Virus record (IMG/VR): IMGVR_UViG_2585427760_000005 | Length of the DNA stretch: 20,784 nt | Source: a virus | Taxonomy: Duplodnaviria > Heunggongvirae > Uroviricota > Caudoviricetes | Direction: 5' to 3' (one strand) | Shown: positions 1 to 20,784 of the stretch, one piece after another | How positions within the stretch are numbered: the first letter of the stretch is position 1 | How the letters are laid out: each line of letters opens with the position of its first letter | The notes under the pieces: generated by a model | Databases searched by the model: none | The model's input: the letters and a program-made list of their open reading frames with translations, nothing else | What the model was told of the DNA's origin: nothing | Made by a program: the position numbers and the translations under genes

Positions 1-245
1 CGGAAAATCGTGTTGAGGCCAACGCCCATAATGCGGGCGGTTGCCCGGCATCCAACGCCATTCATGGCCATATCAATGATTTTCTGGTGCGTACCGGGTT
101 GAGAAGCGGTGTAAGTGAACTGCAGTTGCCATGTTTTACGGCAGTGAGAGCAGAGATAGCGCTGATGTCCGGCAGTGCTTTTGCCGTTACGCACCACCCC
201 GTCAGTAGCTGAACAGGAGGGACAGCTGATAGAAACAGAAGCCAC
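1..245 (-). CDS. insA: IS1 InsA (transposition regulator), GTG start at 245-243, 3' end lies outside the window
   Basis: Minus-strand frame from the GTG at 243-245 reads (M)[22 protein letters not shown]...[11 protein letters not shown], the InsA sequence. The track ORF 62..274 is in a different frame and is not InsA. Confidence 0.8.
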
Positions 246-300
246 TGGAGCACCTCAAAAACACCATCATACACTAAATCAGTAAGTTGGCAGCATCACC
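1..300 (-). mobile_element. IS1 insertion sequence, left end (partial, truncated by window start); terminal inverted repeat ends at 300
   Basis: Reverse complement of 1-300 reads GGTGATGCTGCCAACTTACTGATTTAGTGTATGATGGTGTTTTTGAGGTGCTCCAGTGGCTTCTG..., which matches the IS1 left inverted repeat and insA region as I recall it, with one substitution noticed. Confidence 0.9.
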
Positions 301-526
301 AATTACGGGTGTTAGATTTGAAACGGCAGGATGTACGAAATGCTATAGCTGTAGCTGAAAATGCGGAAACGTTATTCAGTAGTGGGCTTGCCAATGACTA
401 TTAAGATCCTAAGATAAATTGAATATAAAATGGCCTTTTATAAATTGAAAGGCCAGAGTTATAAAGAATGTTTTTATATACTGATAAGCGGTTCCACTAG
501 TTAACTTAAATAAGTAGGTGATGGCT

Positions 527-2065
527 ATGAATTTAGGATTTTTTTTTGGTGCTGGTGCAGAAATTGGTTATGGTTTACCAAGTGGAGGCAAATTTGCCAT
601 TGATCTTTTTAGACAAGATCCAAGTCAGTATAAAACTGAGCTCCGCCAACAACTGCGATTAGTGGATTCACGCTCACCTTACGCCAATGATTGGCTACCT
701 CAGGGGTATGCTGATAAAAGCATTTATGCTTTTGGACGTAACGAGTTTTCCAGTATTATTGAATCATCTATCGAATATAAACGTGAAGAAATAATTCGCC
801 GTCTAAATCGTTTTGATCAAGAGTGTGATGATGCCCTATTAACTCTAGGAATTGATAAGGCCATATTAGAAAATTTATTTTCAGAGTTAACAGGACATGT
901 CATTGGTGAGCGTCTGTATACACATGATATTCGTCTTAACGAGTTACTAGCCAGAGATGTTAGGTTATTCGAGTCTGAATATTACTCTGCTATGTTGGAC
1001 GTAGTACGAGAATCAGATAACAATGATGATTTAAAAAGGTACGTCATATCATTTTTACAATTATTGGTCGGTGCACACGGACAATCTCTTGTTCAACGCC
1101 TAAACCAAGAGTTATTTGAGGCTGCACCGGATGATTTACCCATCTTCGATGATATTACCGGTATGTTCCGTCTGGAGTTTAATCGCATTGGTTCGACAGC
1201 TTTGGAACTATTGCTGGAAGAAAATAGAAATTTCAATATTGATGAGGATGCAACAGCTCTTACACTTTTCTGTGCTATAGCCCAAAAAGTATTAGAGAAT
1301 CTGTTCACTACAGTACTCGACTACCAGAAATTGATAGATGACCATTTCCGATATCTCTTCTCACCTTCCACAGAATGGGCTAAATTTACTCGGATGGTTA
1401 TTTTCCTCAAGATCGCACGCGATTATATTAGTTCCCAGGCACCATCTATCGAAGATCTTCCCGATCATGGCTATTATCATGACTTAGCTACATTTGATGG
1501 TGATCTAACAATTTCAGCCATTGGTACGGCTAATTATAACAGCCTTCTGGCAGAGGTTTTCCGTGGTATGAATATAGAATTACCACAAATTATTCACCTG
1601 AACGGCAGTGTACACGACTATTATAACCCTTATAAAAATGCGGTTATTACTTGTGAAAATCCAGATAACGTAGACCAACGTCAGATTCATGTTCCATTCA
1701 TGCTGACGCAAAGCGGTCTTAAGCCTTTAACATCAGTAACTATGTCAAGACGATACGTTAGTCTTTTTGATGCTTATGCTGAATCTGATGCTATTGTTGT
1801 TGTAGGTTTTGGATTTAATAAAGATGATAGCCATATTAATGGACTTTTCCGTGAACTGGTCGAAAATAAAGGACGGAAATTAATTCTTATTTCGAGGCGT
1901 GTGGATGGAAGTGTTGAAGAACAGAAACGGCGGTTGCGAAACAAACTGCGTATTTCGCATGAGTTTAACCATTTGCTAATAGTAATTCCAGTAGATGATC
2001 TCACAAGGTGTCAAGGTGACCGACTATGGTTAGAGCAAGTTGTTGATACTTTGAACGAGGGATAA
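527..2065 (+). CDS. Hypothetical 512-aa protein with SIR2-like (sirtuin-fold, NAD-binding) signature motifs; candidate single-gene defense NADase
   Basis: Long ORF. AGGTG Shine-Dalgarno at 515-519 favours the ATG at 527 over the track start at 518. N-terminal FFFGAGAEIGYGLPSG resembles the SIR2/ThsA GAGxS...G.P motif, and C-terminal VVVGFGFNKDDSHINGLF resembles the SIR2_2 G[FY]S[FL]xD motif. The gene is AT-rich compared with the prophage genes. Function is inferred from motifs only. Confidence 0.45.
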   Translation: MNLGFFFGAGAEIGYGLPSGGKFAIDLFRQDPSQYKTELRQQLRLVDSRSPYANDWLPQGYADKSIYAFGRNEFSSIIESSIEYKREEIIRRLNRFDQECDDALLTLGIDKAILENLFSELTGHVIGERLYTHDIRLNELLARDVRLFESEYYSAMLDVVRESDNNDDLKRYVISFLQLLVGAHGQSLVQRLNQELFEAAPDDLPIFDDITGMFRLEFNRIGSTALELLLEENRNFNIDEDATALTLFCAIAQKVLENLFTTVLDYQKLIDDHFRYLFSPSTEWAKFTRMVIFLKIARDYISSQAPSIEDLPDHGYYHDLATFDGDLTISAIGTANYNSLLAEVFRGMNIELPQIIHLNGSVHDYYNPYKNAVITCENPDNVDQRQIHVPFMLTQSGLKPLTSVTMSRRYVSLFDAYAESDAIVVVGFGFNKDDSHINGLFRELVENKGRKLILISRRVDGSVEEQKRRLRNKLRISHEFNHLLIVIPVDDLTRCQGDRLWLEQVVDTLNEG

Positions 2066-2116
2066 AGCAGCTGATGATGGTGCTATAACCATTATGGTTT
2101 CTATTAATACTCGCCA

Positions 2117-2139
2117 GCCCTTATCTCTCTGATAAGGGC
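2117..2139. terminator. Hairpin between convergent genes (9-bp stem GCCCTTATC/GATAAGGGC, 5-nt loop); putative bidirectional terminator
   Basis: Perfect inverted repeat lying between the 3' ends of the 527..2065 (+) and 2155..2778 (-) genes. No clear T-tract. Confidence 0.4.
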
Positions 2140-2154
2140 CCTAATTAATGCTAG

Positions 2155-2778
2155 TTAATTATTACTACACCCAAACGATCTATAACCGTCATCAAAGTTC
2201 TTGCTTTTCACTTTGGTGAGATAATCAATTCGATTCAGTAAATCGTCGGGATAAATATCATTAAGAATATCATCACGATTCAGGGTATATTTACCATTAG
2301 AAGGATACTGTACTAGGTGCTGTCCCTCTTCGGGAGTTATACTTAATGCGCTGCACCATGCCGAGGTGATCATAGTTCTTAACGTATCTTCATCAAGATT
2401 GAAATCCCCTAAGTGGTAGTAAGCATCCTTGTTCAGAAACAGAAATACGTGAAAATGACGCTTACCATTCTGGGTAAATTCCCTCACCCACGCATAGCGG
2501 AGCGTATTCGGGTGTACCCGTTTACCTTCTTTACGCTTGCGCTGTTCATCTGCTGCCAGTTTGGCTTTCAGTGAATTGGTAAATCTTGATATAGATCCTG
2601 AATCAGTATTAGCGATACAGGAAATAGTATCACCATTATCCAGCATAACCGGGTCATGCAGATCCACCCGTATTGCCAGTGTACGTCCGTGTTCTTTAAC
2701 AGATTTTGTAATAACATCGATAATCCTTTCTTTGTATGATTTAACATGACTGCCATACTCGCTATCGTAGATATTCAT
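2155..2778 (-). CDS. YagK/YfjJ-family protein (CP4-type prophage-island protein of unknown function)
   Basis: 207-aa ORF with a GGGGTG RBS 8 nt upstream. It sits downstream of the alpA/yfjI-like genes as in E. coli CP4-57, and its size matches YagK-like members. Family assignment is by synteny and recollection. Confidence 0.55.
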   Translation of the reverse strand: MNIYDSEYGSHVKSYKERIIDVITKSVKEHGRTLAIRVDLHDPVMLDNGDTISCIANTDSGSISRFTNSLKAKLAADEQRKRKEGKRVHPNTLRYAWVREFTQNGKRHFHVFLFLNKDAYYHLGDFNLDEDTLRTMITSAWCSALSITPEEGQHLVQYPSNGKYTLNRDDILNDIYPDDLLNRIDYLTKVKSKNFDDGYRSFGCSNN

Positions 2779-3002
2779 AATAATTCACCCCTCGATGGAT
2801 AACAGTCATCGCATTACTGGCTATGGCCTACTAGTGATATATATACAGGCATGGTTAATTGCAATATAATAACTATCCGACACTGAATTTTAGAAAAATA
2901 GTAGCCACAGCCTACGATGACTGATTGAAAGTTACTCTTTAATTAGTTGTAATGAAGATAGGTTAATAAAACAATTATTGCGTCCTATCTTTGTTCTGTT
3001 CG

Positions 3003-4415
3003 TTATATAAGAATATCAACAGGTTGTATGAAAATGGTTTTCCCTATCTTCTCCGCCCGTATTTTCTTTTGCGAATAAAGTGTACTGAGAAGCTCATTCG
3101 CTTTGCTCCGATTCCTGAACCGGTTCGGACCATATTGCAAGATGGTTGTCTTCCTGATATATGGCACCACACACCGGTAGCAATAATCTTTTATCCACGA
3201 ATAAAGTTCATCTGCTTCTGAACTAACCAACAGCAACGTCTGGGGTTTAGAGAAAATTCTCACATACTCATCCACATACCAGGCGCTTATCTCTACTGCG
3301 GCTTCTACGGCACTGAGGGGTATATCCCCTTCATCACCATTAAATTTATGCAGCAGAGCGGCAATCCTTGCCATATTTTCCGCCATTTTAGAGGCGTAAT
3401 CCTTAAAGCCAGACAGGAAGCCAATCAACCCCATTTCTGACTCGACCTTGTTATAAAATTCGATCCAGTTCTTTTCGGCTTCTGCAGAGAAACGTAGGCA
3501 CTGACGCGCATTTTCATCATTTCTGACAATGCTCTCGTTAACGATCTCCATCAATCGTTTATGAAATACCGGTAGATGCTCGCTTGATATAACCGGGCTG
3601 GTAATTTGTCTGTAACCCTGTGTTGAACTAGGCTGACACATCAAACACCGCGCGAAGAATCCGATCCCTTTCGCTGTATCGCCTTTACGCTCCAGATACC
3701 CTTTTTTGAACACATCAGGCTGAACCATCAACGACAGTGTCATTCTGGCGTCTTTGATTAATTTATCTGGCTCGCTTTTTCTTTCCACAGTAAACATTGC
3801 GCCATCCCACATTTTATTGATGAAAGGCAGTTCATTCAGCGCATAGCCGTTAAAAATGGTACCAGCTTCATCAGACATAAGCCCGATGGACCGCCAACAA
3901 CCACTGAGATAGTCTTTTATCGCCGCTGGTGTGGCATCATTGAATATCTGCCTGAACCTGACCGGTGCTTTCGGGTTCGCCGACAGCAGCGTTTTCAGCC
4001 GTTCATTCGTTGTGGAGTGATCTTTGTTACGGCGAATATCTGATTTCAGTTTTGATATCAGGGCTTTCTTTTCAATGTTAAAAGTCGTTTCCTCATTCCG
4101 CCAGATAATTAAATCTTGGGTATATTTTTCAAAGCATGCTTCTTCCAGTTGATACAATGGCTTCATTAGCAGTTTGTCCACCGTGCTTTTGCGTTCACCA
4201 GAATCCGCCAGTGTCAGTAAAAAAAGTGATACTGGGCTGCGCAGATTATTCAGTCGGCACACATCAATCCGGTTCTGGCAGGCAAGCGAAATAACCCCCA
4301 ACACCGATGCAGCAATCAAAGCCTGGGGTGCCTGCGTATGCTGTTCCACTTCATAAACCGCATTTCTGATGATCTGCGGGAAGACATGTACAGGGAAAGG
4401 ACGACCACACGACAT
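3003..4415 (-). CDS. yfjI: YfjI-like DUF3987-domain protein (primase/replication-associated protein of integrative islands)
   Basis: 470-aa ORF with a GAGAGG RBS, immediately downstream of alpA on the same strand. Size and position match E. coli YfjI (469 aa) of CP4-57. Confidence 0.65.
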   Translation of the reverse strand: MSCGRPFPVHVFPQIIRNAVYEVEQHTQAPQALIAASVLGVISLACQNRIDVCRLNNLRSPVSLFLLTLADSGERKSTVDKLLMKPLYQLEEACFEKYTQDLIIWRNEETTFNIEKKALISKLKSDIRRNKDHSTTNERLKTLLSANPKAPVRFRQIFNDATPAAIKDYLSGCWRSIGLMSDEAGTIFNGYALNELPFINKMWDGAMFTVERKSEPDKLIKDARMTLSLMVQPDVFKKGYLERKGDTAKGIGFFARCLMCQPSSTQGYRQITSPVISSEHLPVFHKRLMEIVNESIVRNDENARQCLRFSAEAEKNWIEFYNKVESEMGLIGFLSGFKDYASKMAENMARIAALLHKFNGDEGDIPLSAVEAAVEISAWYVDEYVRIFSKPQTLLLVSSEADELYSWIKDYCYRCVVPYIRKTTILQYGPNRFRNRSKANELLSTLYSQKKIRAEKIGKTIFIQPVDILI

Positions 4416-4545
4416 AGATACCTCTCATTCTATTAATTTAATAAATAATTCAGCGAAATGGCTATTCTGCTATTAATAGCGGAAATAGCAGGATGACTAC
4501 CGACAATCCGATGACAGCAATTGAGTATGAATTCATGTAGCATCC

Positions 4546-4758
4546 TCAAATAAGTTTGCTGCGTTGCGATAGCCATTCTTCAATCTCTGATTCAACCCAT
4601 CCAACAGATTTCACTCCGAGCATTCGCTTTTTGGGGAAGGAAGCATCGTAACGTGGTGATTTGGGGTTCAACCAATCGTAGATTGTTGCTCGTGCCATAC
4701 CAGTTTTTTGGATAACAGCAGGTAAGCGGAGTATCCTAACGGTTGATGGATTATTCAT
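4546..4758 (-). CDS. alpA: AlpA-family transcriptional regulator / excisionase-like small DNA-binding protein
   Basis: 70-aa product MNNPSTVRILRLPAVIQKTGMARATIYDWLNPKSPRYDASFPKKRMLGVKSVGWVESEIEEWL... is near-identical in pattern to E. coli AlpA (70 aa) as I recall it. AGAGG RBS upstream. Confidence 0.9.
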   Translation of the reverse strand: MNNPSTVRILRLPAVIQKTGMARATIYDWLNPKSPRYDASFPKKRMLGVKSVGWVESEIEEWLSQRSKLI

Positions 4759-4883
4759 GCTTGATTGCCTCTTATTAGTTCATTTTGGTTGTAGAAAGAT
4801 TAGCGGCAAGCATCAATGCAAAAAATCCGTGTACCAAAAAAACATTTTTTACAACACTTAACTAATTGATATTTGGTGTATTT

Positions 4884-5762
4884 ATGTTGTCAGCGATTGA
4901 GTTTTGCGAAGAAATTAGTCAAAAATCGGATTGGCTTGCTGGGCATATGGTCGAATGTGATTGGGACATATATGTTGATCTGCTCAGCGAAAGGTATCCC
5001 GTGATACAGAAGGAACTAAGCGAGATGCGAGATCAATTCTGGAATTCTGATAAGGTAGGAACACGTGTGATTTTGTACAGTGATCCATCTCGTAAGGAGT
5101 ATAAATATTGTACTGTTGACGGAGTGGAGCAATTAAAAGAAGAATATACAGAAGTATATGATCCAGCTCAGGAATGCTGGAAACAGTTAAAATCACGTAT
5201 TTTCAGGGAAACGTTTTGTCATCTTATTCAGGATGATTTTTTAATTAATGATGTGTTTAAGTCACATCTATTTTTTGCCTCAATGTCTTATCAATGGGCA
5301 AAATCAGTTATGTCGGAGAATGAATGTGTCGCTATTAAAGCGTTCATTAAGTCAGCTGAATTATTTGATAGATGTATTGGTATGTCATGGTTTCATGTTT
5401 CTGTATGTACCCAAAAAAAATTATCACATGTTAGAGCTAAGGCCGGAAAACAAGGTGGGAACAGTAAATCAGAAGTATATCGAATAATTCAAGATAAGCT
5501 TGTTTATTTGATCAATAACTCCGTACCTGAAGGTGGGTGGAAAAGTAAAGCAGCTGCGGTGAATGACCTCATTGACCCCTTATGGAAATTTGTCGAAGAG
5601 TCAAATTTTGAAATTAATAATCAAAGTAAAAAATATCGGATATCAACAATGAGCCCTGATGCATTGGCAGATACCATTATAAAAAACTGGTCAAGAAATA
5701 TTGAGAGTATCAAATTGGCTTTCGATAATACGGTTACTAGAAAAAAGAAAACCAAAGGGTAA
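4884..5762 (+). CDS. Hypothetical protein in the yfjH position (between integrase and alpA, divergent from alpA); possible island regulator
   Basis: ORF of about 293 aa from the ATG at 4884 (the track starts at a TTG at 4866). AT-rich with no recognisable motif. Position is equivalent to yfjH in CP4-57 and to the repressor slot of PICI-like islands. Confidence 0.5.
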   Translation: MLSAIEFCEEISQKSDWLAGHMVECDWDIYVDLLSERYPVIQKELSEMRDQFWNSDKVGTRVILYSDPSRKEYKYCTVDGVEQLKEEYTEVYDPAQECWKQLKSRIFRETFCHLIQDDFLINDVFKSHLFFASMSYQWAKSVMSENECVAIKAFIKSAELFDRCIGMSWFHVSVCTQKKLSHVRAKAGKQGGNSKSEVYRIIQDKLVYLINNSVPEGGWKSKAAAVNDLIDPLWKFVEESNFEINNQSKKYRISTMSPDALADTIIKNWSRNIESIKLAFDNTVTRKKKTKG

Positions 5763-5820
5763 AATTCCGTATTACCTATAGGTGAGTTATCAGCACCCAT
5801 AATGGGTGCTGATAAAGGAT

Positions 5821-7062
5821 TCATCCTACAAGACGTATTCCCCTAACCCCACTATTCACGATACTGCCGCTATCTGCTGCTTTAACAAAATCAGCCCACC
5901 ACTGCATCATCGGTCGTCGTTGCTCAAGATAGTCACTTCGATTGTAAGCGCGACGTACCTCATTCTTATCTACATGAGCAAGTGCAGCCTCAATAACATC
6001 AGGCGGAAATCCTTCCTCATTGAGTGCCGTACTGGCAATAGAACGTAAGCCGTGTGAAACGAGTACGCCTCCTAAACCAGCACGCTTAAGGGCTGCATTT
6101 ACTGTCTGGCTGTTCATCGGCTGGGTAGGCTTAATGCGACTGGGAAAGATAAATTCTCGACCACCGCTGAGAGACTTCATTATTTCCAGAATAGCGAGAG
6201 CTCCATCAGATAATGGAACCGTATGCTCCCGATTCATCTTCATTCGAGCAGCTGGAATTTTCCATTCGCTAGCATCGAAATCGATCTCATCCCATCGAGC
6301 CTCAGCAGCTTCGGCAGGGCGGGTGATGGTGAGAAGCTGCCACATGAACAGGCATCGTGTGGACAGGCTGATACTTGCCGTACGCATAGTCTGCATTAGC
6401 TGTGGAAGTTGACCTGGGTGGATGCTTGGCATGTTTTTCTTTTGCGGTTTCTCGAATGCTTTCCCGATGTTTACGCTGGGAACCGCATCAATCAGGCCTG
6501 TGTTCTGCGCATAAATCATGACTTCGTTAATACGCTGACAAAGGCGGCGGACTGTCTCTAATGCACCTCTGGCCTGAACCGGATGAACTGCTTTAACCAA
6601 AGTATGAGCCTTAATCTCAGTGACACTGATATCACCGATTGCCGGGAGAACATCCCTCTCAAGCGAGCGCCAGATATCGTCGGCATAGTCCTCTGTTACG
6701 CTGGCTTTCTTCACATTCCACCAACGCTCGGCAACTAACCGGAAAGTGTTGGTTTTGGCCTCTTGAGAATTTCTCACCTGTTCTTTCTGATGTTCCTGAG
6801 GATCAATGTCTTTCGCCAACAAAGCTCGAGATTCAGCTCTGAGTTTACGCGCATCAGAAAGGGAGACGGCTGGATAGGCTCCGAAGCTCTGCTTGGTTCG
6901 CTGCTTGGTCAGAGGTCGATAGTAACGGAACTGCCAGAGCTTACTACCGCTGGACTTGATTAGCAGAGTAAGCCCGTCACCATCATACAGCTGGTAATCG
7001 GCATCTTTAGGTTTGGCGGCTTTGATTTCCGTATCGGTTAACGGCTTGGTTTTTCTTGCCAT
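5821..7062 (-). CDS. intA: Tyrosine integrase, P4/CP4-57 IntA type (DUF4102 N-terminus plus phage-integrase catalytic domain)
   Basis: 413 aa from MARKTKPLTDTEIKAAKPKD, with a GGAG RBS about 8 nt upstream of the ATG at 7062. The C-terminal region has the R...HxxR...Y catalytic pattern (HGLRSIAST...AHVD...RRAY). Lies next to the ssrA att fragment as intA does in K-12. The track start at 7098 falls inside an upstream hairpin and is less likely. Confidence 0.85.
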   Translation of the reverse strand: MARKTKPLTDTEIKAAKPKDADYQLYDGDGLTLLIKSSGSKLWQFRYYRPLTKQRTKQSFGAYPAVSLSDARKLRAESRALLAKDIDPQEHQKEQVRNSQEAKTNTFRLVAERWWNVKKASVTEDYADDIWRSLERDVLPAIGDISVTEIKAHTLVKAVHPVQARGALETVRRLCQRINEVMIYAQNTGLIDAVPSVNIGKAFEKPQKKNMPSIHPGQLPQLMQTMRTASISLSTRCLFMWQLLTITRPAEAAEARWDEIDFDASEWKIPAARMKMNREHTVPLSDGALAILEIMKSLSGGREFIFPSRIKPTQPMNSQTVNAALKRAGLGGVLVSHGLRSIASTALNEEGFPPDVIEAALAHVDKNEVRRAYNRSDYLEQRRPMMQWWADFVKAADSGSIVNSGVRGIRLVG

Positions 7063-7185
7063 GGGGAGTCTCCATGCGTTTAGGCCCAACGAAAACAATA
7101 GAGCTTTTCGTTGGGCCTATCAATGGGCCTAAAAGGTTCGGATTTAATTAGTTCTCTTCGGACTTCGCGGGACAAATTCAGGGCA

Positions 7186-7219
7186 CAAAAAAGCCCGCAG
7201 GGCTTGCGCCGTGCGGGCT
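7186..7219 (-). terminator. Rho-independent terminator downstream of the ssrA 3' end (8-bp GC-rich stem plus T-tract on the minus strand)
   Basis: Stem AGCCCGCA (7192-7199) pairs with TGCGGGCT (7212-7219). On the minus strand it is followed by TTTTT (complement of 7186-7191). Confidence 0.6.
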
Positions 7220-7265
7220 CTTAGGACTTCATCGGATGACTCTGGTAATCACCGATGGAGAATTT

Positions 7266-7310
7266 TGGTGGAGCTGGCGGGAGTTGAACCCGCGTCCGAA
7301 ATTCCTACAT
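7266..7310 (-). other. ssrA: 45-bp fragment identical to the 3' end of ssrA (tmRNA); attachment-site core duplicate, not a complete tmRNA gene
   Basis: Minus-strand sequence ATGTAGGAATTTCGGACGCGGGTTCAACTCCCGCCAGCTCCACCA matches the tmRNA 3' end (T-arm and CCA). Sequence 5' of it (beyond 7310) has no tmRNA similarity. Confidence 0.8.
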
Positions 7311-7426
7311 ACCATTTTTATACTAATAAAAGCATACATTTACTTTTAAAATCATCACCTTATTGTTTTTTGTGTTTGTCGGGTTTTATGTGATTTTAAG
7401 TCCTTGCCGCCAAAATGCCGCCATTA

Positions 7427-8618
7427 TTACTTATCCTCGATGGCGTCATACTCAAGCAAGTTATCCATACACTTCTCGAGTTTGTAGAAGTCGGTGAGGG
7501 GATAGAGGTGAACAATACTATCGTCAAAATTCTTGATCCCTGACAGGCGCTCAGTGCGTCTCAAAAACCTTGACGCTGACTTTACTTTGTCTCCCTCATC
7601 CGGCTCGCATGTGTATTCTAGTGTTTTGAGTACTTGCCAAGATACGGGAGGAGTTAGCTTAAACATTTTAATTAATTTTGGACAAAAATCCTTTGAGATA
7701 GTTTGTTGGTAAGTAACTTTTGGTGGGAGTACAACGTTGATTGACTTGTCTCCATCATTTGTTTTAACCATTTTAGTTGATCTGTAAGCGATACCAACAA
7801 TGTTAGAATTTCCTCGGCGGCTGATCCATTGCATTAATAAATTAGGGATGATGTATTCCTGAGTAAACGATGTGCTGCTATTTTTTTTTTCTAAAGTTAC
7901 AAGCATAAATTAAAGGCATCAAACAAATATATGACATTTTTGTAAGATATGGCATTTCGTCGTCATTAACTATGCCATAAAATCGTGAGTATAGAATTTC
8001 GGAAGTGAAGTCTAATATTTTAGAATCCTTTTCATTTGATGAGTAAGAGGATATATATAATTTATCAAAGTCTGGCTTATCCATTTCCAGCCAGCAGACA
8101 TACAAGGAAGAGCCAAGATATAAGCAGGGTAAGCCTGCAACAGAGTATCTTTGCGCATTGACTAGATGCCGCATAGAGAAAGGAATATGAAACATCTCTT
8201 TTCTATCTTTTATAGATGAGTCGGATTTTCTGACCCGGAAAAGAGGCTTGGATTCGTTGCATATCTTATTAAGTGGCGTGGATATGTGGTGAATATAACG
8301 AAATGTTGCATTGTCAGAAAATGTACTGTCAAAAATGTCATACGCTGATTTTATGTCACCAGATAAAAATTTTTCCAAGGAAAGTACTATGCCAAAATAT
8401 ATCTCACTTATTTTTTCTAAACGTCGGCCAATTCTCTTGGATAATTCATTGTCATTGTTTTCAGCATAGTCATTTATAATGTTGAAGTAGATTTGACATT
8501 TATTCTTGAAATCACTGATTATGTCGGACTCTACCGTAAATGGTAAGTTTAATCTTTTTTCTTTGACTGTAAGTGAAAATATTTTATTTAAGCCGTCAGA
8601 TAAACTCTCGCTTCCCAT
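7427..8618 (-). pseudogene. AT-rich gene with RES-domain-like motif (candidate NAD-targeting toxin/defense effector), split into 246-aa and 159-aa ORFs by a +1 frameshift in an A10 homopolymer (T10 at 7881-7890 on the + strand)
   Basis: ORFs 7878..8618 and 7427..7906 overlap by 29 nt in adjacent frames. ORF1 ends ...NFRKKK* inside the A10 run, and a run of A9 would read ...RKKNSSTSF... straight into ORF2 for a roughly 400-aa product. The motif FRVRKSD...RYSVAGLPCLYLGSSLYVCWLEM resembles the RES-domain core. An AAGGA RBS overlaps the stop codon of the upstream integrase. Confidence 0.45.
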
Positions 8619-8627
8619 TTTTTATCC

Positions 8628-9650
8628 TTACGAATAGTTTAATGAATGGAGTGGGTTCTTTGTCACCGCATCCTCAAGATGATCTGGTGCAAAATGGGCA
8701 TATATCATCGTCATTTTTATATCTGCATGGCCTAGGATATCGCGCAGCACAAGGATGTTTCCACCGTTCATCATAAAGTGGCTGGCGAAAGTATGTCGCA
8801 GTACGTGTGTGCATTGGCCCTCAGGTAAATCGATGCCTGCCCGTTTTACCGCACGCTCAAAGGCTTTTCTGCATGGCGTGAATAACTTCCCTCGATTCTT
8901 TGGTAGTTCGTCATACAGAGCCTGCGATATAGGTACGGTCCGGTTTTTCTTACCTTTGGTTTTGGTGTACGTGATTCGGTATTTTGATAACTGATGGCCC
9001 TGCAGGTTTTCGGCTTCACTCCAGCGGGCGCCGGTCGCTAAGCAAATTTTTGCAATCATCAGCAGGCTGGGGCTTTGAGAATTGGCGCAGGCATCCAGCA
9101 GGCGCTTAATTTCTTCCGGAGCAAGGAACGCCAGTTCACCTTCTGCGATCTTGAATGTTGGCAGTCCGGCGAGCGGGTTGGGTGCGGACCAGTGGCCCAG
9201 CTTTTTCAGCGTGCCAAAAACTGATGATAGGTTTCGCTGTTCCAGGTTTACCGTGCGGGGCTTAACCGGTGACATAAGCACGCCATCTTCATTTTTGACC
9301 TCACCTTTTAGGCGCGCTTCACGGTATTTAGTAAAGTCTCCAGCAGTCAGCTCTGAGGCAATGGGATCACCCAGTCCATTACAAATAATGCTGAGTTTCG
9401 CCATCAGGCGCTTAGGGTCCGCAAGAGTCTGCCCGTAAAGTGAATGCCATTGTTGAATCACTTCTGACAACTGACGCCTATCATCCTTTTCACCTAACCA
9501 TGGCTTTTTGTTCACTTCATCCATTGTGAAGTTTTCAAATGCTATAGCTTCGCCTTTCGTCGCAAATTGCTTGCGTACGCGTTTGCCATCGCGCCCGCTA
9601 GGGTAGCACTCGCACAACCATTTTCCGTTTGGCTGTTTTCTTATAGTCAT
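8628..9650 (-). CDS. int: Tyrosine integrase, P2/186-family phage type
   Basis: 340-aa product. N-terminus MTIRKQPNGKWLCECYPSGRDGKRVRKQFATKGEAIAFE and C-terminal ...ATGARWSEA...HVLRHTFASHFMMNGGNILVLRDILGHADIKMTMIYAHF follow the P2 Int pattern as recalled (P2 Int is 337 aa). Confidence 0.85.
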   Translation of the reverse strand: MTIRKQPNGKWLCECYPSGRDGKRVRKQFATKGEAIAFENFTMDEVNKKPWLGEKDDRRQLSEVIQQWHSLYGQTLADPKRLMAKLSIICNGLGDPIASELTAGDFTKYREARLKGEVKNEDGVLMSPVKPRTVNLEQRNLSSVFGTLKKLGHWSAPNPLAGLPTFKIAEGELAFLAPEEIKRLLDACANSQSPSLLMIAKICLATGARWSEAENLQGHQLSKYRITYTKTKGKKNRTVPISQALYDELPKNRGKLFTPCRKAFERAVKRAGIDLPEGQCTHVLRHTFASHFMMNGGNILVLRDILGHADIKMTMIYAHFAPDHLEDAVTKNPLHSLNYS

Positions 9651-9652
9651 GT

Positions 9653-10285
9653 TTAGAGGCTCTTGATCACTTTTACAGCACGTCCGATAGCTTCAATATC
9701 ATCTACTGAGCATTCAAACGAAGATTCATCCTGATGGACCGCTAATTTGTTTCCTGGAAGCCGTGTTAATTTCACGATGCTTTTAACCCCATCAATATCA
9801 ACGAGCCATAGTCCATTTGTAATCTGTTTCAGTGATTGATCGACTACATAACTTTCATGAGCATTGTTGACGAATAAACAGTGAACAGGTTCATTCGGGA
9901 GAATGCTGTGATCGAGGTGAATATCCTCATTATCAGTTAAGCAGCCATTTTCTAGCGTTACTTGCTTGATCGATGGCGCGACAAGCTTTGCAAGAGGTCG
10001 AATTGTAGGTGAGGTCTCATTTTGAGGTTTTTTTACAGCCTCGTTTTGAGCGTACATCTCACCATGGCCAGTAGCCAACCACAGTAAAGAAACCCCCGTT
10101 TCGAGCGCGCACTGAATTACCCAGTCAGCAGGGAAGCTATCACGTAACAGTCTGTTTGACATAGTGCTTTTTGAAACGCCAAGCTGCTCACTTAGAGCCT
10201 GCTTTGTCTTAAGCCCATAAGCCTTTTGCAGCCGATCGATAGCTTCTCTACCCCCTGAATCGGCACCCATTGAAATACTCGCCAT
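9653..10285 (-). CDS. cI: Phage CI-type immunity repressor (186 CI-like, HTH N-terminal domain)
   Basis: A GGAG RBS 7 nt upstream supports a start at 10285 (MASISMGADSGG...). The segment AYGLKTKQALSEQLGVSKSTMSNRL...CALETGVSLLWLATGHGE is HTH-like and resembles 186 CI. Located between int and a divergent apl-like gene. The track start at 10375 would run through the operator region. Confidence 0.7.
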   Translation of the reverse strand: MASISMGADSGGREAIDRLQKAYGLKTKQALSEQLGVSKSTMSNRLLRDSFPADWVIQCALETGVSLLWLATGHGEMYAQNEAVKKPQNETSPTIRPLAKLVAPSIKQVTLENGCLTDNEDIHLDHSILPNEPVHCLFVNNAHESYVVDQSLKQITNGLWLVDIDGVKSIVKLTRLPGNKLAVHQDESSFECSVDDIEAIGRAVKVIKSL

Positions 10286-10406
10286 TGAAAAACTCCGTTT
10301 GACAACCTTGAATCGGGATCGTAATGTTGCGTTGACTCTTGAATTGAGGTCTTGAGAGTCGACATAAAACGACATAAAACGAATCTAAACCGAGAGATAC
10401 TGCACT
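10286..10406. promoter_or_regulatory. Lysis-lysogeny switch region between divergent cI and apl-like genes; contains an exact 10-bp tandem direct repeat GACATAAAAC x2 (10361-10380)
   Basis: Intergenic region between the divergent repressor and early operon, with the tandem repeat visible in sequence. Promoter and operator positions were not resolved. Confidence 0.4.
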
Positions 10407-10652
10407 ATGAGCACTGAGATTTCAATTCGTGTACCAAAAGTGATAGCGACGCCAGCCGAATTTGCTGAATGGGAAGGCTATTCCCGTGGTTCGGTTTATC
10501 AGATGATTCATAACGGTAAACTGGCTAACTACATTGAAAAGAAAGAAAAAAACAAAGGCCGTGTATTCATCCTTTACCTTAAGTACAAAAAGGAGCAAGC
10601 GCGTAAAAACATGGACCAATCAGCCTTTAACTACAACGTAGTTGTCGGTTAG
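10407..10652 (+). CDS. Apl/Cox-like small excisionase-regulator (first gene of the early lytic operon)
   Basis: 81-aa ORF divergent from cI, basic C-terminal half, in the position of 186 apl / P2 cox. Confidence 0.55.
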   Translation: MSTEISIRVPKVIATPAEFAEWEGYSRGSVYQMIHNGKLANYIEKKEKNKGRVFILYLKYKKEQARKNMDQSAFNYNVVVG

Positions 10653-10687
10653 TAAGTTCAATTATGAGAACTTTCTAAGGGGGTTAC

Positions 10688-11197
10688 ATGTTTGATTATA
10701 AGATTTCCAAACATCCGCATTTTGACGACGCTTGCCGCGCTTTTGCGTTGCGTCACAACATGGCGAAGCTGGCAACCAGCGCCGGAATGAACGTCCAGAC
10801 TCTGCGCAACAAGTTGAACCCGGACCAGCCGCACCAACTGACGCCGCCGGAAATCTGGCTGCTGACTGATATCACTGAGGATTCCACGCTGGTTGATGGT
10901 TTCCTGGCCCAGATTCACTGCCTGCCGTGTGTGCCGCTGAATGAAGTGGCAAAAGAAAAAATGCCGCAGTACGTCCTCAAAGCCACTGCCGAGATCGGCC
11001 GTGTTGCTGCAAGTGCGGTTTCAGGTGTTCAACTGAACGCGACCACCCGCCGCCAGGTTGTTGAAAGCGTCAATTCTGTTACCCGTCTAATGGCTCTTAC
11101 CGCTATTTCACTGCAGGCGCGGTTACAAGCTAACCCGGCAATGGCCAGTGTTGTCGATACCGTGACGGGACTTGGCTCTTCGTTTGGGCTGAGCTGA
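10688..11197 (+). CDS. cII: CII-like regulatory protein (phage 186 CII type)
   Basis: 169-aa ORF with an AAGGGGG RBS, immediately after the apl-like gene. 186 CII is 169 aa as I recall. Call rests on synteny and size. Confidence 0.6.
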   Translation: MFDYKISKHPHFDDACRAFALRHNMAKLATSAGMNVQTLRNKLNPDQPHQLTPPEIWLLTDITEDSTLVDGFLAQIHCLPCVPLNEVAKEKMPQYVLKATAEIGRVAASAVSGVQLNATTRRQVVESVNSVTRLMALTAISLQARLQANPAMASVVDTVTGLGSSFGLS

Positions 11198-11198
11198 G

Positions 11199-11405
11199 GT
11201 GTATATGCTGAACAATGAACCATCTTTTGCATCACTGCTTGTTAAGCAAAGCCCGGCCCCGCACTACGGTCACGGCTGGATCTCTGGAACGGATGGCAAG
11301 CGCTGGCATCCATGCCGCTCGCAGGATGCGCTGCTGGCTGACCTGTCCACATCAAAACAGGGGAAACCATGGCTATTGAAGGCGATGCTGCGACTGTTCC
11401 GCTAA
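11199..11405 (+). CDS. Hypothetical small early protein (fil/dhr region of 186-like phages)
   Basis: 68-aa ORF with a GAGGTG RBS. Confidence 0.45.
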   Translation: MYMLNNEPSFASLLVKQSPAPHYGHGWISGTDGKRWHPCRSQDALLADLSTSKQGKPWLLKAMLRLFR

Positions 11406-11710
11406 GTGCTGGCCTCCGCCTTAATGGGTTAAACCACATCGCGGAATTAAGGGCGAAAGTGTTTGGCTTAAATACTGATTCAGAACTAGGGCGCTTTATT
11501 AGCGATATGCGGGACCAACGGGATATTAACCATGAGCAGAATAAACGCGCACTAGCCGCAATATTCTTTATGGCAAAAATTCCGGCGGAACGTCATAGCG
11601 TCAATGTTAGTGAGCTGACGACTGACGAAAAGCGGGAGCTGATTAAAGCAATGAACCATTTCCGTACAGTGGTGAGCTTATTTCCAACTCGGCTAGCCAT
11701 GCCGAATTAA
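11369..11710 (+). CDS. Hypothetical early protein
   Basis: 113-aa ORF overlapping the previous ORF by 37 nt in another frame. Start is uncertain. Confidence 0.4.
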   Translation: MAIEGDAATVPLSAGLRLNGLNHIAELRAKVFGLNTDSELGRFISDMRDQRDINHEQNKRALAAIFFMAKIPAERHSVNVSELTTDEKRELIKAMNHFRTVVSLFPTRLAMPN

Positions 11711-11777
11711 CCAACCACAGAAATTAAAGGCGTAAACCCGCCGGGCATTCCTTTGCTCAAATTCAGGAGAACGAACG

Positions 11778-12011
11778 ATGCGAAATATTGAAACCCGAAT
11801 CACCAAAAGCGGCCCAGATGATGCTGGCCTTAACCAGCTGCTGACGGATGCGCGTATGGAAGAACGCCGCGCACGTGCTGCTGCAATGGCTGCCCGCCTC
11901 GATAGCCTGGCTAGCCGTATTACTTCCCGTCAGCTTAACCATGTTGAGGCGGCAGAGCTGCTGCGTGTCGCAGCTGAAAACATCCAGAACGAAGCGCAGG
12001 AGATCCACTGA
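11778..12011 (+). CDS. Hypothetical early protein (Ala/Arg-rich, probably helical)
   Basis: 77-aa ORF with an AGGAG RBS. Its stop overlaps the next start (TGATG). Confidence 0.5.
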   Translation: MRNIETRITKSGPDDAGLNQLLTDARMEERRARAAAMAARLDSLASRITSRQLNHVEAAELLRVAAENIQNEAQEIH

Positions 12012-12238
12012 TGGCTGATTCTATGGACCTTGTACAGCAGCGCGTTGAAGAAGAACGCCAGTGCCATATCCACCACGCCCGCAGCCGAAAGGCTGGGGCT
12101 TCTTCTCTTGAGTGCGAGAGCTGCGAAATTGTCATTCCGGCAGAACGCCGTGCTGCAGTTCCGGGCTGTGATCTTTGCGTAACCTGCCAGGAAATTGCAG
12201 AGCTGAAAGGCAAGCATTACGTAGGGGGTGCTGTATGA
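12011..12238 (+). CDS. TraR/DksA-family C4 zinc-finger protein
   Basis: 75-aa product with CxxC...CxxC (CESCEIVIPAERRAAVPGCDLCVTCQE), the pattern of phage TraR-like proteins. Confidence 0.6.
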   Translation: MADSMDLVQQRVEEERQCHIHHARSRKAGASSLECESCEIVIPAERRAAVPGCDLCVTCQEIAELKGKHYVGGAV

Positions 12239-12519
12239 CTACCGAGAAACTGACTAATCCGCTGACTGATAGCGAATTATCGCGACTGATTTGGGGCCTG
12301 AAAGCGGAAGGGTTTCACCCGCGCCTATTGGCTGGCTTAGTAGAGCTGCAGCAGCGCCGTCAGGCCAATGCAGAGATTGATATGGCACCAATAAAAATTC
12401 CTCCTGCCGTATTCGATTTGATTTATCAGGAATGCGAGGGGTTTGTAGATTGTCCAGCCAATCCTCAAGTGATTTGGGAAGCCTGCCGTGCAGCGATGCT
12501 GAAAGGCGGTGCTGAATGA
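12235..12519 (+). CDS. Hypothetical early protein
   Basis: ATG at 12235 overlaps the upstream stop (ATGA). About 94 aa. The track start at 12175 lies inside the previous gene. Confidence 0.5.
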
Positions 12520-12815
12520 ATATCAAAGCCCATACCTTAAAAATTGCACCGAAACACCTTAATGATGTTATGGCGGGGAAAAAAAAAGCTGAATTAAGAC
12601 GGGATGATGATCGCGGTTATAAAGCCGGTGATGTTCTTGTTTTGTGTGAATGGAAACATGGCAAATATACCGGGCGCGAATGGACGGCTGTAATCACTCA
12701 TATCCTGCCAGTTTGCGACGTTATTAATAATGTTGATGGCTGGGTGATGCTCTCTATTCGTTCACTGAATCCAATTGATGCAATGTTCTATATGCTTTCA
12801 GGAGGTGCTGCATGA
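12516..12815 (+). CDS. DUF3850/ASCH-like small protein
   Basis: 99-aa ORF, ATGA-coupled to its neighbours. The pattern [24 protein letters not shown]...GDVLVLCEW resembles DUF3850 (ASCH-fold) proteins. Confidence 0.45.
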
Positions 12816-13657
12816 GCACCATCCTGAAATGGGCTGGCAATAAAACTGCCATCATGCCGGAATTGAAAAAACATCTGCCAGCAGGCCAGCGCCTTGTTGA
12901 ACCTTTCGCGGGTTCGTGCGCTGTCATGATGGCGACAGACTATCCTCATTATCTTGTCGCAGATGTTAATCCTGATCTGATAAATCTGTATCAAGCAATT
13001 AAAGATGACGTTAACGGATTTGCTCACTTGGCTGAGCGGGTTTTTTCTAAGTTCACAACGGAAGAAGCCTATTATAAATGCCGTCAGTATTTTAATACTG
13101 CGCCTTTGGATTACATGGACAAGGCGGCTTATTTTCTTTTCCTTAATCGCCATTGTTATCGCGGGTTATGCCGTTATAACCAGCGCGGCCTGTTTAACGT
13201 CCCGTACGGTAATTACAAAAAACCTTATCTGCCCGTTAATGAAATACGTGCATTTGCCGAAAAGGCAAAGCGTGCCACCTTCATTTGCGCCAACTATGAG
13301 GAAACATTGGCAATGCTGCAGCCGGGGGATGTTATCTACTGCGACCCTCCGTATGACGGTACATTTTCCACTTACCACACTGACGGATTTACTGAGGATG
13401 ATCAGTATCATCTGGCGTCTATCCTTGAACGTCGCTCATCAGAAGGTCATCCGGTCATCGTGTCCAATAGCGACACATCCCTGACCCGTTCACTTTATCG
13501 TAATTTTACCCACCATCGCATCACTGCAAAACGCAGCATGGGCGTGGCTGCCGGTGAAGGTAAATCTGCAGCTGAAATCATCGCGACGAAATCAGCTGTT
13601 TGCTTCGGTGTAGATCTTGCCAGCTGTACAAACCGTTATGTTGAGGTGCGCGTATGA
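12812..13657 (+). CDS. dam: DNA adenine methyltransferase, Dam family (orphan, phage-encoded)
   Basis: 281 aa with [48 protein letters not shown] and the catalytic DPPY motif ([10 protein letters not shown]), collinear with E. coli Dam. Confidence 0.88.
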
Positions 13658-14973
13658 ACCATTCCGCAGCAGTAATTGTGCCTACAGATATCAGTGTGAT
13701 GGTTCGTGAAATAGAGGTTTCATACAACCACTTTCTGAATGAATTTCGTATTCCAGCTGATCACAAAATTGTCGTTAACTTCTCTGCCGGAAAAGACAGC
13801 ACGACAACAGCGGCAATTGCACATCATCTTTTTGGTGATCGCGTACAAAACGTAATGGCTGATACAGACAATGAACATGAATTAACCGTCGACTTTGCGC
13901 GAAATATTCATCATCAAATTGGTTGTAAGCCTGTGCAGATAGTTAAGCGTATATACACCGAGGTTGAATTTGAACGTCGCCGTAAATCGCTTAATGAGCG
14001 CTGGTCAAAGCGTCAGGCGATCCGCATGGGCGCTTATCGTGGCGTAATTATGCCATCACTGGCGAGATCAGATACCAAATTTGGTCAGGAATGGCTACGT
14101 ACTGCTGAACGCTGGGGGATTCAGTTTGAAACGGCTCTGGAGGCTGCTCTTTCAGTCATGCACCCGACTGGTAATAGCTTTCTCGATGCCGCTCTGTTGC
14201 ACGGCAAATTCCCGATGATGCGCGATCGCTTTTGTACTGATGAACTCAAGATTCAAATCGCGTTCGATGCGGCAATAAAACCACTTCTTGATGATGGTGA
14301 GGTGGTCGTTCAGTGGTCTGGAGTGCGTGCAGATGAGTCCGACAAACGCGCCGGTTACGCAAGATTTGCACACGATGAACGCGATCCAAACTTTCTCTAT
14401 AACTTCCTGCCAATCCATAAATGGACGGCGGCTAATGTTTTCGCCTTACATAAATATTTCGGTATTAAACCAAACCCACTTTACCTGCAAGGCGCTGACC
14501 GTGTTGGCTGCATGAACTGTGTTTTATGTACCAAAGAAGAAATTGCGCAGACTGCAGCACGCTGGCCTGAGCATATCGAAAAACATCATGAGTGGGAGAA
14601 AAAAGTACGGCTGGCATCGCGCTGGGTTCACTGGATGAGCATCGGCACAGTTAGCCAGTCATGGATGCGTGCTCAGTTAGGCGTTAGAGATGTTATCCGG
14701 TTTGAACTCGATGAAGTGACGGGAGAGGAAGTAGCGCGACGTAGGCGCTATCCAGTCAATCTAGGCCAGAATGTGAAACTGTATGGACTGGAGCCAGATG
14801 TTCAGCACATCGACTGGTCAGGATTCTATGGTCCGCGTGGAAATATGGGGGCTCCGTCAGCGCTTGATGTTGTCGAATGGGCCAAGACTGGTCGTGGTGG
14901 CAAGGTCTACGACTTAGTCAAAGCCAGTATGGACACTTCAGTGTGCTCATCACGATATGGTCTTTGTGAATGA
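13654..14973 (+). CDS. PAPS-reductase-like (PP-loop ATP pyrophosphatase superfamily) protein, phage-encoded; possible DNA-modification enzyme
   Basis: 439 aa with the PP-loop motif [10 protein letters not shown] near the N-terminus and a cysteine cluster (CMNCVLC) later. ATGA-coupled to dam upstream and to gene A downstream. Confidence 0.65.
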
Positions 14974-17387
14974 GCTTTTATCCATGGAACGCGCCAAAAA
15001 AGGCGATAAATCCAAACACGGACCCGGCGGAAGTTGCGCCGGTGTCCGCGCTTTCAAACCTGATTACTCTGTATGCCGCTGATAATGAGCAGAACCAGCA
15101 GCGCCGGGAAGAAATGAGTGATGAGGTCTGGGAACGCTATTTTTATAACGAAGCCCGTGATCCAGTTCTGCGTGAAATGGAGCAGGACCGGCTGATCAGT
15201 GGTGCCAAAATGGCACGCGAGCAGCAGAGGTTTAACCCCGATCTGGTCATTCTGGCAGATGTAAGCGCCGAACCATCACACATCAGCAAACCTCTGCTTG
15301 AGCGCATTAAATATTTCCATAGTCTGGGCCGTCCACAGGCTTATTCCCGTTATCTGCGTGAAACCATCAAGCCATGCCTTGAACGGCTGGCGCGTGCGCG
15401 TGACAGCCAGGTGTCTGCTTCATTCCGATTCATGGCTAGCCATGAAGGGCTGGAAGGGCTGCTGGTTCTGCCTGAAATGAATCAGGATCAGGTCAAACGC
15501 CTATCCACGCTGGTTGCGGCTCATATGAGCATGTGTCTGGAAGCTGCCTGCGGTGATCTCTATTCCACTGACGAAGTGAAGCCGGAAGAAATCCGCCAGG
15601 CGTGGGAACAGGTTGCAGCGGAGGCGATGCGCCTTGATGTTATCCCGCCAGCGTTTGAGCGTCTGCGCCGTAAGAAACGCCGCCGCAAGCCTGTGCCATA
15701 TGAGCTTATTCCCGGTTCGCTGGCGCGTATGCTGTGCGCGGACTGGTGGTATCGCAAATTGTGGCAGATGCGCTGTGAATGGCGCGAGGAGCATCTGCGC
15801 GCGGTATGTCTGGTTAACAAAAAGGCATCGCCGTACGTTAGCTATGAGGCGGTGATCCATAAGCGTGAGCAGCGCCGCAAATCGCTGGAGTTTTTCCGTT
15901 CGCATGAACTGACCAATGAGCAGGGTGATACGCTGGATCTGGAAGATGTGGTAAACGCCAGCGCCAGCAACCCGGCCCATCGCCGTAACGAGATGATGGC
16001 CTGTGTGAAAGGGCTGGAGCTGATCGCGGAAATGCGCGGCGACTGTGCTGTATTTTACACCATCACTTGCCCGTCACGCTTCCACGCCACGCTCAACAAT
16101 GGCAGGCCAAATCCGAAATGGACCAGCGCCACAGTACGACAGAGCAGTGATTATCTGGTTGATACGTTCGCGGCTTTCCGTAAGGCCATGCATAAAGTCG
16201 GGTTGCGCTGGTACGGTGTGCGAGTGGCTGAGCCTCATCATGATGGCACTGTGCACTGGCACCTGCTGTGCTTTATGCGCAAGAAACACCGCAAAGCTAT
16301 CACGGAACTGCTGCGCAAGTTTGCCATTCGTGAGGATCGCGAGGAGCTGGGAAACAATACCGGGCCGCGCTTTAAGTCCGAGCTAATCAATCCGCGCAAA
16401 GGCACGCCAACCAGCTACATCGCTAAATACATCAGTAAGAATATTGATGGGCGCGGCCTGGCTAATGAAGTCAGCAAGGAAACCGGCAAATCATTACGCG
16501 ATAACGCGGAGAACGTGAACGCCTGGGCATCACTGCACCGCGTCCAGCAATTCCGCTTTTTCGGTATTCCAGGTCGCCAGGCTTACCGCGAGCTGCGCCT
16601 GCTGGCGGGCCAGGCTAAACGCGACCTTCCGCCATTAAAACCCGTTCCCGGGAAACCTGAATTGACGCCAGAGATTCTGGCGGCCCTTGCAAATGCGCGG
16701 CCTGTTATCGGCAATCCGCGTCTTGATGCTGTGCTGGCTGCGGCTGATGCCGGTTGCTTTGCCACTTACATCATGGCGCAGGGCGGCGTGCTGGTCCCTC
16801 GCAAACATCACCTGGTCAGAACGGCCTATGAGCTGAACGATGAGCCGAGCGCCTACGGCGATCATGGTATCCGTATTTATGGCGTCTGGTCCCCTATTCA
16901 GGAAGGGCGAATTTGTACGCACGCGGTGAAATGGAAAATGGTTCGTAAGGCCGTTGACGTTGACCTGCCGGAGGCGTCAGCCGACCAGGGCGCTTGCGCC
17001 CCTTGGACTCGTGGCAATAACTATCCCCTTGTGGAAAATCTGAACAATTCAGACGCTGAAACAGGGGGGAATACTCCAGATATAACCGTTATGGATGAGC
17101 AGGAACTGCAGGAGTATCTGCACGGCATGGGAAGAAAAGAGCTTAAAGAGCTAAACACCCGTTTACGCCTGGTAAAACCGAAGCGCCGCAAAGGATATAA
17201 ACAGGAAATTGACGGGCAACAGCGGCTGCAGCTGGGTTATGAGCTGCAGTCCAGGGGCTTTGATGGCAGTGACAACGAGATCGATTTGCTTCTGAGTGGC
17301 GGCAGTATTCCATCCGGGGCAGGGCTGCGCCTTTTTTACCGTAACCAGCGGCTGCAGGAAGATGATAAATGGCGTCAGTGGTATTGA
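14970..17387 (+). CDS. Replication initiation endonuclease (P2 gpA family, rolling-circle nickase)
   Basis: 805-aa ORF as the last gene of the coupled early operon. Contains the paired-tyrosine motif YIAKYISK (Y-x3-Y), typical of P2 A-type nickases. Size is comparable to P2 A (761 aa). Confidence 0.8.
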
Positions 17388-17465
17388 TTTTACTGACGAT
17401 TTGATCGCCATCAGAACTATCTACTTGAAACTAAAAAAGAGTTTTACAATTCGAAATAACAGTTA

Positions 17466-17485
17466 TACTGTATATGTATACAGTA
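17466..17485 (+). promoter_or_regulatory. LexA (SOS) box TACTGTATATGTATACAGTA overlapping a putative promoter (TTTACA at 17443-17448, TATACT at 17464-17469)
   Basis: CTGT-N8-ACAG palindrome with 19 of 20 matches to the consensus TACTGTATATATATACAGTA, located about 30 nt upstream of a strong RBS (AGGAGG) and the ATG at 17517. Confidence 0.65.
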
Positions 17486-17516
17486 TTTGTTGGTGGTAGT
17501 AGAGATAGGAGGGAAA

Positions 17517-17705
17517 ATGCAGGATTACCTTTTGGAGTCTTTGAAACTCCAGCGTATTGATTTTTTTATCAAGCTTGTAGCGGCTAGTGAATGTAGTGAT
17601 GAAGAGAAGCGACTTGCTATCCAGTGGGTTTCTGAGCTGACGGATGAGTTGATGGCGAAAATCAGGAGTCATGAATACACTCGCTCTATGGATCTTCCCG
17701 GTTAG
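17517..17705 (+). CDS. Small SOS-regulated protein (62 aa) in the position of the 186 tum antirepressor; function unverified
   Basis: AGGAGG RBS 4-5 nt before the ATG at 17517, with a LexA box upstream. The track ORF starts earlier at 17487. Confidence 0.5.
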   Translation: MQDYLLESLKLQRIDFFIKLVAASECSDEEKRLAIQWVSELTDELMAKIRSHEYTRSMDLPG

Positions 17706-17718
17706 CAACAGGAACGTT

Positions 17719-17749
17719 GCTGACGTGAGAATCAGATTCTCGCGTCAGC
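17719..17749. other. 31-bp near-perfect palindrome (15-bp arms, one G-T mismatch, 1-nt spacer) just downstream of the small SOS gene
   Basis: GCTGACGTGAGAATC-A-GATTCTCGCGTCAGC, with a smaller hairpin (AGCAAC...GTTGCT) at 17703-17720 immediately before it. No T-tract on either strand. Confidence 0.35.
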
Positions 17750-17995
17750 GAGGTTGAACAACGAGCAAGGTGAGGTGTTCAGCTTTTAGTGGTTTTTTTG
17801 GTATCAAAGCACTATATGTAGCTATCTGAGCAGTGCCGGTTGAATTACGATCAGTTTTTCTTGTCGTAGTCGCCAAAATGAGATAGATAAACGGTTCCAC
17901 AAGATGTTCGCGACCCGGCATTGTTCTATAATCAGGTCATAACAAAAAGAATTAGCAGCAATGCCACATGTATGTAGGCACAGCGAGGAGGTCGT

Positions 17996-18190
17996 ATGAC
18001 TAAGATTTTTGGAAAAATTATCTCAACCCCAGGTCGATGGATGCAGGGTGTTATCCAGCAAGAGATTGAGCAGTCCAACAACAGTAAAATTACTACTGAT
18101 GCTAATGGTAACGCGGTTCTGAACATGGATAATAAGCAGGTTCGGGAATCAATGCAGGCCAGAATGAAAGAGCTTGCTGCAAAACGTTAA
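17996..18190 (+). CDS. Hypothetical small soluble protein (64 aa), first gene of a two-gene module
   Basis: Strong RBS GAGGAGG 4 nt upstream of the ATG. A TATAAT -10-like hexamer lies about 65 nt upstream. AT-rich. Confidence 0.55.
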   Translation: MTKIFGKIISTPGRWMQGVIQQEIEQSNNSKITTDANGNAVLNMDNKQVRESMQARMKELAAKR

Positions 18191-18199
18191 GGATAAACG

Positions 18200-19006
18200 A
18201 TGGGACCATTGGTCATAATGGTTGTACTTGTATGCGGGTTTTGGTACACAGAGAATCACTACCAATCCCGCATACGCCATGCAAGAACTAACGGCTGGAC
18301 ATCATACTTCTATGTTGCAATGCATGGATGTAAATTTGTCATTCAAGGCTTTGGTTTTATTTTGTTTATATACCTTTCGCTACTTGCAATAAGCCTAATT
18401 ATCTCAATCCCTCACGTATTTTCAGCTTCATACGGAATGAAAGACCTTTATTCATGGCTGACTGAAAAGACGCTCCTTTCCTATCCGATGTTTTTTGTGC
18501 TTTCCATGGCGGTTGCCTGTTTACTTGCTTATGTGGCGGGGGATGTAGCTAGGAAAGCCATAAAAAACGAAGAGGTTAGACAGGCGGCTTATCGTGAAAT
18601 GGCAGCAATGGATGGTGTTGAGTCCCTTTTGGTGCAGGCGATTGATGAAGATATGCTGATTTTTGTAACACTAAAATCGCGCAAAGTTTACATCGGATAT
18701 GTTGCTGCACCTCGTATCGAGCACAGCCACACACAGCATTTAGCGATTATCCCTTACATCAGCGGATATCGTGATAAAGATACCCTGCGCTACCATGAAC
18801 AGCACCGCTACTATGAACTGTATCTGGAAGAAGGAATTGCTGCCAATAAGCATGAGCGTGGGCTGAACCTACAACATTTCCGACATGTGATACCAATGGA
18901 TCAGGTAGAAGCTGTTTCATTGTTTGATACACATACCTATGTGTCATTTGACAACTACTCTGTGCCAGAGAAATCAGAGCAGGACACTCAGGATACTACT
19001 GCATGA
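18200..19006 (+). CDS. Hypothetical membrane protein (268 aa; 3-4 predicted N-terminal transmembrane helices plus a roughly 150-aa soluble C-terminal domain)
   Basis: AAGGA RBS 9 nt after the upstream stop. Hydrophobic stretches LVIMVVLVCGFW, FVIQGFGFILFIYLSLLAISLIISI and MFFVLSMAVACLLAYVAG. Followed by a terminator. Confidence 0.6.
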   Translation: MGPLVIMVVLVCGFWYTENHYQSRIRHARTNGWTSYFYVAMHGCKFVIQGFGFILFIYLSLLAISLIISIPHVFSASYGMKDLYSWLTEKTLLSYPMFFVLSMAVACLLAYVAGDVARKAIKNEEVRQAAYREMAAMDGVESLLVQAIDEDMLIFVTLKSRKVYIGYVAAPRIEHSHTQHLAIIPYISGYRDKDTLRYHEQHRYYELYLEEGIAANKHERGLNLQHFRHVIPMDQVEAVSLFDTHTYVSFDNYSVPEKSEQDTQDTTA

Positions 19007-19054
19007 CTATGCCGCATGAATCCGCATGATCGTTTGAAGATCGTTTTAGCTGAG

Positions 19055-19079
19055 GCCCGCTAGGAATGGCGGGCTTTTT
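19055..19079 (+). terminator. Rho-independent terminator (GCCCGC / GCGGGC stem, TTTTT tract)
   Basis: GGCCCGCTAGGAATGGCGGGCTTTTT, immediately after the 18200..19006 gene. Confidence 0.6.
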
Positions 19080-19268
19080 CATACGTCATGCAGTTGCATG
19101 AAAACCACTACACAAAGCGGGCAGGCGTGGCGGGGATACGAGCGCGCGCTGGCACTTTGGATGATCGCTTCACCTGTATGAATGACCACCTTGAAAACTT
19201 GATTGTTCTGGACTTAAGTATGTACTTTATATTCGGAATAATCCGAATTGCTGAAAAGGATTCATGTG

Positions 19269-20290
19269 ATGATAGAAGAATTAACGATCAGAAATGCGGG
19301 TTCATATACTGGGCCAGAACAAAAATTGCATGGTTTATCTACATTTAATTATCTTTATGGAGCTAATGGTGCAGGTAAAACTACTATTAGTAAAATAATT
19401 AATGACCCAGATAATTATCCCGACTGCTTAATTCAGTGGAAAAACGCCAATAAGTTAATTAGTTATGTTTATAATAAGGATTTTGTTGACGATAATTTTA
19501 GTCAAGATAAAATAAAAGGTGTTTTTACCCTAGGGAGCGATATTAAAGGTGCACAAGAGAAGTTGATTTTATTAAATGAGGAAAGAAGTAAGCTTCAAGA
19601 AAAAATAACTACTAAACAAAAATTGTTAAAGGGTAGCTCTGATGATGTGGGTGTTATTAATGAACTGATTGAACAAGATAAAACTTTTAAAGACATTTGT
19701 TGGAAGCAAAAGCAAAAGCATGATGAGGTTTTTTTCAAGGCTTTTGAAGGCTTAAGGAACAGTACTGAAAAATTTAAAGCTCGAGTCCTTTCTGAATTCG
19801 AACAGAACACTGCAGCTTTACTACCACTAAGTGAACTTACTGAAAAGTGCCGTACAGTATTCTCGGATGAACTAGTTTCATACACGCCATTATCTATTCC
19901 TAAATTTGATGGGTTTAAATCTATTTTAAATCATGATATATGGCAGGAGAAAATACTGGGGAAAAAAGATGTCAGCGTTGCTGATTTGATTAGCCTATTA
20001 AATAATAGTGACTGGGTAAAAAGAGGTTTGGAATATTTTCACGAATCGAAGCCCACGTGCCCATTTTGTCAGCAGAATGTCAGTGATGATATTTTTCATA
20101 ATCTCTCATCTTACTTTGATGAAACATATAATAAAAAACAACAACTAATAAATAGATTGCTTTCTGAGTATCATAATCATATACAACGCTTAAAATGGGA
20201 ACTTGATAACATTAGGGATGCAAAGTTACCATTTGTCGATATCGAGACATTTGAAGACAAATCTAATATCATCATTTCTCTTTTAATTAG
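19269..20290 (+). pseudogene. ABC-type (AAA_13/RloC-like) ATPase, N-terminal half with Walker A and coiled-coil CxxC hook-like motif; 3' part removed or displaced by an IS5 insertion at 20290/20291
   Basis: MIEELTIRNAGSY...NYLYGANGAGKTTISKII (Walker A), a K/E/L-rich coiled-coil segment, then CPFCQQ. The ORF runs into the IS5 terminal repeat at 20291, so the last roughly 36 codons of the track ORF (to 20399) are IS5-derived read-through. An AAGGA RBS lies before the ATG at 19269. Confidence 0.65.

Positions 20291-20784
<494 letters not shown>

Follow-up and report, generated by a model that had tools for sequence, protein, structure and literature searches.

The DNA analysed here (20,784 nucleotides, hereafter the window) carries a gene for a protein with a genuine SIR2/Rossmann NAD-binding fold, which an all-alpha domain splits in the predicted structure; the family of the gene usually resides inside restriction-modification (R-M) operons. 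We read the gene, tentatively and a little short of calling this probable, as an uncharacterised R-M-nested immunity gene that would use NAD+ through a non-canonical chemistry. SIR2 domains are among the commonest effectors of bacterial immunity, and to our knowledge every characterised immunity SIR2 destroys NAD+ by means of an Asn/His dyad. The present family keeps the fold and the NAD loops, has systematically replaced the His, holds a large novel domain inside the fold and travels with R-M operons across phyla.

The gene and its island

The window runs from within IS1, through a helicase remnant and the SIR2-like gene, into a CP4-57-like island:

1..300, minus strand: terminal 300 bp of IS1, within which the window begins; the outer end is base 300 (…GGCAGCATCACC)
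301..404, plus strand: helicase remnant, the last 33 codons and stop of an 856-aa ResIII/YagJ helicase from a type III-like R-M pair
405..526, plus strand: native intergenic region of 122 bp, with a 10-bp-stem hairpin (431-455) and a Shine-Dalgarno AGGTGA (514-519)
527..2065, plus strand: SIR2-fold coding sequence of 512 aa, intact; a widespread allele in E. coli is 100% identical to it
2155..7310, minus strand: backbone of the CP4-57-like island, with the island end at about 7310
2155-2778, minus strand: yfjJ-like gene (YfjJ/Gp2 family), convergent with the SIR2-like gene
3003-4415, minus strand: yfjI
between yfjI and the yfjH-like gene in the backbone listing: alpA
4866-5762, plus strand: yfjH-like gene
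5821-7098, minus strand: intA

The reading frame opens at ATG 527 and closes with the stop at 2065. An in-frame GTG at 518 falls inside the Shine-Dalgarno, and the homologues all begin at the Met equivalent to the ATG. GC content is 0.37-0.39 over window positions 501-2000; elsewhere in the window it is 0.50-0.60. The hairpin upstream of the gene folds as RNA at -26.2 kcal/mol (z -2.7 against shuffles); it is no canonical intrinsic terminator, and a consensus terminator scan called none in 250-2300. The sole promoter-like site that a consensus scan returned upstream of the gene, at 388-415, is weak.

The original prediction had described a single, AT-rich gene for a 512-aa product, lying as cargo of a CP4-57-like island with IS1 on one side and a convergent island gene on the other, and these points were borne out. 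It had also placed the gene where CP4-57 of K-12 carries yfjK/yfjL, and this agrees with our comparison: the yfjJ-yfjP slot of the K-12 island holds yfjK/yfjL (now abpB/abpA) together with yfjM and rnlAB, and the SIR2-like gene occupies this defence slot. As far as base 7310, the window is colinear with two ssrA-integrated islands, L017 and L021. A search of the window for tRNA and tmRNA genes was negative; the ssrA gene is located past a tandem prophage.

The IS1 end is 100% identical to an IS1 copy in L021 and 94.7% identical to IS1 of MS 115-1, and the colinear match to IS1-free islands begins at base 301, immediately beyond it. The translation of the remnant (LRVLDLKRQDVRNAIAVAENAETLFSSGLANDY, then the stop) is identical to the helicase C-terminus in L017, while the remaining helicase gene and a 708-aa type III methyltransferase are absent at the IS1 junction of the window. 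In the cassette, this methyltransferase matches the PADLOC model MTase_III with an E of 7e-294, and the helicase matches REase_III weakly. An IS1-associated deletion took the methyltransferase and all of the helicase except 33 codons and orphaned the SIR2-like gene, which is single in the window because IS1 removed its upstream neighbours. Elsewhere in E. coli, the identical gene is third in a methyltransferase (type III)-helicase-SIR2-like cassette at 18 of the 19 places tallied (8 shown and 11 collapsed as similar), in the yfjJ-yfjP slot. The earlier description of the gene as standalone does not survive this cassette, the 33 helicase codons kept in the window and the nesting in type I operons described below.

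Restriction-modification context and distribution

A word-indexed search returned 606 matches at 57-91% identity over full length, from many gammaproteobacterial genera, and the cluster representatives at E up to 1e-3 number 751. Family members are about 500-520 aa long. They are present in 131 of about 100,000 species genomes, spread over Proteobacteria, Bacteroidota, Akkermansia and Bacillota, and on plasmids too; 6 of 5426 complete E. coli genomes carry the gene, and many genomes and plasmids hold a member that stands alone. No homologue was found among 50,697 phage records. This distribution is patchy, and the family is horizontally transferred. Our search of the literature on SIR2 with type I R-M, on embedded genes and on the lactococcal plasmidome found no paper or experiment on the family.

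The family's usual home is inside R-M operons. Enterobacteriaceae members stand behind a type III methyltransferase and a helicase, in the slot of a CP4-57-like island that takes up defence cargo. In Acinetobacter, Vibrio, Azotobacter and Gallaecimonas its members occur as the X of same-strand hsdM-hsdS-X-hsdR-ygjP operons, with gaps of 2-23 nt, and on a Lactococcus plasmid a homologue of 34% identity follows an orphan hsdS at a distance of 45 bp. An R-M gene is found within 5 kb in 33 of 80 loci (23/33 in the clade of at least 49% identity, 10/47 in the distant clade), and 11 loci are strictly flanked by R-M genes. Nesting is a property of the family that the window copy, its R-M genes deleted, has lost. 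The genes embedded alongside are the PADLOC candidates AbiZ-like, PDC-S05 and PDC-S26, and RhuM and PDDEXK_4 also share the slot. That a gene lies embedded in an R-M operon is an established predictor of a role in defence (bioRxiv 10.1101/2024.01.29.577857; for TgvAB, bioRxiv 10.1101/2024.04.04.588119).

Beyond R-M genes, no recurrent partner gene was seen among the 80 loci, the apparent extra clusters being antisense shadow ORFs of hsdR. By Pfam and PADLOC, the immediate neighbours in loci without R-M genes are heterogeneous. In the close clade such loci have Hjc-like, DUF6602, ABC-3C CTD10 and PIN_12 neighbours. Most loci of the distant Bacillota clade have ordinary, non-recurrent neighbours (TPR, TetR, oxidoreductases, histidinol dehydrogenase) with no clear defence enrichment, and R-M nesting is therefore not universal.

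Fold and altered active site

The AF2 model of the 512-aa product (pLDDT 79.3, pTM 0.75) has a Rossmann-type NAD-binding fold in which strand 2-7 comes before an N-terminal Gly-rich loop, as in solved SIR2 structures, and its nearest structural matches are the defence NADases SIR2-HerA Sir2, KomC and ThsA. On this model the SIR2 fold is genuine and is split by an all-alpha domain, for which no structural relative was recognisable among solved structures. The elements discussed below are:

548..562, plus strand: GAGAE, residues 8-12, the Gly-rich NAD pyrophosphate loop, which follows strand beta-1
566..1507, plus strand: insertion domain, all-alpha and about 310 residues long (residues 14-327), separating the first Rossmann strand from the second
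1526..1540, plus strand: T334-A-N336-Y337-N338, the equivalent of sirtuin TQNxD, aligned with CobB TQNID
1598..1606, plus strand: L358-N359-G360, at the SIR2 L-H-G position, aligned with CobB H-M-H147-G
1706..1726, plus strand: TQSGLKP, residues 394-400, a family-specific loop at the place of the sirtuin FGE loop, aligned with CobB VVWFGE
1805..1840, plus strand: GFGFNKDDSHIN, residues 427-438, the equivalent of the sirtuin G-T-S / SIR2_2 GYSxxD NAD-binding loop, within the region matched by Pfam SIR2_2 and PADLOC SIR2

Pfam SIR2_2 (PF13289) matches residues 350-476 only, at 22.5 bits and E 1.3e-4, below its gathering threshold of 24.5 bits; a few homologues carry a precomputed PF13289 match. 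The SIR2-type models of PADLOC give short, weak matches, the best of them (E 3e-6) being a local match of about 65 residues to Aga_SIR2. There was no full-length significant match to any system or candidate of PADLOC-DB v2.0.0, including PDC-S/PDC-M, HEC and AbiH. Searches of the family profile against all PDB sequences gave no SIR2 match, the hits being chance matches with E above 0.1. Membership of the NCBIfam family SIR2_antiphage was rejected (13.7 bits, cut-off 500). The SIR2 relationship is detectable only via the fold and the weak Pfam and PADLOC matches.

The original prediction was supported in part. It had taken two motifs, an N-terminal GAG and a C-terminal one about 420 residues away, for the split halves of a SIR2 signature enclosing a large inserted domain; they are the first and last NAD-binding elements of the SIR2 fold, G8 and G427 are 419 residues apart, and the insert is helical in the model. 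It had proposed an AlphaFold model with structural comparison, which recovered the SIR2 fold, and a profile search, which had a mixed outcome: SIR2_2 was found, yet below its gathering threshold, and the PDB profile searches brought no SIR2 match.

Conservation was counted over 47 homologues at 24-84% identity, and for some sites also over the 88 genome or plasmid homologues covering the site or the 222 family members covering LNG. The sequence around the first loop is FFFGAGAEIGYGLPSG (residues 5-20), and that around the last is VVVGFGFNKDDSHINGLF (residues 424-441). G8 and G10 are present in 47/47 and A9, A11 and E12 in 46/47; in the last loop, G427 and F430 are present in 47/47, D434, H436 and N438 in 46/47 and D433 in 44/47. 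The conservation of both GAGAE and GFGFNKDDSHIN is far above chance. N336 and Y337 are invariant in the 47, and their motif is kept in all 88 covering homologues. At position 338 the 47 sequences carry N (20), T (20), S (4) or H (3), with Asp in none.

The main departure is at the catalytic His. LNG stands in 46/47 and 88/88 homologues, and among the 222 members the site is x-N-G in 219, LHG in 2 and LSG in 1. As judged from alignment and conservation, Asn N359 stands at the catalytic-His position of SIR2 NADases in essentially all members. Its register is based on an hhalign alignment to CobB, on the two members with LHG at the exact position and on the strand order of the model; the alignment to the single CobB sequence gave a sensible register with a probability of only 0.26%, and serves as support beside motif and conservation. 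Within the TQSGLKP region, Q395, K399 and P390 are invariant (47/47), and the low pLDDT at residues 396-398 suggests a flexible loop. A single Cys lies in the stretch 360-390 and CxxC pairs are absent, so the Zn-binding Cys4 of CobB/Sir2 deacylases is missing.

The family appears, by these comparisons, to have kept the Gly-rich NAD loop, the SIR2 Asn N336 and the C-terminal GFGF/DD loop, and to have lost the catalytic His and the Asp of TQNxD. Because of these two changes, an NAD+ hydrolase mechanism of the ThsA/DSR type cannot be assumed, and the NADase assignment of the original prediction is not supported, given the change at the essential His (Asn in nearly every member) and the missing Asp. 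The His is essential for NADase activity in SaSir2-HerA, where the H287 mutant is dead (PMC11514289). SirTM carries Gln in place of the His and shows robust ADP-ribosyltransferase activity, which the Q137H substitution abolishes (PMC4518038). A protein that binds nucleotides without catalysis would account equally well for the missing His and Asp.

Possible functions and comparison with known systems

According to the reading that we prefer, the SIR2-like gene would be a nested accessory immunity gene whose product binds NAD+ and consumes it, but not through the N/H-dyad hydrolysis that ThsA, DSR2 and SIR2-HerA use. The most likely chemistries would be ADP-ribosyl transfer, as in class M sirtuins, or hydrolysis via Q395, K399 or H436. 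Activation of the enzyme upon infection may depend on the helical domain, as sensor or autoinhibitory module, and the enzyme may back up the R-M system with which the gene travels. One may speculate, in a more specific form that we consider unlikely as a whole, that the product is an R-M-coupled, second-line SIR2-fold ADP-ribosyltransferase with a novel 310-residue helical sensor, firing upon inhibition or overload of the restriction enzyme encoded with it. Its targets would then be phage DNA or RNA, a phage or host protein, or the restriction complex, and it would be a sirtuin counterpart of PrrC.

A classic defence sirtuin, that is, a self-sufficient NAD+ hydrolase acting by abortive infection like DSR1/DSR2, ThsA or the Sir2 of SIR2-HerA, with another residue replacing the His, would be in keeping with the fold and its nearest structures, with the retained NAD-binding loops and dyad Asn, with the defence slot in E. 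coli and with the members that stand alone; the invariant polar residues H436, D433/D434, Q395 and K399 could supply the base. We nevertheless think this improbable in view of the near-universal Asn, the vanished Asp, the essential role of the equivalent His in SaSir2-HerA (PMC11514289) and the DSR, ThsA and SIR2-HerA models of PADLOC and NCBIfam, none of which gives a noteworthy score. The R-M context could also point to a PrrC-type guard, silenced by association with HsdS/HsdM or Mod/helicase and firing when Ocr, ArdA or Stp disables the complex; an orphan copy like that of the window would then be either deregulated or useless. The family occupies prrC's exact hsdS-hsdR slot with tight operon spacing, the hsdS-X adjacency has held from Proteobacteria to Lactococcus plasmids, PrrC itself is reported almost exclusively embedded in type I R-M (bioRxiv 10.1101/2024.01.29.577857), and the MS 115-1 gene was itself truncated by IS1 after loss of its R-M partner. 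However, the hosts are heterogeneous: there are type I operons of several families, whose HsdM seed scores range between 79 and more than 1000 bits, there is a type III-like pair, and 47/80 loci have no R-M at all. One specific protein-protein interface is hard to reconcile with such hosts. The unrelated RhuM, AbiZ-like and PDDEXK_4 genes in the same slot fit generic hitch-hiking, and TgvAB, embedded in a type I operon, acts independently of that operon (bioRxiv 10.1101/2024.04.04.588119), so that a guard, too, seems rather unlikely.

The pocket could also belong to a catalytically dead SIR2-fold sensor or regulator that binds NAD+, ADP-ribose or another nucleotide and, for example, modulates restriction activity or alleviation. 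With the His changed to Asn and the Asp to N, T or S, two of three hallmark pocket residues have gone while the nucleotide-binding loops remain, and the operon layout indicates co-transcription with R-M genes. The invariant polar pocket residues N336, Y337, N359, Q395, K399, D433, D434, H436 and N438 would nevertheless be more usual in an enzyme than in a binder, SirTM shows that catalysis can proceed with an amide in place of the His (PMC4518038), and most Bacillota loci carry the gene with no R-M neighbour; such a role is very unlikely in our judgement. That the gene has no part in immunity at all, whether its product is a sirtuin-like enzyme of housekeeping or metabolism or the gene is a selfish passenger carried by mobile elements, with its R-M placement incidental, strikes us as exceedingly improbable. 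Many Bacillota loci do have ordinary-looking neighbours. Against this stand the horizontally transferred, patchy occurrence on islands and plasmids in so few species and E. coli genomes, a base composition AT-rich relative to the host, the absence of both the Zn-ribbon Cys4 and the deacylase His, the Hjc-like, DUF6602, ABC-3C CTD10 and PIN_12 neighbours of close-clade loci without R-M, and the R-M genes within 5 kb in 33/80 loci, a closeness that by our estimate, not a computed figure, a random gene would rarely reach.

If active, the non-canonical enzyme that we favour would broaden the range of reactions catalysed by defence sirtuins, perhaps to include ADP-ribosyl transfer, and would make a convenient system in which to ask why accessory genes settle in the hsdS-hsdR interval, with co-regulation and the guarding of restriction enzymes as the two explanations. 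The locus also carries a caution for annotation: an apparently standalone cargo gene can be what an IS element has left of a multi-gene cassette.

Among lactococcal single-gene abortive infection systems, AbiH offers no match, since the Pfam and PADLOC AbiH models remain unmatched even at E up to 10. AbiH is reportedly a protein of about 346 aa, said to have been described by Prevots et al. in 1996, and would thus be without the large helical insertion. With the Sir2 of SIR2-HerA (Nezha; PDB 8w9l, 8yhx, 8j4u) the family has in common the Rossmann core, the Gly-rich loop, the conserved Asn and the defence-island setting. It differs in having Asn where SaSir2 has the catalytic H287 (PMC11514289), in an extra all-alpha domain of about 310 residues that resembles no solved structure, in its sequence, for which HMM searches against PDB sequences detect no similarity, and in its surroundings, as no HerA gene adjoins any member in the loci examined. 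More generally, the HerA ATPase, pAgo/APAZ and STAND NTPase that serve as obligate partners or fused modules in SIR2-HerA, SPARSA (SIR2-pAgo) and Avs5 are not recurrent neighbours in the 80 loci. DSR1/DSR2 and ThsA likewise join a SIR2 domain and a non-catalytic region in one polypeptide, the helical insertion being the putative sensor here, and share with the family the order of the GAG, TxNY and G-x-x-x-x-x-D motifs found in Pfam SIR2_2. In contrast to both, the family has LNG instead of LHG and leaves their PADLOC and NCBIfam models unmatched. It differs from ThsA in lacking SLOG and a ThsB/TIR partner (no SLOG or TIR in Pfam or PADLOC, the neighbours being R-M or island genes), and from DSR in lacking a C-terminal DSR-type sensor; its extra domain lies within the SIR2 fold and is not appended to it.

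In active-site terms the family compares with the class M sirtuins (SirTM; PDB 5a3a), which have an amide at the catalytic-His site, keep the Asn and perform ADP-ribosyl transfer instead of deacylation (PMC4518038). SirTM combines its Gln with a conserved Arg192. Here the amide is Asn, not Gln; the macrodomain, GcvH-L and LplA operon partners are not seen; the context is R-M as against oxidative stress; and the insertion domain is different. In genomic position the nearest counterparts are PrrC (the anticodon nuclease of the type Ic locus EcoprrI), TgvAB and the PDC and HEC candidates of PADLOC, all of which share with the family the same-strand nesting between hsdS and hsdR. Fold and chemistry are unrelated, however: where PrrC and TgvAB place an ABC-ATPase-like nuclease or a GmrSD enzyme in that position, the present family places a SIR2 fold.

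The gene, its E. coli cassette and the IS1 deletion

The SIR2-like ORF runs from ATG 527 to a stop codon at 2065 and encodes 512 aa; an alternative start, GTG 518, falls within the Shine-Dalgarno sequence AGGTGA, and homologues all start at the Met equivalent to 527. The GC content of the gene region is 0.37-0.39, versus 0.50-0.60 elsewhere in the window. The original prediction was thus right in calling a real, AT-rich gene, and right on its flanks, which are the first two of these features:

1-300, IS1 end
2155-2778, convergent YfjJ/Gp2-family gene, next after the SIR2-like gene
4866-5762, + strand, island gene of 298 aa in the yfjH position, TTG start as listed

In CP4-57 of K-12 the slot between yfjJ and yfjP holds abpB/abpA (yfjK/yfjL), yfjM and rnlAB, and the placement of the gene at the yfjK/yfjL position is therefore also correct. 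AbpA is annotated there as an anti-bacteriophage protein and RnlAB as a toxin-antitoxin; both have anti-phage functions. The yfjH-position gene had no match in Pfam or PADLOC. In the NCTC assembly GCA_900449015 a second IS1 copy breaks this gene.

The description of a standalone gene did not hold. In E. coli the identical protein normally stands third behind a methyltransferase and a helicase, as seen in 24 contigs that we read, represented by 8 places and 11 more collapsed as similar to those 8. The cassette order, found in 7 of the 8 and in all 11 collapsed places, is a yfjP-like GTPase (- strand), a type III methyltransferase (708 aa), a ResIII/YagJ helicase (856 aa) and the SIR2-like gene (512 aa), followed by yfjJ-like, yfjI, alpA, a hypothetical gene, intA, ssrA and smpB. 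The methyltransferase is a full-length match to PADLOC MTase_III (E 7e-294) and the helicase a weak one to REase_III. Window positions 301-7310 are colinear with intact islands, and 301-404 encode the final 33 helicase residues, identical to those of an IS1-free island (L017). IS1 therefore interrupts the helicase gene, of which only this 3' end survives, and the methyltransferase has been lost. One contig of GCA_900449015 has an identical IS1 junction. The native 122-bp intergenic region is intact, with its Shine-Dalgarno sequence and a hairpin at 431-455 (10-bp stem, z -2.7), making expression of the orphan copy plausible.

In the complete genome of E. coli MS 115-1 (CP146665), base 576 adjoins an IS1 copy distinct from that of the window (94.7% identity; L001, the MS 115-1 locus, 11233-12000). 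Codons 1-16 of the SIR2-like gene, with the GAG motif, are lost there, leaving 467 aa, a hypothetical protein in RefSeq. There are therefore two distinct IS1 junctions, less than about 275 bp apart, in islands that are otherwise 99.9% identical.

The adjacent prophage

Positions 7311-20784 are a P2/186-like prophage adjacent to the CP4-57-like island, apparently in tandem integration at ssrA. An ARAGORN scan of the window gave no tRNA or tmRNA, and ssrA must therefore lie beyond the prophage, whose genes include:

7427-7906, - strand, AT-rich ORF (159 aa) between attachment site and integrase
7878-8618, - strand, AT-rich ORF (246 aa) between attachment site and integrase
8628-9650, - strand, integrase
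9653-10375, - strand, CI
10688-11197, CII
12812-13657, Dam methylase
13654-14973, PAPS-reductase/SspD-like
14970-17387, gpA
18200-19006, + strand, AT-rich ORF (268 aa) in the P2-type cargo position after gpA

The three AT-rich ORFs, all of them in P2-type cargo positions, had no Pfam or PADLOC match and may be uncharacterised prophage cargo. In the variable region after gpA, a 383-aa ORF (19248-20399) corresponds to the N-terminal half of PADLOC PDC-S06 (AAA_13; profile positions 1-334 of 732), and the stretch from about 20400 to 20784 resembles the antisense of a transposase, possibly that of IS5. This would make the ORF the second of the window's defence candidates to be cut by an insertion sequence.

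Fold, family and active site

The similarity to SIR2, predicted from two widely split motifs (residues 5-20, FFFGAGAEIGYGLPSG, and 424-441, VVVGFGFNKDDSHINGLF), is only faintly visible to sequence libraries: Pfam SIR2_2 matched at E 1.3e-4, but over residues 350-476 only and at 22.5 bits, under its gathering score of 24.5. PADLOC gave short, weak matches to generic and Ago-associated SIR2 models (best E 3e-6), and family profiles run against PDB sequences found no SIR2. Membership of NCBIfam SIR2_antiphage was rejected (13.7 bits, where the cut-off is 500). The structural model has the SIR2 fold, interrupted by an inserted helical domain, and matches Sir2Af (13.4), KomC (13.4), ThsA (13.1), SirTM (11.9), Avs5 (10.9) and FAM118B (10.6).

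Together with its homologues the protein forms a coherent family, with members of about 500-520 aa, for which our literature search found no publication. A word-indexed search gave 606 matches, with full-length relatives at 57-91% identity in Vibrio, Acinetobacter, Providencia, Azotobacter, Plesiomonas and other genera; 751 cluster representatives matched at E <= 1e-3, and one-genome-per-species collections held 131 relatives (Gamma- and Alphaproteobacteria, Bacteroidota, Akkermansia, Ignavibacteria, Bacillota). Eleven plasmid records (Enterococcus, Bacillus, Lactococcus, Acinetobacter, Exiguobacterium) carry the family, and the phage records searched held no member. It is rare in E. coli (6 of 5426 complete genomes); the identical 512-aa sequence occurs in 336 index blocks of public assemblies.

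Across 47 aligned members (24-84% identity), G8, G10, P18, Y266, Y317, N336, Y337, G360, P390, Q395, K399, G427, F430 and W501 are invariant, and A9, A11, E12, T334, L358, N359, D433, D434, H436 and N438 are at least 90% conserved. The motifs follow the SIR2 order, with GAGAE corresponding to the sirtuin GAGxS loop, [GA]T-x-N-Y-[NTSH] to TQNxD, L-N-G to L-H-G and G[FY]GFNxDDxHIN to GTS / GYSxxD. Alignment by hhalign to E. coli CobB gave the register TQNID/TANYN, IHMH147GEL/IIHLNGSV and AIGTS/VVGFGF, with negligible statistical support, the target being a single sequence; the strand order of the model is consistent with this register and supports it independently. A second independent support is that 2 of the 222 members covering the His site have LHG at exactly the aligned position, the others having x-N-G (219, of which 215 LNG) or LSG (1). 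All 88 genome or plasmid homologues covering the site have LNG. The natural LHG (P0142, P0199) and LSG (P0106) variants could serve to probe whether His is tolerated or alters activity.

Read in this register, the SIR2 Asn (N336) is kept, the catalytic His is replaced by Asn (N359) and the pocket Asp is lost. SaSir2-HerA has a fully conserved N226/H287 pair, and mutation of H287 abolishes NADase activity (PMC11514289). The family should therefore not be classed as a ThsA/DSR/SIR2-HerA-type NADase, contrary to the original prediction. NAD+ may still be consumed by other chemistry: in class M sirtuins Gln137 replaces His, and these enzymes act not as deacylases but as robust protein ADP-ribosyltransferases, Q137H being inactive (PMC4518038).

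Restriction-modification nesting and proposed function

In Acinetobacter, V. fluvialis, Azotobacter and Gallaecimonas the homologue (X) lies within type I operons of the order hsdS-hsdM-hsdS-[AbiZ-like]-X-[RhuM or PDDEXK_4]-hsdR-ygjP, co-directional with the R-M genes and with gaps of 2-23 nt. The co-embedded genes are the PADLOC candidates AbiZ, PDC-S05 and PDC-S26. A second gene, DUF6161/AbiZ-like, RhuM (PDC-S05) or PDDEXK_4 (PDC-S26), often sits beside X (loci L003, 6742-7977; L009, 9559-10572; L015, 9573-10685), so that the hsdS-hsdR slot acts like a small cargo site for several genes.

In a phmmer survey of 80 species loci seeded with these R-M proteins, an R-M gene lay within 5 kb in 23 of 33 loci at >=49% identity to the window protein and in 10 of 47 below 49% (33 in total), with type I genes strictly on both sides in 11 of the 80, all being lower bounds, as many contigs are short. 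HsdM (21), HsdR (19), HsdS (17) and YgjP (15) were the only recurrent neighbour families. Close-clade loci without R-M genes have Hjc-like, DUF6602, ABC-3C CTD10 and PIN_12 neighbours, and most Bacillota loci have no R-M genes or conserved partner among ordinary-looking neighbours. On the Lactococcus plasmids pAH1-5 and pGR0507-29, a homologue (34% identical, 494 aa, with every family motif including LNG) begins 45 bp past an orphan hsdS (L106 4735-7476; L107 5867-8476). This adjacency on small dairy plasmids repeats that of the proteobacterial type I operons. The family is therefore a self-contained gene, preferentially nested in several kinds of R-M operon.

Nesting in R-M operons has been published as a predictor of defence function; embedded genes are co-oriented with the host system in 96.7% of cases, and PrrC occurs almost only within type I R-M loci (bioRxiv 10.1101/2024.01.29.577857); TgvAB is a further R-M-embedded example (bioRxiv 10.1101/2024.04.04.588119). 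Fold, family, insertion, residue substitutions, R-M nesting and IS1 deletion are established here; for function we infer, tentatively, a nested accessory immunity gene whose SIR2 core would bind NAD+ and use it up through non-canonical chemistry, be it ADP-ribosyl transfer, for which SirTM is a precedent, or hydrolysis via another conserved residue, with the helical domain as a putative sensor or autoinhibitor. The classic NADase originally proposed is unlikely, weakened as it is by the missing catalytic His. A guard of the PrrC type, in physical association with the R-M enzyme, would fit the conserved hsdS adjacency, but the hosts are heterogeneous and many copies are solo, and we give this explanation a similarly low probability. 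That the protein is a non-catalytic nucleotide-binding regulator seems improbable, and that the gene has no part in defence, very improbable indeed. With its unusual active site and new domain, the family is a good experimental lead, but its function is predicted and the window copy is an orphan.

Among known systems, the Sir2 subunits of SIR2-HerA are closest by structure, but the family has no HerA partner; class M sirtuins are closest by active-site logic, but macrodomain and GcvH-L partners are absent. The family differs from known SIR2 systems in having no HerA, pAgo, STAND, SLOG or TIR partner and no catalytic His, and neither AbiH nor any PADLOC candidate model matches it in sequence. 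By genomic logic it is closest to PrrC and other R-M-embedded genes, and by lifestyle to AbiH, a stand-alone sirtuin-like Abi (PMC13064643). We rate the family as a variant of the defence-associated SIR2 fold.

Follow-up and report, generated by a model that had tools for sequence, protein, structure and literature searches.

Among integrated elements, tandem arrays at a tRNA or tmRNA gene form a recognised class, with tmRNA as the most enriched target (PMC4383910). For ssrA, the tabulation in PMC10107115, which cites Williams 2003, lists islands that carry a P4-type integrase as well as phages with an integrase of the P2 type (Fels-2, SopE-phi); tandem ssrA arrays of these two kinds are already documented. 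In such arrays (Williams 2003, 'Traffic at the tmRNA gene'; Islander/TIGER), each element brings its own integrase, and a displaced fragment of the tmRNA gene forms the boundary. The island partner is exemplified by CP4-57 of E. coli K-12 and by the related CP4So, the excision of which requires and is induced by AlpA, with loss of the excised circles (PMC5148205). The locus presented here does not differ substantively from these arrays: The window, i.e. the whole stretch of 20,784 nt that was analysed, is an entire draft contig with IS1 (1-300) and IS5 (20291-20784) at its edges, and it contains an island and a prophage with a single boundary fragment between them.

The CP4-57-type island

The element to the left of the ssrA fragment is a copy, truncated by an insertion sequence, of the CP4-57-type island well known from E. 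coli. The genes intA, a divergent yfjH-like ORF, alpA, yfjI and yfjJ have retained the order and orientation of K-12 CP4-57, and their products are 94, 59, 90, 75 and 54% identical to K-12 IntA, YfjH, AlpA, YfjI and YfjJ, respectively. The arrangement of int, divergent ORF, alpA and a DUF3987 gene reported in the preliminary description of this DNA is therefore real: all four genes were found where they had been placed. The intA gene (5821-7062, minus strand; the ORF extends to 7098, the real start being the ATG at 7062) encodes a P4-type tyrosine integrase that matches NF007246 with 904 bits (cut-off 434) and is 36% identical to P4 Int. The small alpA gene (4546-4758, minus strand; Pfam Phage_AlpA, 84 bits) encodes a putative excisionase and activator with 36% identity to Vis (orf88) of P4. 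Between them, on the plus strand, lies the yfjH-like ORF (from 4866 or 4884 to 5762; phrog_19089), a member of a family that is restricted to Enterobacterales. The AF2 model of YfjH (pLDDT 78.6) is largely helical, and a fold search with this model yielded no informative match and none to any viral protein.

The two remaining core genes encode candidate replication proteins. The product of yfjI (3003-4415, minus strand) is a P-loop helicase-type protein (Pfam DUF3987, 329 bits; phrog_2373 'DNA helicase', 1e-114) that has kept the Walker-like SGERKS motif and the SDEAG motif; it has no primase domain and no similarity to P4 alpha. This gene falls just beyond the range of 4546-7310 that had initially been singled out. 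The yfjJ gene (2155-2778, minus strand) encodes a HUH Rep-like protein of the YagK/YfjJ ('inovirus Gp2') family (Pfam YagK_YfjJ_C, 184 bits; REP_ORF2-G2P, 30.6 bits) in which the HxHxxL and YLTK motifs are kept. Compared with solved structures, YfjI, YfjJ and YfjH were without sequence relatives, the sole matches being to glutamate dehydrogenase at chance level. Since YfjI and YfjJ also occur as a pair alongside unrelated integrases, this pairing suggests that they form a functional module.

As in K-12 CP4-57 and relatives such as CP4So, the 3' end of ssrA is followed by the ssrA terminator, the intA leader, the core genes in the same order and then a slot for defence genes. The native terminator and the leader (7099-7265, minus strand; hairpin at 7205-7191) are collinear with the K-12 sequence downstream of ssrA. 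Unlike K-12 CP4-57, the island is cut by IS1 after about 7 kb, the contig lacks the distal att repeat as well as the antirestriction/RadC/toxin-antitoxin module, and a P2-like prophage sits between the island and the functional ssrA gene. The IS1 end (1-300, minus strand), whose terminal inverted repeat stops at 300, marks the edge of the contig and truncates the island on the left; it is 94.7% identical to the IS1 of MS 115-1, and InsA domains were called there in contig L009.

The displaced ssrA end and the neighbouring prophage

The two elements meet in a displaced 3' end of ssrA. Positions 7266-7310 (minus strand) are the exact reverse complement of the last 45 nt of K-12 ssrA, and the identity stops at nucleotide 45; this end and about 200 nt downstream of it are collinear with K-12. 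The 45-bp fragment proposed earlier as the only separation between the elements was thus identified to the nucleotide. Neither ARAGORN nor Rfam called a tmRNA in the window, because it holds only this fragment. For the P2-like prophage, the fragment represents the int-proximal att. Approximately the last 15 nt of it would also carry the ssrA-proximal att of the island, since in K-12 the annotated CP4-57 begins with the final 15 nt of ssrA; the distal repeat in K-12 is CCGCCAGCCCACCA. Both elements target the 3' end of ssrA, rather than unrelated sites as had been considered, and they do so with unrelated integrases and with cores of about 14-15 nt for the island versus 45 nt for the prophage. 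The preliminary description had called for a search for further att repeats, and the direct-repeat search of the window gave chance pairs only. Likewise, a distal repeat of the ssrA 3' end (attR), the form at issue being CCGCCAGC(T)CCACCA, was not detected at up to three mismatches in 15 nt in 1-7265, which reaches to the IS1 at the contig end, nor was it found in the island of MS 115-1.

To the right of the ssrA fragment follows a Fels-2/186-like prophage, of which the window covers the early half. A P2/186-type integrase and a 186-type CI repressor (8628-10375, minus strand; Pfam Int_N and Phage_integrase, Phage_CI_repr and Phage_CI_C) are followed by an early operon (10407-17387, plus strand) for Apl, CII, Fil, DUF5347, DUF2732, TraR-like, ASCH/DUF3850, Dam and DndC-like PAPS reductase proteins and the replication endonuclease gpA; Phage_CP76 and Phage_GPA (434 bits) are among the Pfam matches. 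At the DNA level, the prophage is about 80% identical to Fels-2, SEN8, RE2010 and relatives from Klebsiella and Yersinia. Its earlier classification as a 186/P2-type prophage was therefore correct: With the P2-type Int, the 186-type CI, Apl, CII, Fil, Dam, gpA, a cos-like site and integration at the 3' end of ssrA, it resembles Fels-2 and SopE-phi (Felsduovirus-type). It differs from the named Fels-2/186-like phages in being a mosaic with only about 80% DNA identity to them and in carrying cargo genes of its own. The putative cos, GGCGTGGCGGGGATACGAG (19124-19142, plus strand), is located upstream of one of these cargo genes; its first 13 nt are equal to the cos of 186, and the 19-nt sequence recurs together with its flanks at the equivalent position in a related 186-like prophage (CUWW06). 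The Q-L capsid/terminase operon and the tail genes, which are present in the CUWW06 prophage, are outside the 20.8-kb contig. The late, structural half and the ssrA-proximal junction of the prophage both lie outside the window and were deduced from the CUWW06 prophage and the 108-kb contig that underlies L007.

Successive insertion versus satellite

The preliminary description had offered two explanations for the adjacency, a helper-satellite pair or successive insertions at a hot att site. The distribution of the two elements supports the latter: The island and the prophage assort independently of each other. At 99.9% DNA identity, the island adjoins a lambdoid prophage in MS 115-1, and with the identical IS1 junction (99.99%) it adjoins another lambdoid prophage in a second contig (L018). 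Conversely, the prophage (99.9%) is followed by a region without intA, alpA and yfjI in L007, and by intA and unrelated genes in L008. The related CUWW06 prophage is flanked by an intact ssrA at the far end and only by a lone intA with IS1 at the near end, and other 186-like prophages at ssrA adjoin different islands with P4-type integrases. Among 5426 complete E. coli genomes, 684 contain intA together with the ssrA end, and in about 680 genomes intA is directly behind an intact ssrA; only about four of the listed intA-ssrA matches continue into this prophage end, in a survey that counts listed BLAST matches without correction for phylogeny. The exact prophage junction was found in none of the complete E. 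coli genomes, the contexts described here coming from the contig look-up. As each of the two elements also occurs with other partners, adjacency to a P2-family prophage and an int-alpA-helicase triad are insufficient to call an element a satellite.

We therefore favour an ordinary pile-up at a hot ssrA site, in which a CP4-57-family island was followed by a Fels-2/186-like phage with no functional dependency between the two, and assign it a probability of roughly 0.85. The island, consisting of the P4-type IntA, YfjH, AlpA, the DUF3987 helicase YfjI, the HUH Rep-like YfjJ and a variable defence slot, would have arrived first by inserting at the last approximately 15 nt of ssrA. By analogy to CP4-57 of K-12 and CP4So of Shewanella, IntA and AlpA would excise it as a circle that is gradually lost. 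In this genome, IS1 has cut through its cargo cassette and the contig contains no distal att, so that the island is probably fixed or decaying. The idea that it might be a degraded CP4-57 remnant, raised in advance, holds in part: Packaging genes and a distal att are absent and the island is truncated by IS1, but the helicase and the HUH Rep-like protein still provide it with a pair of candidate replication proteins. The temperate phage would have inserted second, its own P2-type integrase recombining with the last 45 nt of ssrA; it would thereby have supplied a replacement 3' end and displaced the original 45-nt end, the terminator and the island from the functional gene. With the phage between ssrA and the island, excision of the island would recombine in the displaced fragment and spare the functional tmRNA gene. 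The phage insertion would thus uncouple the effect described for K-12, in which excision switches ribosome rescue.

As a counter-point to the pile-up, the set of int, alpA, helicase and HUH Rep-like genes looks intact, and the same int-alpA-helicase triad defines PICMI elements. Accordingly, the island may be a minimalist phage-inducible element of the PICMI or 'PICI Type C' kind, the core of which senses some phage, the neighbour or another, and which excises, replicates and rides on headful or generalized packaging without capsid-remodelling genes. The PICMI definition asks for int, alpA and a DUF3987/DUF5906 'prim' gene and does not need remodelling genes; this mandatory set is co-localised in the island, which also resembles PICMIs in its small size and its defence cargo. 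In addition, more than 6000 'Type C' elements with int, alpA and a primase have been left as possible undescribed satellites, and the joint occurrence of YfjI and YfjJ with unrelated integrases suggests a functional module. Moreover, a jumbo phage transduces tmRNA islands of Pseudomonas that contain intY, alpA, an inovirus Gp2-like gene, RadC and defence cargo. Because this phage moves such related islands, the CP4-57-type family may have some phage-dependent mobility. On the other hand, complete PICMIs have been reported from Vibrionaceae alone, in every case at fis, whereas this island comes from Enterobacteriaceae, is integrated at ssrA and not downstream of fis, the PICMI hallmark, and has the divergent yfjH in place of an iolg-type gene overlapping int. 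For CP4-57 and CP4So, the circles formed on excision reportedly disappear gradually and are not amplified, the copy studied here is cut by IS1 and without a detectable distal att, and the searchable literature yielded no functional study or experiment on either YfjI or YfjJ. Taken together, we regard this explanation as unlikely. One step further, the CP4-57 core (IntA, YfjH, AlpA, YfjI and YfjJ) may be a phage-responsive module for excision and rolling-circle replication, and this very common enterobacterial family may be an undescribed class of minimalist hitchhikers that are carried, without capsid-remodelling genes, by resident temperate phages including the ssrA-integrating P2-family phages. 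This is a speculation to which we give quite a low probability; if the core did prove to respond to phages and to replicate, many of the elements now known as 'cryptic prophages', a large class, would have to be reclassified.

The resemblance to P4-like or PICI-like satellites that had been proposed earlier extends to the triad of int, alpA and DUF3987 helicase but not to the features specific for hijacking, all of which are absent. Like P4, the island has an integrase of the same subfamily and an AlpA/Vis-type regulator, and blastp and tblastn identified Int and Vis/AlpA as the only components in common. Unlike those of P4, its candidate replication proteins are a DUF3987 helicase and a HUH Rep-like protein. 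Blastp and tblastn identified no alpha, epsilon (Ash), cI, sid, delta or psu of P4: alpha and epsilon gave nothing beyond noise at E<=1, and sid, delta and psu gave no match in the six-frame translation of 1-7310. Five of the seven components of a P4-like core are missing. A tblastn search of 50,697 phage records with YfjI gave only nine weak matches; P4 belongs to this collection but was not among them. The island (1-7400) contains neither the cos of P2 or 186 (up to five mismatches) nor a copy of the neighbouring prophage's own cos (up to six mismatches). Its intergenic regions are devoid of Ogr/Delta-type promoter motifs; the pattern TGT-N12-ACA occurs once in the window, inside yfjI, with 4.9 occurrences expected by chance. 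Capsid-redirection and packaging genes, for which the preliminary description had recommended a search (sid/psu/delta-like genes, ppi, small terminase), were not found in the island, and no Pfam or PHROG match of any island ORF corresponds to the packaging or capsid-morphogenesis genes of PICIs (terS, ppi, rpp, capsid-size gene). Of the PICI triad, int, alpA and the DUF3987 helicase are present and the primase domain is absent; by the description of its authors, SatelliteFinder would rate the island only as 'PICI Type C' (three core genes), a grade that they set aside as ambiguous. Assignments as a P4-like satellite, a PICI or a true PICMI were rejected because the defining features were sought and not found. 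A helper-satellite pair, in which a P4- or PICI-like island is derepressed by the adjacent P2-family prophage and packaged in its capsids, would draw on the P4-type integrase, on the similarity of AlpA to Vis, on the location next to such a prophage at one gene and on replication proteins that, judged by their sequences, could replicate an excised circle, but given the missing core components, cos sites and promoter motifs, the truncation by IS1 without a distal att in the contig, the lack of viral fold similarity in the modelled YfjH and the occurrence of near-identical copies of each element without the other, we consider it very improbable.

Cargo genes of the two elements

The locus adds to the known cases of traffic at the tmRNA gene, and to those in which defence cargo turns over and decays through insertion sequences in islands and P2-like prophages. 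In the island, the variable slot after yfjJ contains a SIR2-like gene (518-2065, plus strand), preceded by the IS1-cut 3' stub of a gene for a Type III Res-like DEAD/DEAH helicase (301-400, plus strand); the stub aligns with annotated DEAD/DEAH helicase genes at their 3' end. In FCI51, the cassette is uncut and consists of a Type III Mod gene, the Res-like helicase gene and, as the third gene, the SIR2-like gene. The corresponding slot of CP4-57 in K-12 holds abpAB (rnlAB is also among the K-12 cargo), in contrast to the Type III R-M and SIR2-like remnant found here. The earlier assignment of this gene as SIR2-like is weak: The Pfam SIR2_2 score of 22.4 bits is below the cut-off of 24.5, and the PADLOC models SIR2/Aga_SIR2 match with E of about 3e-6.

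The cargo genes of the prophage occupy the att-int and gpA-portal slots, both of which have been described as hotspots in P2. In the att-int slot (7427-8618, minus strand), two ORFs represent the halves of phrog_7835, i.e. one gene for a protein of 396 amino acids that is frameshifted at a run of ten T residues (7881-7890) and uninterrupted in four other contigs (L007, L008, L010 and L011). This gene had been taken for a RES-like gene; as it has no Pfam or PADLOC match, the designation 'RES-like toxin' was dropped. Between cos and the portal side lies a gene for an AAA_13/PDC-S06 ATPase (19248-20290, plus strand; Pfam AAA_13) with a PADLOC PDC-S06 score of 343 bits that covers profile positions 1-334 of 732. 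It is truncated by the IS5 end at the contig edge (20291-20784, plus strand; 99.8% identity to IS5), the inverted repeat of which, GGAAGGTGCGAATAAG, starts at 20291. In other contigs, the product of this gene has 777-779 amino acids.

The CP4-57-type island

The window is the entire draft contig JOSR01000287.1 (20,784 bp; assembly GCA_000713815.1), with IS1 at the left contig edge (1-300) and IS5 at the right (20291-20784; terminal repeat GGAAGGTGCGAATAAG at 20291). The preliminary description of its genes and ssrA fragment was correct: The island genes, the 45-nt ssrA end and the P2-family prophage were all identified. Sequence comparison places the island in the CP4-57 family: It shares with CP4-57 of K-12 the order ssrA, intA (5821-7062, minus strand; NF007246, 904 bits), a divergent yfjH-like ORF (4884-5762, plus strand), alpA (4546-4758, minus strand; Pfam Phage_AlpA, 84 bits), yfjI (3003-4415, minus strand; DUF3987, 329 bits; phrog 'DNA helicase', 1e-114), yfjJ (2155-2778, minus strand; YagK/YfjJ, 184 bits; REP_ORF2-G2P, 30.6 bits) and a defence slot, which abpAB occupies in K-12. 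Protein identities to K-12 are 94% (IntA), 59% (YfjH), 90% (AlpA), 75% (YfjI) and 54% (YfjJ). In this family, AlpA is required for excision and induces it, and the excised circles are gradually lost (PMC5148205; PMC10107115). The island of the present strain is probably fixed, since its distal att is undetectable and IS1 has cut the element. Strain MS 115-1 carries the same island (99.9% identity) as a 7-kb remnant, in which an independent IS1 copy, inserted at window position 576, lies some 190 bp away from ileY.

The cargo end holds a SIR2-like gene (518-2065, plus strand; SIR2_2 at 22.4 bits only, below the cut-off) and, at 301-400, a match to the 3' end of a DEAD/DEAH helicase gene, of which the last ~100 bp survive beside IS1. 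In strain FCI51, an intact cassette (L003, 15375-21763) lies in a related CP4-6-type island at a tRNA-Asp gene and encodes a Type III Mod (PADLOC MTase_III, 986 bits), a Res-like DEAD helicase and, third, the SIR2-like protein. Judged against this cassette, the Mod and helicase genes were removed or interrupted by IS1 in the window. The Type III restriction-modification system and the appended SIR2-like protein may form a composite defence system.

The displaced ssrA end and the probable order of insertion

Positions 7266-7310 are exactly the reverse complement of the last 45 nt of K-12 ssrA; the identity ends at nt 45, and the early half of the prophage extends rightwards from 7311. On the other side of the fragment, the native ssrA terminator and the intA leader follow as in K-12. 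Neither ARAGORN nor Rfam called a tmRNA in the window because the ssrA piece is a fragment only. The annotated CP4-57 of K-12 begins about 15 nt before the ssrA end and has the distal repeat CCGCCAGCCCACCA; the phage recombination core comprises 45 nt. The ssrA end was not repeated anywhere in 1-7265, even with up to 3 mismatches per 15 nt allowed. IntA of the island and Int of the prophage belong to unrelated subfamilies (145 residues align at 28% identity, E 6e-4) and use overlapping yet different cores.

This arrangement is of a known kind. PMC10107115 (citing Williams 2003) tabulates ssrA for the islands CP4-57, CP4So and VPI with P4-type integrases and for the phages Fels-2 and SopE-phi with P2-type integrases, and tandem arrays are a recognised category in which tmRNA is the most enriched target (PMC4383910). 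The island would have arrived first, and the phage would have inserted into the ssrA gene already bearing it, since the 45-nt end that was displaced remains contiguous with the native terminator and the island. The phage would have provided ssrA with a new 3' end at the far junction, as is seen directly in CUWW06, which carries a related 186-like prophage. With the prophage inserted, the ssrA-proximal att of the island would now lie within a non-functional fragment, and thus excision of the island would leave the functional tmRNA gene unchanged, in contrast to CP4-57 excision in K-12. In RefSeq, a 177-nt partial 'ssrA' is annotated at 4002-4178 of L023 (NZ_CP148275.1), where it covers the displaced fragment and overlaps the prophage cargo gene; because of this label, feature tables place 'ssrA' at the wrong prophage end.

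Independent assortment of island and prophage

The two elements had been regarded as either a helper-satellite pair or successive insertions at a hot att site. Our work supports successive insertions: Island and prophage assort independently at ssrA, over a timescale of near-zero change in the island sequence, since each nearly identical element is found with other partners or none. The MS 115-1 island adjoins a lambdoid prophage, and an IMG/VR contig carries the island (99.99%) with the identical IS1 junction next to a different lambdoid prophage (lambda-type Int, S24 repressor). The prophage (99.9%) is found in contig L007 with the same 45-nt fragment and terminator and without intA, alpA and yfjI, and in contig L008 (99.9%) with intA and then unrelated genes. 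The related 186-like prophage of CUWW06 is bordered by an intact ssrA on the far side and, on the near side, by just a solitary intA and IS1, and other 186-like prophages at ssrA adjoin different P4-type-integrase islands. intA and the ssrA end occur in 684 of 5426 complete E. coli genomes; among the matches listed, nearly all show intA immediately downstream of an intact ssrA, and only about four continue into the present prophage end.

The idea of a helper-satellite pair is not supported, given this assortment and the absence of P4 hijack genes and cos from the island. Satellite P4 matches the island in Int (36%) and Vis/orf88 (36%) only; alpha, epsilon, cI, sid, delta and psu gave no match by blastp or whole-island tblastn. 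The inferred cos of the neighbour (19124-19142, GGCGTGGCGGGGATACGAG) is a 19-nt candidate that recurs, flanks included, at the corresponding position of the CUWW06 prophage. The island contains nothing similar to it or to the cos of P2 and of 186. The motif TGT-N12-ACA, the signature of Ogr/Delta-type late promoters, occurs once in the window, within yfjI (4.9 expected by chance).

The P4-like model of SatelliteFinder requires seven components, and an element with int, alpA and primase reaches no more than the grade 'PICI Type C', which the authors regarded as ambiguous and set aside (PMC10085698). Among satellites, the closest analogy is the PICMI, defined by int, alpA and a DUF3987/DUF5906 'prim'; all complete PICMIs found were at fis and in Vibrionaceae (PMC10803314). 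In Pseudomonas, a jumbo phage transduces tmRNA islands that carry intY, alpA, an inovirus Gp2-like gene, RadC and defence cargo (PMC12595487). Based on the PICMI definition and this transduction, there is a slight chance that the CP4-57 core in general may be a phage-responsive hitchhiker module; nothing ties it to the neighbouring prophage.

Replication-type genes and prophage cargo

The proposal that the island carries a replication-type module is reasonable with respect to the motifs of YfjI and YfjJ, the helicase activity of a DUF3987 protein and their joint occurrence with unrelated integrases, but the module lacks a primase domain. YfjI retains the Walker-like SGERKS(T) and SDEAG motifs, and a DUF3987 protein is a 5'-3' helicase by biochemical demonstration (PMC11724360). 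YfjJ retains the HUH-type HxHxxL (HFHVFLF) and the conserved YLTK, and both YfjJ and P2 gpA match the Pfam family REP_ORF2-G2P. The two genes (window 2155-4415) are adjacent even with unrelated integrases (L014, L015, L019 and L022), which suggests that the two proteins form a module for replication or processing. Our literature search found no functional study of either protein, and tblastn of YfjI against 50,697 phage records gave nine weak matches, P4 not among them. The few phage records that encode a YfjI-like protein include unannotated elements of about 12-13 kb, namely L005 (MT836114.1; 12.9 kb, human faecal virome) and Ralstonia phage records of 12-13 kb; these might represent small elements that are packaged, or satellites whose helicase is of the DUF3987 type.

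The prophage encodes a P2-type Int, a 186-type CI, Apl, CII, Fil, DUF5347, DUF2732, TraR-like, ASCH, Dam and DndC-like PAPS reductase proteins and gpA, and its DNA is a mosaic ~80% identical to Fels-2, SEN8, RE2010 and relatives from Klebsiella and Yersinia. In P2-like phages, the interval from gpA to the portal gene and that from int to att are described as defence hotspots (PMC13586616). Between att and int, two ORFs (7427-8618, minus strand) are the halves of a single 396-aa gene (phrog_7835) that is intact in four other contigs; the frameshift in a T10 homopolymer (7881-7890) may be genuine or due to a sequencing error. As Pfam and PADLOC searches gave no match, this gene is an uncharacterised occupant of the slot. 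Between the inferred cos and the expected portal gene, IS5 cuts an AAA_13/PDC-S06 cargo gene whose product has 777-779 aa in other contigs. Just upstream of gpA, at 12516-14973, the early operon encodes an ASCH/DUF3850 protein, a methylase of the Dam type and a DndC-like protein of 439 aa with a PAPS-reductase domain, a trio that looks like a DNA-modification set.

Follow-up and report, generated by a model that had tools for sequence, protein, structure and literature searches.

A 186-like prophage of the P2 family has very probably integrated site-specifically at the 3' end of ssrA, the tmRNA gene, leaving a displaced host fragment beside a CP4-57-family island that was already in place. We analysed one stretch of DNA of 20,784 nucleotides, called the window throughout, in which two mobile elements lie in tandem at ssrA. 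The displaced fragment sets one exact prophage boundary, at 7310/7311. Table 1 collects the coordinates of the features.

We found that the minus strand at 7310..7266 reads ATGTAGGAATTTCGGACGCGGGTTCAACTCCCGCCAGCTCCACCA, which is exactly the last 45 nt of annotated ssrA in E. coli 14EC033, CUWW06 and MG1655. A sequence-only reading of this DNA had placed the last 45 nt of tmRNA, from the T-arm through CCA, at 7266-7310, and the alignment to intact ssrA that it had proposed as a check returned 45 of 45 identical positions for all three genes. Such identity or near-identity to the 3' end of a tRNA or tmRNA gene is the mark by which Islander-type searches recognise a displaced fragment. The fragment holds the tail of helix 12, the T-arm, the 3' acceptor strand and CCA; the T-stem (GCGGG/CCCGC) is formed by 7293-7289 and 7281-7277, and the T-loop TTCAACT (7 nt) lies at 7288-7282. 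A 24-nt piece of the fragment occurs once in the window with up to 3 mismatches allowed and was absent from 100 shuffles. Across 5426 E. coli genomes, the ssrA 3' end matches at 5855 places, so extra copies are common. Upstream of 7310, similarity to ssrA is 24/110, i.e. random, which upholds the earlier statement that the sequence beyond this point is unrelated to ssrA.

Neither ARAGORN nor Rfam at gathering score found a complete tmRNA gene in the window, and ARAGORN called the intact tmRNA gene in two control loci. Hence, a full or permuted tmRNA gene was rejected. At a relaxed threshold, the Rfam tmRNA model (RF00023) scored 39.3 bits against a gathering score of 47, with a convincing alignment at the 3' end only. 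A complete RF00023 gene should reach the gathering score and have a tag reading frame and a tRNA-like domain closed by a 5' acceptor strand; the window holds no such match. Other relaxed Rfam hits (tmRNA_permuted, IsrM, RybB, Trp_leader and others) are well short of their gathering scores and arise from nothing more than the T-arm or the terminator hairpin. ARAGORN, Rfam and alignment together exclude a complete ssrA gene overlapping 7266-7600, the one finding that the sequence-only reading had named as speaking against it. We also searched the whole window for a second ssrA-like copy as a candidate distal att of the island and found none. The fragment should not be annotated as a tmRNA pseudogene.

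Table 1. Features of the ssrA-associated tandem array, in window coordinates
Feature	Position	Strand	Basis
intA, P4-type tyrosine integrase	5821..7062	-	Pfam Arm-DNA-bind_3, Phage_int_M, Phage_integrase
Spacer from ssrA end to intA (phage B'; P' arm of the IntA island)	7063..7265	-	exact to 14EC033 for 206 nt past the core
Intrinsic-terminator-like hairpin and U-run	7187..7222	-	terminator scan and fold
47-bp att core (O)	7264..7310	-	exact block common to phage attP and bacterial attB
Displaced ssrA 3' end, 45 nt	7266..7310	-	exact identity to three annotated E. coli ssrA; unique in window
Int-side arm (P) of phage attP	7311..7426	.	97/110 to Yersinia phage vB_YpM_MLG42 attP, 75/110 to Escherichia phage Cartapus
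Cargo gene, in two ORFs, lying between att and int	7427..8618	-	N- and C-terminal parts of phrog_7835
Tyrosine integrase (Int), 186/HP1-type	8628..9650	-	Pfam Int_N and Phage_integrase; 98% identical to MLG42 Int
cI repressor	9653-10375	-	Pfam Phage_CI_repr and Phage_CI_C
Apl/Cox-like excisionase	10407-10652	+	PHROG excisionase / Cox-like
cII	10688-11197		Pfam/PHROG early-region assignment
Replication gene A (GPA)	14970-17387		Pfam/PHROG

The left and right sides of the fragment come from different sources. In 14EC033, where the site is unoccupied (smpB - ssrA - terminator - intA), the sequence is 100% identical to window 6700-7310 (611 nt) and then continues into the ssrA body; compared as attB, it matches the window at 24/110 positions upstream of the core and exactly from the core downstream (251/251). 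The attP of phage MLG42 matches at 97/110 positions upstream of the core, is exact over the core with 10 nt upstream and 2 nt downstream (a 57-bp block) and then drops to 31/128. Likewise, the Cartapus attP gives 75/110 upstream, the same exact 57-bp block and then 34/128. The exact block shared by attB (14EC033) and attP (Cartapus and MLG42) is 47 bp, made up of the 45 nt plus AA. Read from its sequence, window 7264-7426 is the int-proximal host-prophage junction (P-O-B'). This hybrid of MLG42-like attP and 14EC033 sequence agrees with the earlier proposal that a P2-family prophage inserted into the ssrA 3' end. That proposal had also taken the partial ssrA copy as the att core, which is right insofar as attP and attB share the copy and needs correction as to length, the block being 47 bp and not 45.

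Two other readings of the junction were rejected. It is not an unintegrated attP, because island spacer and not the phage P' arm follows the core (31/128), and it is not a random truncation of ssrA, because the breakpoint is the edge of the attP core.

In the free phages Cartapus and MLG42, the gene order is ogr - ORF - attP - (cargo) - int - cI, and attP consists of the int-side arm, the block derived from ssrA and a P' arm that has a terminator of its own. Thus, as an Islander-type definition asks, there is a free form whose attP holds the same gene fragment, together with a P/B hybrid junction. The P arm of the window carries putative arm-type direct repeats, TGCCGCCA, at 7405-7412 and 7416-7423, 11 bp apart; this motif occurs 3 times in the window against 0.8 expected, with two of the occurrences in the P arm. 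As motifs, both P-arm repeats fit the 186-type integrase arm-site consensus, tgccGCCActt (PMC3448106), as predicted for arm repeats of the 186 class.

On its predicted gene content, the prophage is 186-like, of the P2 family (Peduoviridae) and Elveevirus-like. Its early genes, assigned by Pfam and PHROGs, run int - cI - apl - cII ... dam - A, the order of 186-type Peduoviridae, and its late genes lie beyond the window; cI and apl make up the predicted lysogeny switch. Between cII and A are small DUF genes, Dam and a PAPS-reductase-like gene. Int is 1.3 kb from the fragment, so that the integrase sits inside the element and near one end, as in Islander-type elements. By sequence E-value, the nearest solved relatives of Int are chains 1aih and 5c6k, which we take to be deposited as HP1 integrase and as 'Integrase', respectively. 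When complete E. coli genomes were searched for the same prophage with both its ends, the best matches reached only ~82% identity over 54% of 8628-20784.

The sequence-only reading had put the fragment between two integrases. IntA and Int do flank it, with the amendment that a frameshifted cargo gene of ~1.2 kb comes before Int. The two cargo ORFs are 49% and 55% identical to CARTA_33 of Cartapus, annotated 'putative RES protein', and the split is due to a frameshift in an A10 run near 7881-7890; the whole gene would encode ~400 aa. The frameshift could be a homopolymer sequencing error; if it is real, the gene could be phase-variable or a pseudogene. Pfam and PADLOC gave no match for this att-proximal gene. 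The att-int interval (7311-8627) is a variable cargo slot: MLG42 has no gene there, Cartapus and RE2010 have one of 401 aa, CUWW06 has a different one of 343 aa, and ZYS9073 has two.

We noted further genes in the prophage on the plus strand. A 439-aa gene with a PAPS-reductase domain (13654-14973) lies between dam and A, and the equivalent position of the CUWW06 prophage is without it. After A, a 383-aa ORF (19248-20399) matches the PADLOC candidate defence protein PDC-S06 (7.7e-103) over profile positions 1-334 of 732. The match covers the first half only of PDC-S06, and the same holds for Pfam AAA_13; this ORF may be truncated or frameshifted. It occupies the cargo region from A to portal, where CUWW06 has a TIR-domain gene.

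On the other side of the fragment, a terminator scan found a hairpin with a T-run on the minus strand, 3' of the CCA. Folding gave an interrupted hairpin of 14 pairs (11 + 3) at 7222..7189 with a U-run to 7187, and a 133-nt fold over the region has an energy of -52.3 kcal/mol (z = -4.1). As a motif, this G+C-rich hairpin followed by a U-run on the transcribed strand has the make-up of an intrinsic terminator. The spacer contains a second hairpin nearer the CCA, at 7257..7230 (-). These results accord with the earlier description of a terminator on the same strand followed by an IntA-like gene (hairpin and U-run at 7222..7187, intA at 7062..5821); fragment, terminator and intA are all on the minus strand, which that description had not specified.

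We traced the origin of the terminator through the spacer. Window 7066-7310 is 98.8% identical to the ssrA-intA region of MG1655. Only 697 of the 5426 complete E. coli genomes contain the stretch 7066-7265 at a coverage of at least 80%, most genomes matching just the ~45 nt of ssrA, and among the matches listed the stretch always sits between ssrA and intA. In K-12, we located the distal CP4-57 att copy of the last ~14 nt of ssrA (CGCCAGC-CCACCA), and the sequence after it is unrelated to the spacer 7063..7265. Since the stretch is present in 697/5426 genomes, has intA next to it in all the cases listed and does not occur at the K-12 distal att, we conclude that the terminator is an arm of a CP4-57-family island and not ancestral chromosome.

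Excision of CP4-57 reportedly deletes T357 of working ssrA (PMC10107115), so that IntA must cross over somewhere in the final ~15 nt. Hence, everything from there onward to intA, the terminator included, is the island's own arm. On this sequence evidence, the terminator at 7222..7187 is part of the arm with which the CP4-57-family island adjoins ssrA, and it is "native" only in the sense of pre-phage. The label "native terminator" given to it earlier was correct in that the terminator preceded the phage and incorrect in that it is an island arm and not ancestral sequence; the term should be avoided in annotation. The fragment is a compound site, in which the phage POB' core also carries the island attL in its last ~15 nt.

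As a separate observation, the 3' hairpin of the Rfam model for IsrM, a Salmonella island sRNA, aligns with the terminator over 7187-7275 (-) at 32 bits against a gathering score of 376. The alignment points to a homologous island-arm terminator at the end of IsrM; the window itself has no IsrM gene.

The island has the gene order of K-12, with intA, a yfjH-like gene, alpA, yfjI (DUF3987) and yfjJ, as assigned by Pfam and synteny, and it extends off the left end of the window. A P4-type integrase at the ssrA end followed by the alpA, yfjI, yfjJ module is the definition of the CP4-57 family. The stretch identical to the window in 14EC033 and CUWW06 carries annotated intA. Beyond yfjJ, where K-12 has abpA/abpB, we found a 515-aa ORF on the plus strand (518-2065) that weakly resembles SIR2 proteins (PADLOC Aga_SIR2, 3e-6; Pfam SIR2_2 at 1.4e-4, which does not reach the cut-off). 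It is possibly a defence gene.

The far end of the prophage in the window's own genome lies beyond 20784, and we observed the pair of direct repeats in the relative CUWW06. There, smpB and an intact ssrA are followed by an ORF, ogr, D, the tail, lysis and head genes, portal and the TIR gene, and then by A, cII, apl, cI, int, cargo, a 47-bp copy, the terminator and intA. The two direct 47-bp copies in CUWW06 are 32,915 bp apart and enclose a P2-like prophage of 32.9 kb. At the ogr end, ARAGORN called the intact ssrA, which is followed by a phage-supplied terminator.

E. coli ZYS9073 and Citrobacter sp. FP75 have the same int-side junction, with terminator and P4-type integrase. In species-representative genomes, the exact junction pattern had a single match, Citrobacter sp. 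FP75 (NZ_JAFDOE010000002.1). At 2700-3120 of the Citrobacter locus, we noted a 186-like phage arm, the 47-bp ssrA core, a homologous terminator and the start of a P4-type integrase. The tandem arrangement recurs across genera.

We propose the following course of integration, based on what is established for tyrosine integrases with tRNA-like genes as targets. The phage attP carries a copy of the final 45 nt of ssrA, followed by AA. Int (8628-9650) would bind the two TGCCGCCA arm repeats (7405-7423) and the core. Strand exchange would then occur inside the 47-bp block, most likely at the 7-nt T-loop (7282-7288), and the inverted halves of the T-stem flanking the T-loop may serve as core-type sites. 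At the ogr end, a full ssrA would be rebuilt from the host 5' part, the phage 3' copy and a phage-borne terminator. The P' arm predicted at this far end, after the intact ssrA as in the relatives, comprises the AAGGGGTTACG...CCCCTTTTT terminator and GGCGGCAAAATGGCG repeats. What had been the 3' end of the host gene would stay behind as the 45-nt fragment joined to the terminator and intA end of the island. Int together with Apl would presumably reverse the integration. Because the phage crossover at the T-loop is upstream of the island crossover, the phage would land between the gene body and the island, producing a tandem array.

Beyond this role in integration, and compatible with it, the fragment and the old terminator could have been recruited to form the 3' end of the leftward int-cargo transcript and so insulate intA, or could yield a small RNA; we regard such a further role as possible without leaning towards it. 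Int and cargo lie on the same strand and read toward the fragment, so the old terminator probably ends the phage transcript and shields intA. Past the cargo stop (7427), 7222..7187 is the first terminator-like site on that strand, and in the free-phage attP the equivalent position is held by the phage's own ssrA copy and terminator. The IsrM 3' hairpin aligns with the terminator, but 32 bits against a gathering score of 376 makes no IsrM gene, and the cargo gene is frameshifted in the window.

The most parsimonious order of events is island first and phage second. With the opposite order, a 186-like phage would have lysogenised first and a CP4-57-family island would then have entered the displaced fragment. 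The fragment keeps CGCCAGCTCCACCA, the segment of CP4-57 recombination in K-12, and a phage lysogen would present two candidate IntA targets. However, the phage-free ssrA-terminator-intA arrangement is common, with the stretch in 697/5426 genomes, whereas the phage-occupied form is rarer and derived, only a handful of the matches listed running past 7310. Moreover, the island-only 14EC033 is 100% identical to the window over 611 nt, the IntA protein of CUWW06 has the same accession as that of 14EC033, and a T-loop crossover next to an existing island explains the order without an extra assumption. We consider it improbable that the island came second. It is more improbable still, indeed hardly credible, that the fragment is a remnant of an ssrA truncated or deleted by illegitimate recombination, an IS event or misassembly: just part of ssrA is present and the homopolymer frameshift in the adjacent cargo gene could hint at sequence errors, but the breakpoint coincides exactly with the boundary of the 47-bp block of the free-phage attP, the adjoining 110 nt are a phage attP arm and the same junction exists in independent genomes of two genera.

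Site-specific integration of the phage beside a resident island has a possible consequence for ribosome rescue, which we put forward tentatively and rate as rather unlikely. Insertion of the phage moves the island attL onto a dead 45-nt fragment, so that IntA/AlpA excision would scar the fragment only and leave trans-translation intact, uncoupling the 'phage regulatory switch'. This reading depends on the island's distal att, which is beyond the window, and on the ability of the island to excise. If it is true, a later excision of the phage, with its crossover at the T-loop, could return a scarred 3' end to ssrA.

Among the closest known counterparts are SopEPhi and Fels-2 (Felsduovirus, Salmonella), which belong to the P2 family, have a 186-type integrase and use the same ssrA 3' target as the window phage. 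PMC3448106 and Table 1 of PMC10107115 (both citing Pelludat et al. 2003) give both phages as integrating in ssrA without altering it. Their core ends in CGCCAGCTCCACCA, which the window fragment also retains. From the ssrA core through int, SopEPhi and RE2010 DNA are 82-83% identical to the window, and the ends of the RE2010 record carry the same core and a P' terminator. SopEPhi and Fels-2 differ in host genus and cargo; the window phage is closer to Elveevirus phages. The Elveevirus phages Cartapus and MLG42 (Peduoviridae) carry the identical 47-bp block in attP, between an ogr-side ORF and int; unlike the window, they are unintegrated, and next to their core lie the phage P' arm and terminator where the window has island sequence. 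In the cargo slot, Cartapus has an intact 401-aa gene where the window has a frameshifted one, while that of MLG42 is empty. Coliphage 186 has the same int-cI-apl-cII layout, an attP whose long core rebuilds the RNA gene, and direct arm repeats with the consensus tgccGCCActt, but its target is a tRNA-Ile gene, whereas that of the window phage is ssrA.

For the island, CP4-57 of K-12 is the reference. In K-12, it abuts a complete ssrA, whereas the window island abuts the 45-nt fragment only, and a SIR2-like gene holds the position of K-12 abpAB. Excision of CP4-57 in K-12, driven by AlpA/IntA, inactivates tmRNA and switches ribosome rescue to ArfA.

Williams's 2003 article 'Traffic at the tmRNA gene' reportedly deals with tandem elements at different sublocations of ssrA. 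By the Islander principle, a regenerated target gene and a displaced 3' fragment mark the ends of an island (PMC4383910; Hudson, Lau and Williams 2015), and in tandem arrays each element has its own integrase and fragment, with the tmRNA gene as the most enriched target (PMC4383910). Both the displaced-fragment signature and tandem elements at ssrA are already well described and of textbook standing, and the window is one more instance of an Islander-type tandem array with no difference in kind. What would go beyond the textbook is that, in such arrays, a CP4-57-type excision switch would act on a dead copy.

Follow-up and report, generated by a model that had tools for sequence, protein, structure and literature searches.

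The window analyzed here, a stretch of 20,784 nucleotides of DNA, contains a 186-like prophage (P2 family, Peduoviridae) located at ssrA. A RES-like gene is carried as cargo of this prophage, between the integrase gene (int) and the att repeat. The features of the locus are collected in Table 1. The gene is disrupted. Two ORFs of 246 and 159 aa in adjacent frames overlap at a run of ten T on the + strand, and all the elements of this arrangement, which had been described in a sequence-only reading of the DNA, are present in the sequence.

Table 1. Features of the disrupted RES-like gene and its surroundings, with positions in the window
Feature	Position	Strand	Remarks
[quoted passage not shown]
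ORF1, 246 aa, ending ...NFRKKK*	7878..8618	-	N-terminal helical bundle and first half of RES domain
A10 homopolymer (T10 on + strand)	7881..7890	-	Codons R243(A)-K244-K245-K246, then TAG
Second half of gene, now out of frame	7427..7880	-	Last RES core strands and C-terminal helices
ORF2, 159 aa	7427..7906	-	Begins at ATG 7906 without Shine-Dalgarno sequence
RES domain (ADP-ribosyltransferase superfamily)	7652..8258	-	Residues 121-322 of fused protein, straddling the frameshift
Conserved catalytic-type residues before the break	8085..8237	-	R128 (8237-8235), R130 (8231-8229), R157 (8150-8148), Y167 (8120-8118), E178 (8087-8085); coordinates checked
Conserved residues after the break	7736..7780	-	S280 (7780-7778), N294 (7738-7736); coordinates checked
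int stop TAA (8630..8628) overlapping AAGGA Shine-Dalgarno sequence of RES-like gene	8625..8630	-	Seen in the sequence
Tyrosine integrase of 186-like (P2-family) prophage	8628..9650	-	Pfam Int_N and Phage_integrase
ssrA (tmRNA) 3′ fragment, the att repeat bounding the prophage	7266..7359	-	Rfam tmRNA, 39.3 bits, E = 4e-14
ssrA terminator	7205..7191		Downstream of RES-like gene

The gene directly follows int, the P2-type integrase gene recognized in the earlier reading, with 9 nt between the int stop codon and the start of the RES-like gene. An AAGGA Shine-Dalgarno sequence lies 6 nt ahead of the ATG at 8618, and overlaps the TAA of int as had been claimed. The proposed cargo position between int and att is borne out by the tmRNA 3′ fragment downstream, and the same neighbors, int upstream and the att repeat downstream, are found in the window and in at least 10 homologous loci. 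No complete tmRNA was detected in the window by ARAGORN, and the similarity of the window to a homologous locus (L004) stops at position 7100. The gene is AT-rich, also as described, its GC fraction being 0.357, where int has 0.489 and the whole window 0.449. The neighbors of int are the genes for the CI repressor, CP76, Fil and GPA. The spacing makes it probable that the RES-like gene shares a transcript with the cI-int lysogenic operon, to which its translation would be coupled, and that it is expressed in the lysogen. When the locus was compared by megablast with 5,426 complete E. coli genomes, only the int end was matched, and 50,697 phage records gave no match; neither set thus contains the gene at a nucleotide identity of 85% or above.

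Comparison with homologs indicates that the two ORFs are a single gene, broken at the homopolymer. Deletion of one A joins the frames as ...F242-R243-K244-K245-N246-S247... to give a protein of 396 aa. The suggestion that a run of A9 would fuse the ORFs is thus correct, and the exact fused protein is on record elsewhere. The fused translation is 100% identical to one recorded protein (P0001) by BLASTP, and is identical to another (P0123) found on 42 contigs, including that of the sibling isolate 1-250-04_S3_C1 from the same stool sample. An independent scaffold of 13,191 nt (L003) matches the window except for one gap, at the tract. The fused protein gives a full-length match to phrog_7835 (E = 2e-168). 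The 246-aa product (KEO18291.1 / WP_249402772.1) is recorded on the window contig only, where the RefSeq annotation has two hypothetical proteins, not one pseudogene. All of the approximately 300 close homologs are single proteins of about 360–420 aa, as are all 2,454 cluster representatives at 50% identity. We therefore reject the possibility of two naturally separate genes, since the homologs are all single ORFs and the ATG of ORF2 has no Shine-Dalgarno sequence. The single-protein homologs, the A9 allele encoding an identical protein and the otherwise identical 13-kb flank all point to one broken gene.

The affected isolate is E. coli 1-250-04_S3_C2, in which an extra A is present in a lineage-specific A9 run; the additional base creates the TAG that ends ORF1. 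The run is the longest homopolymer in the window, which also has A9 runs at 539-547 and 12579-12587. Shuffling the mononucleotides of this AT-rich gene produces a run of at least nine A or T in about 6% of cases, so that the run by itself is unremarkable. The observation is real because the run coincides with the frame break, and because the exact fused protein exists elsewhere.

What does the intact gene encode? A RES-like core had been recognized in the upstream part of the gene in the sequence-only reading. The Pfam RES domain (PF08808) matches the fused protein below threshold, scoring 13.5 bits (gathering threshold 23.2, E = 0.072) over residues 139–179 only. Of 52 close relatives, 17 match Pfam RES at E ≤ 0.1; of 76 distant ones, 30 do so at E ≤ 0.01, with a best value of 2.3e-8. 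Depletion of NAD+ is the means of defense of the aRES proteins, a group of stand-alone RES proteins (bioRxiv 10.64898/2026.01.28.702374). Alignment by hhalign of the family profile with that of 40 aRES proteins, each PF08808-positive, gave a probability of 87.7%, short of 95%, and E = 3.4e-6 over 185 columns, covering residues 121–322; the corresponding value for the single aRES sequence of UC5 was E = 2.5e-5. Profile searches of PDB sequences, using both close and broad alignments, returned no RES chain, only spurious helical-bundle matches to the N-terminal domain.

The AF2 model of the fused protein (pLDDT 87, pTM 0.89) has an N-terminal five-helix bundle (residues 1–112), a RES/ADP-ribosyltransferase-type domain with an insertion of about 50 residues (about 195–250), and a C-terminal helical region. 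The top match to this model found by Foldseek in the PDB was MbcT (6fkg_B), with a probability of 1.00, E = 9.7e-3 and a target-normalized TM-score of 0.54, followed by weak matches to cholera toxin, LT and PARP. A search of the BFVD viral structures gave nothing significant. The predicted fold is ART-like and resembles those of the solved RES toxins. R157, Y167 and E178 are invariant in 150 family representatives, while conservation is 90% or higher for R128, R130, S280 and N294. These residues align with aRES R182/R184, R215, Y225, E236, S334 and N349; S280 and N294, both of which lie after the frameshift, align with the KST and YNVV motifs of aRES. The conclusion that emerges from the alignments and the model is that the protein contains a divergent RES domain. 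The RES-like core is thus upheld, RES-fold similarity having been found both by structure, in MbcT, and by profile, in aRES. Neither of the two results named in the sequence-only reading as refuting it, naturally separate genes and a lack of RES-fold similarity, was obtained.

The codons of the A9 run (R243-N246) are located in a variable surface loop. Truncation at residue 246 removes helix 253–267, the core strands 273–279 and 293–297, S280, N294 and the C-terminal helices. The 246-aa product is therefore most likely inactive, as predicted from the loss of core strands, of the conserved serine and asparagine and of the C-terminal helices.

We have also compared the length of the tract between alleles and isolates. 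The ancestral tract is A9 (AGA AAA AAA AAT), and A9 is present in all five loci of the lineage that were fetched (L001, L003, L004, L005 and L028). Alleles that are 89–90% identical have AGAAAAAAGAAC at the tract (AGA AAA AAG AAC), and other alleles have runs of A3 to A8. No homolog is out of frame. Among the sequences compared, the A9 run is thus specific to this lineage. The cluster at 90% identity comprises about 225 contigs with full-length alleles and one that is shifted, which is the present contig. A pattern search for tract lengths of 6–14 gave one match (A9) in viral contigs and none in metagenome contigs.

These data bear directly on two ways in which the tract might be used, both of which had been raised in the sequence-only reading. 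The first is that the A tract is a contingency locus, a phase-variation switch of a costly or toxic RES gene by slipped-strand mispairing, with colony C1 on and colony C2 off. Runs of A9 to A10 are known to be hypermutable (PMC1088944), on and off alleles were found in two colonies of one sample, and a toxic NADase is a plausible target for switching. However, in a contingency gene the on and off alleles should both be common, whereas about 225 contigs are in frame and 1 of about 226 is shifted, and the length search found A9 only in viral contigs and nothing in metagenomes. A tract under such selection should also be kept in orthologs despite synonymous alternatives, and this is not so in the alleles that read AAG AAC at 89–90% identity, nor in those with A3 to A8. 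Phase switching by long mononucleotide tracts is not known in E. coli. We consider the contingency locus very improbable.

The second is programmed recoding. In this scheme the out-of-frame A10 form would be the functional one, and transcriptional slippage, or +1 ribosomal frameshifting at AAA-AAA-TAG, would restore the frame often enough to make the 246-aa and 396-aa products in a constant proportion, in the manner of tssM1 of Citrobacter rodentium. Bacterial RNA polymerase tends to slip on runs of at least nine A (PMC1088944), a length that the A10 tract reaches; an A11 run in tssM1 gives about 20–25% of frameshifted product (PMC4256274), and here a stop codon directly follows the run. Against this, an out-of-frame arrangement should be kept among homologs, and all of these are single in-frame ORFs; the tract is not conserved; and restoring the frame requires a change of −1 or +2 A, unlike the +1 addition in tssM1. 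This second scheme we regard as extremely improbable. The lack of conservation of the tract, and a single shifted contig in about 226, speak against both phase variation and programmed slippage, and the frameshift is a one-off event rather than a programmed switch. RNA polymerase slippage on A10 may nevertheless restore A9 in some transcripts, from which a small amount of full-length protein would be made. Such leakiness is likely, but as a by-product of the run and not by design; the data give no support to a selected scheme with two products.

Is the extra base a mutation, or an error, the two other causes proposed in the sequence-only reading? If the strain is truly A9, the additional A would have originated in the draft assembly GCA_000713815.1, contig JOSR01000287.1. 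The A10 allele is recorded on this contig only; the protein is intact in the sibling S3_C1; across 13 kb an independent scaffold differs by this base alone; and the longest homopolymer in the window is exactly where an error would fall. Yet there is no other indel in the 13-kb overlap, and a 9-nt run at 12579 within the overlap agrees with the independent assembly, on which grounds we reject a systematic homopolymer error in the contig. Moreover, the contig ends within IS5, which looks like a short-read assembly, and consensus errors at 10-nt runs are uncommon on short-read platforms. We also lean toward a real mutation from the state of a second defense-type cargo gene of the prophage (AAA_13 / PDC-S06), which is likewise disrupted, in this case by IS5, and is intact in prophages that are otherwise 99.98% identical. 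An assembly or sequencing artefact is a possibility to which we give appreciable weight, while holding it doubtful; somewhat more likely is that the run, as a mutational hot spot, recently gained a base by slippage in replication.

The homology of the intact protein to MbcT and to the stand-alone aRES proteins of anti-phage defense suggests a function. On this basis the protein would consume NAD+, the likely reaction being phosphorolysis to ADPR-1″-phosphate and nicotinamide. The trigger would be infection by another phage, and the outcome growth arrest that spares the lysogen population. The setting is consistent with such a role. Distant homologs lie beside genes for paired reverse transcriptases, for a type I restriction R subunit with GmrSD, and for an HNH protein. 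In two members of the family the protein is joined to restriction-endonuclease domains. A minor defense hotspot has been described between int and att of P2-like phages (PMC13586616).

The protein might instead function as a ParT-like ADP-ribosyltransferase, as an addiction toxin or as a lysogenic-conversion factor. Some RES-domain toxins, including ParT, modify proteins and do not degrade NAD+; this domain has diverged far from canonical RES; and neither PADLOC nor NCBIfam has a model for this protein. The sequence is compatible with either phosphorolysis or protein ADP-ribosylation. Set against these alternative functions, no antitoxin-like partner gene adjoins the RES-like gene in the window or in the homologous loci checked, the nearest solved structure is the NAD+ phosphorylase MbcT, the nearest functionally characterized architecture is the stand-alone aRES, and distant members occur in defense-gene neighborhoods. 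We judge a function other than NAD+-depleting defense to be unlikely. Taking function and frameshift together, we consider it rather probable that the locus is a stand-alone aRES-like, NAD+-targeting prophage defense gene, knocked out here by a one-off frameshift.

A more elaborate reading combines three elements. The A9/A10 run might serve within the host as a dimmer of a dangerous NAD+-cleaving effector, whereby the "off" allele of C2 yields a small, slippage-dependent dose of full-length protein, a "pseudo-pseudogene," while the C1 colony of the same stool sample expresses it fully. The loss or attenuation of the gene and the IS5 knockout of AAA_13 / PDC-S06 could then reflect selection in the gut against costly prophage defenses. 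Separately, the intact family could represent a second, structurally distinct stand-alone RES anti-phage class with its own N-terminal sensor, in the int-att hotspot of P2-like phages. This reading as a whole we think quite improbable.

A singleton homopolymer indel is in itself of little importance, and the broken gene is more useful. The family is large, with 2,454 clusters at 50% identity, and phrog_7835 is labeled "unknown function" and is without annotation at the Pfam level. If this is defense like that of aRES, the family would provide a second architecture for RES-based immunity by NAD+ depletion and would fill in the int-att hotspot of P2-like phages, which has been little studied; comparison of its different N-terminal domain with that of aRES could show what triggers the enzymes. 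The natural null allele and the isogenic intact allele, from the same stool sample, are a control pair.

How does the protein compare with known systems? The aRES proteins (Osterman et al., bioRxiv 10.64898/2026.01.28.702374) come from E. coli UC5, K. pneumoniae and Enterobacter chengduensis, are about 459 aa in length and bear the NCBI name "RES family NAD+ phosphorylase." Like them, the present gene is single, without an operonic partner, and its 396 aa lie within the range of 300–600 aa; the RES domain is homologous, with the R/R/G/Y/E/S/N positions aligned; and both occur in mobile or defense contexts of Enterobacteriaceae. The N-terminal regions differ. In aRES this comprises a CxxC...CxxC Zn-ribbon-like start followed by HEPN_RES_NTD1 (PF18870), whereas here it is the five-helix bundle, and the hhalign alignment with aRES covers the RES region only. 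PF18870 is matched by aRES UC5 (E = 3.6e-4) and is present in most aRES homologs, but gave no match in our protein or in the 52 close and 76 distant relatives. The insertion in the RES domain, the C-terminal helical extension and the Pfam RES score below threshold are further differences from aRES. The 1-250-04 isolates are absent from the published aRES list, and the lists of matches to the family and to aRES have no member in common. Membership of the published aRES group is therefore rejected, given the different N-terminal domain and the lack of overlap between hit lists.

MbcT (Rv1989c; PDB 6FKG; PMC6436930) is the closest match among solved structures. Its residues R27...R47...Y58...E69...S126 parallel R130...R157...Y167...E178...S280 here, with an R-Y-E spacing of 10 + 11 residues compared with 11 + 11 in MbcT. 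The polar R...E...S residues conserved in RES domains are all kept here, as are the region-1 arginine and the tyrosine that are essential in MbcT (PMC6436930). Unlike the present protein of 396 aa, with its additional N- and C-terminal domains and no antitoxin, MbcT is about 186 aa and is neutralized by an adjoining Xre-family antitoxin. No Xre-family (COG5642-type) antitoxin gene is adjacent to the RES-like gene, the closest HTH protein being the CI repressor, two genes upstream. A RES-Xre toxin-antitoxin module was thus rejected, there being no antitoxin gene, and the protein having 396 aa against about 150–200 aa for such toxins.

With respect to the frameshift, the locus resembles "pseudo-pseudogenes" and the slippage of tssM1 (PMC1088944; PMC4256274), in that the frame breaks within a run of at least nine A and some in-frame mRNA is expected. 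It differs from tssM1 in that the out-of-frame state is not conserved, and in that the correction required is −1 or +2, not +1.

Orthologous cargo genes occur in Peduoviridae phages, namely Salmonella phage RE-2010 (gp01), SopEPhi and Escherichia phage Cartapus (gp33, "putative RES protein, NAD+ binding domain"); the corresponding PHROG is phrog_7835. Bacillus SPbeta YopC is more distant, with 29% identity over 72% of the length, and we found nothing relevant in the literature on YopC. The Peduoviridae orthologs are 43–51% identical over 96–99% of the length and are located immediately behind int, 9 nt from it in RE-2010 and Cartapus as in the window. They are intact single ORFs, annotated as hypothetical or putative only, whereas the copy in the window is frameshifted.

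The minus-strand sequence of 8900-7200 and a listing of open reading frames show two ORFs that meet at a 10-nt homopolymer, as the sequence-only reading had described. This A10 tract is the longest homopolymer found in a scan of the whole window. Shortened to nine A, the tract gives the codons AGA AAA AAA AAT AGC and fuses both frames into a protein of 396 aa, close to the predicted length of roughly 400 aa. The gene is AT-rich as noted earlier (GC 0.357, vs 0.489 for the upstream integrase gene), and its AAGGA Shine-Dalgarno sequence, 6 nt ahead of the ATG, overlaps the integrase stop codon TAA (8630..8628), again as described. A tmRNA 3' fragment and the ssrA terminator lie downstream; ARAGORN detects no complete tmRNA in the window. 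The RES-like gene is thus located between int and an ssrA-derived att repeat, the cargo position originally proposed.

Features of the window around the RES-like gene and in the neighbouring elements
Feature	Position	Strand	Remarks
515-aa ORF	518..2065	+	P4-int island; weak C-terminal SIR2-like matches
YagK/YfjJ	2155..2778		second element
DUF3987	3003..4415		second element
298-aa ORF	4866..5762	+	AT-rich (GC ~0.35); directly after P4-type integrase
P4-type integrase (Arm-DNA-bind_3 / Phage_int_M / Phage_integrase)	5821..7098	-	second element
ssrA terminator	7205..7191	-	downstream of RES-like gene
tmRNA 3' fragment	7266..7359	-	Rfam E 4e-14; downstream of RES-like gene
ORF2	7906..7427	-	159 aa; register shifted one base vs ORF1
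A10 run (T10 on + strand)	7890..7881	-	site of ORF1/ORF2 overlap
ORF1	8618..7878	-	246 aa; C-terminal end ...ACNFRKKK*
Replication gene A	14970..17387		further upstream of RES-like gene
AAA_13 / PADLOC PDC-S06 ATPase, N-terminal half	19248..20399	+	383-aa ORF; profile positions 1-334 of 732
IS5 end	20291..20784		contig terminates inside IS5

Are these two genes, or one that has been interrupted? We examined whether homologues exist as separate genes with their own starts. Each of the 300 matches in a search of 5.8 billion proteins is a single protein of ~395-425 aa (sources include Enterobacter, Klebsiella, Salmonella, E. coli, Cronobacter, Citrobacter and Serratia), and there is no ribosome-binding site at the ORF2 ATG; two naturally separate genes are therefore ruled out. 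Exhaustive HMMER searching gave 2,454 cluster representatives at E ≤ 1e-3, usually 360-400 aa in length with both halves covered, and the PHROGs family (phrog_7835, function unknown) has a profile of 396 positions. Public annotation of 7427..8618 records separate hypothetical proteins and not a single pseudogene, with RefSeq entries WP_249402772.1 (246 aa) and WP_249402771.1 (159 aa), and GenBank entries KEO18291.1 and the 45-aa KEO18290.1. Elsewhere, phrog_12013 and phrog_37055 comprise only C-terminal pieces of the RES-like protein (residues 179-393 and 262-393), and a 314-aa Salmonella Lille form on five contigs diverges past residue 305. Copies of the gene that are truncated or split thus recur, through different lesions.

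The interrupted allele is very rare. Exact look-up identifies the window as contig JOSR01000287.1 of assembly GCA_000713815.1 (Escherichia coli 1-250-04_S3_C2), the sole recorded contig for the 246-aa and 159-aa products; it is reported in three samples, whose assemblies are perhaps not independent. Deletion of one A gives exactly a recorded protein, P0123, found on 42 contigs (76 index blocks), with one accession supplied by the sibling isolate 1-250-04_S3_C1. In the 90%-identity cluster full-length alleles occur on ~225 contigs (138 for P0122, 42 for P0123 and 34 for P0124, plus several smaller groups), and the window's is the only allele that terminates at the tract. A scaffold of an independent metagenome assembly (L003) aligns with window 1427..14618 over 13,191 nt with no mismatches and one gap, the extra A. 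A9 is present in this and four further loci (L001, L004, L005 and L028). A search for the tract pattern, allowing 6-14 bases, found one further IMG/VR locus, with A9, and no matches in the metagenome collection.

That the A10 allele is a singleton, in the longest homopolymer of its contig, with the sibling colony intact, could point to an artefact. Against this, the 13-kb overlap with the independent assembly contains no other indel, and a 9-nt A run within it (12579..12587, in frame in a DUF3850 gene) matches that assembly. Short-read assemblies typically end inside IS elements, and this contig terminates within IS5. Moreover, another defence-type cargo gene of the prophage is also interrupted. 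IS5 has inserted at codon ~347 of the AAA_13 / PDC-S06 gene (GGAAGGTGCGAA, after target TTAG), which is located in the GpA-GpQ interval, the classical P2 defence hotspot. The gene is intact in two other loci (L036 and L037, which match the window at 99.98% and 99.9% identity as far as 20290), encoding 777-779 aa and followed by portal and terminase genes. We consider the extra A probably a real mutation, and an artefact possible but less likely. Loss of two defence-type cargo genes of one prophage, by independent events, is consistent with decay or with selection against genes that carry a cost.

The sequence-only reading had also raised phase variation by slipped-strand mispairing and frame restoration by transcriptional slippage, and had called for comparison of tract length in homologous loci. 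We aligned the tract site across 18 loci. The window lineage has AGA AAA AAA AAT (A9), and alleles of 89-90% identity have AGA AAA AAG AAC or AGA AAA AAG CAC (A6). The run is A8 in two other lineages, A7 in phages RE-2010 and Cartapus, and A3 in a Citrobacter copy of 75% identity. The residues encoded (R/K-K-K/N-N/H) are variable and lie in a loop between model helices 234-239 and 253-267. The A9 lineage differs from its closest other alleles by synonymous changes of AAG to AAA and AAC to AAT, which fits drift in an AT-rich gene. The tract is neither length-polymorphic nor conserved, which speaks against both a contingency locus and a programmed slippage site, and designed switching or recoding is thus very improbable. 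Most likely, an ordinary one-off slip in an accidental homopolymer interrupted the gene.

The frame is broken past residue 245, inside the RES domain (residues 121-322). The 246-aa product retains R128, R130, R157, Y167 and E178, and lacks helix 253-267, strands 273-279 and 293-297, S280, N294 and the C-terminal helices. Judged from the model, loss of two core strands should block its folding. Runs of at least nine A are prone to slippage by bacterial RNA polymerase, and a gene in which a frameshift has produced such a run can stay partly functional (PMC1088944); an A11 run in Citrobacter rodentium tssM1 yields ~20-25% frame-shifted product (PMC4256274). By analogy some A9 transcripts would be expected from the A10 allele. 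Nothing suggests that such slippage is a selected trait.

The identity of the gene is of greater interest than its frameshift. Pfam RES matches the fused protein below threshold (13.5 vs 23.2 bits, residues 139-179), and is found at E ≤ 0.01 in 30 of 76 distant family representatives (best 2.3e-8). A confident AlphaFold2 model built with 52 homologues (pLDDT 87.2, pTM 0.89) comprises a five-helix N-terminal bundle (6-112), a mixed alpha/beta core with strands 126-131, 166-169, 187-193, 200-203, 273-279 and 293-297, and three C-terminal helices (339-387). The first Foldseek match in the PDB is the RES NAD+ phosphorylase MbcT (6fkg), with probability 1.00, E 9.7e-3 and a target-normalised TM-score of 0.54 over 253 columns; heat-labile enterotoxin, cholera toxin A and a PARP domain follow as weak matches. 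Among 150 representatives of 25-48% identity, H144, R157, G162, P164, Y167 and E178 are invariant, and R128, R130, R150, S159, S280 and N294 at least 90% conserved. The RES matches of relatives, the MbcT match and a profile alignment with aRES proteins together uphold the proposed RES-like core.

The surroundings agree with the P2-type integrase reported upstream. The CI repressor and int genes lie upstream on the same strand, followed by an apl/cox-like gene, CP76 (cII), Fil, DUF5347 and replication gene A, and the prophage belongs to the P2 family as a 186-like member. The RES-like gene follows int with equal spacing in Salmonella phage RE-2010 (gp01), SopEPhi and Escherichia phage Cartapus, and has this position in at least ten prophage loci of other genera; the Cartapus copy carries the annotation 'putative RES protein, NAD+ binding domain'. 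Its family of stand-alone RES-domain proteins is widespread but unannotated, with a fixed place beside int in P2-like prophages. A 2026 survey counts the interval between int and att of P2-like phages as a minor defence hotspot, with 3% of systems (PMC13586616). Distant Bacteroidales homologues adjoin two reverse transcriptases, a type I restriction R subunit with GmrSD, and an HNH protein, and two representatives carry fused restriction-endonuclease domains. No antitoxin-like gene adjoins the RES-like gene. Homology and context lead us to infer its expression, trigger and activity: the protein would be expressed in the lysogen as a single-protein abortive-infection effector that consumes NAD+, with the helical N-terminal domain its likely regulator or sensor.

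Other genes of the window deserve mention. In the prophage early region (12812..14973, plus strand) a Dam-like methyltransferase (MethyltransfD12, 281 aa) and a 439-aa PAPS-reductase-domain protein are encoded directly upstream of replication gene A; the DUF3850 gene precedes them. A second integrative element (1..5800 plus its integrase), carrying an AlpA-like gene, adjoins the prophage at ssrA, so that two elements stand in tandem at one tmRNA site; it is absent from L004. Its 515-aa ORF matches PADLOC Aga_SIR2 / SIR2 (E 3e-6) and, below cut-off, Pfam SIR2_2 (1.4e-4), has a T9 run near its start (539..547), and may be another NAD+-linked defence candidate. The slot directly after the P4-type integrase is the main defence hotspot of P4-like satellites; the 298-aa ORF there has no Pfam or PADLOC match.

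How does the protein compare with characterized RES proteins? MbcT depends on R27, R47 and Y58, with a contribution from E69, and S126 is the last residue of its R-E-S motif (PMC6436930). The spacing R47-11-Y58-11-E69 is mirrored by R157-10-Y167-11-E178 of the window protein. The aRES proteins, 300-600 aa long and stand-alone, have RES together with PF18870 as their defining domains and shield E. coli against phages by converting NAD+ to ADPR-1''-phosphate (bioRxiv 10.64898/2026.01.28.702374, 2026). The 1-250-04 isolates are absent from the published aRES gene list, in which sibling-project isolates appear for other genes. As reference we took the E. coli UC5 sequence (Table S4 of that preprint), for which Pfam gives RES with E 3.8e-14 and HEPN_RES_NTD1 (PF18870) with E 3.6e-4. 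Its homologues (~459 aa, named 'RES family NAD+ phosphorylase' by NCBI) do not occur among the window protein's matches in the 5.8-billion-protein search. Profile-profile comparison nevertheless aligns the two families with a probability of 87.7% and E 3.4e-6 over 185 columns, pairing residues 121-322 with aRES 175-377. LFRVRK aligns with LFRARV, R157...G162...Y167...E178 with R215...G220...Y225...E236, YRST with FKST and SINVVL with GYNVVL. In contrast, the N-terminal domains do not align; the window protein lacks the second defining feature, PF18870, and membership of the aRES family is rejected. The RES-like family therefore shares with aRES its catalytic domain and stand-alone build, and is related to it through that domain, with a different domain at the N-terminus.

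What the first reader, a model, noticed from the sequence alone, without database searches (positions are those of the whole stretch)
12812..14973. Translationally coupled Dam methylase and PAPS-reductase-like pair inside the early replication operon
A clear Dam-family N6-adenine methyltransferase (DPPY motif) is ATGA-coupled to a 439-aa PP-loop (SAGKDS) protein with a cysteine cluster, and both are embedded between early genes and the replication nickase. Phage-borne PP-loop enzymes next to methylases are poorly characterised. The pair could form a DNA modification or anti-restriction module (self-protection of replicating phage DNA), or something else entirely.
Basis: partly seen in the sequence, partly recalled or inferred. 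Interest (0 to 1): 0.45.

Follow-up and report, generated by a model that had tools for sequence, protein, structure and literature searches.

The report
Phage Dam methylase plus Orf84-like enzyme
A 186-like E. coli prophage carries, just before its replication gene, an ordinary Dam DNA methylase followed by a long version of the phage 186 Orf84 "PAPS-reductase-like" enzyme. This family sits next to DNA methylases in many phages and probably puts sulfur into phage DNA to dodge host defences, but its chemistry is untested.

Summary
Window 12812-13657 encodes a Dam-family N6-adenine methylase: DPPY motif, TIGR00571 at 297 bits, and a full-length alignment to E. coli Dam. Window 13654-14973 encodes a 439-aa PP-loop protein (SAGKDS) of the APS/PAPS-reductase fold. 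Both lie in the early operon of a 186-like prophage, directly before replication gene A.

The pair is not new. Identical proteins are already annotated in E. coli. The PP-loop protein is a long form of phage 186 Orf84 (phrog_424).

The ATGA overlap is weak evidence for a partnership, because five consecutive genes are chained this way. Sibling prophages carry Dam alone or the Orf84-like gene alone in the same slot.

The family is nevertheless linked to DNA methylases. A methylase lies directly adjacent in 25 of 78 viral loci, drawn from four methylase families. One Aeromonas protein fuses MT-A70 to it, and a published Vibrio phage PAPS-Dam fusion confers anti-Dnd activity.

It fails the CysH, APS-reductase, DndC and QueC thresholds. 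It keeps a canonical PP-loop, APS-reductase-type Fe-S cysteines and an invariant C-terminal cysteine.

My best reading is a counter-defence DNA sulfur-modification enzyme riding beside an orphan Dam. This reading is inferred, not shown. Interest is moderate.

The parts
12175..12519 (+). Unknown 114-aa ORF, first link of the ATGA chain. No family hit.
   Evidence: Found with DUF3850 only in the window and its identical copy L039.
12516..12815 (+). DUF3850 / ASCH-like small protein (PUA-like fold). Overlaps the Dam start by ATGA. Not a conserved partner of the pair.
   Evidence: Pfam DUF3850 9.5e-20 and ASCH 1.8e-4; phrog_986. Absent from all other Dam-PAPS loci.
12812..13657 (+). Orphan Dam-family (D12 class) N6-adenine DNA methyltransferase, probably GATC-specific.
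   Evidence: Pfam PF02086 1.5e-69. TIGR00571 297.5 bits, above cutoff; the E. coli Dam equivalog NF008152 scores 271 against a cutoff of 441. PADLOC orphan MTase 5.7e-102. Alignment to 2g1p.
13343..13354 (+). DPPY catalytic motif IV of Dam (aa 178-181).
13654..14973 (+). 439-aa long-form member of the phage 186 Orf84 family (phrog_424). It is a PP-loop ATP-pyrophosphatase domain of the APS/PAPS-reductase fold, with family-specific N-terminal helix, basic insertion, beta-hairpin region and Cys-bearing C-terminal tail.
13783..13800 (+). PP-loop SAGKDS (aa 44-49). Family consensus is SGGKDS.
   Evidence: S, G, D and S each in 134-136 of 142, K in 128 of 142.
13942..14133 (+). Basic insertion (aa 97-160) inside the PAPS_reduct domain. 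Present in only 54 of 142 family representatives; pI 10.9, net charge +7. Candidate nucleic-acid contact (inference).
   Evidence: The Pfam match, aa 38-290, spans the whole 175-position profile. phrog_25779 fragment..
14233..14235 (+). Cys194 in the RFCTxELK motif, invariant in 142 of 142.
14509..14520 (+). Cys286-x-x-Cys289 (RVGCMNC). Aligns with the Fe-S-ligand CxxC of APS reductases. PAPS reductases lack it.
   Evidence: C286 in 142 of 142 and C289 in 141 of 142. Profile alignment to 2goy (SIGCEPC) and 7lhr (SIGCAPCT), against SVGD in 1sur and 6vpu.
14944..14970 (+). C-terminal tail CSSRYGLCE (aa 431-439), with Cys431 (118 of 142) and Cys438 (139 of 142). The family-wide ending is YGLC[EG].
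14970..17387 (+). Replication initiator/nickase gpA. Its start overlaps the stop of the PP-loop gene (ATGA), and no good Shine-Dalgarno sequence precedes it.
   Evidence: Pfam Phage_GPA 5.3e-130. Junction sequence. The 186 record notes that translation to the end of orf84 appears necessary for translation of A.

Best explanation
The window holds the early (pR-type) operon of a 186-like Peduoviridae prophage of E. coli. The slot between the TraR/DksA gene and replication gene A is a variable cassette site, and here it holds four cassettes.

Two of them are the finding:
1. An orphan Dam methylase that most likely methylates GATC on replicating phage DNA.
2. A long-form Orf84-family enzyme.

I think the Orf84-family enzyme most likely works like DndC, SspD or BrxP. 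The canonical PP-loop would use ATP to activate a DNA substrate. An Fe-S centre (held by Cys194, Cys286 and Cys289) and the mobile C-terminal cysteine(s) would deliver sulfur obtained from the host cysteine desulfurase. Phage DNA would then carry a phosphorothioate-type (or thio-base) mark and escape PT-dependent or other modification-sensing defences.

The neighbouring methylase is a second, independently assorting counter-restriction cassette. In some lineages (the fusions) it may also tether the enzyme to DNA.

The ATGA overlaps pass ribosomes down the whole chain to gene A. They are an operon feature, not a sign of a Dam-PAPS complex.

Shown here: gene identities, fold, conserved residues, synteny, methylase linkage, and independent assortment of the two genes. 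Inferred: ATP use, the Fe-S cluster, sulfur transfer, DNA as substrate, and the anti-defence role.
For: - Identity and fold.
- The best defence-library hits are phosphorothioation enzymes: SspD 1e-19, BrxP 3e-14, DndC 7e-6.
- Expression context: early lytic operon, immediately before the replication nickase. No promoter-like site on the + strand in 10200-17800.
- Methylase linkage: directly adjacent and co-oriented in 25 of 78 viral loci (7 D12, 4 MT-A70, 13 C5, 1 PF05869). A methylase ORF lies within the flanks in 36 of 78. Searches gave Pfam confirmation.
- phiE125 has a Cfr9I-like methylase overlapping its PAPS gene.
- Fusion of MT-A70 to the PAPS-like protein in an Aeromonas prophage.
- Published experiment: a Vibrio podophage gene with PAPS and Dam domains is needed to escape host Dnd (bioRxiv 10.1101/2021.05.05.442762). 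It is cited as a phage PAPS reductase promoting Dnd evasion in PMC13551039.
- PAPS-reductase-domain enzymes install PT in Dnd, Ssp and BREX type 4 (PMC12839542; PMC12707154).
- The basic insertion, pI 10.9, is compatible with nucleic-acid binding.
Against: - No chemistry was tested.
- The protein scores far below the DndC cutoff (21.9 against 290.4). The SspD match covers only part of that profile.
- No DndD/DndE or SspB/SspC-like partners are in the window. All known PT systems need such partners.
- The Vibrio anti-Dnd protein could not be retrieved, so I could not test whether it belongs to this subfamily. That study also did not establish its mechanism.
- 186 orf84 is recorded as non-essential with unknown function.
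- More than half of the loci show no methylase within the fetched flanks. The loci are phylogenetically related, and no random-gene background rate was measured.
- The 3D positions of the cysteines could not be inspected, because model coordinates are not exposed.
Confidence: 0.42

Rival explanations
1. Methylase-guided two-component modifier. The Orf84-family enzyme has no DNA-targeting subunit of its own. It physically uses the co-encoded or fused DNA methylase (here Dam at GATC) as its sequence-recognition and base-flipping partner, so the two genes form one functional module.
For: - Adjacency to four unrelated methylase families, with a fifth family within the flanks.
- The fusion P0110, where MT-A70 sits N-terminal and leaves the conserved C-terminal tail free.
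- The published PAPS-Dam fusion.
- Loci with the PAPS gene flanked by or following two methylases, L099 and L110.
- No DndDE- or SspBC-like partner is present.
Against: - Dam and the PAPS gene assort independently in the same slot of sibling prophages: TraR-Dam-A, exonuclease-Dam-A, and TraR-PAPS-A in 9 loci.
- phi458 carries a 72%-identical copy with no methylase nearby.
- The partners include both adenine and cytosine methylases, which argues against a shared chemical step.
- ATGA coupling is generic to the operon.
- The hosts are Dam-positive E. coli, so host Dam could substitute. This can be neither excluded nor shown.
Confidence: 0.2
2. The enzyme acts on something other than DNA. One option is tRNA/RNA thiolation of the TtuA/TtcA type. 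Another is action on a nucleotide or on the host sulfur relay, for example draining persulfide from the host DndC/SspD machinery. It may then influence defence or gene expression only indirectly, as with the IbrA-type 'regulator' annotation.
For: - The gene two positions upstream is a DUF3850/ASCH protein that PHROGs labels RNA-binding.
- The phi458 homolog is annotated 'putative transcriptional regulator'.
- The enzyme lacks known DNA-handling partners.
Against: - DUF3850 is not conserved with the gene.
- Repeated adjacency and fusion is to DNA methylases, not to RNA enzymes.
- The gene sits in replication modules across phage types.
- The only experimental datum is anti-Dnd, a DNA-modification defence.
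Confidence: 0.15
3. A genuine sulfate-assimilation auxiliary metabolic gene (CysH or APS reductase) that boosts host cysteine supply. This is how many phage annotations ('host metabolism', 'cysH') label it.
For: - The Pfam PAPS_reduct hit.
- The nearest solved folds are APS/PAPS reductases.
- Annotations in phage records and papers.
Against: - It scores below every curated threshold: NF002537 46.9 against 154, TIGR02055 39.2 against 235.3, TIGR00434 27.2 against 165.1, TIGR02057 18.4 against 254.2.
- It has a canonical ATP-type SGGKDS where these reductases have a degenerate loop (alignments).
- Its C-terminus is YGLCE, not ECGLH.
- Only about 185-198 of 439 residues match the reductase fold.
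- It sits in replication and methylase contexts.
Confidence: 0.04

Closest known systems
Phage 186 Orf84 (CP84; NP_052288.1) and PHROG 424 'phosphoadenosine phosphosulfate reductase'
   Same: - Homologous: 35.7% identity over aa 40-305 by tblastn; phrog_424 at 1e-64.
- Same position, last gene before A with an overlapping stop/start.
- Same conserved motifs: SGGKDS, ADTGNEH, RFCTxELK, RVGCMPC and the C-terminal YGLCE.
   Different: - The window protein is 439 aa against 334 aa.
- It has an N-terminal helix, a basic insertion at aa 97-160 (present in 54 of 142 representatives) and a beta-hairpin region at aa 331-400 (present in 24 of 142).
- 186 has no Dam next to it.
Vibrio crassostreae podophage 44E38.1 p0018, a PAPS-domain/Dam-domain fusion with anti-Dnd activity (Piel et al. 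2022; bioRxiv 10.1101/2021.05.05.442762)
   Same: A phage-encoded PAPS_reduct domain combined with an N6-adenine methylase. It is the only experimental phenotype known for such a combination.
   Different: - There it is a single polypeptide with the PAPS domain N-terminal, and the methylase belongs to the PF05869 'Dam' family. Here there are two genes and a D12-class Dam.
- Sequence relatedness to the window protein was not tested, because the sequence was not retrieved.
- The mechanism was not established in that work.
DndC / SspD / BrxP, the PAPS-reductase-like sulfurtransferases of DNA phosphorothioation systems
   Same: PP-loop ATP-pyrophosphatase core, cysteine-based Fe-S features, and detectable profile similarity: SspD 1e-19, BrxP 3e-14, DndC 7e-6 (roles from PMC12707154 and PMC12839542).
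   Different: - It scores far below the DndC equivalog cutoff.
- It has no DndD/DndE, SspB/SspC or BREX partners and no cysteine desulfurase gene nearby.
- It has its own conserved C-terminal tail and insertions.
- It is phage-borne, in an early lytic operon.
Assimilatory APS reductase (P. aeruginosa 2goy, M. tuberculosis 7lhr)
   Different: - Sequence score 39 against a cutoff of 235.
- It has a canonical SGGKDS, a single Cys where APS reductase has CC, and YGLCE instead of ECG[LI]H.
- About 240 extra residues.
E. coli Dam and prophage orphan Dam genes of Felsduovirus / 186-like phages (e.g. Salmonella phage SEN8 gp45)
   Same: - Same family and, at the aligned positions, the same residues at six of the seven E. 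coli Dam DNA-contact sites checked: K9, Y119, L122, R124, P134 and Y138 match K6, Y116, L119, R121, P131 and Y135 (residue roles are from my memory of the 2g1p paper).
- Same slot before A in SEN8 and E. coli S1: 77.7% and 78.5% nucleotide identity over query nt 1-808.
   Different: - It is not the host-Dam equivalog (271 against 441 bits).
- N120 is replaced by R117.
- Here it is followed by the Orf84-like gene instead of directly by A.

Membership tests
Dam family site-specific DNA-(adenine-N6)-methyltransferase (TIGR00571 / PF02086) | Profile score above the curated cutoff over the full length | tested here: met
   TIGR00571 297.5 against 114.85 over aa 1-259. PF02086 235 against 22 over profile positions 1-253 of 253.
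Dam family site-specific DNA-(adenine-N6)-methyltransferase (TIGR00571 / PF02086) | Catalytic motif IV (D/N)PP(Y/F) and AdoMet motif I (FxGxG-like) | tested here: met
   DPPY at aa 178-181. EPFAGSCAV at aa 30-38, aligned to EPFVGAGSV of E. coli Dam.
Dam family site-specific DNA-(adenine-N6)-methyltransferase (TIGR00571 / PF02086) | GATC specificity and actual methyl transfer | not testable with these tools
   Six of seven remembered GATC-contact residues are conserved in the 2g1p alignment. GATC is not depleted in the window: 72 against 79.6 +/- 7.7 expected. Activity needs a DpnI/MboI or SMRT assay.
E. coli Dam equivalog (NF008152) | Score above the equivalog cutoff | tested here: not met
   271.4 against 441. 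It is a paralogous phage Dam, not the host enzyme.
PAPS reductase CysH (NF002537, TIGR00434, TIGR02057) | Score above the curated cutoff | tested here: not met
   46.9 against 154; 27.2 against 165.1; 18.4 against 254.2.
PAPS reductase CysH (NF002537, TIGR00434, TIGR02057) | C-terminal ECGLH catalytic motif (from established knowledge of CysH) | tested here: not met
   The C-terminus is RYGLCE. A cysteine is present, but in a different and family-specific motif.
Assimilatory APS reductase (TIGR02055) | Score above the curated cutoff | tested here: not met
   39.2 against 235.3.
Assimilatory APS reductase (TIGR02055) | CC...CxxC [4Fe-4S] ligands | tested here: inconclusive
   The CxxC (C286, C289) aligns with SIGCEPC of 2goy and SIGCAPC of 7lhr. 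Only one upstream Cys (C194) is conserved, where APS reductase has a CC pair. The cluster itself is not testable here.
DndC (TIGR03183) | Score above the equivalog cutoff | tested here: not met
   21.9 against 290.4, and only aa 187-275 match. PADLOC DndC 7e-6.
DndC (TIGR03183) | Operon partners DndD (ABC ATPase) and DndE | tested here: not met
   None among the window ORFs scanned with Pfam, PHROGs or PADLOC.
SspD (PADLOC PDLC02782) | Full-length profile match and SspB/SspC partners | tested here: not met
   The match is E 1e-19, but its best stretch covers only profile positions 74-212 of 277 (the best of two matched stretches). No SspB/SspC-like genes are present.
QueC (7-cyano-7-deazaguanine synthase) | Score above the cutoff | tested here: not met
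   Pfam 17.9 against 22, NF008317 20.5 against 378. The PP-loop region only.
Phage 186 Orf84 family (PHROG 424) | Profile hit, family motifs including the C-terminal YGLC[EG], and (in P2/186-like phages) position immediately upstream of A | tested here: met
   phrog_424 1e-64. Motif conservation in 142 representatives. PAPS-then-gpA synteny in 16 fetched loci (17 rows less L024 and L034, which lack gpA, plus L001).
Anti-Dnd PAPS-Dam protein of Vibrio phage 44E38.1 | Sequence homology beyond a shared Pfam domain; anti-Dnd phenotype | not tested
   The sequence could not be located in the phage collection. The phenotype needs an experiment.

The most novel reading that the evidence does not exclude
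The Orf84 family is a self-contained, phage-specific DNA sulfurtransferase. It needs no DndDE or SspBC scanning machinery, because it borrows whichever DNA methylase the phage encodes (or is fused to) as its sequence-reading subunit. It would then write a phosphorothioate or thio-base mark at methylase target sites, here at or beside GATC. That would be a new class of 'methylase-guided' DNA modification and a portable way for temperate phages to counterfeit host PT epigenetic marks.
Probability: 0.15. Interest if true: 0.75.

Novelty: new member of a known kind. Interest (0 to 1): 0.4.

Why it matters
Phage 'PAPS reductases' are among the most commonly mis-filed phage genes. PHROGs and many papers label them as sulfur-metabolism or 'host metabolism' genes. 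This window gives a clean E. coli 186-like example.

The family reaches 1,290 clusters (50% identity) at E <= 0.001, and 147 at E <= 1e-30. It can be argued not to be CysH: it has its own invariant cysteines and C-terminal tail, and it repeatedly travels with or fuses to DNA methylases.

If it does install sulfur in phage DNA, it would explain how temperate phages cross Dnd/Ssp/BREX-4 barriers. It would also give a minimal phosphorothioation or thiolation enzyme in a genetically tractable phage, since 186 orf84 is non-essential.

As it stands, the pair itself is already annotated and is an ordinary cassette arrangement. The open question is the biochemistry of the family.

Tried and rejected
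- First AF2 model from 23 close homologs was poor (pLDDT 64). Its Foldseek hits were generic PP-loop folds at TM about 0.3. I replaced it with a model from a 142-sequence alignment (pLDDT 93).
- The afdb50 fold library was unavailable. BFVD returned only unannotated phage 'PAPS reductases'.
- I tried to retrieve the Vibrio anti-Dnd PAPS-Dam protein for direct comparison. The preprint text gives no accession. A tblastn with a Vibrio phage PAPS protein found a V. crassostreae siphovirus (14E30.2) with a stand-alone gene, not the podovirus fusion.
- I considered DUF3850/ASCH as a third conserved partner and rejected it. It occurs only in the window and its identical copy L039.
- I considered the ATGA overlap as evidence of a Dam-PAPS unit and rejected it. 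It is a five-gene chain, and Dam-A and TraR-PAPS overlaps occur in siblings.
- GATC avoidance or enrichment: none.
- Internal promoters or terminators separating the pair: none on the + strand.
- The L108 upstream ORF and the P0126 N-terminus looked like a further methylase fusion. Pfam gives nothing, or only a sub-threshold Methyltransf_23 hit, so they are not counted.
- A literature search for a biochemical characterisation of phage PAPS-reductase-like proteins found only speculation plus the Piel et al. phenotype.
- The methylase census has no random-gene background and the loci are related, so I treat the percentages as descriptive only.
Full report
**1. What is there**

The window contains two ORFs exactly as described: 12812-13657 (281 aa) and 13654-14973 (439 aa). 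They share ATGA at 13654-13657. A third ORF, 14970-17387, shares ATGA at 14970-14973.

The first ORF is a D12-class Dam methylase.
- Pfam PF02086, E 1.5e-69.
- TIGR00571 at 297.5 bits against a cutoff of 114.85.
- PADLOC 'orphan MTase', 5.7e-102.
- DPPY at aa 178-181.
- It aligns with E. coli Dam (2g1p) over aa 4-259 (E 9e-68). It keeps K6, Y116, L119, R121, P131 and Y135 at the positions of the E. coli DNA-contact residues K9, Y119, L122, R124, P134 and Y138. N120 is replaced by R. The residue roles come from my memory of the 2g1p paper.
- It is not the host-Dam equivalog: NF008152 scores 271 against a cutoff of 441.

The second ORF carries a PAPS_reduct domain (E 3e-20). The match spans aa 38-290 for a 175-position profile, so the domain contains an insertion of roughly 80 residues. 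It hits phrog_424 at 1e-64. The third ORF is the replication nickase gpA (Phage_GPA, 5e-130).

**2. Context**

Upstream lie the genes for a Cox/Apl-like excisionase, CII, DUF5347, DUF2732, a TraR/DksA zinc finger, an unknown ORF and a DUF3850/ASCH protein. On the other strand are CI and an integrase. This is the early operon of a 186-like Peduoviridae prophage.

Only one promoter-like site, on the minus strand, occurs in 10200-17800. Shuffles give 8.1 +/- 2.7. This fits one long transcript.

Both proteins exist with identical sequence in NCBI as E. coli 'DNA adenine methylase' and 'phosphoadenosine phosphosulfate reductase family protein'. Their accession numbers are consecutive, and the proteins were seen on 43 and 47 contigs respectively. 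An IMG/VR contig, L039, encodes an identical protein (100% by tblastn) in the same gene order.

**3. The PP-loop protein is a long Orf84**

Phage 186 Orf84 is 35.7% identical over aa 40-305 and sits in the same place, immediately before A. The 186 record says orf84 is non-essential, of unknown function, and that 'translation to end of orf84 appears necessary for translation of A protein'.

In the window the ATGA overlap is repeated at four consecutive junctions: 12516, 12812, 13654 and 14970. It is a property of the operon. It is not evidence that Dam and the PP-loop protein form a unit.

**4. The two genes assort independently**

Closely related prophages fill the slot between TraR/DksA and A differently.

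| Prophage | Slot content |
|---|---|
| E. coli S1 | Dam only |
| Salmonella phage SEN8 | exonuclease + Dam |
| Phage 186 | exonuclease + DUF5405 + Orf84 |
| This window | orf114 + DUF3850 + Dam + long Orf84 |

Among the fetched loci that carry both gpA and the PAPS gene, six have Dam-PAPS-A and nine have PAPS-A with no Dam homolog detected (seven of them TraR-PAPS-A). A seventh Dam-PAPS locus, L034, ends before A. Escherichia phage phi458 has a 72%-identical copy beside recombination genes with no methylase nearby. DUF3850 and orf114 accompany the pair only in the window and L039.

**5. The family is nevertheless tied to DNA methylases**

I fetched 79 IMG/VR loci and 44 genome loci. I called ORFs and identified methylases with HMMs seeded from Pfam-verified neighbours.

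- In viral loci, 25 of 78 have a co-oriented methylase gene directly adjacent: 10 upstream and 15 downstream. By family these are 7 D12, 4 MT-A70, 13 C5 and 1 PF05869.
- 36 of 78 viral loci have a methylase ORF within the flanks of up to 5 kb (strand was not filtered for this count).
- In genome loci the figures are 4 of 32 directly adjacent and 11 of 32 within the flanks.
- Burkholderia phage phiE125 has a Cfr9I-like methylase overlapping its PAPS gene, followed by a ParB-like gene.
- P0110 from an Aeromonas veronii prophage fuses an MT-A70 methylase to the N-terminus of a 49%-identical homolog. This leaves the conserved C-terminus free.

Two caveats apply. The loci are related to each other, and I measured no random-gene background. 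The percentages are therefore descriptive. The diversity of methylase families and the fusion are the stronger evidence.

**6. Literature**

A Vibrio crassostreae podophage gene encoding an N-terminal PAPS domain and a C-terminal Dam (PF05869-type) domain lies in the two-gene segment that lets the phage escape the host Dnd system. The mechanism is unknown (bioRxiv 10.1101/2021.05.05.442762).

A 2026 paper notes phage PAPS reductases as DndC/SspD homologs in anti-defence hotspots and cites that result (PMC13551039). PAPS-reductase-domain proteins are the sulfur-installing enzymes of Dnd, Ssp and BREX type 4 (PMC12707154, PMC12839542). Other papers file the phage genes under 'host metabolism' or merely remark on the DndC resemblance. 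I found no biochemical study.

**7. Family features**

The exhaustive search found 1,290 clusters (50% identity) at E <= 0.001 and 147 at E <= 1e-30. Most are about 320 aa.

In a 142-sequence alignment:
- The PP-loop is canonical SGGKDS; each of its residues is conserved in 119-136 of 142 sequences.
- C194 (RFCTxELK) and C286 are invariant. C289 is present in 141 of 142, C438 in 139 and C431 in 118.
- The ending W..T.RGG...DL....C.S.YGLC[EG] is family-wide.
- The long form adds an N-terminal helix, a basic insertion at aa 97-160 (pI 10.9, net +7; present in 54 of 142) and a beta-hairpin region at aa 331-400 (present in 24 of 142).

The family profile aligns RVGCmpC with SIGCEPC of 2goy and SIGCAPC of 7lhr. 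This is the Fe-S CxxC. The PAPS reductases 1sur and 6vpu have SVGD there.

**8. Membership**

| Family (model) | Score | Cutoff |
|---|---|---|
| CysH (NF002537) | 46.9 | 154 |
| APS reductase (TIGR02055) | 39.2 | 235.3 |
| DndC (TIGR03183) | 21.9 | 290.4 |
| QueC (NF008317) | 20.5 | 378 |

All scores are and all fail. The best defence-library hits are partial: SspD 1e-19, BrxP 3e-14 and DndC 7e-6. No DndD/E, SspB/C or desulfurase genes are in the window. The protein is therefore a member of the Orf84/phrog_424 family within the PAPS-reductase-like superfamily. It is not a member of any characterised enzyme family.

**9. Mechanism**

The combination of features is that of sulfur-inserting PP-loop enzymes:
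- an ATP-type PP-loop;
- three invariant cysteines placed like APS-reductase and TtuA Fe-S ligands;
- an invariant cysteine on a C-terminal tail;
- early expression with the replication gene;
- methylase linkage;
- the anti-Dnd precedent.

I therefore favour DNA sulfur modification (phosphorothioate-type or thio-base) as a counter-defence, at about 0.4. Dam would be a separate orphan-methylase cassette. E. coli is already Dam-positive and GATC is not avoided (72 sites against 79.6 +/- 7.7 expected). The phage Dam probably tops up methylation during rapid replication rather than providing new specificity. That last point is inference.

The rivals are:
- a true methylase-guided two-component enzyme (0.2);
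- an RNA, nucleotide or sulfur-relay target (0.15);
- a genuine CysH-type metabolic gene (0.04).

**10. Verdict**

The pair is an already-annotated arrangement of two known phage gene families, so it is a new member of a known kind. The residual interest lies in the uncharacterised chemistry of the Orf84 family and its recurrent marriage to DNA methylases.

Noticed in passing
window 518-7098: A second integrative element lies left of the prophage. It has a P4-type integrase (5821-7098, minus strand), a DUF3987 protein (3003-4415, minus), a YagK/YfjJ-family protein (2155-2778, minus) and a 515-aa protein with weak, sub-threshold SIR2-like hits (518-2065; Pfam SIR2_2 1.4e-4, PADLOC Aga_SIR2 3e-6). 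This looks like a satellite or defence island in tandem with the prophage. No tRNA gene is present in the window.
   Followed up: partly
window 19248-20399: A 383-aa ORF downstream of gene A matches only the N-terminal half (positions 1-334 of 732) of the candidate defence ATPase PDC-S06 (E 8e-103) and Pfam AAA_13. It is either truncated or frameshifted, or its C-terminal half is replaced. It sits in the accessory region where P2/186-like phages carry defence cargo.
   Followed up: partly
window 7427-8618: Two overlapping minus-strand ORFs (159 and 246 aa) lie between the two integrase genes. They have no Pfam or PADLOC hit. They are possible prophage-end cargo.
   Followed up: partly
L054 3830-4990 and L076 1858-3288: In two IMG/VR loci the gene immediately upstream of a short-form Orf84-like gene is a reverse transcriptase (the only two Pfam RVT_1 hits among the upstream neighbours; assignment by sequence clustering and the YVDD motif). 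L054 also has an N4/N6 methylase further downstream. From memory, retron Ec67 in a 186-like prophage likewise combines a reverse transcriptase with a Dam.
   Followed up: no
L031 2790-4739: A 649-aa ORF upstream of the PAPS-like gene appears to fuse a C5 cytosine methylase to a C-terminal NPPY-type adenine-methylase domain, presumably the single PF05869 hit among the upstream neighbours. That would make a double methylase next to the PP-loop gene.
   Followed up: partly
L099 4155-7508; L110 3613-5540: Some alphaproteobacterial loci put two methylases around or before the PAPS-like gene. In Paracoccus onchidii, C5 lies upstream and MT-A70 downstream. In Fulvimarina endophytica, MT-A70 and then D12 lie directly upstream.
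   Followed up: partly
L003 (phiE125) 1844-4831: The order is methylase, then PAPS-like gene, then ParB-like gene. From memory, the PAPS-plus-ParB pairing resembles the IbrA/IbrB island of E. coli ECOR-9. This may explain why the phi458 homolog is annotated as a 'transcriptional regulator'.
   Followed up: no
window 10200-17800: Sigma-70 promoter-like sites are strongly depleted: 1 found, on the minus strand, against 8.1 +/- 2.7 in shuffles. This fits a single read-through early transcript.
   Followed up: no
PDB entries 21fy_C (PptA) and 9nto_B (Cap9): The family profile hits the PP-loop region of two recently deposited proteins: 'PptA' (E 1.4e-6) and the CBASS-associated Cap9 (E 8e-6). I could not find literature on PptA.
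   Followed up: partly

Follow-up and report, generated by a model that had tools for sequence, protein, structure and literature searches.

Among the described SOS-controlled antirepressors of prophages, the closest counterpart of the locus studied here is Tum of phage 186, a protein of 146 aa that binds the CI repressor and blocks its binding to DNA (Shearwin 1998, as reported in PMC3121763 and PMC7708051). The promoter of this gene, p95, is annotated with a -35 hexamer TTCACA, an 18-nt spacer, and a -10 hexamer TACTGT that forms bases 1-6 of a LexA box, and its transcription is SOS-dependent (annotation; PMC7708051). Tum carries a fused DinI domain in its C-terminal half (residues 72-142; PDB 1ghh, E 2e-6), and internal starts give rise to truncated DinI-like forms. 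In Fels-2 and PSP3, tum is split in two, and the upstream gene of PSP3 has antirepressor activity according to a personal communication in Bunny et al. 2002, as relayed in PMC3121763. The annotation of PSP3 describes tumA as "similar to 5' end 186 tum; UV induction of prophage" and tumB as DinI-like. In PSP3, Fels-2, and SopEPhi alike, the upstream gene of approximately 60 aa is under LexA control and corresponds to the 5' end of tum. For the prophage DuoHS of Escherichia coli HS, either deletion of tum or a lexA(Ind-) allele abolishes induction by mitomycin C (PMC12055606, Nat Microbiol 2025). The Salmonella lambdoid prophages Gifsy and Fels-1 encode the small LexA-repressed proteins GfoA, GftA, and FsoA, which can act in trans, bind a non-cleavable repressor, and are often encoded beside a dinI homologue (PMC3121763). 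These proteins belong to another phage group, act on another repressor family, and have a dinI-first gene order; their resemblance to the locus described below is one of logic alone.

In this work, we analyzed a stretch of 20,784 nucleotides (hereafter the window) that corresponds to contig JOSR01000287.1 of E. coli 1-250-04_S3_C1 and contains a prophage whose extent is known here only up to an insertion sequence (IS) element at the window end. The module located immediately downstream of the replication gene is very probably the SOS switch of this 186-like (P2-family) E. coli prophage, consisting of a LexA-repressed, stand-alone antirepressor of the TumA type. The mechanism is already known from close relatives, and the module in the window is a member of the Tum/TumA class in its stand-alone form. 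The operator, the promoter layout, the coding status of the gene, its homology to the N terminus of Tum, and the linkage between box and gene were established here. Its SOS dependence and its requirement for induction would follow by extension from the orthologues characterized in the literature.

The first-pass annotation had claimed a near-consensus LexA box with one central difference, and both its sequence and its coordinates proved exact. The putative LexA operator (SOS box) at 17466-17485, to which no strand is assigned, reads TACTGTATATGTATACAGTA and matches the LexA consensus TACTGTATATATATACAGTA at 19/20 positions, with the single mismatch at position 11. Because the host is E. coli, the consensus of the E. 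coli LexA is a fitting yardstick. Within the 20.8-kb window, this is the only site with three or fewer mismatches to the consensus and also the only perfect instance of CTGT-N8-ACAG, and no site with three or fewer mismatches appeared in any of 100 shuffled windows that preserved dinucleotide composition. Scoring with a weight matrix, which the first-pass annotation had named as a check, gave a similar picture. The matrix is a rough one, derived from 20 E. coli SOS boxes, and its scores are approximate; it assigned 26.3 bits to the box, which places it above each of the 20 training sites and level with the 186 p95 box. The runner-up in the window scored 8.9 bits on the same rough matrix, and the scan of the window revealed no second LexA-like site elsewhere in the prophage.

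The association between box and gene extends well beyond this prophage. We compared 34 species-representative loci of many enterobacterial genera, including Lelliottia, Citrobacter, Kluyvera, Serratia, Enterobacter, Pantoea, Tatumella, Erwinia, and Izhakiella, and 33 of them have a LexA-like box that precedes the start codon by 40-100 nt. The only locus without such a box has just 53 nt of upstream sequence present.

The arrangement of the operator differs between the window and its relatives. In most relatives, two LexA boxes overlap with an offset of 15 bp, and the second of these has a poor left half. The upstream region in the window is 15 bp shorter and contains one box, which is nearer to the consensus than either of the boxes in the relatives. 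When aligned with the relatives, the box in the window takes its left half from the first box and its right half from the second, and this joining accounts for its nearly perfect sequence. Judging from this alignment, the single box looks like the product of a deletion or fusion between the two boxes.

A promoter had also been suspected beneath the LexA box, and we found that TTTACA-17 nt-TACTGT reproduces the layout of 186 p95, though a sigma-70 consensus scan that required 4/6 matches in the -10 hexamer yielded no match at this site. The scan missed the promoter because TACTGT matches TATAAT at only 3/6 positions. The putative -35 hexamer TTTACA (17443-17448, + strand) is preceded by an A-run at 17433-17438; this (A)5-6..TTTACA arrangement is kept in the alignment of the 34 related loci and is the counterpart of the annotated -35 of p95. 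The putative -10 hexamer TACTGT (17466-17471, + strand) lies inside the LexA box after a 17-nt spacer and is identical to the annotated -10 of p95; the spacer of p95 itself is 18 nt. LexA bound at this box would be expected to cover the start site as well as the -10 hexamer. Across the aligned upstream regions (n = 35), the A-run, TTTACA, the spacer length, ATACTGTAT..ACAGT, and AGGAGGGAA(A/G)ATG are kept, and the sequence in between drifts. The last of these elements, which takes the form (T)AGGAGGGAA(A/G)ATG in most of the homologous loci, includes the ribosome-binding site, which can be seen directly in the window as AGGAGG at 17507-17512 on the + strand.

This ribosome-binding site precedes a tumA-like gene at 17517-17705 (+ strand, stop included) that starts with ATG at 17517, ends with a stop codon at 17703-17705, and encodes 62 residues. 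The first-pass annotation had described such an ORF, and comparative analysis indicates that it is a real coding gene. Among 35 homologues, the third codon position varies in 53 of the first 55 codons, compared with 31 for the first position and 17 for the second; codon differences from the copy in the window comprise 665 synonymous and 191 non-synonymous changes. On the strength of these substitution patterns, we regard the ORF as being under purifying selection. Its position right after the replication gene, also noted earlier, is correct: the last base of the gpA gene (Pfam Phage_GPA, 5e-130) is at 17387, and both genes lie on the same strand. The order of gene A followed by a tum-type gene is common to the window, 186, PSP3, and SopEPhi, and the LexA box of 186 likewise lies over the TACTGT hexamer just downstream of gene A.

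The gene family is widespread, with copies in 1254 of the 5426 complete genomes of E. coli (about 23%) and across many Enterobacterales. Its database label is nearly everywhere "hypothetical protein," and the PHROGs database lists it as of unknown function. Many database entries place the gene start too far upstream, which results in versions of 87-109 aa. The label "levan regulatory protein" attached to a few entries is unsupported, as it has no corresponding family in Pfam or NCBIfam and is not traceable to an experimentally tested protein. An antisense ORF at 17463-17708 was considered and rejected; the antisense frames of nearly all homologues contain stops.

The structure of the protein is predicted to be simple. 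An AlphaFold model based on an alignment of 39 sequences consists of a two-helix hairpin (helices at residues 2-23 and 28-58) with a mean pLDDT of 88. A Foldseek search with this model returned generic helical hairpins only, all with E above 1, and structure searches are uninformative here because a two-helix fold is too simple. A sequence search of the PDB with the 62-aa protein found nothing better than E 6, neither Pfam nor NCBIfam contains a model for it, and PADLOC returned nothing meaningful.

Homology to Tum became apparent when sequence profiles were compared. The 62-aa protein matches phrog_698 (6e-36), phrog_8554 (2e-8), and phrog_1993 (2e-3), and residues 1-70 of 186 Tum match the same three families in a different order of strength, namely, phrog_1993 (1.5e-23), phrog_8554 (3.4e-12), and phrog_698 (5.9e-6). 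The match of the Tum N terminus is in register, spanning positions 6-44 of 63. A profile-profile comparison by hhalign, in which 22 family members were set against the Tum N terminus together with PSP3 TumA, ENT90, and a Yersinia protein, gave a probability of 92% and an E-value of 6.6e-7 over about 38 columns (5-42 versus 3-40). With 186 Tum alone, the hhalign match was weak (25.7% probability), and it was only by setting one alignment against the other that a convincing match was obtained. A bridge between the two is provided by gp014 of Yersinia phage vB_YenM_201.16, which the 62-aa protein matches with E 1e-7 and which has a region that matches the Tum N terminus. By pairwise BLASTP, no alignment was obtained between the 62-aa protein and either full-length 186 Tum or PSP3 TumA; the latter is too diverged from the window protein for a pairwise match, and the similarity to 186 Tum is seen by profiles only. 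The relationship to SopEPhi is much closer, with orf10 being 93.5% identical to the window protein. On the basis of the profiles and these intermediates, we judge the 62-aa protein to be a homologue of 186 Tum that corresponds to its N-terminal half only.

This partial homology removes a doubt that the first-pass annotation had itself raised. The length of 146 aa that it gave for 186 Tum is correct, and the window protein has only 62 aa because it corresponds to the N-terminal half of Tum; the DinI half is a separate gene in relatives and is absent here. We found no DinI-like ORF within 600 nt downstream of the 62-aa gene. The 62-aa protein has no similarity to the DinI family and no match to phrog_189, a family with a DinI-like C-terminal part that is matched by both the C-terminal half of Tum and SopEPhi orf11. 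PSP3, Fels-2, and SopEPhi differ from the window in having kept a DinI-like second gene, which in SopEPhi is the 77-aa orf11 located 11 nt after orf10. Among the 34 related loci, a DinI-like gene is found downstream in 20 and is absent in 14 (about 40%), and the stand-alone arrangement is therefore common among relatives.

The experimental evidence for an orthologue comes from DuoHS. The published deletion primers (...GTGGTGTCATAGGAGGAAAG-ATG-TGA-GGTGACTTTTATGCGCATTG; PMC12055606) have two halves, both of which are exact matches to Klebsiella phage MK416009 (L044), where they fall on the start codon (1501) and the stop codon (1687) of a 62-aa ORF. This ORF is 88% identical to the window protein and is followed, 10 nt past its end, by a DinI-like gene. 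Because the primers fit the two ends of the 62-aa ORF, the gene that was deleted in HS is the small upstream ORF alone and not the DinI-like gene; the sequence of the HS tum gene is deduced here through primer matches to other records rather than from the HS genome. DuoHS thus has the same small ORF as the window but differs in that it keeps the DinI-like gene and the two-box layout, judging by the matching records L021 and L044. By analogy with PSP3, in which the upstream gene is active, and with DuoHS, in which the deletion removed the small ORF alone, the DinI half would not be required for antirepression, and the DinI-like second half of Tum is evidently dispensable. What the DuoHS study covers is the induction phenotype. 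Together with the shared PHROGs and the hhalign result, the deletion of this orthologue supports the earlier proposal of a tum-like, LexA-repressed antirepressor in the window.

The presumed target of the antirepressor is a 210-aa CI protein encoded at 9653-10285 on the - strand. It matches Pfam Phage_CI_repr (2.8e-29) and Phage_CI_C (8.3e-32), the same Pfam families to which the cognate CI of 186 belongs, and aligns with 186 CI over 193 aa at 34% identity (E 1e-37). Like 186 CI, it lacks an autocleavage domain; no match to Peptidase_S24 was found, and this domain content suggests that CI is not cleavable through RecA. An apl-like gene and a cII gene (CP76) follow; the first-pass annotation had named a 186-type cI/apl/cII switch. 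The 62-aa protein presumably binds this CI directly.

Taken together, these features suggest the following sequence of events. In an undamaged lysogen, LexA bound at 17466-17485 would cover the TTTACA-17 nt-TACTGT promoter at its -10 hexamer and its start site. Upon DNA damage, activated RecA would promote the self-cleavage of LexA, and the promoter would fire. The gene at 17517-17705 would then be expressed to give the two-helix protein of 62 aa, a TumA form that is expected to bind the non-self-cleaving CI and to keep it off its operators. With CI removed, the early lytic promoter that serves apl, cII, and the replication genes would be derepressed.

The identity of the direct target is the part of this scheme for which an alternative has to be weighed most carefully. 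The gene could be an SOS-controlled induction gene that acts on something other than CI, for example, by sequestering another conserved phage or host factor, or it could dock on a surface common to all 186-type CI proteins and serve as an immunity-independent inducer of heteroimmune P2-like prophages that share its cell. In comparisons among 29 loci (within L003-L036), the antirepressor, with a median pairwise identity of 85%, is far better conserved than CI, whose N- and C-domains have medians of 52% and 36%, respectively, and the identities of antirepressor and CI are uncorrelated (Spearman -0.01 and -0.09; 406 pairs). Pairs of antirepressors that are at least 93% identical are found beside CI N-domains that are 29-99% identical and C-domains that are 26-99% identical. 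The heteroimmune relatives L007, L009, and L021, for example, have CI C-domains with 26-30% identity. Such an absence of co-variation is unexpected for a tight and specific pair of partners and makes a broader target, or another one, conceivable. The distribution of CI itself can be read in both directions. A 186-type CI is present in all 29 related loci in which CI was compared and in each related locus whose early region is intact, which argues for CI as the target. Four loci have no 186-type CI; one of them (L015) has a different arrangement, and the other three (L010, L029, and L036) are truncated remnants. The persistence of box and gene in these CI-less remnants is in line with a different target, as are the trans-acting, cross-inducing antirepressors documented for Gifsy and Fels-1 (PMC3121763). 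Against a target other than CI stands the binding of the homologous 186 Tum to CI, as described in the sources cited at the outset. Furthermore, the CI N-domain keeps invariant patches across the compared loci, which read AYG, S.S..S.R, and C...TG....WL.TG.G and could provide a common docking surface, and because of these patches the lack of co-variation is compatible with CI as the target. For these reasons, we consider this alternative improbable overall and retain the reading in which the 62-aa protein would act on CI at 9653-10285.

The three remnants deserve a brief description. In L010, L029, and L036, the LexA box and the antirepressor gene are kept, CI and most of gene A are lost, and the flanks consist of IS elements or host genes.

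These patterns nevertheless lead to a tentative idea, which we regard as possible though somewhat doubtful, that antirepressors of the TumA type are immunity-independent inducers that dock on an invariant surface of CI or on another conserved partner. If this idea is true, one damage signal could fire all co-resident 186-type prophages or remnants regardless of their immunity, and the boxes and genes in CI-less remnants could act purely in trans. The absence of co-variation with CI thereby raises a testable question, namely, whether cross-induction occurs among heteroimmune P2-like prophages.

A second alternative is that the gene encodes an SOS-induced accessory product unrelated to induction, such as an exclusion factor like 186 Orf97, a DinI-like modulator of RecA, a toxin, or a "levan regulatory protein." One submitter has given the exact protein the name "Levan regulatory protein," and "levan regulatory domain protein" stands in some Klebsiella phage records. 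The protein is without a Pfam or NCBIfam model, and p95 of 186 also expresses orf97, a gene that is not involved in induction. However, a DinI-like modulator would be hard to reconcile with the lack of similarity to DinI and with the presence of the DinI-like gene as a separate ORF in relatives, and both the homology to the Tum N terminus and the phenotype of the orthologue deletion point to induction. This alternative is accordingly given very little probability. That the LexA-like palindrome is a chance occurrence or a relic upstream of an unexpressed ORF is a near-negligible prospect, since the negative sigma-70 consensus scan that could speak for it is outweighed by the failure of the shuffled windows to yield such a site, by the joint conservation of box, -35 hexamer, ribosome-binding site, and ORF across many genera while the flanks drift, and by the strong synonymous excess in the ORF.

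The preferred reading, a LexA-repressed antirepressor of the TumA type, has practical value for annotation because a very common protein now labelled "hypothetical" can be named by its function. A TumA-type gene may serve as a marker of which P2-like prophages are SOS-inducible, with the DinI half being optional.

Downstream of the gene, we found a conserved stem-loop of approximately 20 bp right after the operon (17713-17755, + strand; core arms 17719-17732 and 17736-17749) that is supported by covariation among 24 loci. In these loci, 94% of the cells are paired, compared with 30-49% when the partners are slid, and 56 cells show double changes, compared with 12.9 +/- 3.4 in shuffles, with none of 500 shuffles reaching the observed value. 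The excess of G-U over A-C combinations (15 to 5) suggests that the structure forms in the + strand RNA. A conserved motif, GGTTGAACAACGAG-N5-CGAGGCGTTAG, follows the stem-loop and extends to about 17782, where it borders a variable cargo region. In the relatives, no U-tract follows the stem-loop, and Rfam has no family in 17300-18100. The copy in the window has a putative second hairpin at 17753-17799 on the + strand, formed by GTTGAACA and TGTTCAGC and followed by TTTTAGTGGTTTTTTT. The RNA fold of 17700-17810 has a free energy of -40.2 kcal/mol (z = -5.1). The 3' arm of the second hairpin and its T-run are present in the window copy and are not conserved in the relatives. Judging from the fold and the T-run, 17753-17799 probably acts as an intrinsic terminator for the SOS transcript of the window copy.

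The region that follows is a cargo hotspot of the P2 type. Between the antirepressor gene and a candidate defense gene of the AAA_13/PDC-S06 type lie two co-oriented cargo genes, which encode proteins of 64 aa (17996-18190; phrog_22451) and 268 aa (18200-19006; phrog_3630). PADLOC returned no match for these two genes, which may belong with the PDC-S06 candidate defense gene. The PDC-S06 gene is represented in the window by its N-terminal half (19248-20399), which covers profile positions 1-334 of 732; intact copies in identical prophages (L040-L042) encode 777-779 aa. It is interrupted by an IS transposase gene (DDE_Tnp_1; about 20437-20784, - strand) that reaches the end of the contig.

Follow-up and report, generated by a model that had tools for sequence, protein, structure and literature searches.

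In P2-like phages the region between gpA and gpQ has been shown by experiment to be a defence hotspot (Rousset et al. 2022, PMC9122126; Moura de Sousa 2026, PMC13586616), although P2 hotspots also house cargo that is not defensive, such as partition systems and the CDT toxin (Rousset et al. 2022, PMC9122126). Among the entries catalogued for this hotspot is the uncharacterised 'system #43', which is listed in Table S5B with 93 occurrences and as '2 TM', two transmembrane (TM) helices having been called by Phobius (Rousset et al. 2022, PMC9122126). The stretch of DNA analysed here, 20,784 nucleotides long and referred to as the window, comes from a 186/P2-type prophage of Escherichia coli 1-250-04_S3_C1 and carries a two-gene cassette in the same gpA-gpQ hotspot. 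The larger of its two proteins is 69% identical over 260 residues to system #43, which is therefore the same family, and yet system #43 was recorded as a single gene, with neither the small partner nor a domain or fold assignment, and it does not figure among the systems tabulated as cloned or tested in Rousset et al. 2022.

In the P2 record itself it is tin and old that are found between gene A and cosR. These two genes share with the cassette the slot, the character of non-essential cargo and the possession of a promoter of their own, which is putative in the cassette. Unlike the large protein, which is predicted to be a membrane protein, the products of tin and old are soluble and encoded on the opposite strand, with Old being an AAA/OLD-family nuclease. 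When 50,697 phage records, including P2 (NC_001895), were searched by tblastn with the large protein, 10 records matched and P2 was not among them, and PADLOC was empty for both proteins; no homology to tin or old was found in these searches.

Abortive-infection systems of the lambda RexAB type and membrane-toxin toxin-antitoxin (TA) systems combine a soluble partner with a multi-TM inner-membrane protein, are borne by prophages and active in lysogens, and have membrane depolarisation as their expected output. Any likeness of the cassette to RexAB-type systems would be one of functional analogy and not of homology. Gene order and sizes are also different, in that here a 64-aa partner is encoded first and is followed by a protein with three predicted TM helices and an Sm-like barrel. 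A further likeness, of N-terminal TM helices joined to a small beta-rich cytoplasmic domain, is to Cap15 / S-2TMbeta (PF18153) of CBASS. Identity with this effector was considered and rejected, as S_2TMBeta was unmatched by hmmscan in 42 distinct members of the family (35 members scanned at E up to 1 and 8 distant ones, including P0101, at E up to 10). The Cap15 chain is also absent from a family-profile search of PDB sequences, and no CD-NTase/SMODS cyclase lies beside the cassette in the window or among the Pfam-annotated neighbours at 26 places; the partner found there is the 64-aa protein. The UniRef name of P0101, a homologue with 30% identity, uses the CBASS S-2TMbeta label.

The earlier note on this DNA could not assign the pair to a named system, and the same outcome was reached here with searches of PADLOC, Pfam and NCBIfam, which returned nothing at threshold for the small or the large protein, known toxin and antitoxin families included. 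Homologues among validated defence or TA proteins were not found for the pair in PADLOC, NCBIfam or PDB sequences, and the sets tested in Rousset 2022, Vassallo 2022 and DefensePredictor do not include the pair. Both proteins do match families of phage proteins, the small protein phrog_22451 (1.6e-27) and the large protein phrog_3630 (2e-79), each of which has no function assigned in PHROGs.

The cassette and its boundaries

The features of the locus, with the source of each in brackets, are the following.

17713..17755, plus strand: hairpin at the left boundary (RNA fold, alignment)
17756..17995, plus strand: cassette leader with putative promoter and Shine-Dalgarno sequence (alignment, sequence reading)
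17996-18190, plus strand: small gene, 64 aa (ORF list)
18200-19006, plus strand: large gene, 268 aa (ORF list)
19001..19150, plus strand: P2-type backbone block (alignments, hairpin fold)

Both open reading frames are present at the coordinates first proposed for them and are real genes rather than chance ORFs, since homologues were already found in the first searches (112 for the large protein and 52 for the small protein), dN is low in the conserved parts (0.01-0.2) against synonymous change that is saturated, and the two genes are co-conserved over ~160 loci. The small gene was annotated as 49 aa in the original record; the 64-aa start is preferred because it is backed by a ribosome-binding site (RBS) and by conserved N-terminal residues. 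This RBS, AGGAGG at 17986-17991, lies 4 nt 5' of the first ATG, whilst that of the large gene, AAGGA at 18189-18193, lies 6 nt 5' of the second ATG and overlaps the stop codon of the small gene. Both were read from the sequence and agree with the strong ribosome-binding sites that had been attributed to the unit.

The gap between the two genes is 9 nt in the window and falls between -4 and +9 nt in 49 of 66 pairs, with the small gene directly upstream of the large gene at 77 of 80 viral loci and at about 79 of 80 genomic ones. Translational coupling and the near absence of either gene on its own bear out the description as a self-contained two-gene cassette, and the divergences of the two proteins are correlated (Spearman rho 0.65). 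The layout is that of a type II TA system, with a small upstream gene, tight coupling and a co-conserved pair.

Directly upstream of the cassette is replication gene A (Pfam Phage_GPA, E = 5e-130), with orf72 and an AAA_13 ATPase the other neighbours in the window. A homologue of the P2 cohesive end lies downstream at 19124-19142, where 14 of 19 bases match P2 cosR. The cassette therefore sits between gene A and cos, as tin and old do in P2, and its placing in a tin/old-equivalent slot is correct. The contrast in composition with the early operon that the earlier note had remarked upon is also apparent, the module having a GC content of 41-45% and gene A one of 52-59%.

At the left boundary, where the early-operon backbone ends, is a hairpin (17713..17755; -29.4 kcal/mol, z = -6.5) which none of 200 shuffled sequences folded as well as. 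It has no U-tract and is kept at the same boundary in alignments with ETEC4091, CFT073 and [Erwinia] mediterraneensis, and it may serve for processing or for termination, or may mark a boundary of recombination. Homology with the cassette of E. coli ETEC4091 begins at window position 17743, thus the leader travels with the genes. Within the leader there is a putative -10 element (TATAAT, 17927-17932) together with a weak -35 (ATGTTC, 17904-17909), the weakness of which is the reason that a generic promoter scan missed the putative promoter. The -10 is kept in all five aligned cassettes, including the divergent ones of CFT073 and Erwinia, as TATAAT in two and with one base changed in three. A conserved -10 element and strong ribosome-binding sites thus belong to the cassette itself. 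Rfam gave no family in the 250-nt leader or in the rest of the module.

The right boundary differs from the earlier description, in which the module had its own terminator. A terminator-like hairpin followed by a T-run is found at about 19052-19078 (-19.1 kcal/mol, z = -3.5), but it is part of a backbone block in which the cos region (19092-19150), with its homologue of the P2 cohesive end, also lies. The whole of 19001-19150 is ~93% identical in ~80 E. coli genomes that carry other cargo, and also ~93% identical at the ends of the record of phage Cartapus, which has other cargo again and in which the first 59 nt are annotated as a putative cos site. As the block is conserved where other cargo is carried, the hairpin belongs to the backbone and is not the terminator of the module.

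The two proteins

The small protein had been described as soluble, and with no TM segment or signal peptide found this description is upheld; it is a cytosolic, basic (pI 10) and partly disordered protein. Residues 1-13 are disordered, followed by a beta-hairpin at 32-42 and a helix at 47-63, with AlphaFold2 (AF2) pLDDT above 90 for residues about 30-63. The core motif is D-x-x-G-x-x-x-phi-N followed by the helix and reaches as far as the copies in Neisseria and Shewanella. A fold search of the PDB with the AF2 model gave no match, and no recognisable DNA-binding fold was found in it. Some homologues of 62-70 aa have been named 'multidrug ABC transporter ATPase', which is a propagated annotation error, as proteins of this length are far too short to be one.

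For the large protein three TM helices are predicted from hydropathy and AF2 (pLDDT 87.5, pTM 0.73), at residues 3-19, 35-68 and 97-119. Of the three or four helices suggested before, it is three that stand, with hydropathy, AF2 and the positive-inside rule all arguing against a fourth. The loop at 20-43 is basic and cytoplasmic and has an invariant G-W...Y...G motif, a periplasmic loop extends over 69-96, and linker helices follow at 124-149; under the positive-inside rule loop 1 has a net charge of +2.5 and loop 2 of -1.0. The predicted topology is N-out, C-in, which puts the C-terminal domain on the cytoplasmic side as had been thought. That domain was said to have no recognised motif, but a Foldseek search with the AF2 model did recognise its fold, a Sm-like beta-barrel of residues about 151-250 (nt 18650-18949) with the invariant motifs LxSRKVYxG and SGxRDKDxL. 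Among the invariant residues are G32 and W33 in the loop and S160-R161-K162, S188-G189 and R191-D192-K193-D194 in the barrel. On these models the large protein is anchored N-out/C-in in the inner membrane by three TM helices and exposes its Sm-like barrel to the cytoplasm, and since topology and fold put the barrel in the cytoplasm it is within reach of the small protein.

The Sm-like assignment comes from structure. All of the top 50 Foldseek matches in the PDB were Sm/LSm chains, with probabilities of 0.9-1.0, E-values near 0.02 and target TM-scores of 0.6-0.7, and an Sm-like viral protein was matched as well. The modelled barrel shares with Sm/LSm/Hfq proteins and with the beta-domain of MscS an Sm-type helix and a bent five-stranded barrel, and differs from Sm/LSm/Hfq in an insertion between strands 4 and 5 and in being membrane-anchored. 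A link to Hfq at the level of sequence was rejected, the probability from hhalign being 0.9% for the family profile and E. coli Hfq, and Pfam LSM/Hfq was unmatched in the scan of the window and in the members (25 of 29 families listed).

A weaker relation is to DUF6338 (PF19865), an uncharacterised Pfam family whose matches recur below the gathering threshold of 26.5 bits, at 16.5 bits for the protein of the window and 14.8-25.1 bits for members, the best score being that of member P0309. These matches cover the TM region together with the first part of the barrel. The segment TM2-loop-TM3 evolves fast, with dN/dS about 0.2 and dS saturated; positive selection on this segment was considered and is unproven at such a value with saturated synonymous sites.

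Distribution and alternative roles of the pair

The family is large, with 2,810 clusters at 50% identity, and extends to Acidobacteriota and Balneolaceae. It is not a core gene, the cassette being present in 29 of 5,426 complete E. coli genomes and the large protein family at 93 of 18,150 P2 hotspot loci (Rousset Table S5B). Copies that are at least 90% identical are found in Escherichia, Klebsiella, Edwardsiella, Citrobacter, Kluyvera and Raoultella. The P2 gpA-Q slot holds 44 of 80 IMG/VR loci, but the P2-specific placing implied by the earlier note is too narrow, since the cassette is also found in lambdoid phages, on an integrative conjugative element (ICE), on plasmids, in a defence island and in chromosomal islets. 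In Aeromonas it lies at the end of a P2-like prophage after tail gene D, in one myovirus within the tail-gene cluster on the opposite strand, in a Rac-like prophage next to hokD, and in lambdoid prophages of Serratia and Gilliamella between antiterminator Q and the holin. At one locus the cassette is beside a type III R-M system and a Schlafen-like ATPase, and other neighbours are a type VI retron, a CHAT-STAND protein and a SNF2-PLD protein; at non-P2 loci few of the nearest neighbours matched a defence model. Some genomes have several copies, such as Photorhabdus akhurstii (loci L019, L034 and L050), and decayed copies occur at loci L017 and L020. The cassette is a mobile two-gene cargo ('moron') that is carried by temperate phages as well as by mobile elements of other kinds. 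At 18 loci there seemed to be an association with C39 bacteriocin-type ABC exporters, but this proved to be an artefact of single-linkage clustering on the generic ABC ATPase fold, as only one of the proteins concerned has a C39 domain.

The position between Q and the holin, which would place the pair on the late transcript, could be taken to mean that it is an accessory of the phage life cycle, either a modulator of lysis timing or of the holin, or a superinfection immunity for the carrier phage only. The predicted inner-membrane location of the large protein would suit such a role and there is one very weak match to a holin family, although this match, to Phage_holin_3_6, is a lone signal at chance level (E = 0.015, one of the 35 members scanned). 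The profile scans, which included those 35 members, gave no significant match to a holin, spanin or antiholin family, and the holin and lysozyme genes of P2-type relatives come after the capsid genes, far from the cassette. Given also that the pair is carried on ICE, plasmids and phage-free chromosomal sites and is lacking in over 99% of P2-like prophages, a life-cycle accessory is very improbable. The earlier note had listed a core distribution and homology to tin, holin or spanin as the outcomes that would speak against its proposal; with the pair as rare as it is and these homologies absent, none of them was found.

The chromosomal copies raise a different alternative, that of a module for membrane physiology or lysogenic conversion rather than defence, for example a channel gated by a small regulator or an envelope-stress device, which would improve host fitness and simply be a frequent passenger of mobile elements. 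In nine Rahnella species the pair is fixed at one chromosomal site, with a permease gene on one side and that of an FAA hydrolase on the other, and many species of Pantoea, Photorhabdus and Xenorhabdus also have it in the chromosome. A phage or integrase hallmark was found within 8 kb at 20 of 80 species-representative loci, leaving 60 without one by what is an insensitive test. The great size and age of the family, the weak relation to DUF6338 and strong purifying selection on the conserved parts are also consistent with a physiological gene. Against this, the copies in Enterobacteriaceae are overwhelmingly in phage moron slots and rare within species, near-identical copies are shared by several genera, and there are both multi-copy genomes and decayed copies. 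It is unusual for housekeeping membrane functions to be taken up separately by P2, lambdoid, myovirus-tail and ICE slots, and a physiological role is rather unlikely. The arrangement of TM helices with a small cytoplasmic barrel might be likened to that of MscS or NfeD.

It could also be that the pair is purely an addiction module, a membrane toxin with a labile small antitoxin that stabilises its carrier element and has no part in resistance to phage. The classic type II layout, with a small upstream gene, coupling or overlap and a putative promoter of its own, argues for this, as do the disordered segment of the small protein, the free movement between types of element, the ability to be multi-copy and the presence of hokD as a neighbour in one prophage. 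However, chromosomally integrated prophages profit little from addiction modules, the cassette is specifically in the slots of exclusion genes, and no known TA domain is found in the pair, the small protein having no recognisable DNA-binding fold either. Addiction alone is rather improbable as an explanation, although it overlaps with the exclusion module discussed below, since many TA modules in such slots act as abortive-infection systems.

A possible membrane-acting exclusion module

From context and architecture the pair may well be a TA-like, membrane-acting module for phage exclusion or abortive infection, and on the same grounds it is quite possibly carried as a cargo cassette for the benefit of the lysogen. 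The slot is that of tin and old within the P2 defence hotspot, and the cassette is accessory and mobile, with near-identical copies across genera and with carriers of many types, in some of which it lies beside defence genes. Obligate pairing, a TA-like layout, correlated divergence of the two proteins and multi-copy genomes all point the same way, as do a cytoplasmic barrel within reach of the small protein and a -10 element that is kept in the leader.

Sm domains usually form hexameric or heptameric rings, and the beta-domain of MscS likewise assembles into a ring. If the Sm-like domains of the large protein did the same, 18-21 TM helices would come together as a latent pore or as a complex able to perturb the membrane. 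The small protein would bind the cytoplasmic face of this complex, at the barrel and/or the invariant G-W loop and probably by its beta-hairpin, and would either keep the complex inactive or serve as a sensor. Infection by another phage might displace, titrate or degrade the small protein, or alternatively the trigger may be a ligand that it delivers to the barrel at its basic KSRK/RDKD loops. In response the membrane protein would depolarise or permeabilise the inner membrane, with the result that DNA entry is blocked or the infection aborted.

Several observations weigh against exclusion. The pair has no homology to validated defence or TA proteins and is missing from the three tested sets named above, and P2 hotspots have cargo that is not defensive as well. 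The 60 of 80 species-representative loci without a phage or integrase hallmark within 8 kb (an insensitive test) and the single site in nine Rahnella species, which resembles the vertical inheritance of a physiological gene, also fit exclusion poorly, as do the scarcity of defence-model matches among the nearest neighbours at non-P2 loci and the unproven positive selection on TM2-loop-TM3. The ring, the binding of small to large protein, the toxicity and the trigger are all inferred. It is somewhat less likely that the pair founds a new and widespread class of mobile-element immunity, with 2,800 or more clusters from Enterobacterales to Acidobacteriota and no ancestry in common with known effectors, in which a membrane-anchored Sm-like ring gated by a partner of 60-80 aa senses infection at the inner membrane and collapses or seals it.

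Should the pair prove protective it would be a compact defence system of two genes in about 1.3 kb with a new effector fold, the membrane-tethered Sm-like barrel. The cassette is already common in prophages of clinically relevant Enterobacteriaceae, namely E. coli (including CFT073), Klebsiella, Salmonella and Citrobacter, and for this reason a protective pair could affect host range in phage therapy. Because the family is large and strictly paired, one experiment could annotate thousands of 'hypothetical' pairs, and the functional annotation would extend to the two PHROG families without known function. If the pair is not defensive, the same experiment would reveal another kind of cargo that is spread by hotspots. 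The public record can also be corrected in two places, the catalogue entry in which the family appears as a single '2 TM' gene and the misleading name of a CBASS effector that one homologue bears.

The cassette within its cargo slot

In P2-like phages the gpA-gpQ region, between replication gene A and portal gene Q, is an established hotspot for defence genes (Rousset 2022, PMC9122126; Moura de Sousa 2026, PMC13586616). The hotspot consists of two cargo slots, one between gene A and cos and the other between cos and Q, and the first holds tin/old in P2 and the present pair in the window, thus the slot is tin/old-equivalent as the earlier note had proposed. Ahead of the pair are genes for a Dam methylase and a PAPS-reductase-like protein, then gene A itself (Pfam Phage_GPA, E = 5e-130) and an ORF of 72 aa (phrog_698). 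The features of the region are:

17487-17705, + strand: small phrog_698 ORF
17713-17755, + strand: left-boundary hairpin, 19 bp, near-perfect, -29.4 kcal/mol, z = -6.5, without a U-tract
17996-18190, + strand: small protein gene, ORF of 64 aa
18200-19006, + strand: large protein gene, ORF of 268 aa, in the same frame as the small gene
19052-19077: terminator-like hairpin with a T-run, inside the block 19001-19150, -19.1 kcal/mol, z = -3.5
19248-20399, + strand: second-slot ATPase, AAA_13, PADLOC candidate PDC-S06, E = 8e-103

Both ORFs of the two-gene module are present as first described, and each has the strong ribosome-binding site that had been read ahead of it, with AGGAGG (17986-17991) before the ATG of the small gene and AAGGA (18189-18193) overlapping the stop codon of the small gene before the ATG of the large one. 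The distinct composition was also confirmed, with the module at 41-45% GC compared to 52-59% for gene A. Homology to the cassette of E. coli ETEC4091 begins at 17743, therefore the cassette carries its own leader of ~250 nt, and a -10 element, TATAAT (17927-17932), has at most one base changed across five cassettes, two of which have otherwise diverged flanks.

The claim that had to be given up is that of a terminator belonging to the module. The block 19001-19150 is ~93% identical in ~80 E. coli genomes and at both ends of the linear Cartapus phage record, with different cargo in every one of them, and the hairpin in the block is therefore an element of the backbone. The cos is also inside this block, the P2 right cohesive end GGCGAGGCGGGGAAAGCAC aligning to 19124-19142 with 14 of 19 bases identical. 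Beyond it, in the second slot, the ATPase is cut at ~20262 by an IS5 that runs to the contig end, related contigs having an intact 777-aa gene immediately ahead of Q; other phages carry AAA+RloB, TIGR02391, SEFIR or DUF4145 genes there.

The hairpin at the left edge of the cargo slot is kept in relatives from E. coli and [Erwinia] mediterraneensis, and could be a boundary for cassette exchange or a site of RNA processing. Its counterpart in the E. coli relatives comes after DinI, which follows the phrog_698 ORF in ETEC4091, CFT073, Cartapus and the Klebsiella phage; the window has no DinI after this ORF, the cassette leader beginning straight after the ORF and hairpin.

Genomic spread and pairing

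The cassette is not tied to any single type of mobile element, and was found in the following contexts:

P2-type gene A-Q slot: 44 of 80 IMG/VR loci
P2-type gene A-Q slot, further carriers: CFT073, ETEC4091, SEN4/SEN5, Klebsiella phage ST15-OXA48phi14.1, Citrobacter, Salmonella diarizonae
Aeromonas P2-like prophages, at different host integration sites: prophage end, after tail gene D
Pseudoalteromonas phage C5a: lysogeny region, near the repressor
Myovirus: inside the tail-gene cluster, on the opposite strand
Serratia and Gilliamella: lambdoid Q-holin slot
Rac-like prophage: adjoining hokD
Integrative conjugative element
Plasmids
Adjoining a type III R-M system and a Schlafen-like ATPase
Adjoining a type VI retron, a CHAT-NB-ARC-TPR protein and an SNF2-PLD protein
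Many chromosomal sites with housekeeping flanks, one common to nine Rahnella species

Phage or integrase hallmark genes lie within 8 kb in at least 20 of the 80 genomic loci, and at least 29 of 5,426 complete E. coli genomes have the cassette by blastn. Several enterobacterial genera have copies that are at least 90% identical. Serratia lambdoid prophages with the cassette also have, just after the lysis genes, a protein of the Acb2/Tad1-hairpin family of anti-CBASS/anti-Thoeris sponges (~10122-10403 in loci L097-L100; 10697-10978 in L098).

Searched with a profile, 1.84 billion cluster representatives gave 2,810 relatives at E <= 1e-3 and 1,833 at E <= 1e-10. That the family is very old and broad, with copies that are fixed in chromosomes, would suit a membrane function unrelated to defence, which is the main rival explanation and one that is given a modest share of the probability.

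Pairing was surveyed in 80 species-representative genomic loci and 80 IMG/VR viral loci. A small-protein homologue is directly upstream in 66 of the genomic loci, and in 13 of the other 14 (Acidobacteriota, Methylophilaceae and Balneolaceae groups) the abutting position is taken by small ORFs of three additional sub-families, which by eye show the hairpin-helix signature as well; the last, L076, has a similar small ORF with no statistical link. The partner is adjacent in 77 of the viral loci, the other three being cut at contig ends or partial. Gene gaps are mainly -4 to +9 nt, the two proteins diverge in a correlated manner (rho 0.65), and among 9,784 ORFs no small-partner match was found elsewhere, bar one overlapping call in L078. 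The two components of the cassette form an obligate unit. The large gene has decayed in some copies, on a Pseudomonas silvicola plasmid (L017) and in Pantoea septica (L020), one being cut to 87 aa and the other lacking its N-terminus.

Neither protein matches Pfam, NCBIfam or PADLOC at threshold, in keeping with the earlier failure to match the pair to a named system, and it belongs to none. Sub-threshold matches recur to DUF6338, a Pfam family that is itself uncharacterised, and the PHROG assignments (phrog_22451 for the small protein, phrog_3630 for the large) are both of unknown function. The CFT073 pair is listed as "hypothetical + hypothetical" in Table S5A of Rousset 2022 (PMC9122126), with the large protein alone in Table S5B as system #43 (93 occurrences, "2 TM", no Pfam), the sequence of which is 69% identical to that in the window. 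The family motif is absent from the cloned-system tables of that study and from the Vassallo 2022 and DefensePredictor supplements; as far as can be seen among the surveys compared, the family has been catalogued before but never characterised.

Predicted structure and possible function

The small protein is basic (pI 10) without a hydrophobic segment, and AF2 predicts a disordered N-terminus followed by a confident beta-hairpin and helix (residues ~30-63, pLDDT > 90); the protein has no fold neighbour in the PDB. Homologues of 62-70 aa (P0394, P0395, P0400, P0409 and others) carry the name "multidrug ABC transporter ATPase" in NCBI and UniRef, clearly a propagated mis-annotation.

The large protein was modelled by AF2 from a 35-sequence alignment (pLDDT 87.5). 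Three predicted helices (2-19, 33-68 and 97-122) are hydrophobic by Kyte-Doolittle, linker helices reach residue 149, and a beta-domain follows with strands at 153-158, 162-168, 180-191, 198-203, 229-232 and 236-242. As the family-wide net charge is +2.5 in loop 1 and -1.0 in loop 2, the positive-inside rule predicts a periplasmic N-terminus and a cytoplasmic beta-domain. Of the three to four helices and cytoplasmic C-terminal domain first proposed, three helices and the location thus stand and a fourth helix does not. No motif had been recognised in that domain; Foldseek with the AF2 model points to an Sm-like fold, as its top 50 PDB matches are all to Sm/LSm proteins (probability ~1, E ~0.02, target TM-score up to 0.70), and matches in a viral structure library are to the same kind of small barrels. 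Searches by sequence found no link to Sm proteins and no match to any solved structure. The UniRef name of the Aeromonas homologue P0101, "SMODS-associating 2TM beta-strand rich effector", is unsupported, with no Pfam S_2TMBeta or PDB sequence match.

Invariant residues form two clusters, at the cytoplasmic start of TM2 (G-W...Y...A...G) and in two barrel loops (L-x-S-R-K-V-Y-x-G and S-G-x-R-D-K-D-x-L). Between the N-terminal and barrel regions, TM2, the periplasmic loop and TM3 (residues 46-118; 18335-18553) diverge in close homologues 4-30 times faster at the protein level than these flanks, with dN of 0.3-0.6. As synonymous sites are saturated positive selection cannot be claimed, and the divergence may reflect relaxed constraint or diversifying selection.

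The position, mobility and rarity of the cassette, its obligate pairing and toxin-antitoxin-like layout, and the combination in one protein of several TM helices with a cytoplasmic domain of oligomerisation type, taken together, tentatively point to a module for exclusion or abortive infection that acts at the membrane, a reading put at slightly under an even chance, in which the small protein would be the inhibitor or sensor. For such a module we infer ring assembly, interaction of the small and large proteins, toxicity and a trigger. That the pair is purely an addiction module is rather improbable and that it is an accessory of the phage life cycle very improbable, with a slight remainder for explanations outside those considered. 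The cassette is real, well delimited, already catalogued and uncharacterised, and is a strong candidate for experiment, the functional evidence being circumstantial. Were it to be defensive, it would represent a further form of the known combination of soluble partner and membrane effector, one whose Sm-like effector domain is without precedent.

Other genes in the window

Three further regions were noticed:

518-2065, + strand: 515-aa hypothetical protein in a CP4-57-like island remnant adjoining the prophage
7427-7906 and 7878-8618, - strand: two overlapping ORFs between the prophage end and the integrase, no Pfam match
13654-14973, + strand: early-operon gene for a 439-aa PAPS-reductase-domain protein, flanked by the Dam methylase and gene A

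The 439-aa protein has partial PADLOC matches to SspD, BrxP and DndC, and may have a role in DNA modification or counter-defence; a Citrobacter-type P2 relative (L111) likewise has a PAPS_reduct-domain gene immediately ahead of gene A. The interval between prophage end and integrase is a minor P2 cargo hotspot (Moura de Sousa 2026, PMC13586616), and as one gene of 343 aa stands in place of the two ORFs in a related E. coli genome, the copy at 7427-8618 may be frameshifted. The island remnant contains IS1, YfjJ-like, YfjI, AlpA and IntA genes, and its 515-aa protein is a possible defence gene because of a SIR2_2 match that is sub-threshold (22.4 bits against a cut-off of 24.5).
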